NCBI GenBank assembly: GCA_964016885.1
Contig: OZ024749.1
Location: forward strand, 16,802,001-16,866,000
Origin: Eledone cirrhosa
Taxonomy: Eukaryota
Reading direction: 5' to 3'
Length of the DNA: 64,000 nucleotides
Numbering within the stretch: position 1 is the first letter of the stretch; each line of letters begins with the position of its first letter. Shown piece after piece: positions 1 to 64,000 of this stretch. The translations under genes were made by a program, and so were the position numbers. The notes under the pieces were generated by a model. That model saw only the letters and a list, made by a program, of their open reading frames with translations, did not search any database and was not told the DNA's origin.

Positions 1-14
1 TCTATAAGCTCCCT

Positions 15-346
<332 letters not shown>

Positions 347-3300
347 AAATATGTAGTTTAGAAAGCCACAACAATGCAGATGGGAAATCTCGAGGTAGGA
401 AGTGAGTAAGAAATAGGAGAAAAGTGAAAAATGAGAGAAACGAAAACAAAACAAAGGTAGAAGGATTACCGTAGTGGAGATTTAATCCCAATATTTCGGG
501 CTCACGCCCATCAACGGGGGGGGGGGGGGGGAGTTCCAAAAGGGGGGAACAGGCTAAGCCGGAGAAAGTTGTTGTATTGTCGTTAAAACATAGGAATGCC
601 GTTATGGGGAAAATTCAAACGAGGGAAAGAGTGCGCGTGATAGGCTGTGGGTTAGATCAATAGGGTGCGCTAGCGCGTGAAAGCCGTAAAATATGTGTGT
701 GTAAATATATATGTGTGTGTAACTGTGTGTGTATATGTGTATGTGTGTATGTATGTGAGTGTGTGTGTGTGAAAGATAGTAGGCCGTAGAAGCTGGAATT
801 CAAAGGGTGTGAAAGGTGGTAGGTTGTATAAACATGTGTGCGTGTATAAATATAGATGTGTGTGTGTGTGTGTGTATGTGTATGGGTATACATATAAGTG
901 CGTGTGTGTGAAAGATAGTAGGCCGTAGGGGCTGTTACTGGTCACTATGTTTAGATTAGCCATGTCAGTTCATTTCTCTCAGCCCGGTTGTTAAGTGGGG
1001 GTCTGAGGTTCTTAATAACAAGTGCTTCCTTTATCCTTAAGGATCTGATGCTGCGTTCAGTCGCTAGGACTGTGGCCAAGGGTCTGCTCTGTGGGTTTCC
1101 GCATTTAAGGATGTGTTTACGGAAGGAAGATGCGTTGGTGTTGACATGTTCCTTGATACGAACATGTAGAGGTCGGATGGTGCTACCTATGTAAAACTTG
1201 TTACATTTATCGCATTGAATCTTATATACGACATAAGTGCGTAGGCAATCTGCCCCCCCCCCCCCCCGTATCGGGCAGTTGCTGAGGGAACACGTCCCAT
1301 CTGACTCGTCGGGTTTGGTGGAGAGGCATCTTCGGAGCGAAGGTCCTGTATGGGCCAAATGTATATCAAGTCCCTCCCTCCGTATGGCCCTGCGGATGGC
1401 GTTCGTGGTATATTCACTCAGGTGAGGGATTTTAAAGAAGCACTTATCTAAGTTTCTAGTGGGTGTCTGTCTATTGGGTCTGGGGTCTCTAATTCCGTTA
1501 ATCAGTCGCTTGGGATATCCATTAGACTTGAGTAGATTACGGAATTGCGTGGTATGGGTGAGACCACCCATCGGGTCGCTGCATCTATTAGTGATCCGTA
1601 TAAGTTCATTTAGGACATAGCCTCTCTTAGCGTTGTTGGGGAGGGCTGAGTTATAATGCACAAATAAGTCCTTGCACGCTGCCTTGCGGTAGAAGGTGGT
1701 GTTTATGTCTCCTTCTTCCGAGATGTTGATACGAAGTTGAGGAGGGCGAGTGACCCGTGTTTTTCAGGGTGTTCGATGGTGAAATCGACGTGATGGTCAG
1801 TGTCGTTAAAGATTTGGTGAATTTCATTCGTCATCTCCCGGGAATAAGTGAGTATCAGTATGTCATCAACGTATCTGGAGTAGAAGGCAACGGTGTTGGG
1901 TTGGCAGGTGTTGAGTGCCTTGCGTTCCAGGTGGTCCATGTACGAGATCGCAAGTATGCCGGACAGACTAGAGCCCAAAGGTAGCCCAGAGATCTGTTTG
2001 TACGTGTGGCCGAGGAAATTAAAGAATGCATTATCCACAACGAAGGAGAGGAGTTGGTGGATGTCCGTGGGTGTGAGTCCGAAGTAGTGTAAGTTAGATG
2101 ATCGGACTCGTTTGGTTAACAGGTCGACGGCTGGGGATGCTGGTACGGAGGTATAAAGGGCGACCACATCAAGACTGAAGGCATATCCGTTGTCCTTTCT
2201 GGTGTTGGGCGCCAAATGGTGTAGTCGCTCCAAGACCTCCTTTGAGCTGCAGACGTGTGCTGGTAGTGTGTGTAGAATGGCTTTCAGTAGTGTGGAGAGC
2301 AGCCACGATATTTTGTAAAGTGGGCCCTCCACGCTAGAGACAATGGGCCTGATTTTCAAATCGGGTCCTTGTTTATGGGTTTTCACCAGGTGGTAGAAGG
2401 TGGGTAGTTTGCTGTTTCTAGTCGTTATGTTATTTTTTACCTTCTTTGGCAGTTGTCGTTGGACACAGATGTTAGTCCATATGGTGTTAATGCCTTCCTC
2501 GATTAGAGTCGAGGAGGTCCCTGTGACTTTCGAGTAGAAGCTGTCGCCATTAAGATGTTGGAGAGCTAAGTTGTTGTAGGTCTCTCTCGAGATGACACAG
2601 AATTCTTTCCCCTTGTCAGAGGGAAGGTAAACAAGGTTCATGGATCTTAGGTTGGTGAGAGTGTTAAATTGTGCATTGGTGAGGTTGCGTTTATTGTGTG
2701 TGTGTGTGTGTTGGGAAAGGATGTTAGAGATAGAATGTTTCAACCTGAGTAGTTTAGTGTCAAGTTCGTGGTTGGTGGGTGGGGGTGGAGTGGGTTGTCG
2801 AGGTGGTACGTGGGGAGTGTGGGGTTGGTTGTGGGGTTGTAATCGATCTCGGTCTTGTTTTGGATGGTGGTTAGCCATTTTAGTTGATACGCTGTCCGAC
2901 AGAAGTTGGTTTCAATGTCGAGTTTCAGTCTATCATCGAGACGCTGTGTGATGATGAACTTGGGTCCGAGGCGCAGGAGTTCGAGTTCGTCGTTGGTGAG
3001 GGTACCGGTTAGGTCGGTAACGAGGTGTGACGCATCGTTGGTAGGTAGATCGCTGTTGGGGGGTGTAGCGGAGGGTGTTGTATCGCTGTTGCCCCTGGTG
3101 TGGTTGTAGTCGGTCCGTCTGTGGGAGCGGATGTTGTCATTGTAGTATTTGTTTACAGTCCATTCGTATTTCCGTATAAGGCGCTGTTTATCGTATTTGA
3201 CTCTGGTGCGGTAACACTGATCGATAGCTTCACGTATTTTCTGGACCTGGTGGTCAGGGGTGAGGGTTGGAGCTATACGATCTATGTGCTCGGAGAGCGT

Positions 3301-3596
3301 TTGTATATGGAGTCGCAGTTGATGGGGGTTATGTCGTAGTATTTTTTGATACACGTGCGTTGAATGTGGCGGATGGTGTTTTCGAAGGATGGTAATCGTA
3401 AACATTCGGGTAGATGTATATTCCTGATGGTGGTTGGAATGATGTTGTTCTTTAGGCAGCGTTTTAAGAAGGTAATTTGGCAACCGAGTTTGGCACGATT
3501 CTCCGATAGTCTGAATAGGTCCCTTATGGGTGCAAACAAGTCCTGGCTCAGGTGTAATGATAAGAGGGTGTTAAAGTTTGCTTGAAGCATTGTGAA
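347..3596 (-). mobile_element. Penelope-like retroelement, near-complete coding region with frameshifts (N-terminal domain, RT, GIY-YIG endonuclease) plus 3' pLTR
   Basis: ORF pieces 3282-3590 (FLKRC..IIP), 2740-3483, 1703-2878 (KTHK..RPIVS, DVVALY, GLPLGS, YVDD) and 951-1661 (VVYKIQCDKC..YIGST..RIKEH); (TA)n on both sides. Confidence 0.92.
487..520 (-). ncRNA. Minimal type I hammerhead-like motif, degenerate core
   Basis: Minus strand ccc-CCGTTGA-t-GGGC gtga GCCC-GAAA-TA-TT-ggg; two core deviations from CUGANGA. Confidence 0.5.
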
Positions 3597-3797
3597 ATAT
3601 ATATATATATATACATATATACATATATATACATATATATATATACATTATACATATATATATATATACATATATATATACATATATAAATATATATATA
3701 TACATATATATATATATGCATATATACATATATATATATACATATATATATATACATATATACATATATATATACATATATACATATATATATATAC

Positions 3798-3850
<53 letters not shown>

Positions 3851-3861
3851 CATATATATAC

Positions 3862-3910
<49 letters not shown>

Positions 3911-4005
3911 TATATATATACCTATATATATACATATATATATACATATATATATATACATATATATATATACATAAATATATACATATATACATATATA
4001 TATAC

Positions 4006-4036
<31 letters not shown>

Positions 4037-4037
4037 C

Positions 4038-4086
<49 letters not shown>

Positions 4087-4321
4087 CATATATATATGTA
4101 TATATATACATATATATATGTATATATATATATAAATATATATATATACATATATACATATATTGTTATACTTTGGGAGGGTCATGTTGCCAATAAGAAA
4201 CACACGCACCAGTTGCTTTCATTTCAATTTATTATAATAAATTTATAAATTTAGGAATTTATAAATTTATAAATTTCTGGTTGGTTGGTTGGTTCCACAA
4301 CCAGATAGTTGTTTATATATT

Positions 4322-4364
4322 GTTAAAGTTCTTTCGTCACACATTCTGTGACCTCTTCAGTGAC
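4322..4364 (-). ncRNA. Type I hammerhead ribozyme in pLTR (mirror of 7098-7140, one stem I mismatch)
   Basis: gtca-CTGAAGA-g-GTCACA gaatg TGTGAC-GAAA-gaac-TT-taac. Confidence 0.75.
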
Positions 4365-7097
4365 TGGGGATTCTTTTCTTTGTTTTTGTGCCTCTCCTTT
4401 GATCTGTCGTACGCCATTTTGTTTCTGTGTGTGTGTTGTGTGCTCAGTCTGCGCATGCGCCACATCCGGCTGTCTGTGTGTGTTTATATTCGTTTATTTA
4501 TTTGTTTATTTACATGTTAATTGTAAGTTGTGATGTTGCTGTTCCACTCATATTTTCTATTTAATTTTGGTTGTAATTCTTTTATGTTTATTGCCTCTGT
4601 GATTTGTCTAAACATTGCGTCTTTTCTGTGTGTAGATTCTATTTTTATTTCTATGTTCTCTAATTTACCCTTATGTTCTATTTTAGCATATTGGTAGAGT
4701 ACAGATGATTCTTTACTATCTTGAAGGTCTCGCCAGTGTTCATTTATCCGTTCCCTTACACTACGAGCTGTCTCACATATGTACACTATATTTTTGTCTC
4801 TACATTGTCCTTCATTACATCTTATGCTATACACTACATTTCTAGTTTTACAGTTAATATGGGGGCTTATTTTACAGGTTATACATTTCTTATCTATACA
4901 GGGGTCTTTGAAAAGGGTATGTCTTGCTAATAAGTGTTTTTACGGAGGTACCTGGTCTTTCTACTATCTTAATATTGAGTTTATGTTTATCTAGGCCCTT
5001 CTAAATTTGTAAGCTAATTCACCTCTAGGGGTTGTATCGATGAACATTACACTCTGGTATTTATTGCTATCATACCATGAGTTTATTCTATTAGCCTTAT
5101 TCCTAGTTCTTTCTATTCTATTCCAAAATTTGCTCCTATACAAAGGGCAGGTCTCATTTGTGTCATTATTTACCATTTTTTCCCATTTGGTTCTGGCTCC
5201 TCTATACACTCTGATTTTATCTCTCTGATTGTAACCAGAGAACTGCATGCGGTGGATGAAGTATTGTATGTGTCTCTCTAGTTCTTCGGGGTTGCACATG
5301 CGGGACACGTTTCTCATCACCCGTATCATCAAATCCGCAATCAGTATGTTGATTTTGGTATGGTCCGAAACAGCTGAGTTTCGGTGGATCAGATGTTTGG
5401 AAGTCATGGGTTTGGTATAATGGGAATGGAGGATTTGTTTTTTGTTATTAATGATATCTAACCAGAGCTCTGTGTCTAGTACAGGTAATCGATGGTTGGG
5501 GTGTTTACCTGGGTAGTCTATAGTAACTCTAATACTCTGGTGGATGGAGTTAGCTATTTGCTGGCTGCTTTCCATTGTGTTTTTCTCTAATTCCTGACTG
5601 TTCTCTAGTGGGGGTGTTTTAACTACGATGTTTATATCATCAACGTAGCGGGAGTACATTATCAGGGTTAAGGGGTCTTCTAATTGTTCTTTAAGTTTAA
5701 GTTTAAGTCTACTGTCCCACCATACCATGAATAAGTTAGCTATGTCGCCTGCAATGCTAACACCAATGACTGCTCCTTCCTCTTGGGCATATGTTTTTCC
5801 ATTAAATTTGAACATATGTTCCTTAAGGGTTAGTTTTATGCTGGCCCCTACCGCATGTGCAATCATTTTCTTCAGTTCATCGTGGTTTTCGGGTGTCTTT
5901 ATGGCTCTGGTCCACCCGTTCCATCTAACTGTGGGTTTTCTTGGCCATTGAGGTAATGGTAGGTGGTCTGCCTCTTGCTGGTCTTGTAGGGCACAGGTTG
6001 TTAAGGTCATATGTGTCTAGGTAATTATTACACATATGACCTTAGCAACCTGTGCCCTACAAGACCAGCAAGAGGCAGACCACCTACCATTACCTCAATG
6101 GCCAAGAAAACCCACACAGATAGATGGAACGGGTGGACCAGAGCCATACGGACACCTGAAAACCACGATGAACTGAAGAAAATGATTGAACATGCGGTAG
6201 GGGCCAGCATAAAACTAACCCTTAAGGAACATATGTTCAAATTTAATGGAAAAACATATGCCCAAGAGGATGGAGCAGCCATTGGTGTTAGCATTGCAGG
6301 TGACATAGCTAACTTATTCATGGTATGGTGTGACAGTAGACTCAAACTTAAACTTAAAGAACAATTAGAAGACTCCTTAACCCTTGAGGTGAATTAGCTT
6401 ACAAATTTAGAAGGGCCCTAGATAAACATAAACTCAATATTAAGATAGTAGAAAGACCAGGTACCTCCGTAAAAACACTTATTAGCAAGACATACCCTTT
6501 TCAAAGACCCCCCTATATAGATAAGAAATGTATAACATGTAAAATAAGCCCCCATATTAACTGTAAAACTAGAAATGTAGTGTATAGCATAAGATGTACT
6601 GAAGGACAATGTAGAGACAAAAATATAGTGTACATAGGTGAGACAGCTCGTAGTGTAAGGAACGGATAAATGAACACTGGCGAGACCTTCAAGATAGTAA
6701 AGAATCATCTGTACTCTACCAACATGCTAAAATAGAACATAAGGGTAAATTAGAGAACATAGAAATAAAAATAGAATCTACACACAGAAAAGACGCAATG
6801 TTTAGACAAATCACAGAGGCAATAAACATAAAAGAATTACAACCAAAATTAAATAGAAAATATGAGTGGAACAGCAACATCACAACTTACAATTAAGGAC
6901 AAAATGAAAACACACACACACATAGAACAAACAACCAACCGGTAACATGTAAATAAACAAATAAATAAACGAATATAAACACACACAGACACCCGGATGT
7001 GGCGCATGCGCAGACTGAGCACACAACACACACACAGAAACAAAATGGCGTAGGGCAGAACAAAGGAGAGGCACAAAAACAAAGAAAAGAATCCCCA

Positions 7098-7140
7098 GTC
7101 ACTGAAGAGGTCACAGAATGTGTGACGAAAGAACTTTGAC
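7098..7140 (+). ncRNA. Type I hammerhead ribozyme in pLTR
   Basis: Stem I gtca/tgac, core CTGAAGA, 6-bp stem II, GAAA, minimal stem III, CTT site. Confidence 0.8.
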
Positions 7141-7413
7141 AATATATAAACAACTATCTGGTTGTGGAACCAACCAACCAACCAGAAATTTATAAATTCC
7201 TAAATTTATAAATTTATTATAATAAATTGAAGTGAAAGCAACTGGTGCGTATGTTTCTTATTGGCAACATGACCCTCCCAAAGTATGACAATATCGGTTT
7301 CAACACACGATTTCAGATAAAGAATCTTGCTAAACAAATTCACAAACGAAATATATATATATATATATATACATATATAAATGTATATATATATATATAT
7401 ATAAATACATATA

Positions 7414-7601
<188 letters not shown>

Positions 7602-7790
7602 GATAAATATACCAAAAGTTTACGGTAGTGTCCAATCCGTATGAAGAACTCAATGTAATCCGGATAGCATGAAAAGAGAAGATGCATTCAAAAACTACTT
7701 TCGGTGAAAAATAAACGGAAAACAGAGTCAAGATAAATTAATAAAATAATGAATAAACAAAGAAATAGTTCCTTATATTAAGAAAAATTC

Positions 7791-7928
7791 ATCATTTTAT
7801 GATCGTTTCTAGGATATATATGTGTTAGAGTTGGTATGCATATTCTATAGATCTATGTACAATATTTTCACAAACTATCAGAGGGAATATACATACCTAC
7901 ACATATATATGCTGTCTTCAGAAATAAT
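7791..7928 (-). ncRNA. Long-stem-II hammerhead (mirror of 13014-13151, ATA site)
   Basis: Reverse complement of the 13014-13151 motif with few substitutions. Confidence 0.65.
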
Positions 7929-8639
7929 GATATTTGTTTATTGAAAAAAACAAAGATTCAATACAATAGGTCTGTTTGGGAACAGGTTTTGAATTGACCA
8001 ATAGAGAGATAGTGAGGGTCAAGATAGTAATATAGTAGTAGAAGAACCTTAAATTATGGGTAGAGGAAGGTAGATTTCAGTTTTGGATGGAAAAGAGTAT
8101 TATGAATGAAGGATTATTTTAGGGAAGAAAATAGGTCGTATGCTGACCTCAGAAATAATTTTATTTGTTCATTGAATAAAACCAACAAAGATCTAATATA
8201 TTCTGTCTGTTTGGTAAGAGGTTTAGAATTAACCAATAGAAAGTTAATAATTGGCCAAATGGTAAAATAGTAGTAATTGAAGCTTATTTTAGGGGTGAAA
8301 ATAGGTCAGGTCAGTAAAAGGTATACAAGCAGTTGTTGTTATAAAATAGTAATGCCAATGCAAATATCTAAGAAGACTAAAGTTTTACGATAAGAGTGTT
8401 AGTGAAAAAAATACATCTATGAAAAGAATATAAATTAATTTAATTGATGTGTATATTTATATTGATAAAATTATACTAATACATATAGATATGATAAATA
8501 AGAGTTAGATGCAGTTGAAAAGTGCTGTTAAAGATGAGGGGAAATTAAAAGAATATAAAAATAATATATATATATATATACACACACATATATATATATA
8601 TATACACATACACATTTACACACATATATATATACACAT

Positions 8640-8691
<52 letters not shown>

Positions 8692-11600
8692 GCATATATA
8701 TATACATACATATATATATACACACACATACACACTTACATATACATATAATTATTGGGGGGGGAGGTTAAATTTATTAGTGAGAAATAATAAATATATA
8801 TAGATTTCAAGGAACATAGATTCATAACCTGAAGTTAAAGCATTATATGGTATCAGTTTTAGGAAATGATAGTTGTAAGAAGGAAAGTAAAATTATGTAG
8901 TTCTTCAGTCGTAGAATATTAATTATAGGTTAACTAAATTAAAAACAGTTTATATATTAAATTCTAAAGTGTATATTAATTAGGTTTATAATATTTAAAG
9001 GTTTTTCTCAGTTTATGATTACACGATATTATTAATTCCTGTCGCTTATTTAATAGGATATCCTTAGATTTCATTATTTCAAAAAGTTCCTGGGAACATA
9101 ATCTACATTCATATCTACTATTTTGATAAGGGGTGGCCCTTTTGAGCACACTCCAGGTCAGGTCATAATCTATATTCCTCTTTCTATAACTATTAATTAT
9201 TTCAGCTAGAGATGTTGTATTCGCTAGTGCGGCATTTTTAAAACTATGTTTGTGGGTATTAAATCTTACCTTAAATTTGTTAGAGGTAGCTCCTATATAT
9301 GAATAAATTGAGTCCTTAGTGTTAACTTTACATTTATATACTATGTTATTAACAAGGCAATTTCCTTTTAATGGACAGTTTGCCTTGTTTCTACAGTTGC
9401 AACTTTTCGTGAATGCTGTATCTGAGGAGATATGGTTAGTTTGATGTACTGGTGGTATACTCATGTTTTTTTTTACATTTATATGCATTATAGGCACTTA
9501 TATTTTGTTTTGTGTTTTTGGTTGTTGAGTAGGAGAATTTAACCGTTGATCAATTTAAAATTTGATGGTATTTGTGGTTTGGCGGGAAGTTTTTCTCTAG
9601 GATATTAAAGAATTTTTTAGGTATATTATCCTTAATTTGTAAATTAAATGGAGCATTATACCAAGTAACTCGTCTATTACGGTTTCGATGTTGTTTATTG
9701 TTTTTATAGGATGCATCCTGATGTTTATTAAGAGAATTATTGTTAATGACCTCACCACACACACTTTTAGTTAGATTTATTGATTTAGGTGTTTTAGCTT
9801 GTTTATTAGGAGTTTTATTATTAACATTTATTAGAGTTGTATGATGAGTAGTTTTTTGAGAGTTACTATACTGTATATTAGAAGAGTTAGAGAAATTTGG
9901 TTTTATGTTGGTGTTTTGGGGTATAGTGTGAGTGGCATTTAGGTGTGTATGTTTCATTTGGTGTTTGTTGGTAATATTAGGTTGTATGTTTTTATTGTTA
10001 TTGGTAGAAGGTATATATACTAATTTATTTTTGTGGCCACTTCTAGCTAGAGCTTCGTTATAAAAGGTCGCATTTTTATCAAATACATCTTGGTTAGACG
10101 AAAGGTTAGAAATTCTAAGTGATATATTATATGCGAGGTTTTTAAGGATAGATTTAGGGTGATTAGATTGTGAGTGTATGTAGTGTAAATTTTGGCTGGG
10201 TTTATGGTAAGGTTGGTAGATACCCGTAGATAAGTCTAATGTTATATCTAGGAAATTAACTACTTTACTTGTGTTTTCAAATGTAATATCTAGACTATAA
10301 TAGTCTTTAAGGAAAGTTCTAATAAGCTTTTTATTTTTTTCTATCTCTGAGAGGCTAAGGTTATTGGAAAGAAGAAGACAGTCGTCACGATATAAACCAC
10401 CTTTAAGGTGGGGAAAGGAAGCATTTATGTTAAAAAGAAGAAAGAGGCCCACAAGATCAGTAATTTGGGCAGAATCGCTTGAGCCCATAGTAATATCGAA
10501 TAGATTACTATATGTGTTTCTGGTCCAGTATTCATTCTGAAATTCAAATAGTGTTAGTCTAGCATGTGTAATAATATTAATGTCATCCAAAGTTAAGTTA
10601 GATCTACTTTTACCAAATATCAAGGCTTTGTTCAGGAGTATAGGTGATATAGAAGAATAATAATTATCTATATCAAATTGTAGAAATGAAGCAGAGGATT
10701 TATTTCTAATATTATTAAACCAGTTAATTACCTGGGATGTGTTTTCCCAGAGTGGTAAATTAACATGTTTTCTTAGTTGTGGGATGACTCTATCTAAAAT
10801 TTTTTTACTAATTATTCCAATATCAGATTTGGAAGGGCATATAAGCCTTATAGAAGGATTAGAGTTAAAGGTAGATTTATGATCTTTCAGGTTGAAGTGT
10901 GGTCTTTTCAATGCCAAAGGTTCAGTTCTATCTTCAATATTAAGTCTATTCACTATGCTGTGTGTTTTGTTGTTGATGTTGGTAAGTGACGCATTGTTTG
11001 TTTTTCTATAATTTTTCCTGAGTTCTTTATATATGAACTCATTGTAATTTTCAATGTCCATGTGATATAGATTTCCAGTTTTGTCCACTCGGAAAAAAAC
11101 TACTCATCATACAACTCTAATAAATGTTAATAATAAAACTCCTAATAAACAAGCTAAAACACCTAAATCAATAAATCTAACTAAAAATGTGTGGAGAGGT
11201 CATTAACAATAATTCTCTTAATAAACATCAGGATGCATCCTATAAAAACAATAAACAACATAGAAACCGTAATAGATGAGTTACTTGGTATAATGCTCCA
11301 TTTAATTTACAAATTAAGGATAATATACCTAAAAAATTCTTTAATATCCTAGAGAAAAACTTCCCGCCAAACCACAAATACCATCAAATTTTAAATTGAT
11401 CAACGGTTAAATTCTCCTACTCAACAACCAAAAACATAAAACAAAATATAAGTGCCTATAATGCATATAAATGTAAAAAAACCATGAGTATACCACCAGT
11501 ACATCAAACTAACCATAATATCTCCTCAGATACAGCATTCACGAAAAGTTGCAACTGTAGAAACAAGGCAAACTGTCCATTAAAAGGAAATTGCCTTGTT

Positions 11601-13013
11601 AATAACATAGTATATAAATGTAAAGTTAACACTAAGGACTCAATTTATTCATATATAGGAGCTATCTCTAACAAATTTAAGGTAAGATTTAATACCCACA
11701 AACATAGTTTTAAAAATGCCGCACTAGCGAATACAACATCTCTAGCTGAAATAATTAATAGTTATAGAAAGAGGAATATAGATTATGACCTGACCTGGAG
11801 TGTGCTCAAAAGGGCCACCCCTTATCAAAATAGTAGATATGAATGTAGATTATGTTCCCAGGAACTTTTTGAAATAATGAAATCTAAGGATATCCTATTA
11901 AATAAGCGACTGGAATTAATAATATCGTGTAATCATAAACTGAGAAAAACCTTTAAATATTATAAACCTAATTAATATACACTTTAGAATTTAATATATA
12001 AACTGTTTTTAATTTAGTTAACCTATAATTAATATTCTACGACTGATGAACTACATAATTTTACTTTCCTTCTTACAACTATCATTTCCTAAAACTGATA
12101 CCATTAAGTAAACATATATAATGCTTTAACTTCAGGTTATGAATCTATGTTCCTTGAAATCTATATATATTTATTATTTCTCACTAATAAATTTAACCTC
12201 CCCCCCAATAATTATATGTATATGTAAGTGTGTATGTGTGTGTATATATATATGTATGTATGTATATATGCGTGTATATATATATATATATGTGTGTGTA
12301 TGTGTATATATATATATGTGTGTAAATGTGTATGTGTATATATATATATATATATGTGTGTATATATATATATATTATTTTTATATTCTTTTAATTTCCC
12401 CTCATCTTTAACAGCACTTTTCAACTGCATCTAACTCTTATTTATCATATCTATATGTATTAGTATAATTTTATCAATATAAATATACCCATCGATTAAA
12501 TTAATTTATATTCTTTTCATAGATGTATTTTTTTCACTAACACTCTTATCGTAAAACTGTAGTCTCCTTAGATATTTGCATTGGCATTACTATTTTATAA
12601 CAGCAACCGCCTGTATACCTTTTACTGACCACCTGACCTAGTTTCACCCCTAAAATAAGCTTCAATTACTACTATTTTACCATTTGGCCAATTATTAACT
12701 TTCTATTGGTTAATTCTAAACCTCTTACCAAACAGACAGAATATATAAGATCTTTGTTGGTTTTATTCAATGAACAAATAAAATTATTTCTGAGGTCAGC
12801 ATGCGACCTATTTTCTTCCCTAAAATAATCCTTCATTCATAATATTCTTTTCCATCCAAAACTGAAATCTACCTTCCTCTACCCATAATTTAAGGTTCTT
12901 CTACTACTATATTACTATCTTGACCCTCACTATCTCTCTATTGGTCAATTCAAAACCTGTTCCCAAACAGACCTATTGTATTGAATCTTTGTTTTTTTCA
13001 ATAAACAAATATC

Positions 13014-13151
13014 ATTATTTCTGAAGACAGCATATATATGTGTAGGTATGTATATTCCCTCTGATAGTTTGTATAAATATTGTACATAGATCTATAGAAT
13101 ATGCATACCAACTCTAACACATATATATCCTAGAAACGATCGTAAAATGAT
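13014..13151 (+). ncRNA. Type I hammerhead with ~105-nt stem II
   Basis: attattt-CTGAAGA-[atatatatgtgt/acacatatatat; ggtatgtatattc/gaatatgcatacc]-GAAA-CGATCG-TA-aaatgat. Confidence 0.75.
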
Positions 13152-13203
13152 GATTTTTTTAATATAAGGAACTGTTTCTTTGTTTATTCATTATTTTATT
13201 AAT

Positions 13204-13247
<44 letters not shown>

Positions 13248-13252
13248 TTATA

Positions 13253-13283
<31 letters not shown>

Positions 13284-13316
13284 TTATATATATATATATA
13301 TATATACATATTTATA

Positions 13317-13347
<31 letters not shown>

Positions 13348-13396
13348 GTATATATATATATATATATACATATATATATCTATATATATACATATA

Positions 13397-13480
<84 letters not shown>

Positions 13481-13604
13481 TATATGCATATATATATATA
13501 TATATATACATATATATATGTATATATATATATATACATATATATATGTATATATATATATATACATATATATATGTATATATATATATATACATATATA
13601 TATG

Positions 13605-13653
<49 letters not shown>

Positions 13654-13765
13654 GTATATATATATATATATGTATATATATACATATATATTTGTACATA
13701 TATATATATACATATATATATATGTACATATATATATATACATATACATGTATATATATGTACAT

Positions 13766-14805
13766 ATTTTTCTCTTCATCATCTATATTAATGACATCAC
13801 TGACATCATCAAACACAGCAACATTAAAATTTTCGCTGATGATTCCAAGCTCCAAAAGGTCATCAATGGCGTGGATGACCGGATAAGCCTTCGGTCAGAC
13901 CTACTGGCTGTTACCCAATGGGCGGAAAAGAACAAGATGTTACTGAACGAAGACAAATTCGAACTGATCCACTTTCGAAAAGAGGATGCTCTGCAACTCC
14001 CGTACTCCCTTCCCTCCGGGGAAACTCTCGTGGCATCTAACAACATCAGAGACTTGGGAGTAACCGTGGACAGCAACATAAGCTGGACCACGCATATAAG
14101 CAGCAAAGTTGACATGGCCCGCAGAATGTGTTCCTGGATCCTCAGAACCTTCCAGTCGAGAGATTCCCGCACCATTATCCTTCTCTTCTCTACTTTTGCC
14201 CGACCACACCTTGAATACTGTTGTCCACTGTGGTCTCCCCACACGAAACAAAGTATCATGAAACTTGAAGCTCCTCAAAGGGCAATCACGAAAAAGATAG
14301 ATGGCATGTCAGACCTTGACTACTGGGGTCGATTAGAAAACCTGAAACTTTACTCACTCCAACGTCGCCGTGAGCGTTATATTATCTGCATGATGTGGAA
14401 AATGTTCCATCATCACTGCCCAAATGATGTTGGCATCGCCTTCAAGATACACCCAAGGCTTGGGCCCCGTGCTATCCGTCCCATTCAAAAATCTAAATCG
14501 CAACTCATAACAACAATACGGCACAATTATTTCACCTCAATCGGCCCTGCTCTCTTCAACATCACACCAGGACACGTCAAAACAGAAACTGACCACACAA
14601 AATTCAAGAAGTCTTTGGACAAATTCCTCCAAGTAATCCCGGACAAACCACCCACACCCGGATATGTCTCAGCAAACAGTAATTCTCTTCTCGAATGGGC
14701 CATGGTGCCCAAATCCTGAATTGAAAGACTTCGCCAGGTGGTGCTATTAAGTTAGACATGGCCTGGGCCAATACTGGCCAAAACATTTCAAAGTTATTCA
14801 AAGTT
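13766..14805 (+). mobile_element. 3' half of a CR1/L2-group non-LTR retrotransposon
   Basis: [43 protein letters not shown]; stop at 14719; short (TTCAAAGTTA)2 tail; between (TA)n tracts. Confidence 0.88.
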
Positions 14806-14815
14806 ATATATACAT

Positions 14816-14861
<46 letters not shown>

Positions 14862-15021
14862 ATATACATATACATGTATATATATATATATACATGTATA
14901 TATACATATACATGTATATATATATATATATATACATATACATGTATATATATATATATATATATACACATGTATATATATATATATATATATACATGTA
15001 TATATATATATATATATACAT

Positions 15022-15077
<56 letters not shown>

Positions 15078-15078
15078 A

Positions 15079-17225
15079 TCTATATATATAAAGGGAAGAT
15101 GGACATTGTTTAGTTTACCAAACTTGCATGCTACACCGTTCATCCAATTTTCATGAAACCTCACACATATATAAAACTCAACGCGTAGAGTGGAATAGGC
15201 TACTTGAAATTTTCGAAAAATCAATAATCGGTCCCTATGACAGAATGTTTCAATTCCAATGAAATTTTATGTGAATTCGAACACAAGAACTCTTAGTTTA
15301 CATTTGGCGCAATAAAAATAAATTTCTTATGCCCATATAAGGACGTGCGTTATTGATTGGACGGCCAGCTGCATGTCTTCCCAGCTGTCTCAGTAAACGA
15401 CCGACCATTAAAGAGTTTATCTTTTCATATTCCACCTTATTCAAGTGGAAATACAGTATTATCCCTATCTGAAAAGGGAACCAAATTTAATGGTGTCTTT
15501 TGTGAACCTAAAAGCTGTGAGTAAATTTTCAAACAGTCTTAAATAATCATGCTTTTTGAAAAAAAAATTACTAAATAATACGTTGACCAAGTTGTATTGT
15601 ACACATACAATACAAGTAAAAAAATTTACGTCGTACCAATGTTTTCTTTTTTTAAACAAAAGATTCTAAAATATTACTTAATTTAAAAGTCTTTTGCATA
15701 GGAAGTGAGTAACTTTTCAGGTGTTTAAACGTAAGTTCATCAGGGTTTGTGTCTTCATTATTAGCCCACCTCTAATGGCATTTTTTGTTCTGCTTACGAC
15801 TAAATGTTATGAGCGTATTTGCAATTAATTGCGCACACGTGCACACCTGCATGCAGATAGACACTGAAATGCTATCTTCTTTATTTTTAGTCTAGATCTA
15901 TTAGTTCTGTTAGAGCCGTGATTGATTACCATTGTATTATTTATACATAAGGCTCACCGGAGTATAAAGCGCAGAGCTGTTTTTTTTATTAAATTTAATT
16001 ATTTTAAGTGCAATTTATAGACCGGAAAATTCGGTAAGTTATTGTAATCATATTTCCAAACCTTCCCATTCACCAGTAACCATGCTAACGAATCTGGTGT
16101 CATCTCTCTCTGTATTTAATCACCTCTCTCTAACCTAATAGCTTCGTTACACGTCGTTATGCCCACACGGAAACGTTCAAGACTTACCTCCAAAAAAGAT
16201 ACAGCTACCGCATTGAGACAACGAATTAGGCGTTCTCAGGTATGAGTTCATTCACAATTGATTAATCCTTTATGCAATATTCTCCCTTAATGTTAGCAAG
16301 TACTGCGTTTATCCTAACTGTCACCACTTTTAAGCAACTACAACATTCTAATCGTAGTTATATTAAATTTATTGTCTTACCTTGATTCCCTTTTGTTCAT
16401 GTTAGACTTTTCTCATTTACTATTGACACTGCCATTGGCTTAGCTAACCAGTAGAATTAATTAATTTTCTCCAGGAAATACCTGCTGAGCGCGAATCTCG
16501 ACTCGCTGATAGACGTCTTTCCCGGCTGGTTGAGTCACCAACATCACGTACGACAAGGCTTGCTGATGTTCGCCTTCGTCGCCAACAAGCGCTGACGGAG
16601 GAATCACCAACATCCCGTCAGACGAGGCTTGAGGCTGTGGCAAAGGGCAATAACCCTAGATACAATTTTGATCAACTTTTTTTCACCTATAGCAAATTTA
16701 CCGGGACAGGTTTTTAGCTACTCAAATCTACTTCAGAGATCACGCATTGATGTAAAAAATCAATAAAACTGAAGCGGGGCTCGACTTTGCGCAAAAAACA
16801 AGGCAAAGTTACACATGGGAAAACATTTTACAGGAACGTCCTATATTCTTGAAAACTGTCACAAAAGACTCGCCATTATGCCGCGGTTAAGATAAAGGCC
16901 CTTTTAATTCTTCTTCTGCACATGTGAGCGCAAAAATTGTAAAAAAAAGAAAAAAAAACCCTGAAAGTAATCAACATTTTCACCCTGCTTTAAATTAACT
17001 GAACATTCAATATCAAGCGATTTTGACTTCCGTCAGTCGTGCAGAGAACAATTTCAACGATACACTGTGTAACTACAATTAATAAATTACACACCTGTCT
17101 ACTAACCTATTTTTTTTCATTGAAGTTCGAAGTTTTGAACCTGTGATGCGCGGGAAGTAACTTTCACACATTCTAACAGACCAAAGGTCGACTTACACCC
17201 GGGCAGCGCCGGGTACTTCTGCTAG
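15079..17225 (+). mobile_element. Non-autonomous Helitron (~2.15 kb)
   Basis: A|TCTATATATATAAAG 5' end; ACCCGG gcagcg CCGGGT hairpin at 17197-17214; CTAG|T 3' end; no TSD. Confidence 0.88.
16159..16717 (+). CDS. Spliced 107-aa ORF (exons 16159-16239, 16475-16717) with STPR-like ExxxxRxxRL repeats, RepHel N-terminal remnant
   Basis: Phase-0 CAG|GTATGA...CTAAC...TTCTCCAG|GAA; MPTRKRSRL...EIPAERESRL...ESPTSRTTRL...ESPTSRQTRL. Confidence 0.6.
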
Positions 17226-17417
17226 TGTATATATATATACATATACATGTATATACATATATATATATATGTATGGAACAGTCCAGAAATAGCCGTCCAA
17301 ACAGCTTCAGCTCTGCCGTCGGGGTTATAATATTTCCTATTACCCACTCTACTACTCTAAGTATTGAGTACTCTGGTGCGTTATGGTCCATCTGGTTCTT
17401 TACCACAATCCCTTCGT

Positions 17418-18605
17418 TATCATCATCATCATCATCGTTTAACATCCATATTCCACGCTTGTATGGGTTAGGACGGGAGTTTTCCCACTTGAGGCAAGAG
17501 TGGTTGTCTTGCTTGCATAGGACTGTCTGGCGGGTTTTCTACGGCTGGATGCCCTTCCTAACACCAAACGCATATGCAGTGTGGAACTGGGAGGTTTTTA
17601 CCGTGTTACCTACACGGCCAGATTACAGCGTGGACTGTGTGTTTTTTTGTTGTGACACCTACACGACCTCATTCGTTTCGGGCTGGATTTTGTGGTACCA
17701 ACATAACTTTACATTGAAAGGGGTGGTGTGGATGGGGTGGGGGTAGTGGGACGGGGGTGTATTTTGTTAGAGGTGCCTACTGACTGTAGTAGGTTTCACT
17801 TTGTACTTAGGTAAGACGGGTCTTCTCTATTACTGTGTAGCGCCAAAGGTCTCGGTCCAGTGACATTGTCTTGGAGAGGTGTAAGTGCATGATGTCGGAA
17901 TTTATCAAGTCGTCCCAGGTTTTTCTGGGTCTGCCTACTCCGTGGCTACCGTCTATTTTTATTGCCCTGCACTTTTTTATACAGCTGTCGTCTTTCATGC
18001 GCATCACGTGACCATACCAACGCAGTCTTCTCTCGAGTAAACAACATCTGATCCCTCTTATTTCTAATTTTTCCCTTAGTTCATTTATGCTTTGCCGTTC
18101 ACGTACATTACTATTATACATCCAGCGGAGCATGCAAGCTTCATTCCTCTTCAGTCTGCATATATCCTCTGCACACAATGCCCAGGTCTCACTGCCATGC
18201 AACATTGCTGTTCGTATGCAGGCATCATACAGCCTGCCTTTCATTTTTAGGGAGAACCCTTTAGCGGCTAATAGTGTATAAGCTCTCTGAACTTTTTCCA
18301 TCCAGTTCTGACTCTAGCTTTCAGAGCACCCTCCCCCATTGCTGATTTTGTCACCCAGGTAACGGAAGCTGTCCACTATTTCTATAGAACCATCTGTGCA
18401 ATGGAATGAGCTAGTATTCTGTGGGCATTTGCTGCTACTTATTGCACCTGAGCAGCGGCCACATATAAAATCTATGTTCTTAGTTAGCTTACCTGTGATC
18501 CCACTACATCTTTTATGCACCCATACTTTGCATTTGGGACATAAAATGAAGTTTCTACCTACTCCATTCCTACACACTGAGCATGGCCACTTCCCGGATG
18601 GGATT
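17418..18605 (-). mobile_element. RTE LINE 3' fragment (family A) with PHD finger, 3' UTR and (GAT)n tail
   Basis: ORFs 17807-18301 and 18314-18605, highly similar to 27509-28680. Confidence 0.9.
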
Positions 18606-19276
18606 ATATATACACATATATGTATATATACATATATATATACATATATATATATATACATATATATATGCCTGTGTCTACCGTTCCTTCCTAAACCAGT
18701 TCCTAGATCATGATCACAACACCGTCATCCTGAAATACCACATCCACCAGATGCTGAAGAATGCACACGTCATGAAGAGTCTGTTGCACAAGGTAAATAG
18801 TATGTGTGTGTGTGTATATATATATGTATGTGTGTGTGTATATATATATATATGTGTTTGTGTGTGTATGTGTGTATATATATATGTGTGTGTGTGTATA
18901 TATATATATATGTGTGTGTGTGTGTATATATATATGTGTGTGTGTGTATATATATATATATATAGTTAGGGAGATGTGTATATAACAAATAATGTATATA
19001 ATCTACGCCTAATTGTGATTAAAACTTCTACTTTGCAGCTTACAACTGTAGCTGGCAGCTGTGATGTTGACAAGAATGTAGTACTCAATATAGGGTGCAT
19101 GATAGAGTAGCATTGAGGAAGGGGAAAATACATAATGAAATACACACAAATATATATATAGTATATATACATACATACTATATATATATATATAAAAGGT
19201 AAACAGAAATAACAACACAATCGGTTCAGTATATGGAAGGGATATATTAGGTTAACGATTGATATAGCAGGAAGAG

Positions 19277-19316
19277 AGTTTTAACGTTTCAGACGCTAGT
19301 CCTTCATCAGAAGAAA
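19277..19316 (-). ncRNA. Minimal type I hammerhead motif
   Basis: ctt-CTGATGA-a-GGAC tagc GTCT-GAAA-CG-TT-aaaac; stem I is weak. Confidence 0.65.
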
Positions 19317-19473
19317 GAATGAGAAATAAAATATATTAAGGGGACGGGTGGGGTTGAATTGAAATAAATGTATTTAGATAAAAATAACCGGTCCTTTCAT
19401 GTTGACATCTCTTGCAAATCTCTATATATATATATATATATCAATGATATTAATAAATGGAAACTATATTTAA

Positions 19474-19528
19474 TCTATTATATATATTTCAAGGGTACCA
19501 AAACTTTGGTACGCTCTCATCAGATAAA
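19474..19528 (-). ncRNA. Type I hammerhead motif in a short dispersed repeat (19445-19590)
   Basis: tttat-CTGATGA-gagc GTACCA aagttt TGGTAC cctt-GAAA-TATATA-TA-ataga. Confidence 0.72.
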
Positions 19529-19659
19529 ATACAAAGGTTGTTATATAAATAGTGACATACCCAGGAATGATACCTTAACGGTTTAAGTTTCTCCTGGATA
19601 GTGAAAGGAAAGAGAGAAAAAGGGAAGAAAGGAAAAACAAATACTTCAAATTATTTTGA

Positions 19660-19935
19660 TGAATATGCAGATGATAATTTACCACAAATATTACAGTGAT
19701 ATGGCTTTTCTCCAGTATATATATATGTTTCTATGTAGTTAATGTAGCAATGAAAGAGAATAATTTCTCCCCAGTATCACAGTGGTATGTCTTCTCACTC
19801 ATATAAATGTATTTGTGTTTAATCAATTGACCATTTTGAGATAATGAGATATGACTTTGTTATGGTTTCTCACCTGTATGGGTATATTTGTGTCTACTTA
19901 AACTACTTGAAACGGAGAATCATTTACTACAGATA
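19660..19935 (-). pseudogene. About three decayed C2H2 finger units downstream of the ZNF stop codon
   Basis: Recognisable ggtgagaaaccata and ggagaaaagccatatcactgtaatatttgtggtaaa remnants on the minus strand. Confidence 0.75.
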
Positions 19936-21438
19936 TCAGTGATATGCTTTCTTACATCTATGTATACATCTGTGTTTAGATAAATGACTACTTTCAAAGA
20001 ATGATTTTCCACAGATATCGCAGTGGTATGGCTTATCTCCTTTATGGGTACGTATGTGAGACATTAAGGAACTACTCCAAGAGAATGATTTACCACAGAT
20101 ATCACAATGATATGGCTTGTCTCCTGTATGTATATGTTTGTGTGTAATTAATTGACTACTTTGACAGAATGATTTACCACAGATTTCACAGTGGAATGGC
20201 TTGTCTCCTGTATGTGTACGTTTGTGGGAAGTTAAGTGACCACTTTGAGAGAATGATTTACCGCAGATATCACAGTGATATGGCTTGTCTCCTGTATGGG
20301 TATGTTTGTGAGTAGTTAAGGCACTACTGACAGAGAATGATTTACCACAGATATCACAGTGGTATGGCTTGTCCCCTGTATGTATACGTAAGTGTTTAGT
20401 TAAGGTACTACTTTCAGAGAATGATTTACCACAGATGTCACAGTGATATGGCTTGTCTCCTGTATGGGTACGTTTGTGAGTAGTTAAGGCACTACCATCA
20501 GAGAATGATTTACCACAGATAGCACAGTGATATGGCTTGCCTCCTGTATGTATACGTTTGTGGGTAGTTAAGTGACTACTAACAGAGAATGATTTACCAC
20601 AGATATCACAGTGATATGGCTTCTCTCCTGTATGTATACGTAAGTGTTTAGTTAAGGTACTACTTTCAGAGAATGATTTACCACAGATATCACAGTGATA
20701 TGGCTTCTCACCTGTATGTGTACGTTTATGACTAGTTAAGGCAATACTGACAGAGAATGATTTACCACAGATATCACAATGATATGGCTTGTCTCCTGTA
20801 TGTATACGTTTGTGTTTAGTTAAGGTGGTACTATCAAAGAATGATTTACCACAGATATCACAGTGGTATGGCTTGTCTCCTGTATGTATACGTTTGTGGC
20901 TAGTTAAGGTAGTACTATGAGAGAATGATTTACCACAGATATCACAGTGGTATGGCTTGTCTCCTGTATGGGTACGTAAGTGTTTAGTTAAGGTACCACT
21001 TTGAGAGAATGATTTACCACAGACATTACAGTGGTATGATTTCTCTCCTGTATGGGTACGTTTGTGAGTAGTTAAGGTACTACTATCAGAGAATGATTTA
21101 CCACAGGTATCACAGTGATATGGCTTGTCTCCTGTATGTATACGTTTGTGTCTAGTTAAGGTACTACTATCAGAGAATGATTTACCACAGATATCACAAT
21201 GATATGGTTTGTCTCCTGTATGTGTACATTTGTGGCTAGTTAATGATTTACCACAATATGGCTTCTCTCCTGTATGCATAACTTTGTGAGTAATTAAGGT
21301 ACTACGTTTATTGAATGATTTACCACAGATATCAGAGTGATATGGCTTCTCTTCTCTAACTTTTGTCATTTCACCAGGAATACTTAACACTTTAGATTGT
21401 GTTTCACATTTAATCTTCCCAGTCAACATATTTTCCAT
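19936..21438 (-). CDS. Tandem C2H2 zinc-finger protein (15 intact fingers, 2 degenerate N-terminal fingers), single coding exon
   Basis: 84-bp period; CxxC-x12-H-x3-H with TG(E/D)KPY linkers; 500-aa ORF. Confidence 0.95.
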
Positions 21439-21938
21439 GATTTTTTCTTCAACAGAATATACAAATGTTTTACTTGTACAAATGTTTTACTTATACAAAA
21501 GTTTTACTTATATTTCTTATATTATATTCCTAAAAATATATCTTCTATATTTCCCTCAACTGTGATTTCAGTTAATATCTGAAGATAATACAAACTTATG
21601 TTTCATCCAAGTTTAGTGAAAATACAAAATAATCTCATAGTGATAAAAATAAACTCAGTTCTGAGGAAATATTTCACAGTAATTGAACTATAGATTTATA
21701 TAAACAGTGTCATATAAGTTCTGTTTAAAATGTTTTAGTCTTCAAATGATGATAAATATAGTTGATGTATCCAAGATTGAAAATAATAATTTATCCCACT
21801 GTCATCTGGTATTCTGAAATGAAAAAGAAACAGTATGAGATAATAGAGAATACTTTAGAAGCAGAGATAGATTTAACAGTGGAAATTTTATATTTCTATA
21901 TTGATAAACTGTAGATATATATTTCTTACAAGATATAC

Positions 21939-23483
21939 AGCCGCTAAGAGAGAAGCAAGATGTCAGGTGTACTTAGCACACAGGGAGGCTGAGAGTAGGA
22001 GGTTTGCCAATGTTCTGCGACAGGAAGATCAGAGGCGTGCGGTGTTCCACATTGCAAGGCAGTGTGTCAATGCAAATCAGGATGTTGTTGAAGATAAATG
22101 TGTCCGGAATGATGCCGGTGTACTTAGTGTCACAAATGATTAGAAAAAGGAGGCCTGGGAATATCATTATGAGAGGCTGATGAATGTGGAGAACGAATGG
22201 GAGAGAGAGAAATTACCCTCAGTAGATCTGACAGAGGGACCAGCTATTGAGATTGATGAATATAGGGTCCAAGAGGTAATTAAGGAAATGAAAAATGGTA
22301 AGGCCGCTGGACCGTCAGGGATAGTTGCTGAGATGCTGAAGGCATCAGGGGACGTAGGCACCAAACTGGTTGCACGCATAATCAATCAGGCTATATATGG
22401 TGGTGTCATACCCAAAGACTGGTGCCGCAGTATTCACATAAATTGTTACAAAGGTAAAGGGGATGCTCTGGAGAGGAGCAATTATAGGGGTATAAAACTG
22501 ATGGATCAGGTTATGAAAGTGGCAGAAAGGATATTAGCACAACTAATTAGAGAAAGGGTCAAACTAGATGAGATGCAGTTTGGTTTTGTGCCTGGGAAAA
22601 GTACAACAGATGCCCTCTTCTTGGTGAGACAATTACGAGAGAGGTTCTTAGTAAAAAGAATAAGCCACTATACTTATACTTTGTTACCCTAGAGAAGGCC
22701 ATTGATAGGGTACCCCAATCTGTCATCTGGTGGTCCTAAGGAAAGAAGGTGTTGAGGAATGGCTTGTGAGGACAGTGCAAACTTTGTACAGAGGTGCTGT
22801 CAGTAAAGTGAGGGTAGGAATGGAGTTTTGTGAGGAATTCCAGATACAAGTAGGTGTATATCAAGGTTCGGTCCTCAGCCCGCTCTTGTTCATTATAGTC
22901 CTCCAAGCCATAACAGAGGAGATTAAAACTGGCTGTCCATGGGAACTTCTCTATGTTGATGATCTGGTTCTTATAGCAGAATCAGTAGTTCGATATTCAG
23001 AAAAGGAACTGGCATAAATTCTATAAAATGTACACAATGCAGATCCTGGGAACACAAGAGATGTAGCGGGATAGCAGGCAAACTAACAGGTAGGGAGAAA
23101 TACGTATGCAGTAGATGTACAGGGAAATTATACAGTAGAAGTCGCAGTGATAGACACATTTTTCAAATGCGGGCGGGTGCTATAGAAGTGGTGGATAGCT
23201 TCCGGTACATTGGAGATCAGATTAGCATGGGAGGGAGGGTGTTCCGAGGCCATAGTATCTAGAATAAGGAGGGGTTGAAAGAAGTTTAGAGAGCTGCTGT
23301 CGAAGAAGGGTTTCTCCCTGCGGACGAAAGGCCGGTTATATGATGCCTGTGTGAGGAGCGCGATGCTGCATGGTAGTAAGACATGAGCAGCAACTGCAGA
23401 AGACCGTGACAAGTGGAGAGATGCTGTGCTGAATAGGACCCTTGCAAGCAGGGAAAAGCGGATGTAAAATAATGATGATGATG
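21939..23483 (+). mobile_element. Decayed RTE LINE (family B) with internal deletions
   Basis: ORF pieces 21901-22143, 22180-22692, 22730-23017; 3' end and (GAT)n tail as at 33100-33157. Confidence 0.9.
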
Positions 23484-23643
23484 ATATATATATACATACA
23501 TACATATACATACATATATATACATACCTATATACATATATATATATACATATATATATACATATATATATACATATATATATACATACCTATATATATA
23601 TATACATATACATACCTACATATATATATACATATATATATAC

Positions 23644-23683
<40 letters not shown>

Positions 23684-23703
23684 ATATATATTTATATACA
23701 TAG

Positions 23704-23777
<74 letters not shown>

Positions 23778-23832
23778 ATATACATATATACATACCTATA
23801 TATATATACATATATATATATATATACATACC

Positions 23833-23908
<76 letters not shown>

Positions 23909-24014
23909 CATATATATACATATATATATATACATACATATATATATACATACATATTTATACATACATACATATATATATATACATATATATATATATA
24001 CATAAGTATACAGT

Positions 24015-26529
24015 ATACAGTAACAGATTTAAAGATATTTTACTCAATGCCTACGACAGTAAAGAAGAACAGATAGAGACATTCAATGTAGAAGAGAACT
24101 GGGAGTTCCTAAAAAATAATTTACTAGAGGCGACGGATGAGGTCTGTGGCTGGAGTACGACCACAAGCAGGAGGAGAGTGACTTGGTGGTGGAACAATAA
24201 GGTAGATGAAGCAGTTAAGGCCAAGAGACAGGCATGGAAAGAATGGAAGAACAGGGGGAGCAGGGTACATTACATAGAGACCAAGAGGGAAGCTAGGCGA
24301 CAAGTATACTTAGCTAGGAGGGAAGCAGAGGATAGAAAATTCAAGCATGTTTTGCAATGTGAGGACCAGAAACAGGAGGTGTTCAAGATTGCGAGGCAGT
24401 GTGTCAGAGATAGTTGTGATGTCATTGGAGAGAAGTGTATCCGGAATGATAAAGGTGAGCTTGCCCTCACAAGTGCTGAGAAGAAAGATGCATCGAAGAG
24501 TCATTATGATAGATTACTAAATGAGGAGAATGCATGGGAAGAAGAGACCCTACCCCAAGTAGACCCTATAGAGGGGCCAGCAGTACAAGTCAGCAGCAAC
24601 GTAGTAAGTAAGGCAATCAAAGATATGAAGATGGGGAAGGCAACCGGTCCATCGGGTATAGCTGCCGAGATGCTGAAGGCATCTGGGTCTGTAGGTCACA
24701 CTATAACCACACGTATTGTTAACCAGGTAATACTAGAAGGTGTCATACCAAAAGATTGGTGCAGTAGCATCATTGTCAACTGCTACAATGGTAAAGGTGA
24801 TGCACTAGATAGAGGAAACTATAGAGGTATAAAGTTGATGGACCAGGTCATGAAAGTAACAGAAAGAGTTATAGCACAGTTGATTAGGGACCGGGTGAAA
24901 ATAGACGAGATGCAATTTGGGTTTGTACCAGGAAGAGGCACCACTGATGCCCTCTTCCATGTGAGGCAGTTACAGGAAAAGTACCTAGCTAAAAGTAAGC
25001 CACTCTACTTGGCATTTGTCGACCTTGAGAAAGCCTTTGACAAAGTTCCACGTGCTGTAATCTGGTGGGCTCTTAGAAAACTAGGAGTAGATGAATGGCT
25101 TGTGAAAGCGGTACAAGCCATGTATAGGGGAGCAGTCAACAAAGTTAGGATTAGCAATGAGTATAGCGAGGAATTTAGCGTACAGGTTGGGGTCCACCAG
25201 GGCTCTGTTATTAGCCCCTTCCTGTTCATCATAGTCCTGCAGGCAATAACGGAGGAGATTAAGACCGGATGCCCATGGGAACTCCTGTATGCTGATGACC
25301 TCGCACTTATAGCTGAATCTATGGTAGAACTAGAGAAGAAATTCCAAACTTGGAAGCAGGGACTAGAAAGAAAGGGTCTCAAAGTCAACATGACAAAGAC
25401 TAAGGTCCTTGTAAGTAGATGAGAAAACAGAACCCAGATCCCCTCAGGGAAATGGCCTTGCTCAGTATGTAGGAAAGGTGTAGGTAGGAACTCCATTGTC
25501 TGCCCCAAATGCAAACAATGGGTACACAAGAGATGTAGCGGGATCTCAGGAAGCTTAATTAAGAATGTAGGCTTCACATGCAGCAAACAGCCACAGGAAA
25601 CAAGTACCACCAATCGCTGGGAGGGCTCTGTAGAAACAGTAGACAGCTTCTGCTACCTAGGTGACCGAATTAGCAGCGGAGGTGGGTGTTCAGAAAGTAC
25701 AATAACTAGGGTAAGAACGGGATGGAAGAAGTTTAGGGAACTACTACCACTGCTAGCTGCAAAAGGCTTCTCCCTCGAATGAAAGGCAGACTGTATGATG
25801 CATGTATCTGAACAGTGATGTTGCATGGTAGTGAGACCTGGGCGCTGAAGGTGGAAGACTTACGTAGATTAGAGAGAAACGAAGCCTGCATGCTCCGATG
25901 GATGTGTAACAGTAATATACGTGAACGACAAAGCATAAATGAATTGAGAAAGAGACTGAGCATAAGAGGAATCAAATGCTGTGTGCAGGAGAGGCGGTTG
26001 CGCTGGTATGGACATGTGATGCGTATGAAGGATGACAGCTGCATAAAAAGGTGCAGAGCACTAGAAGTTGATGGAAACCGCGGTTTGGGGAGACCCAAGA
26101 TGACCTGGGATGAGGTGATAAAAGCCGACCTTACCCAATTACACCTCTCAAAGGCAATGACACACGACCGTGACTTTTGGCGTCACGCAGTAATATAGAG
26201 TACCCGACCTCCCATGGGTACAAACTGAAGCATATAGAAAATATGCCCCCACACCCCCCACCGTAAGGTGGTCGTAGAGGTGCCACGGCAAAAAAGCACC
26301 CAGCCCACACTGTAAAGTGGACGTGTAGGCGCCACGAAAAAGCACCCAGCACTCACTGTAAATGAGGTTGGTGTTAGGAAGGGCATCCAGCTGTAGAAAT
26401 CAAGCCAAATCAGTTCCTGTATGAGCAAGGCATGGTCAGCCGACCAGACACTGCCCACAACAGGACAACCTGTCTAACCCATGCTAGCGTGGAAGAACGG
26501 ACGTAAAACGGTGATGATGATGATGATGA
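24015..26529 (+). mobile_element. RTE LINE (family C), 5'-truncated, with stop and frameshift
   Basis: ORF 24178-25422 (DLEKAFD, GVHQGS, YADD), PHD remnant, ORF 25815-26198, 3' UTR and (GAT)n tail. Confidence 0.92.
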
Positions 26530-26558
26530 TACATATATATACACATATATATACATAC

Positions 26559-26647
<89 letters not shown>

Positions 26648-26651
26648 CATA

Positions 26652-26697
26652 CATCATCATCATCGTTTAACGTCCATCTTCCACGCTTGCATGGGTT
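26652..26697 (-). mobile_element. Ultra-short RTE family A 3'-end insertion
   Basis: aacccatgcaagcgtggaagatggacgttaaac(gat)n within (TA)n. Confidence 0.75.
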
Positions 26698-26760
26698 TAT
26701 ATATATATACATATTCAATATATTAATAAATGGAAACTATATTTATAAAACCATAATTAT

Positions 26761-26819
26761 TGTATTATATATATTTCAAGGGCAACCAAGGCAATTTTGG
26801 TGAGCTTTCATCAGATAAA
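26761..26819 (-). ncRNA. Type I hammerhead motif, paralogue of 19474-19528
   Basis: tttat-CTGATGA-aag ctc ACCAA..TTGGT tgcc ctt-GAAA-TATATA-TA-ataca. Confidence 0.65.
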
Positions 26820-26979
26820 ATACAAAATATGTTTTATAAATGTTGACATACCAGTGGAAAAACAACCTTGATGGTTATAGTTAATATATTGAATATTTAC
26901 TCCAGTAATCTGTTGAGTGTTTTATATCAGTTATAAAACCTTTAAGCTTGTTGAATCCCAACAAATTAAATATAACTTC

Positions 26980-27099
<120 letters not shown>

Positions 27100-27164
27100 A
27101 TATATTAACAAATTATATATATAACATATTATATTATATATTATATTATATATTATTATATATA

Positions 27165-27354
27165 AAGGGCGGTGGATTGGCAGTATCGGTAGAGAGTCGG
27201 ACACCATGCTTTCCAGCATAGTTACGTCCCTTTACGATCTGAGTTCAAATCCCGCCGAGGTTGACTTTGCCTTTCATCCTTACGGGGTCGATAAAATAAA
27301 GTACCAGTAAGGCACTGGGTAATTGCTGGCCTTGTGCCTAAAGTAGAAACAATT
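27165..27354 (+). mobile_element. tRNA-derived SINE
   Basis: A-box TGGCAGTATCGG, B-box GAGTTCAAATCC, central gactttgcctttcatccttacggggtcgataaaat; copies at 42911-43090 and 40935-41090. Confidence 0.85.
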
Positions 27355-27458
27355 ATATTATATATTGTATATTTACTCCACTAACTGTTGAGTGCTTTAT
27401 ATCAGTTATAAAAATGTTTAAGATTGTTGAATCCCAACAAATTAAATATAACCTCTGC

Positions 27459-27508
<50 letters not shown>

Positions 27509-30500
27509 CATCATCATCATCATCAACGTTTAACGTCCGTGTTCCACGCTTGCATGGGTTTGGACGGGGGTAGTCCCACTTGAGGCAAGAGTGATTGTCT
27601 TGCTCGCATAGGACTGTCTGGCAGGTTTTCTACAGTTGGATGCCCTTCCTAACACCAACCACATTTACAGTGTGGGTCTGGGAGGTTTTTACCGTGTTGC
27701 CTACACGGCCACATTACAGCGTGGACTGTGTGTTTTTTTGTCGTGACACCTACACGATCTCATTTGTTTCGGCCTGGATGGTGTGGCACCAACACAACTT
27801 TACATAGAACGGGGGGGGGGGGGGGGGGTATTTTGTTAGAGATGCCTACTGGCTGTAGTAGGTTTTACTATGTATTTAGGTAAGGCGGGTCTTCTCTGTT
27901 ACTGAGTACCGCCAAAGGTCTCGGTCCAGTGACACTGTCTTGGAGAGGTGTAAGTGTGTGAGGTCGGAGTTTATCAGCTCGTCCCAGGTTTTTCTAGGTC
28001 TGCCTATTCCGTGGCTACCGTCTATCTTTATTGCCCTGCACTTTGTTATACAGCTATCGACTTTCATGCGCATCATGTGTCCATACCAACGTAGCCTTCT
28101 CTCGAGTAAACAACATCTGATCCCTCTTATTTCTAATTTTTTCCTTAGTTCGTTTATGCTTTGCCGTTCACGTATATTACTGTTACACATCCAGCGGAGC
28201 ATGCAAGCTTCGTTCCTCTCTAGTCTGCGTATATCCTCTGCACACAATGCCCAGGTCTCACTGCCATGCAACATTGCTGTTCGTATGCAGGCATCGTACA
28301 ACCTGCCTTTCATTTTTAGGGAGAACCCTTTAGCAGCTAATAGTGGTATAAGCTCTCTGAACTTTTTCCAACCAGTTCTGACTCTAGCTACTGTACTTTC
28401 AGAGCACCCTCCCCCACTGCTGATTTTATCACCCAGGTAACGGAAACTGTCCACTATTTCTATAGAACCCTCTGCGCAATTGAAAGAGCTAGTATTTTGT
28501 GGGCACTTGCTGCTACTTATTGCACCAGAGCACCGGCCACATGTAAAATCTATGTTCTTAGTTAGCTTACCTGTGATCCCACTACATCTTTTATGCACCC
28601 ATACTTTGCATTTAGGACATAAAATGGAGTTTCTACCTACGCCTTTCCTACACACCGAGCACGACCATTTCCCAGAAGGGACCGCCGCCTTATTTTCTTT
28701 CCTACAAACTAGAACTTTAGTCTTAGCCAGGTTAATTTTAAGGCCTTTTGATTCTAGGCTGTGCTTCCATGTTTGGAATTTCTTCTCTAGCTCGGCTATT
28801 GATTCCGCTATGAGTGTCAGGTCGTCTGCGTATAGGAGTTCCCATGGGCAGCCGGTCTTGAACTCCTCTGTTATAGCCTGAAGGGCAATAATAAATAGTA
28901 GGGGGCTGAGAACAGAGCCCTGATGGACGCCAACTTTTACGCTAAACTCTTCACTATATTCGTTGTTAATTCTAACCTTGCTGACTGTTTCTTTATACAT
29001 GGCTTGTATAGCTCTCACAAGCCATTCGTCAACGCCTAGTTTTCTAAGAGCCCACCAGATAATGGAGCGGGGGACTCTGTCGAAGGCTTTCTCCAAGTCG
29101 ACAAAAGCTAAGTAGAGGGGTTTACCTTTAGCTAGGTACTTCTCCTGTAGTTGTCCTACAATGAAAAGAGCGTCTGTGGTACTTTTGCCTGACACAAACC
29201 CGAACTGCATTTCATCTAGGTCAATTCTCTCTCTGATTAGTTGTGCTATTACTTTTTCCGTGACCTTCATGACCTGGTCGATTAATTTAATGCCTCTATA
29301 GTTACTCCTATCTAGGGCGTCTCCTTTACCCTTATAACAGTTAACAATGATGCTGCTATGCCAGTCCTTCGGAACAACCCCATTCTGTACGACTTGGTTA
29401 ACTATGCGGGTGACCATGGTGTGTCCCACCGTGCCAGATGCCTTCAGCATCTCAGCAACTATTTCCGAAGGCCCAGCCGCCTTACCCGTCTTCATATCCT
29501 TGATTGCCTTACTTATTATACTCCCCTCGACTAACACTGCTGGTCCCTCTATTGGGTCGATATGGGGGAGACTGTCTTTCTCCCATTTATTCTCCTCATT
29601 TAGTAGCCTTTCATAGTGACACTTCCAAGCTACCTTCTTATCAGCGTCGGTGATGGCAAGTGTGCCATCGTCATTTAGTACACACTTCTCCCCGACAATA
29701 TCACGGTTTTCCTTGACGCATTGCCTAGCAATCCTGAACACCTCACGTTTTTGGTCATCGCGTTGTAGAACATGCTTGAACTTTCTTTCCTCAGCTTCCC
29801 TTCTTGCTAAGTACACTTGTCTCCTAGCTTCCCTCCTGGCCACTTGATAGTCTTCTCTACTTCCCCCATCCCGCCATACTTTCCAAGCCTGCTTTTTGGC
29901 CTTAATTGACCCCTCCACCTTACTGTTCCACCACCATGTTACTCTCCTCCTGCCTACAGGCCTGCTCCAGCCACAGACTTCGTCTGTCGCCAACAGCAGG
30001 TTTGCTTTCAGAAATTCCCACTCTCCCTCTATATTGTCCGACTCTAAATGTTCTTCCTTACTGTCGAAAGCATCAAGTAACATGCTTTGAAATTTATTCC
30101 TGGCTGTGGGGTCCTTTAGCTTCCATATTTTTCTCCTGAGGATAGTCCTCTTCTGCTGTCGAGTACGTCTCGTCCTGACTATGAGGTCGCTAATTATCAG
30201 TCTATGTTGGGAGGTGCATTCTTCATGGGGGAGGGATTTAGTGTTTACAACAGACACTCTGTCACGTCTTCTGGTAAGGATATAATCTACCTGGCTTGTG
30301 TGTTCCCCGGATCTATAGGTGATCAGGTCATTGTCACGTTTTTTGAAGTTAGTGTTACAGATAGTTAGGTTATTTGCATCACAGAATTCCAGGATTCTGG
30401 AGCCTTCCTCATTTCTAGTACCAAACCCATAGCCTCCATGGATTTCGTCGTAGCCGTCACAATGTTGTCCAACGTGACCATTTAGGTCGCCTGCAATAAT

Positions 30501-30590
30501 TATATAGTCACTGTCGGATATTTGGGAGGTAGTTAGCATCAGTGTCTCATAGAATCTGTCTTTTATAGTGCCGGGCAGTCCGGATTGGGG
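27509..30590 (-). mobile_element. RTE LINE (family A): uninterrupted ORF truncated within APE; APE-RT(PHD)-C-terminal domain, 3' UTR, (GAT)n tail
   Basis: GDLNGH, DYIL, SQH; DLEKAFD, YADD, FRYLG; the first ~10 codons of the listed ORF are microsatellite. Confidence 0.95.
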
Positions 30591-30603
30591 TGTATATATA
30601 TAC

Positions 30604-30660
<57 letters not shown>

Positions 30661-30674
30661 CATATATATACATC

Positions 30675-31428
30675 TCTATCTAAGGCGGGTAAAATTCCCG
30701 AGATCCATGGACGAGTTCTCTCCAGCGGTCTCTGTCCCTCATTATCGCTGCCATATCCTGCATCTCCAACAGACCAGTGTCTGTCCTTAGGGCGTCAACA
30801 TATGTTAACCTTGGTCTTCCTCTTCTAGTGTGTCCATGTAGGGGCTCCCAAAGGAGCACTGAGTGCAATGTCAACTCTGGATGTCGGTGAGCATGTCCAG
30901 CCAACCTCAGTCTTCTCTGTGTCACTTTTGAGCTGACTTTTGGGATGCTCCCATACAGCTCTGAGTTTTTCATCCTCAGTGTATACTGATTAATGTTTTG
31001 GTGACAAATACAGTGAAGGAGGCAGGGGATTTGATGCGGGAGGTTGAGACTGTGTCGATGAGTGTGGGGCTGAGAATGAATGAGACTAAAACAAAATATC
31101 TGGTAGAGAATGTTGAGAAGCCAGAGGGGATCACCAATGTAGGCGGGAAGCCGCTGGAATTGGTTGAGGACTTCCTGTATTTGGGAGCAAAGATTGGGAA
31201 TACGGAAGATGATGTGGTTGAGAGGAAGAGCAAGGCCTGGGCGGCGTGTCACAGCTTGAGATCGGTGTGGAAGTCAGACCTTCGTAGAGACCTGAAAATC
31301 CGCCTCTTCATTGCTGTAGTGGAGTCTGTGCTGCTGTATGGGTCTGAGACTTGGACACTGACCAAGAGACTCACTCAGATGGTGGATGGGTGCTACACGA
31401 GAATGCTGAGGATGGCTCTGAACATTAA
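30675..31428. mobile_element. Distinct RTE-clade element ((GATA)n-tailed family) with 5' inversion
   Basis: Minus 3' part 30675-30996 and plus-strand upstream part 30997-31428 are consecutive in protein (..RMALNIN/INQYTLRMKN..). Confidence 0.88.
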
Positions 31429-31474
31429 TATATATACATATATATATATATATATACATATATATACATATATA

Positions 31475-33157
31475 AGAGGCGATTAGGGAAATGAAAAATG
31501 GTAAGGCGGCCGGACCATCGGGAATAGTTGCTGAGATGCTGAAGGCATCAGGGGACGTAGGCACTAAACTGGTTGCACGCATAATCAATCAGGCTATATA
31601 TGGTGGTGTCATACCCAAAGACTGGTGCAGCAGTATTCTCATAAATTGCTACAAAGGTAAAGGGGATGCTTTGGAGAGGAGCAATTATAAGGGTATAAAA
31701 CTGATAGATCAGGTTATGAAAGTGGCAGAAAGGATTTTAGCACAACTAATTAGAGAAAGGGTCAAACTAGATGAGATGCAGTTTGGTTTTGTGCCTGGGA
31801 AGAGTACAACAGATGCCCTCTTCTTGGTGAGACAAATGCAAGAGAGGTTCTTAGAGAAGAATAAGCCACTATACTTAGCCTTTGTTGACCTAGAGAAGGC
31901 CTTTGGTAGGGTACCCCGATCTGTCATCTGGTGGTCCCTAAGGAAGCTGGGTGTTGAGGAATGGCTTGTAAGGACAGTGCAAACTTTGTACAGAGGTACT
32001 CTCAGTAAAGTCAGGGTAGGAATGGAGTTTAGTGAGGAATTCCAGATACAAGTAGGAGTACATCAGGGTTCGGTCCTCAGCCCGCTCTTGTTCATTATAG
32101 TCCTCCAAGCCATAACAGAGGAGTTTAAGACTGGCTGTCCATGGGAACTTCTCTATGCTGACGATCTGGCTCTTATGGCAGAATCAGTAGAGGAGCTAGA
32201 GAATAAATTCCGGCTATGGAAACAGCAGTTGGAAGCAAGAGGACTGAGAGTAAATCTAGCTAAGACAAAAGTGTTGATGAGTAGAAAAGAGGACAAAACC
32301 CTGATTCCGTCAGGGAAATGGCCATGTTCGATATGCAGAAAAGGAACTGGCATAAATTCTATAAAATGCACACAATGTAGGTCCTGGGTACACAAGAGAT
32401 GTAGCGGGATAGCAGGCAAACTAACAGGTAGGGAGAAATATGTATGCAGTAGATGTACAGGGAAATTAGACAGTAGAAGTCGCACTGATAGACACATTTT
32501 TCAAATGCGAGAGGGCGCTATAGAAGTGGTGGATAGCTTCCGGTACCTAGGAGATCAGATTAGCATGGGAGGAGGGTGTTCCGAGGCCATAGTATCTAGA
32601 ATAAGGACGGGTTGGAAGAAGTTTAGGGAGCTGCTTCCTCTGTTGACGAAGAAGGGTTTCTCCCTGCGTACGAAAGGCCGGTTGTATGATGCCTGTGTGA
32701 GGAGCGCGATGCTGCATGGTAGTGAGACATGGGCAGCTACCGCAGAAGATATGCGACGGCTGGAGAGAAATGAGGCAAGCATGCTCCGTTGGATGTGCAG
32801 TGTAAATGTGCGTGAACGACCCAGCATAAATGTGTTGAGAGAGAAACTGTGTCTGAGAGGGATAGAATGTAGTGTACGGGAGAGGAGACTGAGGTGGTAT
32901 GGACATGTGATGCGCATGGAGGATGACCGATGGGTGAAGAAGTGCCAGGAAATGCCAGTTGAAGGAAGACGTGGTAGAGGTAGACCGCGAAAAACATGGG
33001 TGGAGGTGGTGAGAACAGACCTCAGATCATTGAAGCTCACGGTGGAGATGACGAGGGACCGTGACGAGTGGAGAGATGCTGTGCTGAATAAGACCCGTCC
33101 CACCCTTGCAAGCAGGGAAAAGCGGACGTAAAATGATGATGATGATGATGATGATGA
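31475..33157 (+). mobile_element. RTE LINE (family B), open 546-aa RT(PHD) 3' half
   Basis: ORF 31491-33131; (GAT)n tail. Confidence 0.94.
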
Positions 33158-33160
33158 TAT

Positions 33161-33197
<37 letters not shown>

Positions 33198-33198
33198 C

Positions 33199-34510
33199 AA
33201 GTTAACTTTAAGGCCTTTTGATTCTAGGCCATGCTTCCATGTTTGGAATTTCTTCTCTAGTTCAGCCATAGATTCAGCTATGAGCGTTAGATCATCTGCG
33301 TATAGAAGTTCCTATGGGCAGCCGGTCTTGAACACCTCTGTTATAGCCTGAAGGGCAATAATAAATAGGAGGGGGCTAAGGACAGAGCCTTGATGAACAC
33401 CAACTTTTACGCTAAATTCTTCACTAAATTCGTTGTTAATTCTAACCTTGCTGACTGTTTCTCTATACATGGCTTGTATAGCTCTCACAAGCCATTCATT
33501 TACAACTAATTTTCCAAGAGACCATCAGATAATGACGCAGGGGACTCTGTCAAATGCTTTCTCCAAGTCTACAAAAGCTAAGTAGAGGGGTTTACTTTTA
33601 GCTAGGTACTTCTACTGTAGTTGTCGTACAAGGAAAAGAGCGTCTGTGGTACTTTTACCTGACACAAACTCAAACTCCATTTCATCTAGATGAATTCGCT
33701 CTCTGTCACCTTCATGACCTGGTCAACTAACTTAATGCCTCTATAGTTTTCCCTATCTAGAGCATCCCCTTTACCCTTGTAGCAGTTAATGGTATGACCC
33801 AATTCTGTATTACTTGGTTTACTATCTGGGTGACCATAGTATGTCCCACCATTCCAGATGCTTTCAACATCTCAGCAACTATCTCCGAAGGCCCAGCTGC
33901 CTTGCCTGTCTTCATATCTTTGATTGCCTTACTTATTATACTACTTTTAACTTGCACTGCTGGTCCTTCTATTGGATCGATTTGGGGCAGACTATCTTTT
34001 TCCCATTTATTCTCCTCATTTAGTAGTCTCTCGTAGTGACACTTCCAAGCTATCTTCTTATCAGTAAAAGTGAGGGCAAGTACACCATTATCATTACAGA
34101 CTCACTTCTCCCCGACAATATCATGATTTTCCTTGACAGATTGTCTAGCAATCCTGAACACCTCACGTTTTTGGTCTTCTTCTTGTAGAACATGCTTGAT
34201 CTTTCTATTCTCTGCTTCCCTTCTTGCAAGGTACACTTGTCTCGTAGCTTCCCTCCTGGCCAATTGATAGTGCTCTCTACTACCCCCATACTTTCCAAGC
34301 CTGCTTTTTGGCCTTGATTGCCTCCTCCACCTTACTGTTCCACCACCAAGTTACTCTCCTCCTGCTTATAGGTCTGCTCCAGCCACAGATTTCATCCGTT
34401 GCATTCAGCAGGTTCACTTTCAAGAATTTCCACTGTTCCTCTATAGTGTACGTCTGTAATTGCTCTTCCTTACTGGTCTTTCAACTACCATATTTTTCTC
34501 CTCAACGTAG
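33199..34510 (-). mobile_element. Decayed internal RTE fragment (family A-like)
   Basis: Colinear with 28730-30140, with indels. Confidence 0.88.
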
Positions 34511-34589
34511 TATTTTGTTTTATGTTCATTGTTCATCACACACACACACATAATTGATATTCTCTTTGGAATTACTGATGAAAATTGTT

Positions 34590-35417
34590 AGTGACACAAC
34601 TACAAGAGAAGTTCCTAGCCAAGATTAAGTTGCTTTATTTAGCTTTTGTAGATCTAGAAGAGGCCTTTGACAGAGTACCTCAGTCAGTTATATGGTGGTC
34701 CTTCAGAAATTTAGGTGGAGAATGGCTTGTGAGAGCAGTGCAAGCAATGTACAGAGGAGCTGTCAGTAAAGTGAGAGTAGGAAGGGAGTTTAGTGAAGAG
34801 TTCAATATACAGGTAGGTGTTCATCATGGTTCAGTTCACAACCCACTGCTGTTCATCAGGCCATAACTAATGGGTTTAAGACTGGCTGTTCATTGGAAAC
34901 AGTCTATGTGAATGATCTGGTCCTTATAGCTCACTCCATAAAAGAACTAGAGAATAAATTACCCTACTGCATATGTAGGAAAGGAGTAGGTATAAACTGT
35001 ACACAATGATAGCTTCTGCTATCTAGGTGGTGAGAAATGGAGCGACCATGCTTCGTTGGATGTGCAACGTAAATGTGAGAGGAAGTCAGAGCTTGGATAA
35101 ATTGAGGAAGAAATTGGACTTCAGAGGACACCGAAGTGGTGTGCAAGAGAGAAGACTGCTTTGGTAAGGATATGTGATATCCATGGATGATGATCTCTGG
35201 TTAAAGAAGTGCCAGGGAATACCAGAGGAGGGAAACCATACTAAAGGTAGACCAAGGAAGACCAGGGTAGATGTGGTGAGAGCTGATCTCAAATTGCTGA
35301 GACTCACAGAGAAAATGACGAAGGAACAAGGGAGTGGGGAGATGTTGTGCTTAAAAGGACCCATCCAAACCATGCCAGGATTGAAAAAAACGGACGTAAA
35401 ACTATGATGATGATGTA
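34590..35417 (+). mobile_element. Old, heavily deleted RTE copy
   Basis: ORFs 34585-34866 and 35174-35407; ggacgtaaaac(tga)n end. Confidence 0.85.
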
Positions 35418-35779
35418 GATGAAGTAAATTAAATCAAAACAGATTTAGATTAAAACGAACAAAACTTCCCTGAAACAACAAGGTACAGCTAAATCTAAAC
35501 TATATTTTATAATGTAAGATAGTAAACCACATGATTAAATAGACGGAGGTAATTTAAATAATAAAAATATCTTTAATTTACTTAAAGCAATAACAAGGTA
35601 CAGCTAAATATAAAATATATTTTATAATGTAAGGTAGTGAACAAGATATTGATAACAATATATTTTATATATCACATGTAACAGTGGAATCTGGTTAATT
35701 ACTGGATCGTTGAGGGTTCACATAATTATATTATTTACACACATTAATATAGACATTAAGTAAATCTTTGTCAACTTAC

Positions 35780-35981
35780 CTCCTTCACATATAATCAATG
35801 TATTGTGTTGTTAGTTTTTACTAAACAACCAAAGAAATAATCTCTTTGTTATCAAATTTGAAGTTTCAAAGATGTTATCAGCTTTATTTCACGACATTAA
35901 CGTTGGTGTATCTTCTTCATCTTTAGTCATAAATTGATATCTTGTCAGAATGAAGTAGGGAGGCTGACTTTATATCTTTAG
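35780..35981 (-). other. Candidate non-coding 5'-UTR exon of the ZNF gene
   Basis: Acceptor tttcctatcaaatctgtag and donor gag|gtaagt in non-repetitive DNA. Confidence 0.45.
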
Positions 35982-36773
35982 CTACAGATTTGATAGGAAA
36001 TATATATATATATTAGGTTGATATGTGGTCTAAAATATATATATTGTCTATAAATAACCAATAGCAGATGTTCTGGTGAAATAGTAGTTTTACTACTACA
36101 GATTGTAATGGAACTCTTAGTAGACACAATTGTAAAGTAAGAATAGATATGACAGTGTAAGGCTGATGTCGGGAAATTAAAATTGTGTATATATATATAT
36201 TTAATTGTTACACAAGATATAATTAGATATAATGAAGGCAGCAGGTACTCGGTGTCGCTGGAAATGATTTATCTCCCTTTTCGGTATCATACGTTAAAAG
36301 TCCCTGATATAATTTAATACCTTCAGACAGTTCCAATCGTATTTAATCGATAGTAAATCAAAAGGTATCACTCAGTAAAATATCAATTATATATCTACGT
36401 AGTCTCTCTGACTGCTAGAAATAGCAGTGAAATTATACATTACAGCTTTTTCTTTCTTTAAACTCCTACGTTAATTAAACAATCAACAACAGCAAGTTGT
36501 TTGTATAGACTTCAGAATAAACTCGAAAACCGCCAGAATATCATTCTCTTTCTTGCTATATATAAATGGAAAAGAATGAAACGAAATTTCATTTCTCACT
36601 CTTAGTACGGCTGATACTTAAATATAAGTATGTATGTATACGTACATACATATATGTGTAGCGACATGGTTAGTCAATCTGGTCACTACTTTTGATCAGA
36701 TCCGAGAATAGCCCTTAGAAGGACTGTTATCGCATACAGTCTGATCAGATCTGAAGATAGTCCTTAAAAGGAC

Positions 36774-38308
36774 TGTAGCAAGAGTTGCCTCCCTTGTTAT
36801 GACAATCACATCACTACTCTCTAGACAGGAAGTAGCTGGAGTTACTTCCCGTTGGGGTGGCAGAACCCTTTTTGTCACTTCCGTCCGGAGACCCTATAAA
36901 AGGGACAGGTCAGGGCGATCTCACTCTCTCGCCTCCTGAATCCCAAAGTGTTAACCACACCTGCGACCTTGTCATGAGATGACTCCTTTCTCATTTCCTC
37001 CGCCATCAAGAAGAAGAATTCCTCCCTCATTTCCTTCGCCACTCAAGAAGAATGCCACCGGCAGCCTAAGAAGATGTTAACACCTCCAAGAGAAGATCTC
37101 TGTTCTTCTCCACACACTTCAGCCTAGGAGTTGTGATCAACGGGTAACCATTTATTTATATTAATCCATTTGACTTTAACCTTGTTTCGGCACGTGTGGG
37201 GAGCACACATCTCGACTCACTGAGATAACAGACGCCATAGATAATGTTTCTTGCCAAGTATTCTCCAGCCTTAAGCTATATTCTCATATTTGCCGGTTTA
37301 AAAATTTACCTCGTAAATTTGCCGTTGAAAACTGCGCATTTATACAGAATGCTTATTTCTTTGGTCGCTGGCCTCTTGACCCTTCCAGGTCAACGCATTC
37401 TCAACATCGACCATCAACTTCGGCTGTTATTTCTAGCACTTTGCGCAACTCATTTTTTTCTGTGAAAATTTTTACTGTCAATTTAAACAGCATCGAATAC
37501 GCTCACTCCGCGTGACAACAACAGCAACACAGCTTCATCAACAACCAAAATCAGCAGAACAAGCCAGAGAATTTATTTTTGCAGCACTCTTCCTGTGAGA
37601 AAATCCCACCGAATTTCACGTTGTACCACAGTCTAGAGACCACCTGCATACATTCTCTGGAGGACACTCTTTCCTGCTGTCATGTGATTGCACACATGTG
37701 AACTGTATTTGGAACATTTGAACTTTGACCTCTTCTTTTACTTTGATTACATTGTATCTTAGAGTGATGGATAGATAGTTCTTTGGCCAAGAGCGGTTGG
37801 CTACCTTGTTATCTATCATTGCTTTTTGCATGCATATATTTTGCTGTTTTCCTTTTATTGCAAACACTATTTTTTTTTGTAATTTTCATGCCTGTTACAT
37901 GCTCGCCATCTTACTCCATACATGGTTCATTCGATTTTTATATTTTAAAAATCTGGCGGGATCTAATGTAGCAAAAGTTGCCTCCCTTGTTATGACAATC
38001 ACATCAACGCTCTCTAGACAGGAAGTAGCTGGAGTTACTTCCCGTTGGGGTGGCAGAACCCTTTTTGTCACTTTCGTCCGGAGACCCTATAAAAGGGACA
38101 AGTCAGGGCGATCTCACTCTCTCGCCTCCTGAATCCCAAAATGTTAACAACACCTGCGACCTTGTCATGAGATGACTCCTTTCTCATTTCCTTCGCCATC
38201 AAGAAGAAGAATTCCTCCCTCATTTCCTTTGCCACTCAAGAAGAATGCCACCGGCAGCCTAAGAAGATCTCTGTTCTTCTCCACACACTTCAGCCTAGGA
38301 GTTGTGAC
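36774..38308 (+). mobile_element. Non-coding LTR-type element (TRIM-like): ~345-365 bp direct repeats at 36774-37137 and 37967-38308
   Basis: Repeats start TGTAGC and contain TATAAAA; purine-rich ggcggga just before the second copy; no long internal ORF. Confidence 0.65.
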
Positions 38309-38309
38309 C

Positions 38310-38386
38310 ATAAATGCCGGTATGTGTTGTAACAAGGTTTTACTTCTGTGAAGTAAAACCTTGTTACAACACATACCGGCATTTAT
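38310..38386. repeat. Perfect palindrome, 37-bp arms, 3-nt loop
   Basis: ataaatgccggtatgtgttgtaacaaggttttacttc tgt gaagtaaaaccttgttacaacacataccggcatttat. Confidence 0.97.
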
Positions 38387-38864
38387 TGTCATTTCTGATA
38401 ATGCATATATGTACACCGATACTAATCTCCTAAAGGACTGTTGTCGCATATAGCCCTTAAAAGAAATGTTGAGGATGGACAGACGAAAGCACAAGTTGAA
38501 AGGACGAAGCAAGGCGAGATGTAAATTCGATCAGCTATTTATTTTCACATGAAGCGACGATACGAGGTACAAGGCGTGTGTGAGTGACAAAGCGTGGCAG
38601 AGGCGAGGGACAACGATACGCGAGTTGACTCTGCCAAATGTCGACTGCTGAAGTGTTTGGAACCACTCTATTTATACAGAAATAATCGTTTGATGTTTAG
38701 CCGCTGTGTAGGCGTTTATTCTGGTAGGTTTTAAGGATTCTTTTGTTTCACGTTGAGGTAGCTAGCTAACAGGTAGATGGCGCTGTATATTTCACAGATG
38801 TTATTTCCGGTGGCTGTACATATGTATACAGACGTACAGTAGTATGTATATATATACATGCAAG

Positions 38865-38911
<47 letters not shown>

Positions 38912-39378
38912 GTATCGGTTTACCGAACATTTATTATAATGTTCGGTTTGTTTGTTTGTATACTACTGTACGTCTGTATACATATATGTATATATACATA
39001 GTTACATTTAAGTATCAGCCGTACTAAGAGTGAGAAATGAAATTTCGTTTCATTCTTTTCCATTTATCGCTTTCGGTGCACCCGGCCAACTAACTCACTC
39101 GATATGCAAATTAGGCTGCTCAGCCGTTAATATGCATAAGGAAAGTATATACTTTCAGACGTTCAATCATCTGGCAGGAAGGTATGCGATGCTGATAAGC
39201 TTGAAACTAGTACATCGTTCCTTTGCCAGTGTTGAACAAAAAGGCGGCGATGGTTGCCTGAACACTGTACAGCGTAATTCGGGCTGTTTGTTTGTTTACA
39301 AACAAACAAACCGAACATTATAATGTTCGGTAAATCCATACGTACATATATATATGTGTGCATGTATGTATATATACA

Positions 39379-39412
<34 letters not shown>

Positions 39413-39597
39413 CTTCACTACCTCTTCTACGGCCTCGATATGAATACCCCCTCCGCCTCCGTGGTATTTTCTTCGTGGTTATAAGAGGCTTAGCTCTGTT
39501 TCTCGACCGTTATATCGCGTGACTATCTCCCCCTCCGCCTTTTGGGATTCTTTCTCACGTCGTGTAGACGCGTTCTTGAGACTAGTAAAATGAGGTA

Positions 39598-39685
39598 TCC
39601 TCTTGATAAGTTGGCAGACCTCGCAGGGACTCTATATCTTTGATATATTGTTTTTGTTTATGCCACGAAACTACGTAGTCGAGGA
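39598..39685 (+). ncRNA. Type I hammerhead, U3-A8 core variant, extended stem II, in an ORF-less ~345-bp insert between (TA)n tracts
   Basis: tcctc-TTGATAA-g t TGGCA..TGCCA c-GAAA-CTACGTAG-TC-gagga. Confidence 0.8.
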
Positions 39686-39944
39686 ATTTAGGAGCAGTTT
39701 AGGTATGATACATTTTATTACTAATTATATCTAAATGTTTCTTCTCTCTTCATAATGTATATATATATATATATATACACACACACATACCATATATACA
39801 GGGAAATTCCGTTATAATGAAATTCACGGGGTATAAAGATAATTCGTTGTAACGAAAAGTTCTTTATAACCGAAACAAATCGTTTGTTTGTTGTTCAATT
39901 GTATTCTAGTTATGGTGTTTCACATGGAACCTTATAGATATCGA

Positions 39945-40220
39945 TCTATCTATCTAAGGCGGGTAAAATTCCCGAGATCCATGGACGAGTTCTCTCCAGC
40001 GGTCTCTGTCCCTCATTATCGCTGCCATGTCCTGCATCTCCAACAGACCAGTGTCTGTCCTTAGGGAATCAACATACGTTAACCTTGGTCTTTCTCTTCT
40101 AGTGTGTCCATATAGGGGCTCCCAAAGGAGCACTGAGTGCAATGTCAACTCTGGATGTCGGTGAGCATGTCCAGCCAACCTCAGTCTCCTCTGTGTCACT
40201 TTTGAGCTGACTTTTGGGAT
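39945..40220 (-). mobile_element. 3' fragment of the (GATA)n-tailed RTE family
   Basis: Near-identical to 30678-30946. Confidence 0.88.
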
Positions 40221-40934
40221 ATAGATATAACACAGCGAAATATAGAGTCCAAGTGAAAATATAAGACAACATATAATCTAATAAGAAGGTTAAAGAAAAG
40301 AAGGAAAAACAAGTGAAATGAAAGAGAAAGTTGAAAGGAAAAGGTAGAAAAGAATCATTGAAATAATTATTCTACAAAGTGTTCTGTCTCATTTAGAAAG
40401 GGTTTTCTATGTTGGCCAGCTAAAATCTTCCCTCACTCAATTGTATCAAGTTCATTAGTTAATCCCAACTTTCCTGTAAAAAAATTACTGATTTCAACAA
40501 CTTTTTGGCTAAAACCACTAACAAAAACAAATATGTTTGTTTCGAGAGAAGGAGTAAAAACCTCTATGTGGTTACTTGACCTGTTGGAAATAGCAGGTCA
40601 CATACCTTCTTGAATTAGGAAAGGACTGTTTGGTCGGTTGCTTTAAACCTACATAAGTAGATATAATTCAGACTAAGGGTCAGACCTGTAGTAATTGAAT
40701 GAATTTCTCCACAATTTAGCTGTTCATATTATAGATCATCTTGCCTGTGTTGAAATATGAAACCACAGAAGCATCACTCTGGCAGTCTTGATCGTGTTTC
40801 AGTGACACTACATGCTCAAAACATCGGCCAACAGCTCCTACCCAACGACCAACACAACACTCCACCTAATGATAAGAACCTTACAGTTAGCAGCCCGACT
40901 CTCTCTCTTTTTATTTATAACATTATGACGACGG

Positions 40935-41090
40935 TATGATCTGAATTCAAATCCCTCCGAGGTTAACTTTGCCTTTCATCCTTACGGGGTCGATAAAATA
41001 AAGTACCAGTAATGCACTGGGGTTGATTTAATCTACTTTCCCCTCCACCAAATTTGTTGGTCTTATGCCTATATAAGGAACCAATATTAT
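40935..41090 (+). mobile_element. 5'-truncated SINE
   Basis: Homologous to 27235-27354. Confidence 0.75.
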
Positions 41091-41462
41091 CACGACGGTT
41101 ATGTTGACAAATAAACTGTTTATTTAGATTTTAAAAAATTTATTTTAACATTAATTCAGATCAATTATAATAATTTTCTTTAATAGACATTATAATCAAA
41201 CATAATTTAATCATACATTGTAGTTTTTAATAAGTTAATAATTCATTATATGTATATATATAAATAATAAAATATTTTATGTGCATAACTGTCCATCTGT
41301 ATGTATACATGTATGTATAAAAATATATTTACATATATATATACATTTTCAGACGTATACACATAAGAGTATATCTATATCTTTATATATATATATATAT
41401 ACATATAAATATATATATATATACACTTGTAAAATATTTAATGGAATACATATCTATAAATA

Positions 41463-41543
<81 letters not shown>

Positions 41544-41553
<10 letters not shown>

Positions 41554-42395
41554 GATCGAGTATCGAAAAATCGGCGCACGAGTTCACGATAAACAATATT
41601 CGAAATGAGCGGCAGAGGGCTCAATAATTCAGATGAATCAGAGCTATAACTATCGTTAAAATACCGTCACACATAGAACAAGTCTAAAATCAACCATACA
41701 ATAAAAAATCGATAATAGAAGATTCGGGACAAACAGATAAAAAATATCAATAAAACAATACATCAATAATTTAAATGAATGTAAAATCATACCCGGACCC
41801 ACTAGAAAGGTGTTAAATCTAGCTTCTTGGGTTTCTGTAAATCCTTAGACTGTACTCTATCAGCTCACATATAAATATATAAGACTACTAGAGCAAGCGG
41901 AATGGAGTTTACTTCATCAACGAGCTTTTTCCTAGCGGATAAGAGGCTAACTACAAGCGAAATACGCACATGGAATTCGACAAGGGATATAACCTCTACA
42001 TCCGCGAAAATTATTCGAGGAAATGTGGAAATACACATATCGAATAAGAGTGCTCAATAGACATGTTAAAATAAAACAGGAGCTATTCATCACTCAATAG
42101 AATCGACAAAAAATGAGCAATAAAATTAACTGGTGGATAGCTATGTCCAGAGCTAAAAATATTAGAAAGATCGAGTATCGAAAAATCGGCGCACGAGTTC
42201 ACGATAAACAATATTCGAAATGAGCGGCAGAGGGCTCAATAATTCAGATGAATCAGAGCTATAACTATCGTTAAAATACCGTCACACATAGAACAAGTCT
42301 AAAATCAACCATACGATAAAAAATCGATAATAGAAGATTCGGGACAAACAGATAAAAAATATCAATAAAACAATACATCAATAATTTAAATGAAT
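41544..42395 (-). mobile_element. Retrozyme-like ORF-less element: 615-bp unit with 237-bp terminal redundancy
   Basis: 41544-41780 matches 42159-42395 (1 mismatch seen); HHR at 41792-41924; TA-rich flanks. Confidence 0.75.
41792..41924 (-). ncRNA. Type I hammerhead with extended stems II and III
   Basis: ctcg-TTGATGA-a gtaaactcc..ggatttac a-GAAA-CCC..gctaga/tctagt..GGG-TC-cggg. Confidence 0.75.
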
Positions 42396-42489
42396 ATATA
42401 TATTGTGTGTGTCTGTGTGTTTATATATATATGTTTTTCTTTGTATATTAATCATCTTTTAACATATATATGTGTATATAAAATATATA

Positions 42490-42565
42490 CAGGGTCTCCC
42501 CAAAAATGTATACACACTTCAACTACAGTCTATGTAAGTGTGTATACATTTTTGGGGGACATTGT
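42490..42565. mobile_element. ~76-bp Tc1/mariner-type MITE (second copy 44515-44592, part of an inverted duplication)
   Basis: TA|CAGGGT(C/G)TCCC..AAATGTATACAC terminal inverted repeats, TA flanks. Confidence 0.75.
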
Positions 42566-42910
42566 AATATACATATCATTAAACGTGTCTCCTACATGTG
42601 TATAAATAAATACACATGTGTTTTATTAATAATTTTGTGTAGAATCGGTTAAACATGGAAGAAAATGTGGAGACTAAATAAAATTAACGTGTTGGTCACG
42701 TTAATTTAATAATATAACTATATATTAATGAAATATGTCGAAATAAAAGTTGTAATTGTGACAAAAATATAGATTCGGTAGTTTATTATGACCAAGATTG
42801 AATATTTAATGGAATTAAGTGGAATTTATTAGGAAATAAGACAATAAAACAGTGAAATGTTGAGGTTAAAGGAGAGAAAAACAAAATGTCCTCTCTTTAT
42901 AAACTTTAAT

Positions 42911-43090
42911 TGTTTCTACTTTAGGCACAAGGCCAGCAATTACCCAGTGCATTACTGGTACTTTATTTTATCGACCTCGTAAGGATGAAAGGCAAAGTCA
43001 ACCTCGGCGGGATTTGAACCAGATCGTAAAGGGACGTAACTATGCTGGAAAGCATGGCGTCCGACCCTCTACCGATACTGCCAATCCACC
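42911..43090 (-). mobile_element. Full-length SINE with ~21-bp target-site duplication
   Basis: Reverse complement of 27170-27352; cctctctttataaactttaat at 42890-42910 and 43089-43109. Confidence 0.88.
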
Positions 43091-43182
43091 TCTCTTTATA
43101 AACTTTAATGTGGCTGAATTAGTAGCGGCTCAGCTTACTAACCTCAGCTCTCTCATCTTACAAGGGTTCGAATCTCACGTAG

Positions 43183-43473
43183 TTTACTATAGTGCCTACA
43201 GAGTTATCTCCTACTGCTTTTATATAGTATCACTGTTTACTGTAAAGAGGGCGCTACAATCATTTACTCGTGTGAGCAGTCAGGCTTACTAACGCCAGGA
43301 CTAAAGTGTTACATGGTTCCAACATGACTCTCTTTACTATAGTGTCCACAGAGTTATCTCCTACTGCTTTTATATAGTTTCACTGTTTACGCCACAGAGG
43401 GCGCTACAATCATTTACTAGTGTGAGCAGTCCGGCTTACTAACGCCAGGACTAAAGTGTTACATGGTTCCAAC
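43183..43473 (+). repeat. Two ~150-bp tandem copies following a Pol III A/B-box-like head (43110-43178)
   Basis: 43183-43323 is similar to 43333-43473; TGGCTGAATTAG and GGTTCGAATCT boxes. Confidence 0.7.
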
Positions 43474-43710
43474 CGGGCTGGTTCCTTAATTTTTAAAAAG
43501 AGTTATCACCAATAGTCTTTCAGAGTTTCTTAGTTTACTCGAAAGGTGGTGTGGCGATCTGCTTTTAAGAGGAGTAGTAAGAGACAATAATATATGTAAA
43601 GAGGAGGAGTGAGAGAGACAAAAAAACAAAACTGTGTTAATTCTCTCTCCCCCTCTCTTCTTTTACTCTATCTACCTCTTATGTCTTCATTTCACTGTTT
43701 TATTGTATTA

Positions 43711-43800
43711 CTAGCAGTGTATCCCGGCGTTGCACGGATAAGAACATTGGTAATAGCACCTCTAATGAGAAACTTTTATTTCTGAGAGCCTGTTAAAAAC
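43711..43800 (-). mobile_element. Helitron 3'-terminus fragment
   Basis: Minus strand tatccgtgcaacgccgggatacactgCTAG|T. Confidence 0.55.
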
Positions 43801-43805
43801 TCACA

Positions 43806-44042
43806 AACTGGACATGCTCATCGACATCCAGAGTTGACACTGCACTCAGTGCTCCTGTGGGAGCCCCTGCATGGACACACTGGAAGAGGAAGCCTGAGGT
43901 GAACATATGTTGATGCCCTCAGGACAGACACTGGTCTGTTGGAGACGCAGGACATGGCAGTGATAATGAGGGACAGAGACCGCTGGAGAGACCTTGTCCA
44001 TGGATCTCGGGAATTTTACCCGTCCTAGGTGGATAGATAGAT
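43806..44042 (+). mobile_element. 3' fragment of the (GATA)n-tailed RTE family
   Basis: Reverse complement of 30678-30900 with substitutions. Confidence 0.85.
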
Positions 44043-44057
44043 ATATTTTTACGTGTA

Positions 44058-44114
<57 letters not shown>

Positions 44115-44194
44115 GTGTGTGTGTATGTGTTTGTATATGTATGTATATCTATACATATATATAAAAGTGAAATTGTGTGTGTGTGTGTGTGTGT

Positions 44195-44395
44195 CCTCAT
44201 TTTTGCACCGTCAAGGAAGCACCAGAGATGTCGCAGCCTCAGCGCGTGTTTGCGCATCATCAACCGCGGCATGCCAAGCCCTCCACGCAACGGGTGTTGA
44301 CAACAGATGAATCGTCTGTCCACGGGAGCACGTCCCTTTCATAAAAAGTGGAAGAGGAGGCACTCCATTTTTGTCAGAGTTGGGCCGGGGCAATA
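44195..44395 (-). mobile_element. Short L1/Tx1-like LINE fragment
   Basis: ICCQHPLRGGLGMPRL motif resembling the L1/Tx1 post-RT region. Confidence 0.55.
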
Positions 44396-45242
44396 TTTCC
44401 TAATTCCACTTAATTCCATTAAATATTCAATCTTGGTCGAAATAAATATTTTCATCTGTGACGATCTGTACAACCAATAATAGTAGGAGTCACGTTACAT
44501 GATATGTATATATACAGGGTGTCCCTAAAATATGTATACACATTTACATAGACTGTAGTTGAAGTGTGTATACATTTTTGGGGGAGGCCCTGTATATATT
44601 ATATATACACATATATATGTTAACAGATGATTGATATATATATATATATATCTACACTCATATATATATTTATATATATATATATATATAAAGATATATA
44701 TACTCTTACGTTTATACGTCTGAAAATGTATATATGTATGTAAACACATACCTAAACATACATGTATACATATAGATGGACAGTTATACATATACAATAA
44801 CTTATTTCTATACATACATATACCACAAGTAAGGCATGGTGCTGCCAACTAACCAGACCTCCCTCATAATGGACCAGCTAGATCCCAAAATACAGGCCTG
44901 CTAGCCAACACAGTCCCAATAAGTGTAAGTTACAGCGCAGCTATCTGGACAGACTTGTCATTATCGCACTAATCATTATCCCACTACATCTTTTGTATAC
45001 TATATATATACTGTTTATGTATATATATACACACATATAATTGTGTATTGACACATTATCTTAGTAATAAAATGTTTAATAATTTTAGTAAATTGTTCAA
45101 AATTTTTCATTAACCTTTTTGGTAGAAACCCAGCCAAAATTGGTTCTCGTTCTATGGAAATGGTTCCTATCTAAATTAAAGTCTTGCAACGAAATTCTAT
45201 ATAACAACCATATGTTAAGTTACTATGTTAGTAATTAACTAA

Positions 45243-45342
45243 CAAGTGTGATAAATAGCTCAAAATTATTTATAATTAATTGAAATACGAGGTTCATAAT
45301 TATAATAAAATCTTCGAATAAGCTACGAAACCGGTAAACCTG
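45243..45342 (+). ncRNA. Degenerate long-stem-II hammerhead (xTGATAA core)
   Basis: GTGATAA-a TAGCT..ttataatta/taattataa..AGCTA c-GAAA-CCGG-TA; stem I imperfect. Confidence 0.5.
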
Positions 45343-45749
45343 AAAGGCACGCAACACCCACATCGCTTTAGCGTTTCACCAGCACATTTCATCCTCAATC
45401 ATTACAGATATGTGTGTGTATGCAATAATTATTTTGTATTGTGTATCTATTTATGAATATGCATGAGTAGATGTGTAACCCAGTAGATGTGTGTGTATGT
45501 AACACAGTAGATGTATGTGTGTGACACAGATATGTGTGTGTGTGTGTGACTCAGTAGATGTGTGTGTATGTAACATAGTACATGTGTCTGTATGCAACAC
45601 AGTAGATGTATATGTAACTAAAGTGTAACATACGTTAGGAATGGATGACTAAATGATTTTAACTTGTTTTTTAACAATTGATGGTGGAAAAGATTTTAAA
45701 TTGTCTCAACTCAGACCATATTCTTGTGCATTTGTGTGGAAGAAACCGG

Positions 45750-46003
45750 GTTTACGCGGTGATAGCGCGTAATTCATGAACGTATGGTTCGTGAGTTCGA
45801 ATCCCAGACCGGGCGGTCTGTACGTTGGGGACTTGAACAAGACATGTCCCCCAGCTGGCAAAAATAATAAGTTGTACCAGTAATTATAGACTAACGTTGT
45901 TACATAGAATTGGCACACTGAATCTCCCTGAGAACAATGTCGACGGTACACGTGTCAATGAAATACCCAGCCACATTACTACCCAGACCCACAACTACGT
46001 ATA
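45750..46003 (+). mobile_element. tRNA-derived SINE-like element (second family)
   Basis: B-box GAGTTCGAATCC followed by a CORE-like cttgaacaagaca segment. Confidence 0.55.
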
Positions 46004-46927
46004 TATTAGTGACTATCAGAATAGTATATCTAGGACTACATTATCTAATGTACAGTATAGTAGTTAGTATTAGTGGTTATCAGACATAGTGTATCTAGGA
46101 CTACATTATCTAATGTACAGTATAGTCTTTAGTATTACTGGCTATCAGACATAGTGTATCTAGGACTACATTATCTAATGTACAGTATAGTAGTTAGTAT
46201 TACTGGCTATCAGACATAGTATATCTAGGACTACATTATCTAATGTACAGTACAGTAGTTAGTATTAGTGGTTATCAGACATAGTATATCTAGGACTACA
46301 TTATCTAATGTACAGTATAGTCTTTAGTATTACTGGCTATCAGACATAGTGTATCTAGGACTACATTATCTAATGTACAGTATAGTAGTTAGTATCAGTG
46401 GCTATCAGACATAGTGTATCTAGGACTACATTATCTAATGTACAGTATAGTAGTTAGTATTAGTGACTATCAGATATAGTGTATCTAGGACTACATTATC
46501 TAATGTACAGTATAGTAGTTAGTATTAGTGACTAGCAGACATAGTGTATCTAGGACTACATTATCTAATGTACAGTAGTTAGTATTAGTGGTTATCAGAC
46601 ATAGTGAATCTAGGACTATATTATCTAATGTACAGTATAGTAGTTAGTATTAGTGGCTATCAGACATAGTGTATCTAGGACTACATTATCTAATGTACAG
46701 TAGTTAGTATTAGTGGTTATCAGACATAGTGAATCTAGGACTATATTATCTAATGTACAGTATAGTAGTTAGTATTAGTGGTTATCAGAAATAGTGTATC
46801 TAGGACTACATTATCTAGTGTACAGTACAGTAGTTAGTATTATTGGCTATCAGTCATAGTGTATCTAGGATACATTATCTAATGTACAGTAGTTAGTATT
46901 AGTGGTTATCAAACATAGTGTATCTAG
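46004..46927. repeat. Minisatellite, ~14.5 copies of a 65-bp (variant 60-bp) unit
   Basis: tattagtggttatcagacatagtgtatctaggactacattatctaatgtacagtatagtagttag. Confidence 0.97.
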
Positions 46928-46939
46928 TTCATTTCAGCC

Positions 46940-49877
46940 AACCAGTTCATTTATAAAGAACTCAGAAAAAACTACAAAAAAACTAGCACCACCACGCTGA
47001 CATCCTTAAACAACACATCGTGTGATATAGTAAAAAAAACTCCATATTGAGGATAGAACGGAGCCATTCACACCTAAAAGCCCGCACTTCAACCTGAAAG
47101 ACCACAAATCTGCATCGATTCTTACTATTCTTCGATTTCTCCAATTCTCTTAAACAAAGCACTGATTTTCGCCAGAAATAGATCGGATTTATCTACTGTG
47201 GAAATCAACATTATAACTCACGCTAGAAAAACCTTACTAAACTTCCAAGAAGAACACTGGACAAGAAACACAGATAACAACTTACTCGATATAACGATGG
47301 GCTCCATGGACTCTGCTCAAGTTACAGACTTCGTTGGACTATTTCTCCCCTATAATATTCATTCCCCTTTTCCCCACCTCAAAGGTGGTCTATATCGTGA
47401 TGATTGTTTATTGATATCTAACATTCTTAGCAATTCTAATATAGAGAAAAACAAAAAACAAATTAGAAGATTCCTCAAGGACTATTACCACCTTAATATC
47501 ACCTTTGAAAACACCTCAAAAGTAACCAACTTCCTTGACATTACCTTAGACCTCTCTGTAATATTTATCAACCTTACCACAAACCCAACCAGAATCTACA
47601 CTATGTACATTCACGCTCTAACCACCCTGGCTCTATACTCAAAAACTTAGTATACAACATATCTCTTAGACTTTCTAAATTATCTTCCAATGAGGATATA
47701 TTTTATAAAAATGCACCTTTCTACAACGAGGCCTTAACTAGAAGTAGATATAAAAAAAAAATTTCATATATCCCCAGCACTACTATGGACCACACTACAA
47801 AACCTAGCAAAAACTACAAACACCAAAAAGTACCATCGAAACAAATGCCTAATGGGGTCATTCCTATCACACCAAACAACCGAAAAACCACAACAACTAC
47901 ACGATCTATGACCAATGTTATCAACTCACATATGACTACCAAACATTCAAAATCTCATGATCTACCCAATAATAACACCAAATACAACCACTGAAATTTA
48001 CCAAAATCCACAAATTCAAATACTGACCATAGGAACTCTTCTAGAACACAGCACATTATTATAAATGAGAAGAAGAACTTAACTAAAAACCGCAAAAGAA
48101 ACATAACATGTTACAACGCACCCTTCAACCTGCAAACTATTGGACAAATCCCCCCAAAATTCTTCGAAATTCTACATAAACATTTTCCACCAAACCACAG
48201 GTACCACCAAATATTTAACAGGTATACTGTCAAATTCTCATACTCTACATCAGACAATCTCCAACGGAAAATAAGCAACTACAACATTTATAAATTTTAA
48301 AATAATATGACCACACCACCACAACATCATTTAAATAAGACTGCACCTCTTAAAAGGACAAATAATACAATTATTCAACATAGAAAACACAACCACCCAA
48401 ATTACCAACACAAAAACAACATAACACAAAATCACAATACAACCCCAGCACTAAATCACCCACAAAGCAGCACTTATTCTCTCTCTAACATTAATTACAA
48501 TAAGAATAGCTCCAGGATTAATGAGAATTATGTAGGTACCTCTAACAACCATCTTACGTATGGTTGTAATTGCAGAAATAGAAGCGCTTGCCCCTTAAAT
48601 GGCAACTGTTTGATTAATAATGTAATATATAAATGCACTGTGTCTACTACTGACTCCAACAAATCGTATAGAGGATCCTCATCGAACACATTTAAGAAAA
48701 GATATTACGCACACTCCAGTAGCTTTAACAATACTAAACTAGCTAACACCACATCTTTGGCTGAAGCAGTAAATAACTATAAAAAGAAAAAAATAGATTT
48801 AAAACTATCATGGAATACCATTCTACAAAGAACTCCATATCTTGGGAACAGGAGAGAATGCAGATTATGTTCCGGTGAGATCTTGGAAATTACCAATTGT
48901 AAAGACGATTTATTGAATAAACGACAGGAATTGATTATAGTTTGTAATCACCGTATACCAAAAACATTTAAATATTATAAACCTAACTAAACATTCTAAA
49001 TAGCAGCTCACTGTAGCTCTATGTGACAAACCTTTCTATTTATATCCCTTTCTCCTAATTATACGCCTTCCTGTTAATTGTTTAACCTTTTAATTTTTTA
49101 GCTTCCATAGATTCGTGTATTACTGACTATTATATTACATTATATTATATTAATATATTATTGTATTTAATTATCTTATTATAATTTTAATATTTTAATA
49201 TACTATCCTTCCTAATTATGACCATTAACTTATTTATCTATATTTATTCTAGTTATTTCCGTATATCTCATATTTCTTTATTTATATTCACCTAAAACAT
49301 CCTATTCAACACAACTATACATTTTTTTTTTAAATTTTACTCCACCATCTACATTCCGCTATCAACACAATCCCCCTTTCTCTATAAGTAATTCTATTTT
49401 TAACACCATTCAACCTTTCCTTTCAAAAGGTCATGACCTTAGCTAGAGTGAGTTATATTTCGTCTTAACATCATTTGGCAAAACACCATTTGATTGGTTT
49501 ATTCTTCGTATGCCTCCAAATAAGGTCATAGAACGCAATTTACTATTGAATAAAATTCTCATTGCTTTTGACAACGGCTGATAAAATGCACGTAGGTAAA
49601 TATTTTCCTAATTTGATATATTGTAACTAACCTTACATAGATCGATAACGAAATATGCGTACGATGTATTATTATCACCTAAAACGATCGTAAAGCAGTG
49701 AAGTATTTTCCTAATGACTTAAATTTTTATTTCATTGTTTTAACTTATATCATGACTCTGTTTTACTTTTAATGTTTTTTGAATTTCCGGGATTTATTTT
49801 AACCTACAACATTTTCAACATATGGATTACATTGAGTTGTTCATGCAGACCCCATAACTAACTGTGGATATTTCTGT
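46940..49877 (+). mobile_element. Decayed PLE related to 7605-13206
   Basis: ORFs 47198-47650 (ITMGS, GGLYRDD) and 48307-48990 (CNCR..CPL, ends KTFKYYKPN). Confidence 0.9.
49561..49699 (+). ncRNA. Long-stem-II hammerhead homologue (U3-A8 core, G12A)
   Basis: attgctt-TTGACAA-[tgataa/ttatca; aatgca/tgtatt; cgta/tacg]-AAAA-CGATCG-TA-aagcagt. Confidence 0.65.
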
Positions 49878-49895
49878 GTATATATACATATGTAA

Positions 49896-49995
<100 letters not shown>

Positions 49996-50069
49996 GTATA
50001 TATATATATATATATATACATATATATACATATATATATATATATAAATATATACATATATATATATAT

Positions 50070-50150
<81 letters not shown>

Positions 50151-50159
50151 CGTGTATAC

Positions 50160-50190
<31 letters not shown>

Positions 50191-50457
50191 GCGGCGATGA
50201 ATTAGTTTTGCGAGGTTTTTTATATGAAATCGTGTGTCGAAACAGATATTGTTATATTTGGGGAGGGTCATATTTGCGTAATATTGCCAGAATTAATAAC
50301 AGAACACACTCACTGTTTGGTTGGTTTTCGCTTCTCGCTGTCTTTTATATATATATATCTGCGATCTAACTTACTCGGTCCTCAATGTTGCCATTGACTG
50401 ACCGGCGGTCAAAAATAATACAGATACAATATAGACAAACACATATATATATAGTTT

Positions 50458-50500
50458 ACATAAATCTTTCGTTGCACATCTGCAACATCGTCAGTGGTGT
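50458..50500 (-). ncRNA. Type I hammerhead in pLTR
   Basis: CTGACGA-t-GTTGCA gatg TGCAAC-GAAA-GATTTA. Confidence 0.72.
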
Positions 50501-50767
50501 TATATTCATTGTTCCTCCTGTTGTGTTGTATGTCTACGCCATTTTTTTTTGTTCAGTCTGTCTATATATTTATTTATTTATTTGCTTGTTTGTTTATCTT
50601 ATTTTATTTTGTCTTCTTTGCGCATGCGTTTGCGTGTGTGTATAGTGTTATGTGTGATGTGTGACTAGTGTGTATAGTGTTGTGTCTGCTGGGTGACTAG
50701 TGTGTGTTTATGTGCTTGTGTATGTATTTATTTATCTTATTTTATTTAATTTAATTTACTTATTTAT

Positions 50768-53554
50768 TTATACTTCTCTTAGGTCAGTGTTGTTTGTTTG
50801 GGTGTTGTTGTTGTTCCACTCATTCTTTCTGTTTAGCTTTGGTCTTCTAATTTCTATTTCACTGGCCTCTCTGATTTGCCTATCTGCTGGGTCATTCCTA
50901 TGTTTAGATATTATTCTAATTTCTATGTTGTCTATGTTACCGTCATGATGTTGTCTAGCATGTTCGTATAGTACTGACCCGTTTTTTCGTCCTTTTAGTT
51001 CCCCCCAGTGTTGGTCTATCCTTTCACCTATGCTACGAGCTGTCTCACCTATGTATGTTGTTGTCGTGTTTCTGCAAGTACCCTCTGTACATCTTATGCT
51101 ATAGACTACGTTTCTAGTTTTACAGTTTATCCGGGGGTTCACCTTACATATGATACATTTCCTATTGGTACAGTGGGTTTTCTTAAAAGGGTAGGTTTTG
51201 CTGATCAGGGATTTTATGGTGGTTCCTGGCTTTTCTACCACCTTTATTTTTAAGTGGGTCTTTCTCAGGGCCTTTCTACACTGGTTAGCTAATTTCCCTC
51301 CAGGGGTGGCGTCCACAAACATGACACTCTGATATCTCTGGTTGTCGTACCATGATGTGGCCTTCCCTATCTTATGTCTAGCCCTATCTAAGCTATTCCA
51401 TGATTTGCTCCTGTATAGTGGGCAAATTCCTTTCATGTCCAGTTCTATGAGGGTCTTATACTTTTCCATGGCTCCTTCGTATACTCTGACTCTGTCTCTT
51501 TGGTTGTAGCCAGAGAACTGCATGCGGTTGATGAAGTGTTGGATGTGTCCTTCCATTTCTGTTGGGTCGCACATGCTGGACACATTCTTCATCACTCGTA
51601 CCAAATCTGCGATCAGAATATTAAACTTAGCACTACTGGACATTGCTGAGTTTTTGAGTATCAGGTATTTGGACGCCATGGGTTTAGCATAGTGTGAGTG
51701 GAGAATGTGGGCTCTCTCGTCTATAGTGTTAATCCAGAGTTCTGTGTCTAATACAGGTAGTCTATTGTTAGGGTGTTTGGAAGGGAAGTCTATAGTTACA
51801 GTTATACTCTGGTGTATGGAATTAGCTATCTGCTGGATGCTTTCCATCGTGCTACGTTCTAAATCAAACTTGTTAGTGCTCTCTAGTGGGGGTGTTCTTA
51901 TAACTATATTGATATCGTCTACATAACGAGAGTACATGATGAGGTCTATGGAGCTTTCATTAAGGAGATCTTTAAGTCTCCTTTCCCACCATACCATGAA
52001 AAGGTTGGCAACATCGCCAGCTATGCTGACGCCGATGGCTGCTCCCTCATTTTGGGTGTAGATTTTCTCATTGAACTTAAATATGTGGCCCTTTAGGGTA
52101 GTTTTGATACTAGCCCCTATTGCATGTGCGACCATTTTTCTTACCTGATCAGTGTTTTGGGGGGTCCGTATAGCTTTGGTCCACCCAATCCACCTTCCTA
52201 TGGGAGTCTTTTTAGCCATTGAGGTTATGGTGGGGGGTCTACCTCTTATAGGTCTACTCGGGCAGAGACATCTAAGGTCATGGCTGTCTAGGTAGTCAGT
52301 GTCGTAGGTAAGTCTAAGTAGGAGGCCCAGTTCGTCTGTGTCGACGTCGCAGAACTCCACCTCACTCTCAATAATCATCTCCACACATCTTTTCACAGCA
52401 AGATCAATGTTAATGGATGGGTACAGTGACACCACATCCATGCTGCCTATTATGCAGTTGGATAGGCTCCTGTTTTTGTTGCACTCACTGATTCTGCTGA
52501 GGAGGTCCTCTGTACTTTCACATACATCTGGGGACATCTTGATTATGGGGCGTATAACCATTGAGAGGAAGTAGGAGATCCTGTAGTTGCTAGCTATATT
52601 AGCTCCGCATACAGGTCTTGTTGGTGGTCCTGTTGTCGGGTCGTCGACTGTCTTGTGGTCTTTGCGGAGCCCATACAAGGGTGGTATGCCATTGTTAGAC
52701 GCCTGGAAGTTGTTGGCAGTGCGTCTGCTTGGCTTTAGGATGTCAGTCCACATCATCATGTGAGCGTTGAGGATTTTTTCTCTCCCATCGTGTGTTAGTT
52801 GTGCAACTTCGCTCGTGTTGGTGATGTGGGGTTGCATTGCCTCGATGTAGTTCGGCATGCTATCTATTGACATCCTACCAGACTTATCTGTGGGTAGACA
52901 CACTACCTCACCATCCCTTGTGCGCTGCTTGAGGCTAACCAAGCCTTCTACAGGTTTTATCCCAAGTTGTTGGGCCTCTGGTCTGCTCTGTCTCATAGTG
53001 TACCTGTCTACTACTTGTCTAATCTTATTTCTAGCTATGGTGAACTGTGCCTCCGTCTCGTCATCTATTTGTTGTGGTATGCAAACTCTTTTATTAAAGG
53101 GTAACCTCGTAGGATAGATATTACCCATCTTATATGTTTTGTCAGCTGGGTTGAAAAATAGTTTCTCTAAGGGGTTGTCGTTATTTCTATCGTCATAGTT
53201 GTGTGTGTTGCTATTATTATTATCATGGTGGTTGTTGTTGTTTCTATCATTAGCATTAATATTATTATTGTTATGATTGCTAGATGTATTGTTGTTTACT
53301 TCACCGTTATTGTTGTTGTTGTTACTGCTATTTCTACCATTGTGGTTGTTACTATTATTATGTTTCTTGTTTTTGTTGATGTTGCTACATGTACTATTTC
53401 CATTATTACCACTGTGGTTATTGTTGTTGTTGTTGTTCGTATTGTTACCGTTATTACTACTGTGGTCACTGTTGCTGTGTCTGTGGTTAACGTTTCTATT
53501 ATTATTATTATTGTGGTTGTTGTTGTTCTGTCTATCGCTAGTATTATTACCAAA
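50768..53554 (-). CDS. PLE polyprotein, 5'-truncated: Asn-rich region, RT, Cys linker, GIY-YIG
   Basis: 786 aa from Met 53128 ([39 protein letters not shown]); the frame reads open ~140 codons further upstream. Confidence 0.88.
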   Translation of the reverse strand, partial: FGNNTSDRQNNNNHNNNNNRNVNHRHSNSDHSSNNGNNTNNNNNNNHSGNNGNSTCSNINKNKKHNNSNNHNGRNSSNNNNNNGEVNNNTSSNHNNNNINANDRNNNNHHDNNNSNTHNYDDRNNDNPLEKLFFNPADKTYKMGNIYPTRLPFNKRVCIPQQIDDETEAQFTIARNKIRQVVDRYTMRQSRPEAQQLGIKPVEGLVSLKQRTRDGEVVCLPTDKSGRMSIDSMPNYIEAMQPHITNTSEVAQLTHDGREKILNAHMMMWTDILKPSRRTANNFQASNNGIPPLYGLRKDHKTVDDPTTGPPTRPVCGANIASNYRISYFLSMVIRPIIKMSPDVCESTEDLLSRISECNKNRSLSNCIIGSMDVVSLYPSINIDLAVKRCVEMIIESEVEFCDVDTDELGLLLRLTYDTDYLDSHDLRCLCPSRPIRGRPPTITSMAKKTPIGRWIGWTKAIRTPQNTDQVRKMVAHAIGASIKTTLKGHIFKFNEKIYTQNEGAAIGVSIAGDVANLFMVWWERRLKDLLNESSIDLIMYSRYVDDINIVIRTPPLESTNKFDLERSTMESIQQIANSIHQSITVTIDFPSKHPNNRLPVLDTELWINTIDERAHILHSHYAKPMASKYLILKNSAMSSSAKFNILIADLVRVMKNVSSMCDPTEMEGHIQHFINRMQFSGYNQRDRVRVYEGAMEKYKTLIELDMKGICPLYRSKSWNSLDRARHKIGKATSWYDNQRYQSVMFVDATPGGKLANQCRKALRKTHLKIKVVEKPGTTIKSLISKTYPFKKTHCTNRKCIICKVNPRINCKTRNVVYSIRCTEGTCRNTTTTYIGETARSIGERIDQHWGELKGRKNGSVLYEHARQHHDGNIDNIEIRIISKHRNDPADRQIREASEIEIRRPKLNRKNEWNNNNTQTNNTDLREV

Positions 53555-54300
53555 TAAAGGTGGTAGAAAAGCCAGGAACCACCATAAAATCCCTGATCAG
53601 CAAAACCTACCCTTTTAAGAAAACCCACTGTACCAATAGGAAATGTATCATATGTAAGGTGAACCCCCGGATAAACTGTAAAACTAGAAACGTAGTCTAT
53701 AGCATAAGATGTACAGAGGGTACTTGCAGAAACACGACAACAACATACATAGGTGAGACAGCTCGTAGCATAGGTGAAAGGATAGACCAACACTGGGGGG
53801 AACTAAAAGGACGAAAAAACGGGTCAGTACTATACGAACATGCTAGACAACATCATGACGGTAACATAGACAACATAGAAATTAGAATAATATCTAAACA
53901 TAGGAATGACCCAGCAGATAGGCAAATCAGAGAGGCCAGTGAAATAGAAATTAGAAGACCAAAGCTAAACAGAAAGAATGAGTGGAACAACAACAACACC
54001 CAAACAAACAACACTGACCTAAGAGAAGTATAAATAAATAAGTAAATTAAATTAAATAAAATAAGATAAATAAATACATACACAAGCACATAAACACACA
54101 CTAGTCACCCAGCAGACACAACACTATACACACTAGTCACACATCACACATAACACTATACACACACGCAAACGCATGCGCAAAGAAGACAAAATAAAAT
54201 AAGATAAACAAACAAGCAAATAAATAAATAAATATATAGACAGACTGAACAAAAAAAAATGGCGTAGACATACAACACAACAGGAGGAACAATGAATATA

Positions 54301-54343
54301 ACACCACTGACGATGTTGCAGATGTGCAACGAAAGATTTATGT
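54301..54343 (+). ncRNA. Type I hammerhead in inverted pLTR
   Basis: Mirror of 50458-50500. Confidence 0.72.
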
Positions 54344-54599
54344 AAACTATATATATATGTGTTTGTCTATATTGTATCTGTATTATTTTTGACCGCCGGT
54401 CAGTCAATGGCAACATTGAGGACCGAGTAAGTTAGATCGCAGATATATATATATAAAAGACAGCGAGAAGCGAAAACCAACCAAACAGTGAGTGTGTTCT
54501 GTTATTAATTCTGGCAATATTACGCAAATATGACCCTCCCCAAATATAACAATATATATATATATATATACATATATATTTATATACATATATATATAC

Positions 54600-54648
<49 letters not shown>

Positions 54649-54649
54649 C

Positions 54650-54695
<46 letters not shown>

Positions 54696-54773
54696 GTATA
54701 TATATACATATATATACATATATATATATACATATATATATATACATATATATATATACATATATATATATAC

Positions 54774-54820
<47 letters not shown>

Positions 54821-54837
54821 CATATATATATATATAC

Positions 54838-54885
<48 letters not shown>

Positions 54886-55030
54886 GTATATATATATATG
54901 TATATATATACACATATATATGTATATATATACACACATATATATATATATACATATATATACATATATATATATATATACATATATATACATATATATA
55001 TATATACATATATATATATACATATATATA

Positions 55031-55901
55031 TGGTCTATCCTTTCACCTATGCTACGAGCTGTCTCACCTATGTATGTTGTTGTCATGTTTCTGCAAGTAC
55101 CCTCTGTACATCTTATGCTATAGACTACGTTTCTAGTTTTACAGTTTATCCGGGGGTTCACCTTACATATGATACATTTCCTATTGGTACAGTGGGTTTT
55201 CTTAAAAGGGTAGGTTTTGCTGATCAGGGATTTTATGGTGGTTCCTGGCTTTTCTACCACCTTTATTTTTAAGTGGGTCTTTCTCAGGGCCTTTCTACAC
55301 TGGTTAGCTAATTTCCCTCCAGGGGTAGCGTCCACAAACATGACACTCTGGTATCTCTGGTTGTCGTACCATGAGGTGGCTTTCCCTATCTTATGTCTAG
55401 CCCTATCTAAGCTATTCCATGATTTGCTCCTGTATAATGGGCAAATTCCTTTCATATCCAGTTCTATGAGGGTCTTATACTTCTCCATGGCTCCTTCGTA
55501 TACTCTGATTCTGTCTCTTTGGTTGTAGCCAGAGAACTGCATGCGGTTGATGAAGTGTTGGATGTGTCTTTCCATTTCTGTTGGGTCGCACATGCCGGAC
55601 ACATTCTTCATCACTCGTACCAAGTCTGCGATCAGAATATTAAACTTAGCACTACTGGACATTGCTGAGTTTTTGAGTATCAGGTATTTGGAGGCCATGG
55701 GTTTAGCATAGTGTGAGTAGAGAATTTGGGCTCTCTCGTCTATAGTGTTAATCCAGAGTTCTGTGTCTAACACAGGTAGTCTATTGTTAGGGTGTTTGGA
55801 AGGGAAGTCGATAGTTACAGTTATACTCTGGTGTATGGAATTAGCTATCTGCTGGATGTTTTCCATCGTGCTACGTTCTATATCAAACTTGTTAGTGCTC
55901 T
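55031..55901 (-). mobile_element. Internal fragment of the same PLE family as 50191-54553
   Basis: Near-identical to 51012-51882. Confidence 0.92.
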
Positions 55902-56487
55902 TGTATGTGCGCTTGTTATATACGTATTTATTTATTTATATACGTTTATATAATTATTTATTTATTTGTATACACGCATACACACACACATATTTATATG
56001 TGCGTGGTTTTGTATACCTATGGTAAGTGGTTTGCGTATGCTTGTGTATGTACGTATTTGTTTGCGTGTATGTATTTATTTATTTCTATTACTTCTGTAT
56101 TGTATTTATTTACTTTGTTCTTAACTCTGTAGCGGAGATTTATTCGGTCTCCTAGTTAGAATTTTAGTCTACGACTTCTGCTATACCATTTACGTGGTTT
56201 TGTCTTTGCGTGCTATTGTTCTCCACGCTCCACATATGACGTATTATCTTCGTTTTTTTTTCGTTCATTGCCAGAGAACGTCTCTATGAACCACCTAAGA
56301 GAACATTAGTCTACGACCTCTTTTATACCATAAACGTGGTTCTGTCTTTGCGCGTAATTGTTTTTCACCGCTCGTATTAATGACGTATTATATTCGTTTT
56401 TTCCCGTTCTTTGCCAGCGAACGTTTCCACGAACCAAAGTATCATCTTCCTGTCTTCCTCCGGTTGCAACGTTTTTTGAAATTGTTA

Positions 56488-56536
56488 GTTTCAGAAGATC
56501 CCGTTAAGGGTGAAAGCAGCGATTCTTTGCTTAAAC
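56488..56536 (+). ncRNA. Type I hammerhead-like motif (CAGAAGA core) after a ~143-bp degenerate tandem repeat (56163-56437)
   Basis: gttt-CAGAAGA-t CCC gttaa GGG t-GAAA-GCA..TGC-TT-aaac. Confidence 0.6.
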
Positions 56537-56644
56537 ATTAATCTGTTATTTTAATAAATATTTGCTCTACGGTTCTTATATATTTGATATATATTTATCC
56601 TTATCGAGCCCTCTTTGGATTTTAGTCTTCAAATTTATTATTAT

Positions 56645-56745
<101 letters not shown>

Positions 56746-56786
56746 TATATATATACATATATATATATACATATATATATATATAC

Positions 56787-56853
<67 letters not shown>

Positions 56854-56894
56854 CATATATATATGTATATACATATATATACATATATATATAC

Positions 56895-57045
<151 letters not shown>

Positions 57046-57059
57046 TACATATATATATA

Positions 57060-57975
57060 TATATCATAAAACATGTCTTAGAATCATCAGATATTAAAAT
57101 ATATACTATTTCTTCTTCTAATTAGCATAATTAACGATATACAAAATCAAATCTAGCAAGCTTTAAGAATAAATTTTCATATGGGGAAATCTCTGACAAA
57201 CAATCGACCGTAGCCTCTTCGCGGCAGCCCCGTTCCATTATTTATCGAACATTTCGACAGCATGCAGACTTCGACCAAATATACCATCAACCACACACAA
57301 TTAGTAGTAAAATTAAACTTAGAAGAAATGCGCACATACCGTAATTATATCCCTACCATGGTTTCTTCCTTATTTAGGACATCCAAATAATATGGAATGC
57401 CAGAGTTAGTTTCATCAGGGGATAAACTCAAAATCAGACATTTAGTTTTTCAATCCGATCGCGCCAAATTTAGATTAAAAAATGGCTAAATCGCTATGTA
57501 GCTGTGTTCCAGCCAGAGAGAAAGAGTGTGATTGGTTGCTTATGGCGGGTAGGCTTGCTGCTAGAAAGCGCAGCCGTATATCGCCAAATTTAATCTCAAC
57601 CAATTGGGAGATTATTAAATATAAGGGTTATCATATACATAAAATTAAATATATATATATGTTGCAACTGTTCACTTTTAAGCTCTATGAAGAATTAATA
57701 AATTAAAATAAAAAAATCAGAGCATTATATCATAAAACATGTCTTTTAGAATCATCAGATATTAAAATATATACTATTTCTTCTTCTAATTAGCATAATT
57801 AACGATATACAAAATCAAATCTAGCAAGCTTTAAGAATAAATTTTCATATGGGGAAATCTCTGACAAACAATCGACCGTAGCCTCTTCGCGGCAGCCCCG
57901 TTCCATTATTTATCGAACATTTCGACAGCATGCAGACTTCGACCAAATATACCATCAACCACACACAATTAGTAG

Positions 57976-57977
<2 letters not shown>
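57060..57977 (-). mobile_element. Retrozyme-like ORF-less element: ~667-bp unit with ~250-bp terminal redundancy
   Basis: 57060-57309 matches 57726-57977 (2-bp indel); HHR at 57348-57424; (TA)n both sides. Confidence 0.75.
57348..57424 (-). ncRNA. Type I hammerhead with extended stem II
   Basis: tatccc-CTGATGA-..ggcattcca/tggatgtc..-GAAA-CCATGG-TA-gggata. Confidence 0.72.
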
Positions 57978-58007
<30 letters not shown>

Positions 58008-58070
58008 CACATATATATATATATATGTATACATATATATATATATACATACATATATATACATATATAC

Positions 58071-58101
<31 letters not shown>

Positions 58102-58128
58102 GATATATATATACATATATATATATAC

Positions 58129-58159
<31 letters not shown>

Positions 58160-58461
58160 CATATATATACATATATATATATATACATATATATATACAT
58201 ATATATATATGCATATATATATATATAGAGAGAGATTACAGTACTCAAAGTTCAGTTTAAATCATTTATTTGCTTACAATTGTTTCCTCAAACCGAGGTT
58301 TGGATTCTTCGGAGCAACTATTTAGTGATCTATAACATACTTGACCTCCTTTTCAACAGACATATAAAGAGACATATAAAACATACGCACATATTGATCC
58401 ACCGTGGGATGACATCCATCAAAATGATATAGCATAGCAATTTACATATAAAGGTTAAAGG

Positions 58462-58663
58462 ATAAAAATAAAAATAAAAATAAAAATAAAAATAAAAATA
58501 AAAATAAAAATAAAAATAAAAATAAAAATAAAAATAAAAATAAAAATAAAAATAAAAATAAAAATAAAAATAAAAATAAAAATAAAAATAAAAATAAAAA
58601 TAAAAATAATAAAAATAAAAATAAAAATAAAAATAAAAATAAAAATAAAAATAAAAATAAAAA
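58462..58663. repeat. (ATAAAA)n hexanucleotide microsatellite
   Basis: Direct reading. Confidence 0.98.
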
Positions 58664-60252
58664 TGAAGCATTGGCAGTCTATGAAGATAAAGCAAGAGGA
58701 AAGTTTAGAGTAGTCAGTGTATGAAACAATCTCACGTGTAGCATGCACGCGTGTCTTATTTATACAGGATTAGAGTGCGTCAGAATGTTATTCGCAGGGT
58801 CAGGCAGTTGAAGCAGGCAATCGATATTATTATGTGGGCTGAATTATTAAATCATTTATTCGCATACACCTGTATGATATACAGTCCCGAATGTAGAGAA
58901 ACACCAAAATATCTAAAATTTCAAACATATTATAAACCGTATTATATCGTAGGCAAAACAGTACCACTGTCTTCGCGCACACCACCACTCACATAATCCA
59001 TGAGACGCAATATATAGAACACGGGTCTATCATATAATTCACGATGGTTCAGCATACAACCAAGTTATAAACCGTATCTTGTCGATTCTTAATTAATAGA
59101 TCATTTTGTTTAGTTTGTGTGATGATATATATTCCGGAAGTGTGTGTATGACCAAGGGGAATTAATGCGTAAGTGGAGGTAACTAGCTGGTTTTCTTAGT
59201 TAAATTTATTATCCTAAATTACATTAATGGTGTTCAAATAAGTGCCTATCATATGATGTTATAACTAATTTCTAGATTATGTTACTTATTTATAGGTTAC
59301 AGTGTTGTCTATTAAGAAGTACTAAAGGTGTATATATCAGGATGATTACCTTCTATTAAGGGGTGTCATATCTGAACATTCTATAAGAGGAGTCAGACCA
59401 CCAAATCAATGTTCTTTGTAAATGTAATTCCTCCCGCAGGACCTGGCATGGTCCTATTATTATATATGACTCCCGTAGGCTCTGGGTCATTGTATGTCTG
59501 AATACTTGGTAAATCTGAATATCTTCAGGATGGCCCGGAGATCAAATTTCTCATATAAAGACACCAGTCTGGCCACCAAGCAATACATAAACTCCCATCT
59601 CACATATAAATTAAATTAGGTATCTTATCTACAAATTAGAGTGGAGTCTATTAATAAGTACTAAAGGAGTTCATATCATGATGATTACAATCTAATATGG
59701 AGTGCCACACCTGGACAATCTATAAAAAGAGTCAGACTACAAAATTAATTATATGGGTCTCACTACTAATAATGGTCTTATTATCATACAAGACTCCCGG
59801 AAAGTTTCAGGTCATTGTATGACTGCATCCCCGGTAAATTCACCAGGGTGGTCCGGGGGCCATTTCTCTCATCAAAAGATACCAATCAGGTCATCAAGCA
59901 ACACAGAAACTCCTAACTCATGTATTACCTGTGCATAATTCATTGAACTGATCGTATAGAGTATATAATCACATAACAATAAGATTACCTACCTAATCAT
60001 CAATCTATCTCATGGTGGCATTCCATGCACAGGACTATGTTAGCACAACCAATACCGTGTCTACAGTTTATATTAATCATATATTTGTGCAATGCAGTTT
60101 AAGTAATTCACGGCCGAGATATCAGAATTAGAAGTACATGGGGGTATCCCCAGGGTAGATGGTACTAAAATGCTGCCAGTATTACCCTTAGAGTATATAA
60201 ATGGGTGTGGAGATGAGGTGTAAGGTGTGCTACTGATGCTAATTGCTAGGGG

Positions 60253-60334
<82 letters not shown>

Positions 60335-60733
60335 TTAGAAAGTGAGGTTTTTTTTACAAAATGAAAAATAACCGAGGTGTCCTACACGAGTGAAAGTATA
60401 AAGAAAAAGAGATGAAATCGAAAATGCAACTGGAGTCTTATTTAAAAAAAATATATATATATATTTATTTGGTTCCTTTACCGGTTTCGCAATTCTTCTG
60501 CTTTTCAAAAGGTGAGTTGAGATGGAGGGTCTGTGGTTTTTCTCACATCTGGTTGGTCTCTCAATGTTACTTGTTTTATTATGGAAAAAGTGGCTCGAAA
60601 TGCCAGGTTTTTCGAGAAGTAATTTGATTGGTTTGTCAATAATTATAATAAATTTCGCGCCAGTTCGCGTTACAATAGTTCTTCAAATAAGAGGGGGGGG
60701 GGGGTTGTCACAGGTTGTTTTTTCATATATGAG

Positions 60734-61037
60734 TGTTTGAATTTCTTTTTACTTGAAAAAAGGGGCTCACGAAGGTTTTTTTTTGGTTGGTTATAAATGA
60801 AATTATGGCTGTCACGTGAACAAGTTTTCATTAAATTTTCGTGTCCTTATTTGGAAATCCATTCTGTAGCCTTTTTAGAGAATTTTATGATAAGTGAAAG
60901 ATAATGGTCAAGAGAAAGGGATGGGAGAATTGTTCTGGTTCAGTGAATATGGTTAGTTCGCTGGGGTGTCAGAATTCAGATTTTCTATTGAATAAAGAAA
61001 GTAAAGATATGTATGTTTATTTGTGTGCTTGTGTGTC

Positions 61038-61068
<31 letters not shown>

Positions 61069-61345
61069 TTGAATTTCTTTACTTTAAAAAAAGGTGGCTC
61101 ACGAAGGCTTTTTTTTAATAAACGTGATTTGATTGGTTATAAATGAAATTTTGCTGTCACGTGAACAAGTTTTCATTACATTTTTGCGCCCTTATTTGGA
61201 AATCTATTCTGTAGCCTTTATAGAGAATGTTATGAGAATGGAAAGATAGTGGTCAAGAGAAATGGGATTGGGAGAATTGTTCTGGTTCAGTGAATATGGT
61301 TAGTTCGCTGGGGTGTCAGAGTTCAGATTTTCTATTGAAGTAAAG
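60734..61345. repeat. Two ~330-bp degenerate tandem copies
   Basis: 60734-61010 is similar to 61064-61345. Confidence 0.85.
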
Positions 61346-61358
61346 ATATGTATGTTTA

Positions 61359-61402
<44 letters not shown>

Positions 61403-61666
61403 TATTGGAAGATGATTCTATTAGTAGAAATGGGGGAGGGAGTTGTGTGTGTATATGGGTGTTATGTGTGTGTGTGCGAGTATGTTAAGATGGAGAGAAT
61501 ATATATTTTGTGTGTGTGTATATATGTGTGTAGGAAAGTGGTTCTATTAGTAGAAATGGGGGAGGGGAGTTGTGAGTGTGGGGGTTGTTATGTGTGTGTA
61601 TGGGTGTTATGTGTGTGGGAGTATGGTTAGCATGTTAAGATGAAGAGAATATATATATATATATAT

Positions 61667-61717
<51 letters not shown>

Positions 61718-61836
61718 GAAAATGATTCCTTTAGTAGGAATATTTTTGAATGAACATATTTTCCTTACTTATTCGTATTTGTTCTGTTGTATTGTCAGTG
61801 CAAATGTATGTTAAGGTTTATTTAGTTCGGGTTTTT

Positions 61837-62508
61837 ACGTTTTGTGTTTATCATATATTTTAATGTATTTAACTGCTCGGAAATGCCCCTTTTCTTGGAG
61901 CTGGATTATTGTAAACGACTGAGAGTTTATTCTCAAAATATAATATAGTATATTGCTCCTTAACTGTAGAGCTGATCTTTAATCCCGCATAAACGGCTGT
62001 TATTTCTAGCACCGGGAATGCGGGACGGCTAATTTGGCCTGGCTACACACGTGTAGTCAGACCTGCTAAATTTTTGAGGTGAAATATACTAATTTTACTG
62101 GGTTCCTGTTGATAAGCACAGAAGATTTGGATATTTCACTTTTTATTTCTATTCCATTTCGATTCTCTTTATTTTTCAATTCACGTACCACCGTTGCGAA
62201 ACGGATTTAGGTTTCGAGGTTCAAATTCATCTACGGAGCAGGTTTGGATTTTGAAATTTAAATTTGTCCAGGAACCATGGCCTTTGCCAATATAAGCTTG
62301 TCTTTATTGACTTATATCGAGACAGACAAATTGTATTCACTTTAATTAGTTTATTTCATTAATAGCTAACTTTGTCTGTTACAATGCAAACACGTTTTGT
62401 GTTTATCATATATTTTAATGTATTTAACTGCTCGGAAATGCCCCTTTTCTTGGAGCTGGATTATTGTAAACGACTGAGAGTTTATTCTCAAAATATAATA
62501 TAGTATAT
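61837..62508 (+). mobile_element. Retrozyme-like ORF-less element: 555-bp unit with 117-bp terminal redundancy
   Basis: 61837-61953 matches 62392-62508; HHR at 62101-62276; ends in (TA)n. Confidence 0.75.
62101..62276 (+). ncRNA. Type I hammerhead, U3-A8 core, 26-bp stem III
   Basis: ggttcctg-TTGATAA-GCA..TGC-GAAA-[62202-62227/62241-62266]-TC-caggaacc. Confidence 0.85.
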
Positions 62509-62641
62509 ATATATATATATACATCATCTATATATATATAAAGAATTAATATATCTACTAACATATATATATACAGATGCATACCTATGCTAGCAAATAT
62601 ATAGGTTTTGTCTTAGTAACTTTGTGGTTCAATGCATTACG

Positions 62642-62731
<90 letters not shown>

Positions 62732-62795
62732 CATCATCATCATCATCATCATCATCATTTTACGTCCGCTTTTCCCTGCTTGCAAGGGTGGGACG
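62732..62795 (-). mobile_element. Ultra-short RTE family B 3'-end insertion
   Basis: Reverse complement of 33096-33157. Confidence 0.85.
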
Positions 62796-62868
62796 TATAT
62801 GTATGCGTTGGGCACGAAGCGAAATATTTACTTACTGTAGGGCTGGCAACCTTATGGTGTGGAAATAA

Positions 62869-62949
62869 GCTGTCTGAATATTCATTTCTTTCCATTGGAG
62901 ATTCTCTGGATTTCCAATCTTTTGGAATGATGAAACCGTCGGTAACAGC
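62869..62949 (+). ncRNA. Type I hammerhead with extended stem II, G8U core defect
   Basis: gctgt-CTGAATA-t TCATTT..GAATGA t-GAAA-CCGTCGG-TA-acagc. Confidence 0.65.
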
Positions 62950-63108
62950 AATAGAACAGGTGATTATTTAAATCATTTTTTAATTTATTTAGAGAACTGT
63001 TTGATAACCGCTTGTTCCGCTATTTTTATATTGTTCTGGTATCTCAAATTAGTACCATTGAACCACAAATATTATAAACACCTTGCATATTTCTACAAGT
63101 ACATAATG

Positions 63109-63172
<64 letters not shown>

Positions 63173-63209
63173 TATATACATATACATATATATATACATA
63201 TATATATAC

Positions 63210-63240
<31 letters not shown>

Positions 63241-63341
63241 CATATATATATACATATATATATACATATATATATACATATATATACATATATATATATA
63301 CATATATATATATATACATATATACATATATACATATATAC

Positions 63342-63372
<31 letters not shown>

Positions 63373-63402
63373 CCAATATATATATATAGACATATATATA
63401 TG

Positions 63403-63456
<54 letters not shown>

Positions 63457-63718
63457 CATATATATATGTATATATATACATATATATATATATACATATA
63501 TACATATATATATATATACATATATAAATATACATATATATATATATATATATACATATATATATGTATATATATACATATATATATATACATATATATA
63601 TATATATTATATATATACATATATATATATATACATATATATATATGTATATATATATACATATATATATATATATACATATATATATGTATATATATAC
63701 ATATATATATATATATAC

Positions 63719-63763
<45 letters not shown>

Positions 63764-63764
63764 C

Positions 63765-63810
<46 letters not shown>

Positions 63811-64000: not shown

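What the first reader, a model, noticed from the sequence alone, without database searches (positions are those of the whole stretch)
13014..13151. ~105-nt stem II conserved in structure, not sequence, between two diverged PLEs
Seen: this motif and 49561-49699 share ACGATCGTA, stem II length (105 vs 106 nt) and position before the ORF-start tail. Stem I covaries (attattt/aaatgat vs attgctt/aagcagt), and stem II helices are rebuilt from different sequence, with a shared acatagatc in the apical part. Known PLE HHRs are typically minimal. Inference: the long arm has its own function, such as RT binding or a tertiary contact. The 49561 copy has G12A and is probably inactive.
Basis: partly seen in the sequence, partly recalled or inferred. 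Interest (0 to 1): 0.7.

Follow-up and report, generated by a model that had tools for sequence, protein, structure and literature searches.

The report
Long-armed hammerhead in Hydra retrotransposon
A self-cutting RNA motif at the end of a Penelope-like jumping gene carries a folded side arm four to nine times longer than in its relatives, kept in two distantly related subfamilies, so the arm probably holds a signal of its own, possibly a splice site.

Summary
The feature is real: a type I hammerhead with a 105-nt helix II arm in a Hydra-clade Penelope-like element. There are three copies (13011+, 7931-, 49559+) from two sister subfamilies, which share 58% amino-acid identity and are near saturation at fourfold sites. 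Arms in related Hydra loci are 12-24 nt. The title is half wrong. Only the basal 8 bp covary (2-3 double changes, none broken). The middle and apical arm is conserved in sequence (70-73 of 99 positions overall), with 0-1 compensatory changes and 6-7 of 23 pairs broken. Whole-arm covariation is not significant, but fold stability is kept beyond drift. Best reading: a one-time insertion into helix II whose base serves the ribozyme and whose distal part carries a leader signal. Boldest reading: an 88-nt intron ending at G12. No activity or transcript data. New variant of a known kind.

The parts
13011..13020 (+). Copy A, stem I 5' strand (10 bp with 13145-13154)
13021..13027 (+). Copy A, core C3-A9 (CUGAAGA)
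13028..13132 (+). Copy A, 105-nt helix II arm: basal helix 13029-13037 with 13123-13131 (covarying, conserved C-C mismatch), middle helix 13045-13057 with 13097-13109, apical domain 13063-13092
13043..13053 (+). 5'-splice-site-like motif (GT at 13046), 9 of 11 matches to the U1-complementary consensus; function not shown
13112..13133 (+). Branch-point-like CTCTAAC (13112-13118) and CCTAG whose G is G12; candidate 3' end of an 88-nt intron; speculative
13133..13144 (+). Copy A, G12-A15.1, minimal stem III with palindromic loop, U16.1, A17; predicted cut between 13144 and 13145
13145..13154 (+). Copy A, stem I 3' strand
13188..13199 (+). Copy A, downstream repeat of the stem I 5' strand; forms a 12-bp helix over the cut site that competes with stem I
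12636..12805 (+). Older partial tandem duplicate (about 75% identical) of the region upstream of the hammerhead, ending at the base of the arm; holds a 5' half-ribozyme only
11400..11975 (+). GIY-YIG endonuclease part of the inverted, 5'-truncated copy that carries hammerhead A
9550..11103 (-). Hydra-type RT, thumb and N/H/T-rich linker, 5'-truncated, open frame of 517 codons
8976..9497 (-). Hydra-type GIY-YIG endonuclease, in a separate frame piece from the RT
7788..7931 (-). Copy A', same long-arm hammerhead in the other half of the inverted insertion; G16.2 changed to A and two changes in the apical helix; probably impaired
7647..7729 (-). Tail hairpin of A' (Hydra-type closing stem, 71-nt interior), 46 nt from the (TA)n junction
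47078..48990 (+). Decayed Hydra-type RT-EN of subfamily B in four frame pieces, 5'-truncated
49559..49701 (+). Copy B hammerhead: stem I 9 bp, U3-A8 core (49568-49574), arm 49575-49680/81, G12 missing, predicted cut site 49692/49693
49593..49603 (+). 5'-splice-site-like motif in arm B (GT at 49596), 9 of 11
49732..49743 (+). Copy B, downstream repeat of the stem I 5' strand, with the matching A-to-G change; 15-bp competing helix
49754..49838 (+). Tail hairpin of B (73-nt interior), 41 nt from the (TA)n junction

Best explanation
This is the pseudo-LTR hammerhead of a Hydra-clade PLE. About 85-90 nt were inserted once into the normal 12-24-nt helix II in the ancestor of subfamilies A and B. Shown: the arm folds on its own; its basal 8 bp are kept as pairs with changing letters and so act as helix II; the distal part is kept as sequence. 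Inferred mechanism: in a tandem array this region is the 5' leader of the next copy. During transcription the arm folds first and brings the two core halves together, and the lengthened stem I (9-10 bp against 3-7 in relatives) closes the larger unit. Because stem III is minimal with a palindromic loop, cleavage probably needs a dimer or the element's protein. About 40 nt later a repeat of the stem I 5' strand can take over the 3' strand, which switches an uncut RNA off or releases the cut product. The distal arm is not part of catalysis and is not the main RT site. It most likely carries a leader signal read as sequence, and the best-defined candidate is a 5' splice site (about 0.2-0.25 on its own), ahead of a protein-bound internal loop or a DNA promoter element.
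For: Clade and single origin: DKT, CxCX5C, CxxC..E and N..CxH motifs and the tree. Arm size: 18 of 20 endonuclease ends in the fetched loci have a hammerhead within 84-217 nt, arms 12-24 nt (L010 taken because the regex started early); 26 published Hydra rows have 12-26 nt (counted by hand). Selection: fourfold sites 37 of 94 identical against 31.5% at saturation; arm z 5.6; stability reached by 9 of 2000 and 0 of 2000 neutral simulations. Basal pairs: 2-3 doubles, 0 broken in 8. Paired and unpaired positions are equally conserved (51/70 and 21/29). U3-A8 swap shows core selection in lineage B (known variant, PMC4209133). Competing helix: z -2.9, -2.5, -3.6; 18, 7 and 7 of 300 shuffles, against 32-300 of 300 in 13 relatives; stem I probability falls from 0.88 to 0.002 (A), 0.93 to 0.0 (A') and 0.98 to 0.47 (B) when the downstream sequence is included. 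Donor-like site: 151 and 45 of 5000 shuffles, 14 of 1075 window tiles; best score 8 of 11 near 13 short-arm relatives.
Against: Only two lineages, so no real covariation test. Across the arm, 24 of 37 pairs are kept (780 of 2000 simulations as high) and 3 doubles are seen (145 of 2000; 478 of 2000 from B). Optimal alignment of AT-rich DNA inflates identity (59/94 in an unrelated flank). The whole non-coding end is expanded in this lineage (EN stop to core 578-1055 nt against 84-217; tail hairpin interior 71-73 nt against mostly 8-17), so the arm may be passive accretion. The donor and the competing helix were noticed by eye and tested afterwards. All folds are predictions; there is no cleavage, probing or transcript evidence. 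The base of helix II starts with a C-A (or C-U) mismatch, and no fetched relative has A before G12 (0 of 15 distinct arms), so even copy A may cut poorly.
Confidence: 0.55

Rival explanations
1. Tolerated passenger. The arm is neutral accreted sequence that persists only because it must fold back for the core to assemble. Helices evolve slowly, so no further function is needed.
For: Whole-arm covariation is not above neutral simulation. The 3' UTR, the tail hairpin and the RT-EN linker are also expanded. Hammerheads of other elements in the window have arms of 18, 26 and 57 nt, so arm length is loose. Published descriptors cap stem II at 7 bp and loop 2 at 10 nt (PMC4209133 supplement file 2), so long arms may be common and unseen.
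Against: Unpaired positions are as conserved as paired ones, and 6-7 of 23 distal pairs are broken without compensation. Length is kept to within 1-2 nt despite about 7 indels and near-saturated fourfold sites.
Confidence: 0.3
2. The arm holds an 88-nt spliceosomal intron from 13046 to 13133. The unspliced RNA carries the long-arm ribozyme and is the copied template. Splicing joins the exon's last G to AAAC, which rebuilds G12 and leaves a 17-20-nt arm of normal size or a disabled ribozyme in the mRNA. This is a specific case of the best explanation.
For: Conserved donor-like site at 9 of 11, where the +4/+5 changes in B break helix pairs but keep the score. TAG at both ends and a branch-like CTCTAAC 16 nt before the AG in A. 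The exonic part of A folds into a 5-bp tetraloop hairpin. A before G12 is absent from 15 of 15 distinct related arms. D. virilis Penelope has a 75-bp leader intron (PMC2377424 passages) whose end changes helix I of its hammerhead (PMC4209133).
Against: B has no AG there as it stands, and whether it had one depends on how the lesion is read. B has no branch-like motif at the matching place; its CTAAC lies 31 nt after the donor, before a shared CATAG that would give a 44-45-nt intron. Pyrimidine fraction before the AG is only 0.65. The residual hairpins are weak (z -1.1 and -0.3). The donor is buried in a helix in A. An extra nucleotide before GAAA is allowed in published descriptors. Intron interiors are not normally conserved (recalled), yet the apical arm is.
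Confidence: 0.2
3. One reading: the arm binds the element's RT/EN protein or makes a tertiary contact that activates the ribozyme.
For: The apical internal loop with UAG on its 3' side and the basal C-C mismatch are conserved. The Anolis PLE hammerhead cleaves only with its protein in vitro (PMC11167929).
Against: Relatives have no long arm. A separate hairpin near the 3' end is shared across the clade (13 of 35 core matches in the loci) and sits 34-46 nt from the end in the 5 cases measured. In Anolis the needed RNA and the start sites lie downstream of the hammerhead. Stem I has no bulge for a loop II contact.
Confidence: 0.12
4. Chance fold of AT-rich, microsatellite-like DNA.
For: The basal helix of A is (TA)/(TG)-rich, and Rfam finds no hammerhead in 12990-13200 (17 weak matches).
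Against: Descriptor 2 against 0 in 20 shuffles; folds hold against dinucleotide shuffles; B is not repetitive; stem I and the core covary; the position 3' of the endonuclease matches the clade.
Confidence: 0.02

Closest known systems
Hammerheads of Hydra-clade PLEs (Craig et al. 2021, PMC8557442, File S2), including Hydra-1_Obim
   Same: Type I fold in the pseudo-LTR 3' of a C-terminal GIY-YIG domain, (TA)n targets, mismatch-prone base of helix II, same protein motifs.
   Different: Arm 105-107 nt against 12-26 nt (23 nt in Hydra-1_Obim, hand count); stem I 9-10 bp; stem III cut down to A15.1-U16.1 plus one pair around a GAUC loop; ACGATCG stem III word absent from that supplement. A different family from Hydra-1_Obim.
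Minimal dimer-dependent PLE hammerheads (Cervera and de la Pena 2014, PMC4209133)
   Same: Short palindromic stem III, extra nucleotide after A9, U3-A8 variant as in Schistosoma Cercyon elements.
   Different: Their descriptor allows at most 7 bp of stem II and 10 nt of loop 2, so this motif would not be found by it.
Drosophila virilis Penelope leader (75-bp intron next to the hammerhead; PMC2377424, PMC4209133)
   Same: A short intron in the pseudo-LTR leader that alters the ribozyme, if the donor here is real.
   Different: There the intron ends at the 5' side of helix I and splicing is shown; here it would lie inside helix II, end at G12, and is untested.
PLE-X1_sMoe hammerhead (Selaginella; PMC8557442 File S2)
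   Same: An enlarged helix II arm in a PLE, marked non-canonical.
   Different: About 54 nt with a 35-nt loop (hand count); different clade.
Discontinuous Clec2 hammerhead (as described in PMC6765202 passages)
   Same: Core halves separated by a long insertion.
   Different: A mammalian mRNA 3' UTR, several hundred nt, not a retroelement; that it is type III with the insertion in another stem is recalled.

Membership tests
Hydra-clade PLE | C-terminal GIY-YIG endonuclease after the RT | tested here: met
   Domain order; Pfam found no family for these four frames, so the call rests on homologues and motifs.
Hydra-clade PLE | DKG changed to DKT | tested here: met
   VDKTG in element A; this part is missing from B.
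Hydra-clade PLE | CxCX5C linker | tested here: met
   Present in A and B, absent from 2 of 2 other PLEs of the window that were checked.
Hydra-clade PLE | No CCHH motif; CxxC and CxH around the conserved E and N | tested here: met
   CxxC..E and N..CxH in A and B; one Cys only between VY and YIG in A.
Hydra-clade PLE | RWK motif at the N-terminus | not testable with these tools
   Both elements are 5'-truncated.
Hydra-clade PLE | Insertion into (TA)n | tested here: met
   3' ends abut (TA)n.
Hydra-clade PLE | RT groups with Hydra references | tested here: inconclusive
   Tree of 25 rows separates A, B and relatives from two other PLEs of the window, but holds no named reference and the outgroups are long branches. 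The hammerhead of L007/L014 matches Hydra-2_Amil by eye.
Type I hammerhead ribozyme | Core C3-A9, G12-A15.1, U16.1, H17 | tested here: met
   Complete in A; A' keeps these but loses the C15.2-G16.2 pair; B has U3-A8 and lacks G12.
Type I hammerhead ribozyme | Three helices with stem I open | tested here: met
   stem III minimal.
Type I hammerhead ribozyme | Paired 10.1-11.1 at the base of helix II | tested here: not met
   C-A in A, C-U or C-A in B. U-U at this place occurs in 4 of 15 related arms and in natural active hammerheads (PMC3088659 passages), so the pair is typical and not strictly required; C-A is untested.
Type I hammerhead ribozyme | Self-cleavage after H17 | not testable with these tools
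   Needs an assay.
Canonical fast hammerhead | Loop II to stem I tertiary contact | tested here: not met
   Unbroken stem I and distant arm tip in predicted folds; as in minimal PLE hammerheads.
Spliceosomal intron | Conserved GT donor consensus | tested here: met
   9 of 11 in A, A' and B; post hoc.
Spliceosomal intron | Conserved branch point, pyrimidine tract and AG | tested here: inconclusive
   Present in A; AG and branch motif not present at the matching place in B.
Spliceosomal intron | Spliced transcripts | not testable with these tools
   No eukaryotic reads or transcripts on hand.

The most novel reading that the evidence does not exclude
Helix II of this retrotransposon ribozyme contains a spliceosomal intron whose 3' AG supplies the catalytic G12. 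Splicing and self-cleavage then act on the same nucleotides: the intron-retaining RNA folds the long-arm ribozyme, while splicing swaps in a short arm. With the downstream competing helix this would sort transcripts into template and mRNA, and give a testable handle on why PLEs keep their introns and what their hammerheads do.
Probability: 0.2. Interest if true: 0.78.

Novelty: new variant of a known kind. Interest (0 to 1): 0.46.

Why it matters
The role of PLE hammerheads and the reason PLEs retain introns are both open (PMC8557442 and PMC2377424 passages). A long-arm variant shows that published searches, which cap helix II near 26 nt, would miss part of the diversity. It also gives a natural construct with separable parts (arm, competing strand, tail hairpin) for cleavage, splicing and RT assays. 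If the arm is only a passenger, it is a modest catalogue entry. The clade-wide tail hairpin seen along the way may be the more general result.

Tried and rejected
Rfam: no hammerhead among the 150 of 239 matches shown for the window or the 17 for 12990-13200; the miRNA hits are microsatellite noise below gathering scores. Pfam named nothing in the four Hydra frames. A covariance model from the three copies found only those three as strong hits in the window plus 15 loci; the other 16 of 19 matches scored 31.5 bits or less and lay in the window. Arm-to-tail kissing: no duplex of 7 bp or more shared by A' and B. Tail as ORF start: not supported. Competing helix and donor as clade-wide features: not found in 13 short-arm relatives (L002 was cut by the contig end, and the script stopped before the last window entry, 50493). 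Pairwise covariation across the arm: not significant; the tool's shuffle control (2 of 500) is not a probability with two lineages, and the MAFFT alignment misplaces the basal pairs. The expanded tail hairpin does not fold better than shuffles (z -1.2 and +1.6). Three longer-arm hits in the loci (165, 196 and 53 nt) were dropped: weak folds, and antisense to the endonuclease or downstream of the true hammerhead. Relationship of the 39603 hammerhead to A and B: unresolved. Host name: a paper search for the zinc-finger motif found nothing. Names and sources of the nearest proteins stayed unchecked. Lunse et al. 2017 and the Terminon paper were not held, so long arms reported there would be unseen. 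Supplement file 1 of PMC4209133 was not searchable. Viral and metagenome contig collections stayed unchecked.

Full report
Observation. A descriptor scan of both strands parses copy A as stem I 13011-13020 with 13145-13154, core 13021-13027, arm 13028-13132 (105 nt), GAAA, a CGAUCG palindrome and U16.1-A17, and copy B (49559-49701) with a 9-bp stem I, a 106-nt arm and AAAA in place of GAAA. Self-comparison shows a third copy, A', at 7931-7788 on the minus strand, in the other half of an inverted insertion (11094-13575 against 9857-7353). Outside the TA tracts the halves differ at 7 of 974 and 16 of 813 aligned positions. A' has lost the C15.2-G16.2 pair and B lacks G12, so only A has a complete core. 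The arms fold at z -5.5 and -4.1. A long-arm descriptor hits twice in the window and never in 20 locally shuffled windows. Rfam does not recognise the motif.

The element. The flanking frames encode an RT followed by a GIY-YIG domain with DKT, CxCX5C, CxxC..E and N..CxH motifs. These are the features given for the Hydra clade in section 11 of PMC8557442. A search gave 82 relatives at E 1e-20 or better. A and B share 321 of 553 aligned residues, and their fourfold-degenerate sites match at 37 of 94 against 31.5% expected at saturation. In a 25-row RT tree they are sisters (99/99), so the long arm arose once. The host is probably an octopus; this rests on my recollection of the zinc-finger repeat at 19936-21486 and on Hydra elements being listed for O. 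bimaculoides, and no call confirms it (one search found nothing).

How unusual the arm is. A scan of prokaryotic genome contigs returned 15 loci encoding relatives; I take them to be host DNA in symbiont assemblies (inference). Of 20 endonuclease 3' ends in them, 18 have a hammerhead within 84-217 nt, with arms of 12-24 nt; one end lies at a contig edge and one has none. The scan allowed arms up to 250 nt; its three longer hits were weak and misplaced and were dropped. The 26 published Hydra rows have 12-26 nt by hand count. Other hammerheads in the window have arms of 18, 26 and 57 nt. The published minimal descriptor caps stem II at 7 bp and loop 2 at 10 nt, so the belief that PLE hammerheads are small is partly built into the searches. 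Paper searches showed no report of such an arm, but two key papers were not held.

Structure against sequence. The arms align at 71 of 99 paired columns, z 5.6, 0 of 2000 shuffles, comparable to endonuclease coding DNA and unlike the upstream flanks (local alignment 0 of 1000 against 989 of 1000 upstream). Over 2640 co-optimal alignments the basal 8 pairs show 2-3 double changes, 1 single and none broken, while the 23 middle and apical pairs show 15-16 identical, 0-1 double and 6-7 broken; paired and unpaired positions are equally conserved, 51/70 and 21/29. Against neutral simulation, pair retention (780 of 2000) and doubles (145 of 2000; from B 514 and 478) are not significant, but overall stability is (9 and 0 of 2000). 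So the title holds for the base of the arm and for stem I (2 doubles, 2 singles, none broken) and is reversed for the rest. B also swaps C3-G8 for U3-A8, a known natural variant (PMC4209133), which shows that its lineage kept a selected core until this copy decayed. The loss of G12 can be read as G12A or as a one-base deletion.

First, 40-45 nt after the cut site both subfamilies repeat the stem I 5' strand, with the matching A-to-G change in B. This forms a 12-15-bp helix over the cut site (z -2.5 to -3.6; 18, 7 and 7 of 300 shuffles, against 32 or more of 300 in 13 relatives). With it, predicted stem I occupancy drops from 0.88 to 0.002 in A, 0.93 to 0.0 in A' and 0.98 to 0.47 in B. Second, a tail hairpin closed by GCUC and UW-GAGC follows the hammerhead in relatives (13 of 35 core matches, many of the rest being chance cores or elements ending early) and lies 34-46 nt from the (TA)n junction in the 5 cases measured. 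A' and B have it with a 71-73-nt interior that does not fold better than shuffles. Third, the arm has a donor-like site at 13046 and 49596 (9 of 11; 151 and 45 of 5000 shuffles; 14 of 1075 tiles), and no short-arm relative exceeds 8 of 11 nearby (over a somewhat shorter span). In A a branch-like motif and an AG ending at G12 would close an 88-nt intron, and the exonic remainder folds as a 5-bp hairpin. B lacks the AG and a matching branch motif, so this stays a hypothesis. All three features were found by eye and tested afterwards.

Mechanism. Shown: the fold, its retention, basal covariation, single origin and rarity. From established knowledge: short palindromic stem III motifs cleave poorly as monomers and work as dimers (PMC4209133; PMC6765202); the pseudo-LTR is the promoter and leader of the next tandem copy and can carry a short intron (PMC2377424); in Anolis the hammerhead needs protein and RT starts downstream of it (PMC11167929). 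Inferred: the arm folds first and presents helix II, the long stem I closes the unit, the downstream strand gates or releases it, and the distal arm carries a leader signal. I give this 0.55, passive accretion 0.3, RT binding or tertiary contact 0.12 and artefact 0.02. The intron reading, a special case of the first, gets 0.2.

What I read. PMC11167929 and PMC4209133: parts 1-2 of 4 of the text, plus passages of supplement file 2 of the latter. PMC8557442: passages, section 11, supplement parts 1, 2, 52 and 53 of 59 and motif searches. bioRxiv 10.64898/2026.07.22.740005: part 1 of 5 and passages. PMC6765202, PMC2377424, PMC3846280, PMC6155905, PMC7229834 and PMC3088659: passages only. The splice consensus, hammerhead numbering and octopus motif are recalled.

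Verdict. A real, selected, oversized helix II in a Hydra-clade PLE hammerhead: a new variant of a known kind. Interest 0.46, rising to about 0.78 if the intron that ends at G12 is shown.

Noticed in passing
L001, L005-L010, L013; window 7647-7729 (-) and 49754-49838 (+): Conserved Hydra tail hairpin (GCUC stem, two-base bulge, GAGC-ACU) between the hammerhead and the element end; a second GAGCACU lies just before the ATG in L001, L008 and L010. Candidate RT recognition or initiation element; one paper search found nothing on it.
   Followed up: partly
window 39598-39684 (+): Another type I hammerhead with U3-A8 core, 57-nt arm (z -3.9) and 4-bp palindromic stem III in a roughly 350-nt fragment between (TA)n tracts. 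It shares an exact 13-mer with arm B (0 of 1000 shuffles), but its flanks do not align with A or B and it lacks the donor GT. If it is a relative, this counts against the intron reading.
   Followed up: partly
window 7102 (+) and about 4360 (-), 19523 (-), about 26810 (-), 50493 (-): Short-arm minimal hammerheads of other PLE families; the 19523 and 26810 copies share a GGTATGTCA motif upstream of the core.
   Followed up: no
window 12636-12805 (+) and 8139-8296 (-): Partial duplicate of the upstream region ending at the base of the arm; holds a 5' half-ribozyme that might mark a template jump at the hairpin.
   Followed up: partly
window 12218-12374 and 8560-8750: A TA/TG microsatellite inside the 3' UTR, present in both halves of the inverted insertion, so it was copied as part of the element RNA.
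   Followed up: no
window 9700-10000 (-) and 47780-48560 (+): N/H/T/K-rich expansions in the RT-EN linker, reminiscent of the asparagine-rich inserts in rotifer Penelope ORFs (PMC3846280 passages); 50768-53596 also has an N-rich start.
   Followed up: no
window 46004-46927: 65-bp tandem satellite abutting the 5' end of element B.
   Followed up: no
window 19936-21486 (-): Long C2H2 zinc-finger array of octopus type (recalled).
   Followed up: partly
window 5981-6065: Near-perfect 85-nt palindrome at the inverted junction of another PLE (4991-6016).
   Followed up: no
L001-L015: Hydra-type PLEs sit in bacterial MAG and symbiont assemblies in GTDB, probably as host contamination; seven loci come from one MAG.
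   Followed up: no
L004 1178 (-) and 3382 (-): A GTAAGT or GTAAAT donor-like word overlaps the stem I 3' strand, with a CTAAC and CTAG about 90 nt later in the 5' copy; possible leader intron in another Hydra family (by eye).
   Followed up: no

Follow-up and report, generated by a model that had tools for sequence, protein, structure and literature searches.

In the active fold of the hammerhead ribozyme, C3 and G8 of the catalytic core pair with one another (PMC3088659). The 64,000-nucleotide stretch of Eledone cirrhosa DNA analysed here (the window) carries at 39598–39685 (+) a hammerhead motif in which both of these letters differ, reading U3 and A8, and the question raised by this locus is whether the double change denotes a working core with a compensated pair or the decay of a single copy. 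A sequence-only reading of the window had favoured the former, pointing to the recurrence of the variant core in families that it considered unrelated and concluding that catalysis was under selection. Our preferred interpretation, held with high confidence, is that of a hammerhead of the Penelope-like element (PLE) type with a U–A core, borne by a non-coding repeat that is very abundant and has (TA)n as its insertion site, and acting by the mechanism proposed below.

The novelty that the earlier reading implied for the variant does not hold, natural covariation from C3–G8 to U3–A8 having been published in 2011 for several hammerheads, stated there to be active in vitro (Perreault et al.; PMC3088659, citing its reference 32), and U3–A8 having been reported in 2014 for PLE hammerheads, namely those of Schistosoma mansoni Cercyon elements, with ∼1,300 copies (Cervera and De la Peña; PMC4209133) and with UUGAUAA(A) and UUGAAAA(A) among the cores given in the supplement. 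The core has been in print since 2011–2014, including from the same element class, and 39598 is an ordinary new example of it. None of the papers listed by a search of the accessible literature deals, by its title or the opening of its abstract, with octopod hammerheads, and neither the available text of PMC7229834 nor the part of the PMC4209133 supplement that was searched contains the word ‘octopus’.

Anatomy of the hammerhead at 39598–39685

As delineated by descriptor scans and fold prediction, the motif consists of three helices around a core, with the open end in helix I, the type I topology. The 5′ strand of helix I (TCCTC, 39598–39602) pairs over 5 bp with its 3′ strand (GAGGA, 39681–39685); between them lie the core box of positions 3–9 (UUGAUAA, 39603–39609; U3 at 39603, A8 at 39608), a helix II domain of 57 nt (39610–39666), in which G10.1–C11.1, a bulged U and five further pairs form a 6-bp helix with one bulge that continues into a long stem-loop extension, and the segment 39667–39680, comprising the GAAA box (39667), a self-complementary helix III (39670–39679) and the GUC triplet, with cleavage predicted 3′ of C17 (39680). 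G10.1 follows directly upon A9, the bulge being placed one base further in and none between positions 9 and 10.1. The invariant core (U4 G5 A6, A9, G12 A13 A14, A15.1–U16.1 and the NUH triplet) is complete here and in the motif at 62109, and positions 3 and 8 are, by their letters, a Watson–Crick pair, as U3–A8. The earlier description of 39598 as otherwise perfect is borne out for the core, the GUC and the exact 10-nt palindrome of helix III (3–4 bp in the monomer, 10 bp in the dimer), but not for helix II, with its bulged U and 57-nt domain, nor for the monomer, 0.7% of whose predicted ensemble adopts the hammerhead fold. Judged on sequence, 39598–39685 is a genuine hammerhead of type I, and one of the PLE kind.

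Published PLE hammerheads are described as having a palindromic helix III, a helix II bulge and activity as dimers, and as lacking recognisable loop 1–loop 2 contacts (PMC4209133). Like the U3–A8 hammerheads of Cercyon, 39598 is of type I with a helix I of 4–5 bp, G10.1–C11.1, palindromic positions 15–16 and the same cores, with dimer dependence (predicted here) and mostly single dispersed copies; unlike them, it carries a 10-nt palindrome in place of a minimal helix III, its extra base comes after G10.1 whereas theirs separates positions 9 and 10.1, and its helix II domain is of 57 nt (82–106 nt in the other motifs of the window), in contrast to the short hairpins of the published alignments. 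The motif at 62109 departs from Cercyon in its long helix III. A bulged base within helix II and a slightly longer palindromic helix III are shared with PLE hammerheads of Drosophila virilis Penelope, rotifers, shrimp and mosquito (PMC4209133), although these have C3–G8 and differ in host and in helix II length; with the variants of Perreault et al. (PMC3088659), 39598 shares the covariation of C3–G8 to U3–A8.

Recognition of the motif beyond chance

The heptamer TTGANAA occurs 27 times on the plus and 29 times on the minus strand of the window, and with 56 occurrences it is uninformative, so that the full motif alone counts. A narrow descriptor, with a restricted helix III and an obligatory GAAA, passes over the motifs at 62109 and 49568. 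When a strict type I descriptor was applied with positions 3 and 8 unconstrained, three matches were obtained (62109, 39603 and −60508, the minus sign here and below denoting the minus strand), each of them U3–A8, where 60 block-wise dinucleotide shuffles yielded 0.05 matches on average; a looser descriptor gave seven matches against 0.335 per shuffle, and three real matches against 0.01 per shuffle at a score of at least 50 (200 shuffles in both cases).

Standard Rfam scans overlook every hammerhead of the window: the hammerhead models gave no match at gathering score across its whole length, the best 150 of 384 matches at a relaxed E-value, again for the whole window, were microsatellite or hairpin look-alikes with no hammerhead among them, and local scans of 39420–39745 and 61840–62500 to an E-value of 10 returned no hammerhead family. 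Long helix II domains together with the variant core likely explain these misses. That 39598 is a chance look-alike, as the Rfam result, the commonness of the heptamer and a modest fold z of −1.9 for the motif at 39603 might suggest, has a negligible probability and is already largely refuted by the excess of matches over shuffles and by the helix I pairing kept between 13021 and 49568; it is also at odds with an anatomy in agreement with published PLE hammerheads in every point, and with the location of homologous motifs 3′ of PLE open reading frames (ORFs).

The repeat that carries the hammerhead

The hammerhead lies in a non-coding repeat copy of ∼350 nt (39410–39757, +), between (TA)n runs at 39382–39409 and 39758–39777, with no ORF of at least 100 aa. 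This is probably a 3′-truncated copy of a non-autonomous Penelope-like unit of ∼590 nt; within the window the family has no second copy or relative and no autonomous partner element. Beyond the window, the stretch 39420–39745 is present in whole or in part in 20 of 24 listed public sequencing runs (16 studies), with at least half of its words in 13. One run, X1, possibly from the source organism itself, has 847 contigs on the repeat, at a summed depth of ∼2–5 × 10⁵ over most bins, a figure that marks a very abundant repeat and is not a copy number. An exact 23-nt family motif had no match in metagenome contigs. Of the four runs aligned to the repeat, two others (X5 and X12) have three contigs each on it, and the one or two differences in these could fall in the core; the fourth, X22, gave no read in a sample of about 1 in 100 of the run. 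In a single contig of X12, 39745 is joined to 39420 by 265 intervening letters, and an inverted piece is present as well, which suggests a head-to-tail unit near 590 nt in a PLE-like tandem and inverted arrangement, as read from this contig, which comes from a different organism. For PLEs, partial tandems, inversions and (TA)n targeting have all been described (PMC8557442), and non-coding hammerhead repeats have been proposed to be non-autonomous PLE derivatives (bioRxiv 10.64898/2026.07.22.740005).

At 39603 and 39608 no alternative letter reaches 2% in the X1 contigs, which drop rare variants, omit letters near contig ends and allow about two thirds of the depth to be assessed, and in which a minority C–G class could be hidden. 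CUGANGA is not the family consensus in this run; with no other letter at 2% in 847 contigs, U3–A8 is the family form of the repeat and not decay of the 39598 copy. Alternative letters of at least 2% are found at four flanking places, and in the extension of helix II an insertion of 2 nt reaches this share. The resulting contrast, of no substitution place in the 88 nt of the hammerhead against four in 238 nt of flanks, is not measurably different; the hammerhead being no more conserved than its surroundings, fixation shows the state of the founder, not selection among copies, and may reflect just a young burst from one founder.

Further hammerheads of the window

The heptamers reported by the sequence-only reading were all recovered at their positions (TTGATAA at 39603 and 62109, TTGACAA at 49568, GTGATAA at 45248), although as U3–A8 hammerheads the four sites differ in standing. 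Complete, like 39598, is the type I hammerhead at 62101–62276 (+; TTGATAA at 62109), identified by descriptors and sequence, which has a helix I of 8 bp, a long and non-palindromic helix III and a GUC triplet, and which resides in a partial tandem unit of 555 nt (61837–61953 = 62392–62508). The motif at 49559–49701 (+; TTGACAA at 49568) has a helix I of 9 bp and a fold z of −4.8 but lacks G12, its second box reading AAAAC; it lies ∼580 nt 3′ of a GIY-YIG-type ORF (48301–48990) of a broken Hydra-type PLE. The site at 45241–45342 (+; GTGATAA at 45248) is a decayed relic, its helix I paired at the first base alone and its fold z +1.05, picked up by neither the strict nor the looser descriptor; with G at position 3, it holds no information on U3. 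A fourth U–A member, missing from the earlier list, is the small hammerhead at 60474–60512 (−; UUGAAAA, core −60508), the weakest of them, with a 6-nt palindromic helix III, a helix I of 4 bp and a fold z of about 0. That the variant recurs in unrelated families agrees with the lack of shared flanks within the window, but independent origins are not thereby established.

Other cores retain C3–G8 or show a single change. A C3–G8 homologue of the 49568 ribozyme (core 13021; 13011–13154, +) lies 3′ of a related Hydra-type PLE and has a second copy at −7921. A further C3–G8 hammerhead (core −57418) is found in a 666-nt partial tandem between (TA)n runs (57060–57977, −; 57060–57309 = 57726–57977, 99%), while the cores −50494/+54307 and −4360/+7102, likewise C3–G8, stand 3′ of a second PLE family and have a bulged base ahead of a 6-bp helix II and a poorly paired helix I. 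Hammerhead-like motifs with C–G cores are also seen at −58312, with a U4C change, and at −19523 and −26814, two members of one family whose palindromic helix III consists entirely of A and U. A well-folded U3–G8 wobble hammerhead of type I with a long helix III (core −41920; 41790–41926, −), a possible living intermediate between C–G and U–A, is carried by a partial tandem of 615 nt with 99% identity between its repeats (41544–41783 = 42159–42398). The remaining single-change core belongs to a very small hammerhead-like motif (39186–39218, +; core 39192) reading CUGAUAA, a C3–A8 mismatch, with a helix I of 6 bp, no real helix II, a palindromic helix III and GUA, within a ∼500-nt element with inverted ends (38874–38963/39294–39379). 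A candidate at 3557, with A at position 3 and a helix III within a TA run, was judged to be a chance match.

Two features recur among these sites. The motifs at 13021, 49568, 45248, −41920 and −57418 have a mismatch (C–A, A–C or A–A) at the expected G10.1–C11.1 position, beyond which helix II is long (50–110 nt), and the 555-, 615- and 666-nt partial tandems of 62109, −41920 and −57418 are bounded by (TA)n. Like non-LTR retrozymes, the carriers are non-coding repeat units with a type I hammerhead (PMC7229834; bioRxiv 10.64898/2026.07.22.740005), but whereas retrozyme units measure 150–450 nt (PMC7229834) and form tandem arrays, those of the window are of ∼550–670 nt and occur as single or 1.2–1.4-unit copies in (TA)n.

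Switching of the 3–8 pair

The hammerheads at 13021 (C–G) and 49568 (U–A) align across the entire motif and are homologous ribozymes. The ORFs upstream of them, both of Hydra-clade character by their DKT and CxCX5C motifs, are 76% identical in the reverse transcriptase (RT) part (152 aa) and 58% in the endonuclease part (150 aa), and the 3–8 pair has consequently switched within one PLE lineage. In helix I all nine pairs are kept between the two, through two two-sided and two one-sided changes, a comparison that involves three sequences, two of them nearly identical, and counts as one. Both hammerheads lie 3′ of, and on the same strand as, these RT and GIY-YIG ORFs, and membership in the pLTR of a named autonomous element is indicated, by position, for these two alone. 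Together with the family form in X1, the switch and its helix I compensation uphold the proposal that U3–A8 is a compensated pair and not copy decay.

The covariation of positions 3 and 8 that the earlier reading had asked for is seen in this switch, but is borderline across families. In a hand tally of 12 distinct families of the window, from which 45248 (position 3 being G or lost) and 3557 were left out, six are C–G (13021/7921, −57418, −19523/−26814, −58312, −50494/54307 and −4360/7102), four are U–A (39603, 62109, 49568 and −60508), one is U–G (−41920) and one C–A (39192), giving a Watson–Crick pair in 10 of 12 and a Fisher p of 0.072 two-sided (0.045 one-sided), or of 0.21 (0.10 one-sided) when the two families with a poor helix I are removed. 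The tally leans towards selection on the 3–8 pair and is not strong alone. Selection for catalysis stays an inference, since the association is borderline and activity is here predicted.

These data also bear on the view that 39598 is a catalytically weak or dead passenger, its founder, derived from a PLE hammerhead that had once been active, having come to U3–A8 through AT-biased drift and the repeat having been amplified regardless of cleavage. The window is AT-rich and each of the two changes is a transition towards A+T, the hammerhead shows no excess conservation within its family, single-change cores exist in the window (U–G at −41920, C–A at 39192), Naiad PLEs multiply in the absence of canonical hammerheads (PMC8557442), and poor cleavage in vitro, of dimers too, is reported for PLE hammerheads (PMC4209133; review PMC6765202). 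Drift of this kind is nevertheless improbable in light of the 10 families with Watson–Crick pairing, four of them as the double change and with other core letters mostly intact, of the compensation seen in helix I when 13021 and 49568 are compared, and of the in vitro activity reported for U3–A8 (PMC3088659).

Predicted folding and proposed mechanism

The suggestion that the palindromic stem III would permit dimerisation is substantiated by prediction. Alone, helix III of 39598 is calculated to form an unstable hairpin (+1.5 kcal/mol), in comparison with −12.9 kcal/mol for the palindrome duplex; the dimer, at −57.3 kcal/mol against 2 × −21.9 kcal/mol for the monomers, is favoured by 13.5 kcal/mol and is predicted to be a double hammerhead in which helix III extends over 10 bp, helix I is swapped and the cores are unpaired. 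The palindrome thus favours, in the model, the double hammerhead, and cleavage of 39598 is likely to be dimer-dependent and slow; for comparison, Xenopus retrozyme dimers gave no product in eight of nine cases (bioRxiv 10.64898/2026.07.22.740005). The hammerhead at 62109 has little to gain from dimerising (−99.8 versus −94.2 kcal/mol in prediction), and should therefore act as a monomer.

Under the preferred reading of a PLE-type ribozyme on a mobile repeat, units of the 39598 family would insert in (TA)n and would probably be mobilised in trans by autonomous PLEs. The short helix III being unstable alone, two copies within a tandem or otherwise more-than-unit transcript would pair through the 10-nt palindrome and exchange helix I strands, and the double hammerhead so formed would cut 3′ of the GUC (39680) and so set free RNA of unit length, which a PLE RT/GIY-YIG protein could reverse-transcribe in trans. 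For the only copy of the window, a partner in trans would be required. The most likely origin of U3–A8 is a pair of transitions with a tolerated U–G wobble as the intermediate, and the variant is proposed to have been retained because cleavage needs the pair, the change being permissive and involving no new chemistry.

A more ambitious role would be positive tuning, whereby U3–A8 slows or conditions cleavage, more-than-unit transcripts survive for reverse transcription, and the variant is favoured in highly amplified non-autonomous families. We regard this as very unlikely: the presence of U3–A8 in four of 12 families in 64 kb, its fixation in the very abundant 39598 family and the ∼1,300 U3–A8 matches beside ∼2,000 C–G motifs in Schistosoma (PMC4209133) speak in its favour, but AT-biased mutation and the need for a pair account for the frequency without it, and neighbouring partial-tandem or PLE-linked families thrive with C–G (−57418, 13021). 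It is also doubtful, though less so, that the genome holds a group of undescribed, (TA)n-targeted, non-autonomous PLEs of 550–670 nt, with long-helix-II hammerheads missed by Rfam, in which the 3–8 pair has flipped repeatedly (C–G in 13021, U–A in its sister 49568, U–G at −41920 in a young element). In the boldest version of this scenario, U3–A8 would have been selected as a slower core balancing cleavage against the survival of more-than-unit transcripts, and would, if true, offer a direct handle on what hammerheads do for PLEs. Returning to the preferred reading, in which the pair is simply retained, the window provides a natural core series of C–G, U–G and U–A, with U3–A8 ribozymes of monomer type (62109) and dimer type (39598), and this series is suited to side-by-side kinetics on the role of hammerheads in Penelope-like elements.

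Genomic setting

The DNA of the window is AT-rich (GC 0.21–0.46 in 2-kb bins), with many (TA)n runs and numerous retroelement ORFs, several of them of the RT plus GIY-YIG Penelope-like type; for one PLE ORF the best named relatives are proteins of Argonauta hians, at 35–43% identity, as would suit an octopod-like host. Elements of LINE type, encoding an endonuclease, an RT and a PHD finger, are located at 27876–30794 (−), 23704–26198 (+) and 31476–33131 (+), the first with an open frame of 972 aa, and a C2H2 zinc-finger array ORF of 516 aa with 84-nt repeats is found at 19936–21486 (−). A Hydra-type PLE (7783–13159) has nested inverted repeats (8847–9433/11518–12104 and 7783–8311/12631–13159) and repeats the 5′ box of the hammerhead, in partial form, near 12790 (+) and 8150 (−). 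In the second PLE family, an uninterrupted ORF of 942 aa (50768–53596, −) is accompanied by a perfect inverted copy of 1,001 nt. A near-perfect 85-nt hairpin at a PLE inversion junction (5981–6065) gives a sub-threshold match to a microRNA model, and a tandem array of at least 14 copies of a 65-nt unit (45891–46985) lies immediately upstream of the broken PLE at 47078.

Follow-up and report, generated by a model that had tools for sequence, protein, structure and literature searches.

A probable hammerhead retrozyme of Eledone cirrhosa with a long, wobble-rich stem III and a strand-specific excess of A-to-G changes

How does a repeated DNA element come to carry a 26-bp hairpin in which ten pairs are G-U wobbles and not one is a mismatch? 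The question is raised by an insertion in a 64,000-nt stretch of the Eledone cirrhosa genome (contig OZ024749.1, positions 16,802,001 to 16,866,000 of the forward strand), the whole of which is called the window here. A preliminary description of the locus had recognised a hammerhead motif and attributed its helix to selection on the RNA strand rather than to a DNA palindrome. It had also proposed that the wobbles could be scars of A-to-I editing fixed by reverse transcription, with C-to-T change as an equally good explanation. The features on which the argument turns are the following, in window coordinates.

61837..62508, + strand: whole insertion, a 5'-truncated 1.2-mer (117-nt partial unit plus 555-nt unit) with a (TA)n end
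61954..62508, + strand: full monomer of family A, 555 nt, found as head-to-tail units in loci L005 and L010
61989..62010, + strand: motif near-unchanged in all subfamilies, as judged by eye in family representatives
62101..62108, + strand: stem I, 5' strand, perfect 8 bp with 62269-62276
62109..62115, + strand: catalytic core UUGAUAA, the U3-A8 variant (C3-G8 in families G and H)
62116..62197, + strand: stem II and its loop; 62116-62118 pairs with 62195-62197 (3 bp) around an AU-rich 76-nt loop
62198..62201, + strand: core GAAA, invariant in the alignment
62202..62227, + strand: stem III, 5' arm, with recurrent A-to-G sites at 62209 (pair 8) and 62217 (pair 16)
62228..62240, + strand: stem III loop, 13 nt
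62241..62266, + strand: stem III, 3' arm, more highly conserved than the 5' arm
62266..62268, + strand: GUC triplet, with the cut predicted by sequence between 62268 and 62269
62269..62276, + strand: stem I, 3' strand, partner of 62101-62108
62427..62508, + strand: 'tail' of 82 nt between two alternative 3' ends, 62426 and 62508

The pairing first described for this copy proved correct in every particular when recomputed: the two arms of stem III pair at 26 of 26 positions, as 13 A-U, three G-C and ten wobble pairs (seven G-U and three U-G), alongside a perfect 8-bp stem I. The fold belongs to one strand. A 201-nt region folds with z=-3.63 as the + strand, none of 200 shuffles being equally good, and with z=-0.52 as the - strand, while stem III alone is worth -22.8 kcal/mol as + RNA, -4.2 as - RNA and -3.1 as + DNA. 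When the arms are compared as inverted DNA, just 16 of the 26 positions are complementary, and this, with folding on the + strand only, rules out the reading of stem III as a DNA palindrome. A scan of the whole window for perfect stems of at least 18 bp, simple sequence left out, returned four stems on the + strand and two on the - strand. These comprise two true DNA palindromes found on both strands (38310-38386 and 42497-42558, perfect over 37 bp and 23 bp), one 18-bp AT/GT-rich stem, and stem III itself.

The motif around this hairpin is a predicted self-cutting type I hammerhead with an unusually long stem III: it has the UUGAUAA core (U3-A8, not CUGAUGA), the GAAA, the GUC triplet and three helices with stem I open. 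Across the eight subfamilies, A to H, into which sampled copies of the repeat were sorted, the cleavage triplet is GUC or GUA, the loop of stem II varies in length from 29 to 77 nt, and most families share a CUG...A sequence flanking stem I. An Rfam search found no hammerhead at the gathering threshold or at E<=10; its models may miss a motif with so long a loop II and stem III. In the window copy, the energy model gives stem II a pairing probability of about 0 and places the hammerhead fold 4.2 kcal/mol above the predicted minimum (1.3-8.2 in 18 copies under a constrained fold), so that cleavage may be slow. The hammerhead proposed at 62101..62276 is backed by its core, its three helices and the covariation described below; the non-canonical sequence of that core, a stem II of 3 bp and the silence of Rfam are qualifications.

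The hammerhead is part of an abundant repeat. The window copy contains a 117-nt direct repeat, 100% identical and spaced 555 nt apart, and the boundaries of the insertion recur in other copies; copies of family A stop at 62426 or 62508, followed by (TA)n. Exact matches to three ribozyme anchors in the 3.0 Gb genome number 868, 313 and 302, with 0 for reversed controls, and the genome therefore holds at least about 1,480 ribozyme copies. Units measure roughly 520-570 bp; five lie consecutively on contig C28, and the window copy itself has one ribozyme. Insertions are truncated at the 5' end, frequently bear an inverted arm and end at one of two fixed 3' points. Of 348 blocks, 252 are flanked by (TA)n left and right, and 343 have it on one side or both. 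Their cleaned arms exceed one unit in 204 of 529 cases and reach at least two units in 17. The repeat is non-coding (longest Met ORF 39 aa; GC 34%), and neither the unit nor the sequence attached to it in the loci examined holds an ORF for reverse transcriptase and GIY-YIG. An autonomous partner, or a pLTR related to the repeat in sequence, was sought among flanking ORFs, shared flanks and 50 of 10,597 GIY-YIG candidate loci, and no partner was found there; the relatives near the 50 loci examined read as separate insertions.

Tandem type I hammerhead units, the non-coding character and the low GC are those of a non-LTR retrozyme, and the repeat is very probably one. Its 5' truncation, partial tandems, inverted arm, tail and (TA)n target are the anatomy of a Penelope-mobilised element. 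In the portions of the literature accessible to us, from which all papers are cited here, metazoan non-LTR retrozymes are likewise non-coding, low in GC, tandem or dispersed, with one type I hammerhead per unit (Cervera and de la Pena 2020, PMC7229834; 10.64898/2026.07.22.740005), and 555 bp falls within the unit range of 51-972 bp given by Li, Clavereau and Pollet 2026 (10.64898/2026.07.22.740005). In contrast to those retrozymes, the repeat described here has a stem III of 25-26 bp where 1-2 bp is usual, and a short stem II with a long and variable loop. Animal type I hammerheads generally have a helix III of 1-2 bp, large ones being described from fungal and protist elements (PMC4209133), and the supplementary alignments of the retrozyme papers could hold similar animal cases. 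The U3-A8 core variant is known from the Cercyon Penelope-like elements of Schistosoma (PMC4209133), and the covariation at U3-A8 in those elements is also found here. For Penelope-like elements, 5' truncation, partial tandems, inverted arms and (TA)n targets have been described (PMC8557442), and an optional tail marks two internal starts of reverse transcription (PMC11167929). All of these recur in the present repeat (PMC4209133, PMC8557442, PMC11167929), which differs in having no reverse transcriptase or GIY-YIG ORF and a tail of about 80-100 nt instead of 30-40. The class of element is already known; what differs is the long stem III and an excess of A-to-G changes that is restricted to the stem and to one strand.

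Is the helix kept for the sake of the RNA? Covariation was examined in 18 subfamily representatives; because the pairing scheme was taken from the window copy and the rows share ancestry, the shuffle controls are lenient. Two-sided changes occur in five of the eight pairs of stem I and in all three of stem II, and the core pair 3-8 covaries, being U-A in 12 of the 18 rows and C-G in six. In stem III, 95.9% of cells are paired; eight pairs are invariant, 14 vary on one side and three of the 26 on both. Stem length is constant over copies at 64-65 nt, families G and H have a fixed one-base bulge, and of 60 stem changes found in just one copy of an insertion, only 24 preserve the pairing. The helix described as mismatch-free is indeed so in the window copy, but this is not a family trait: 31 of 75 family-A insertions share it and none of 245 in the other seven families. 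Because the fold is strand-specific and stems I and II and pair 3-8 covary, we hold with high confidence that the + strand of the retrozyme is under selection for an RNA helix, as the preliminary description had argued. One might instead suppose that stem III has no RNA function and is the remnant of a DNA palindrome or of a MITE-like inverted repeat. Many of these insertions contain inverted duplications, from which the hairpin may have originated, and the energy model finds stem II weak. Nevertheless, this supposition is scarcely credible given folding on a single strand, a hammerhead core with two-sided covariation (stems I and II, pair 3-8) among families about 30% apart, and the fixed length of the stem.

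Where, then, do the ten wobbles come from? In relatives, wobble pairs 2, 9, 10, 15 and 17 alternate with A-U only and pair 20 with A-U or U-U; pairs 18 and 25 alternate with G-C, pair 26 with both G-C and A-U, and pair 3 is mostly U-U. The diverged C3-G8 families G and H served as a tentative outgroup to root the comparison, and on that footing pairs 2, 10 and 15 may be tentatively read as A turned to G, 17 as toggling and 25 as C turned to U, with pair 3 a putative repaired mismatch and pairs 9 and 18 possibly old wobbles. Alternation mostly with A-U leaves C-to-T change without support as an equal explanation, and that alternation together with an unraised C-to-T rate (given below) excludes it as the main source of the wobbles. 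By the same count the ancestral helix was not G-C throughout, a state that the preliminary description had regarded as incompatible with editing: of the ten wobble positions, pairs 18, 25 and 26 are those that alternate with G-C in the comparison above.

Editing is not required for wobbles to be frequent. When the element's own rates outside the stem are applied to three equally fit pair types, the neutral equilibrium of A-U, G-U and G-C is 0.67:0.24:0.09, that is, 24% G-U without editing; with the stem's own A-to-G rate the expected G-U share rises to 41%, and the window copy has 38%. Abundant families carry on average 5.8-8.8 wobbles out of 26. Because an AT-rich stem toggles mainly between A and G in any case, interchange of A-U and G-U is to be expected even in the absence of editing. 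It is likely that the G-U pairs arise because selection preserves the RNA helix as A and G replace one another opposite U's that stay fixed, and unlikely that editing is the main source of the ten in the window copy.

A separate question is whether A-to-G changes are commoner in the stem than elsewhere. From 465 ribozyme anchors we obtained 457 copies of at least 300 nt in 328 insertions, of which 326 were scored; the sample was partly chosen by likeness to the query. A change was taken as private when the four nearest other insertions, each no more than 8% distant in the sequence beyond stem III, shared a different base; anchor columns were excluded. Private A-to-G changes number 32/4376 in stem III (7.3 per 1,000) and 71/27628 outside (2.6 per 1,000), an odds ratio (OR) of 2.9 that keeps its direction in five of five family groups (OR 2.1-5.0). 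A trinucleotide-matched expectation gives 12.7 where 32 are seen, and permutation at the level of sites yields p=0.001, or 0.03 without pair 16. T-to-C is not raised (20/7239 in the stem, 121/38134 outside), C-to-T and G-to-A do not differ between stem and outside, and there is no element-wide strand bias (A-to-G against T-to-C outside the stem, OR 0.8). Of the four transitions that keep a pair, the remaining three are likewise unraised: T-to-C opposite G (6/2274), G-to-A opposite U (17/2205, or 7.7 per 1,000 as against 8.7 outside) and C-to-T opposite G (8/918 as against 107/14769 outside). Since A-to-G alone is elevated among them, relaxed constraint by itself does not predict the pattern. 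Within the stem, the 5' arm has 21/2168 such changes and the 3' arm 11/2208. Paired A's outside stem III also show more A-to-G changes than the rest, 3.3 against 1.9 per 1,000 (p=0.04), a comparison based on single-sequence folds.

The excess is concentrated at particular sites. Sites hit at least twice make up 7 of 58 well-sampled A's in the stem, 7 of 364 outside it and 1 of 93 stem T's. Pair 16 (62217) has changed repeatedly in three family groups, and in family H its G occurs in seven insertions that are scattered on the tree, each closest to non-carriers. A-to-G before GG is found at 10/202 in the stem and 2/667 outside, and such changes being rare outside the stem, general slippage towards a 3' run fails as an explanation. 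Stem A-to-G changes are common to all copies of one insertion in 7 of 15 cases, against 65 of 452 for the comparison set (p=0.004), as would be the case for a change that the template already carried; a source copy missing from the sample would give an identical pattern.

Editing by ADAR offers one cause. In editing of repeat-derived double-stranded RNA, neighbour rules include avoidance of a 5' G, the stronger feature, and preference for a 3' G (PMC9989829). The present changes resemble it in being A-to-G on the RNA strand and confined to a long duplex. A 3' G may be favoured (12/427 against 20/3949), a difference carried by pairs 8 and 16. Unlike that editing, they are inherited differences among genomic copies rather than RNA-DNA differences, do not avoid a 5' G (6/1046 against 26/3330, p=0.68, at low power) and are unclustered, the 32 events being spread over 30 insertions. 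The expected neighbour preference is at most half borne out, on two sites for the 3' G, and several stem A's in favourable context were never hit. An effect suggested by a first pass over 185 insertions was weaker in replication with 143 added insertions (12/2021 against 39/11788, OR 1.8, p=0.08). Changes seen in a single insertion show no excess among these 143 (3/2021 against 20/11788), a filter that also drops true hotspots. Hotspots carry much of the signal: without pairs 3, 8, 11 and 16 the odds ratio is 1.7 (p=0.07). The stem A-to-G rate climbs with overall divergence, from 4.5 to 10.2 per 1,000, and the excess persists in the least diverged third (5.4 against 1.4-2.3 per 1,000). Of the idea that the wobbles are editing scars, then, a stem-specific and strand-specific A-to-G excess stands, while the replication is weaker and half of the ADAR neighbour signature is missing. 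Contigs of four other runs, consulted for RNA evidence, contained small pieces of the element and in no case the complete stem. That editing causes the excess is, in our judgement, an evenly balanced proposition.

Two accounts dispense with editing as the cause. According to the first, the G-U pairs follow neutrally from pairing constraint combined with AT-biased mutation, and the A-to-G excess comes from a few hotspots together with template switching or conversion between sub-lineages in which A and G are both tolerated. The neutral equilibrium is close to the family means, replication was weak with no excess of unique changes in the new set, similar hotspots exist outside the stem (T-to-C 6/85, T-to-A 5/79), and pair 8 switches state 12 times on the ACE tree. 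Yet exchange between sub-lineages should lift G-to-A as much as A-to-G, and G-to-A opposite U shows no such rise; the concentration of repeatedly hit sites among stem A's, compared with A's outside and with stem T's, also argues against it, and we consider this account not very likely. The second holds that wobbles are positively selected, in that variants with G-U in place of A-U would transpose better: they would retain the ribozyme fold, yet their duplex, or the inverted repeat in their DNA, would be less perfect, with less dsRNA sensing, dicing, editing or silencing as the benefit. It would suit the 16/26 match of the arms as DNA, the unfolded antisense strand and the enrichment of template-borne A-to-G changes, and plant G:U hairpin transgenes do escape self-silencing (PMC9263138). 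But a wobble also results from C-to-T opposite G, which shows no increase, and this makes a wobble advantage a lesser rival; moreover, pairs 3, 14 and 18 have turned G-C in some lineages and the number of wobbles varies among the abundant families as given above. Selection for wobbles is accordingly quite improbable.

The explanation that we favour, and regard as moderately probable when taken as a whole, is that the hairpin is stem III of a retrozyme hammerhead maintained by helix selection, with extra A-to-G changes probably contributed by editing of the RNA intermediate. The unit would be transcribed, and tandem copies could be cut to unit length and ligated into circles; with so long a stem III, one unit could fold by itself. 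Any copy that carries a whole ribozyme would have to stem from a template whose cut site was intact, and the great surplus of arms exceeding one unit over dimers would fit a template that is circular. A reverse transcriptase of the Penelope type would probably copy the unit, mobilising it in trans, from two internal start sites, into (TA)n. Since stem III is the best double-stranded RNA of the element, it is the part that ADAR would hit; inosine would be copied as G by the reverse transcriptase, and the resulting G-U tolerated as the helix is kept. A bolder form of this explanation, in which ADAR edits of germ-line RNA, fixed by such an enzyme over repeated rounds, ratcheted the helix from A-U to G-U and about 1,500 copies amount to a dated fossil record of editing in the germ line and of a structure-restricted mutator, we put forward tentatively, as a possibility to which we give somewhat less than even weight.

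If editing is indeed the cause, RNA edits become heritable DNA changes by way of a non-viral retroelement, ADAR must reach the folded RNA intermediate in germ-line cells, and germ-line editing could be read from genome sequence alone. An animal retrozyme with a 25-bp stem III would need no dimer fold, unlike most animal type I hammerheads, and would offer a simple test case for the cutting, circularising and copying of such RNAs. Our literature search, in which subscription journals were thinly covered, returned no report of this element in cephalopods, nor of edits fixed in retrozyme copies or of stem-restricted A-to-G change, and a term search of the accessible text of an Octopus repeat paper (PMC13282606) found no mention of hammerheads, retrozymes or editing.

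Several further observations concern the repeat itself. The 3' arm of stem III contains a 12-nt self-complementary run (62254-62265), which may be a protein-binding or dimerising site. At several loci the inverted arms begin about 10 nt past the predicted cut (equivalent to 62278-62279 in the window), with a weak pooled excess. The 5' ends of arms were considered as a sign of cleavage in vivo and rejected as such: 27 of 529 lie within 14 nt of the cut site against about 14 expected, an adjacent bin contains 28, and no such signal is seen in family H. In two loci (L171:2460-2805 and L178:480-780), 3' fragments of a more diverged relative lie in (TA)n that ends a Penelope-like 3' region. An abundant SINE-like repeat of about 185 nt (L132:3411-3596, L334:1433-1605) sits inside the same conserved retrozyme motif in subfamilies F and H, with an apparent target duplication, and adjoins the retrozyme in several other loci; its position in the motif may reflect chance or a common target preference.

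Hammerhead repeats abound in this genome. The flanks of the loci examined contain many unrelated, minimal type I hammerheads whose 6-nt stem III is palindromic (L009:906, L023:2081, L058:284, L060:2505, L105:4611, L134:3716 and others), and a further tandem family, with 457-nt spacing, a canonical core and a 7-bp stem III, is represented at L039:125 and L039:582. Elsewhere in the window, an array of about 16 units (19915-21243) has an 84-bp period, which points to a possible C2H2 zinc-finger gene of the minus strand; a satellite with a 65-bp unit, repeated 14.5 times, occupies 46004-46927, and a 345-bp partial tandem lies at 60782-61403.
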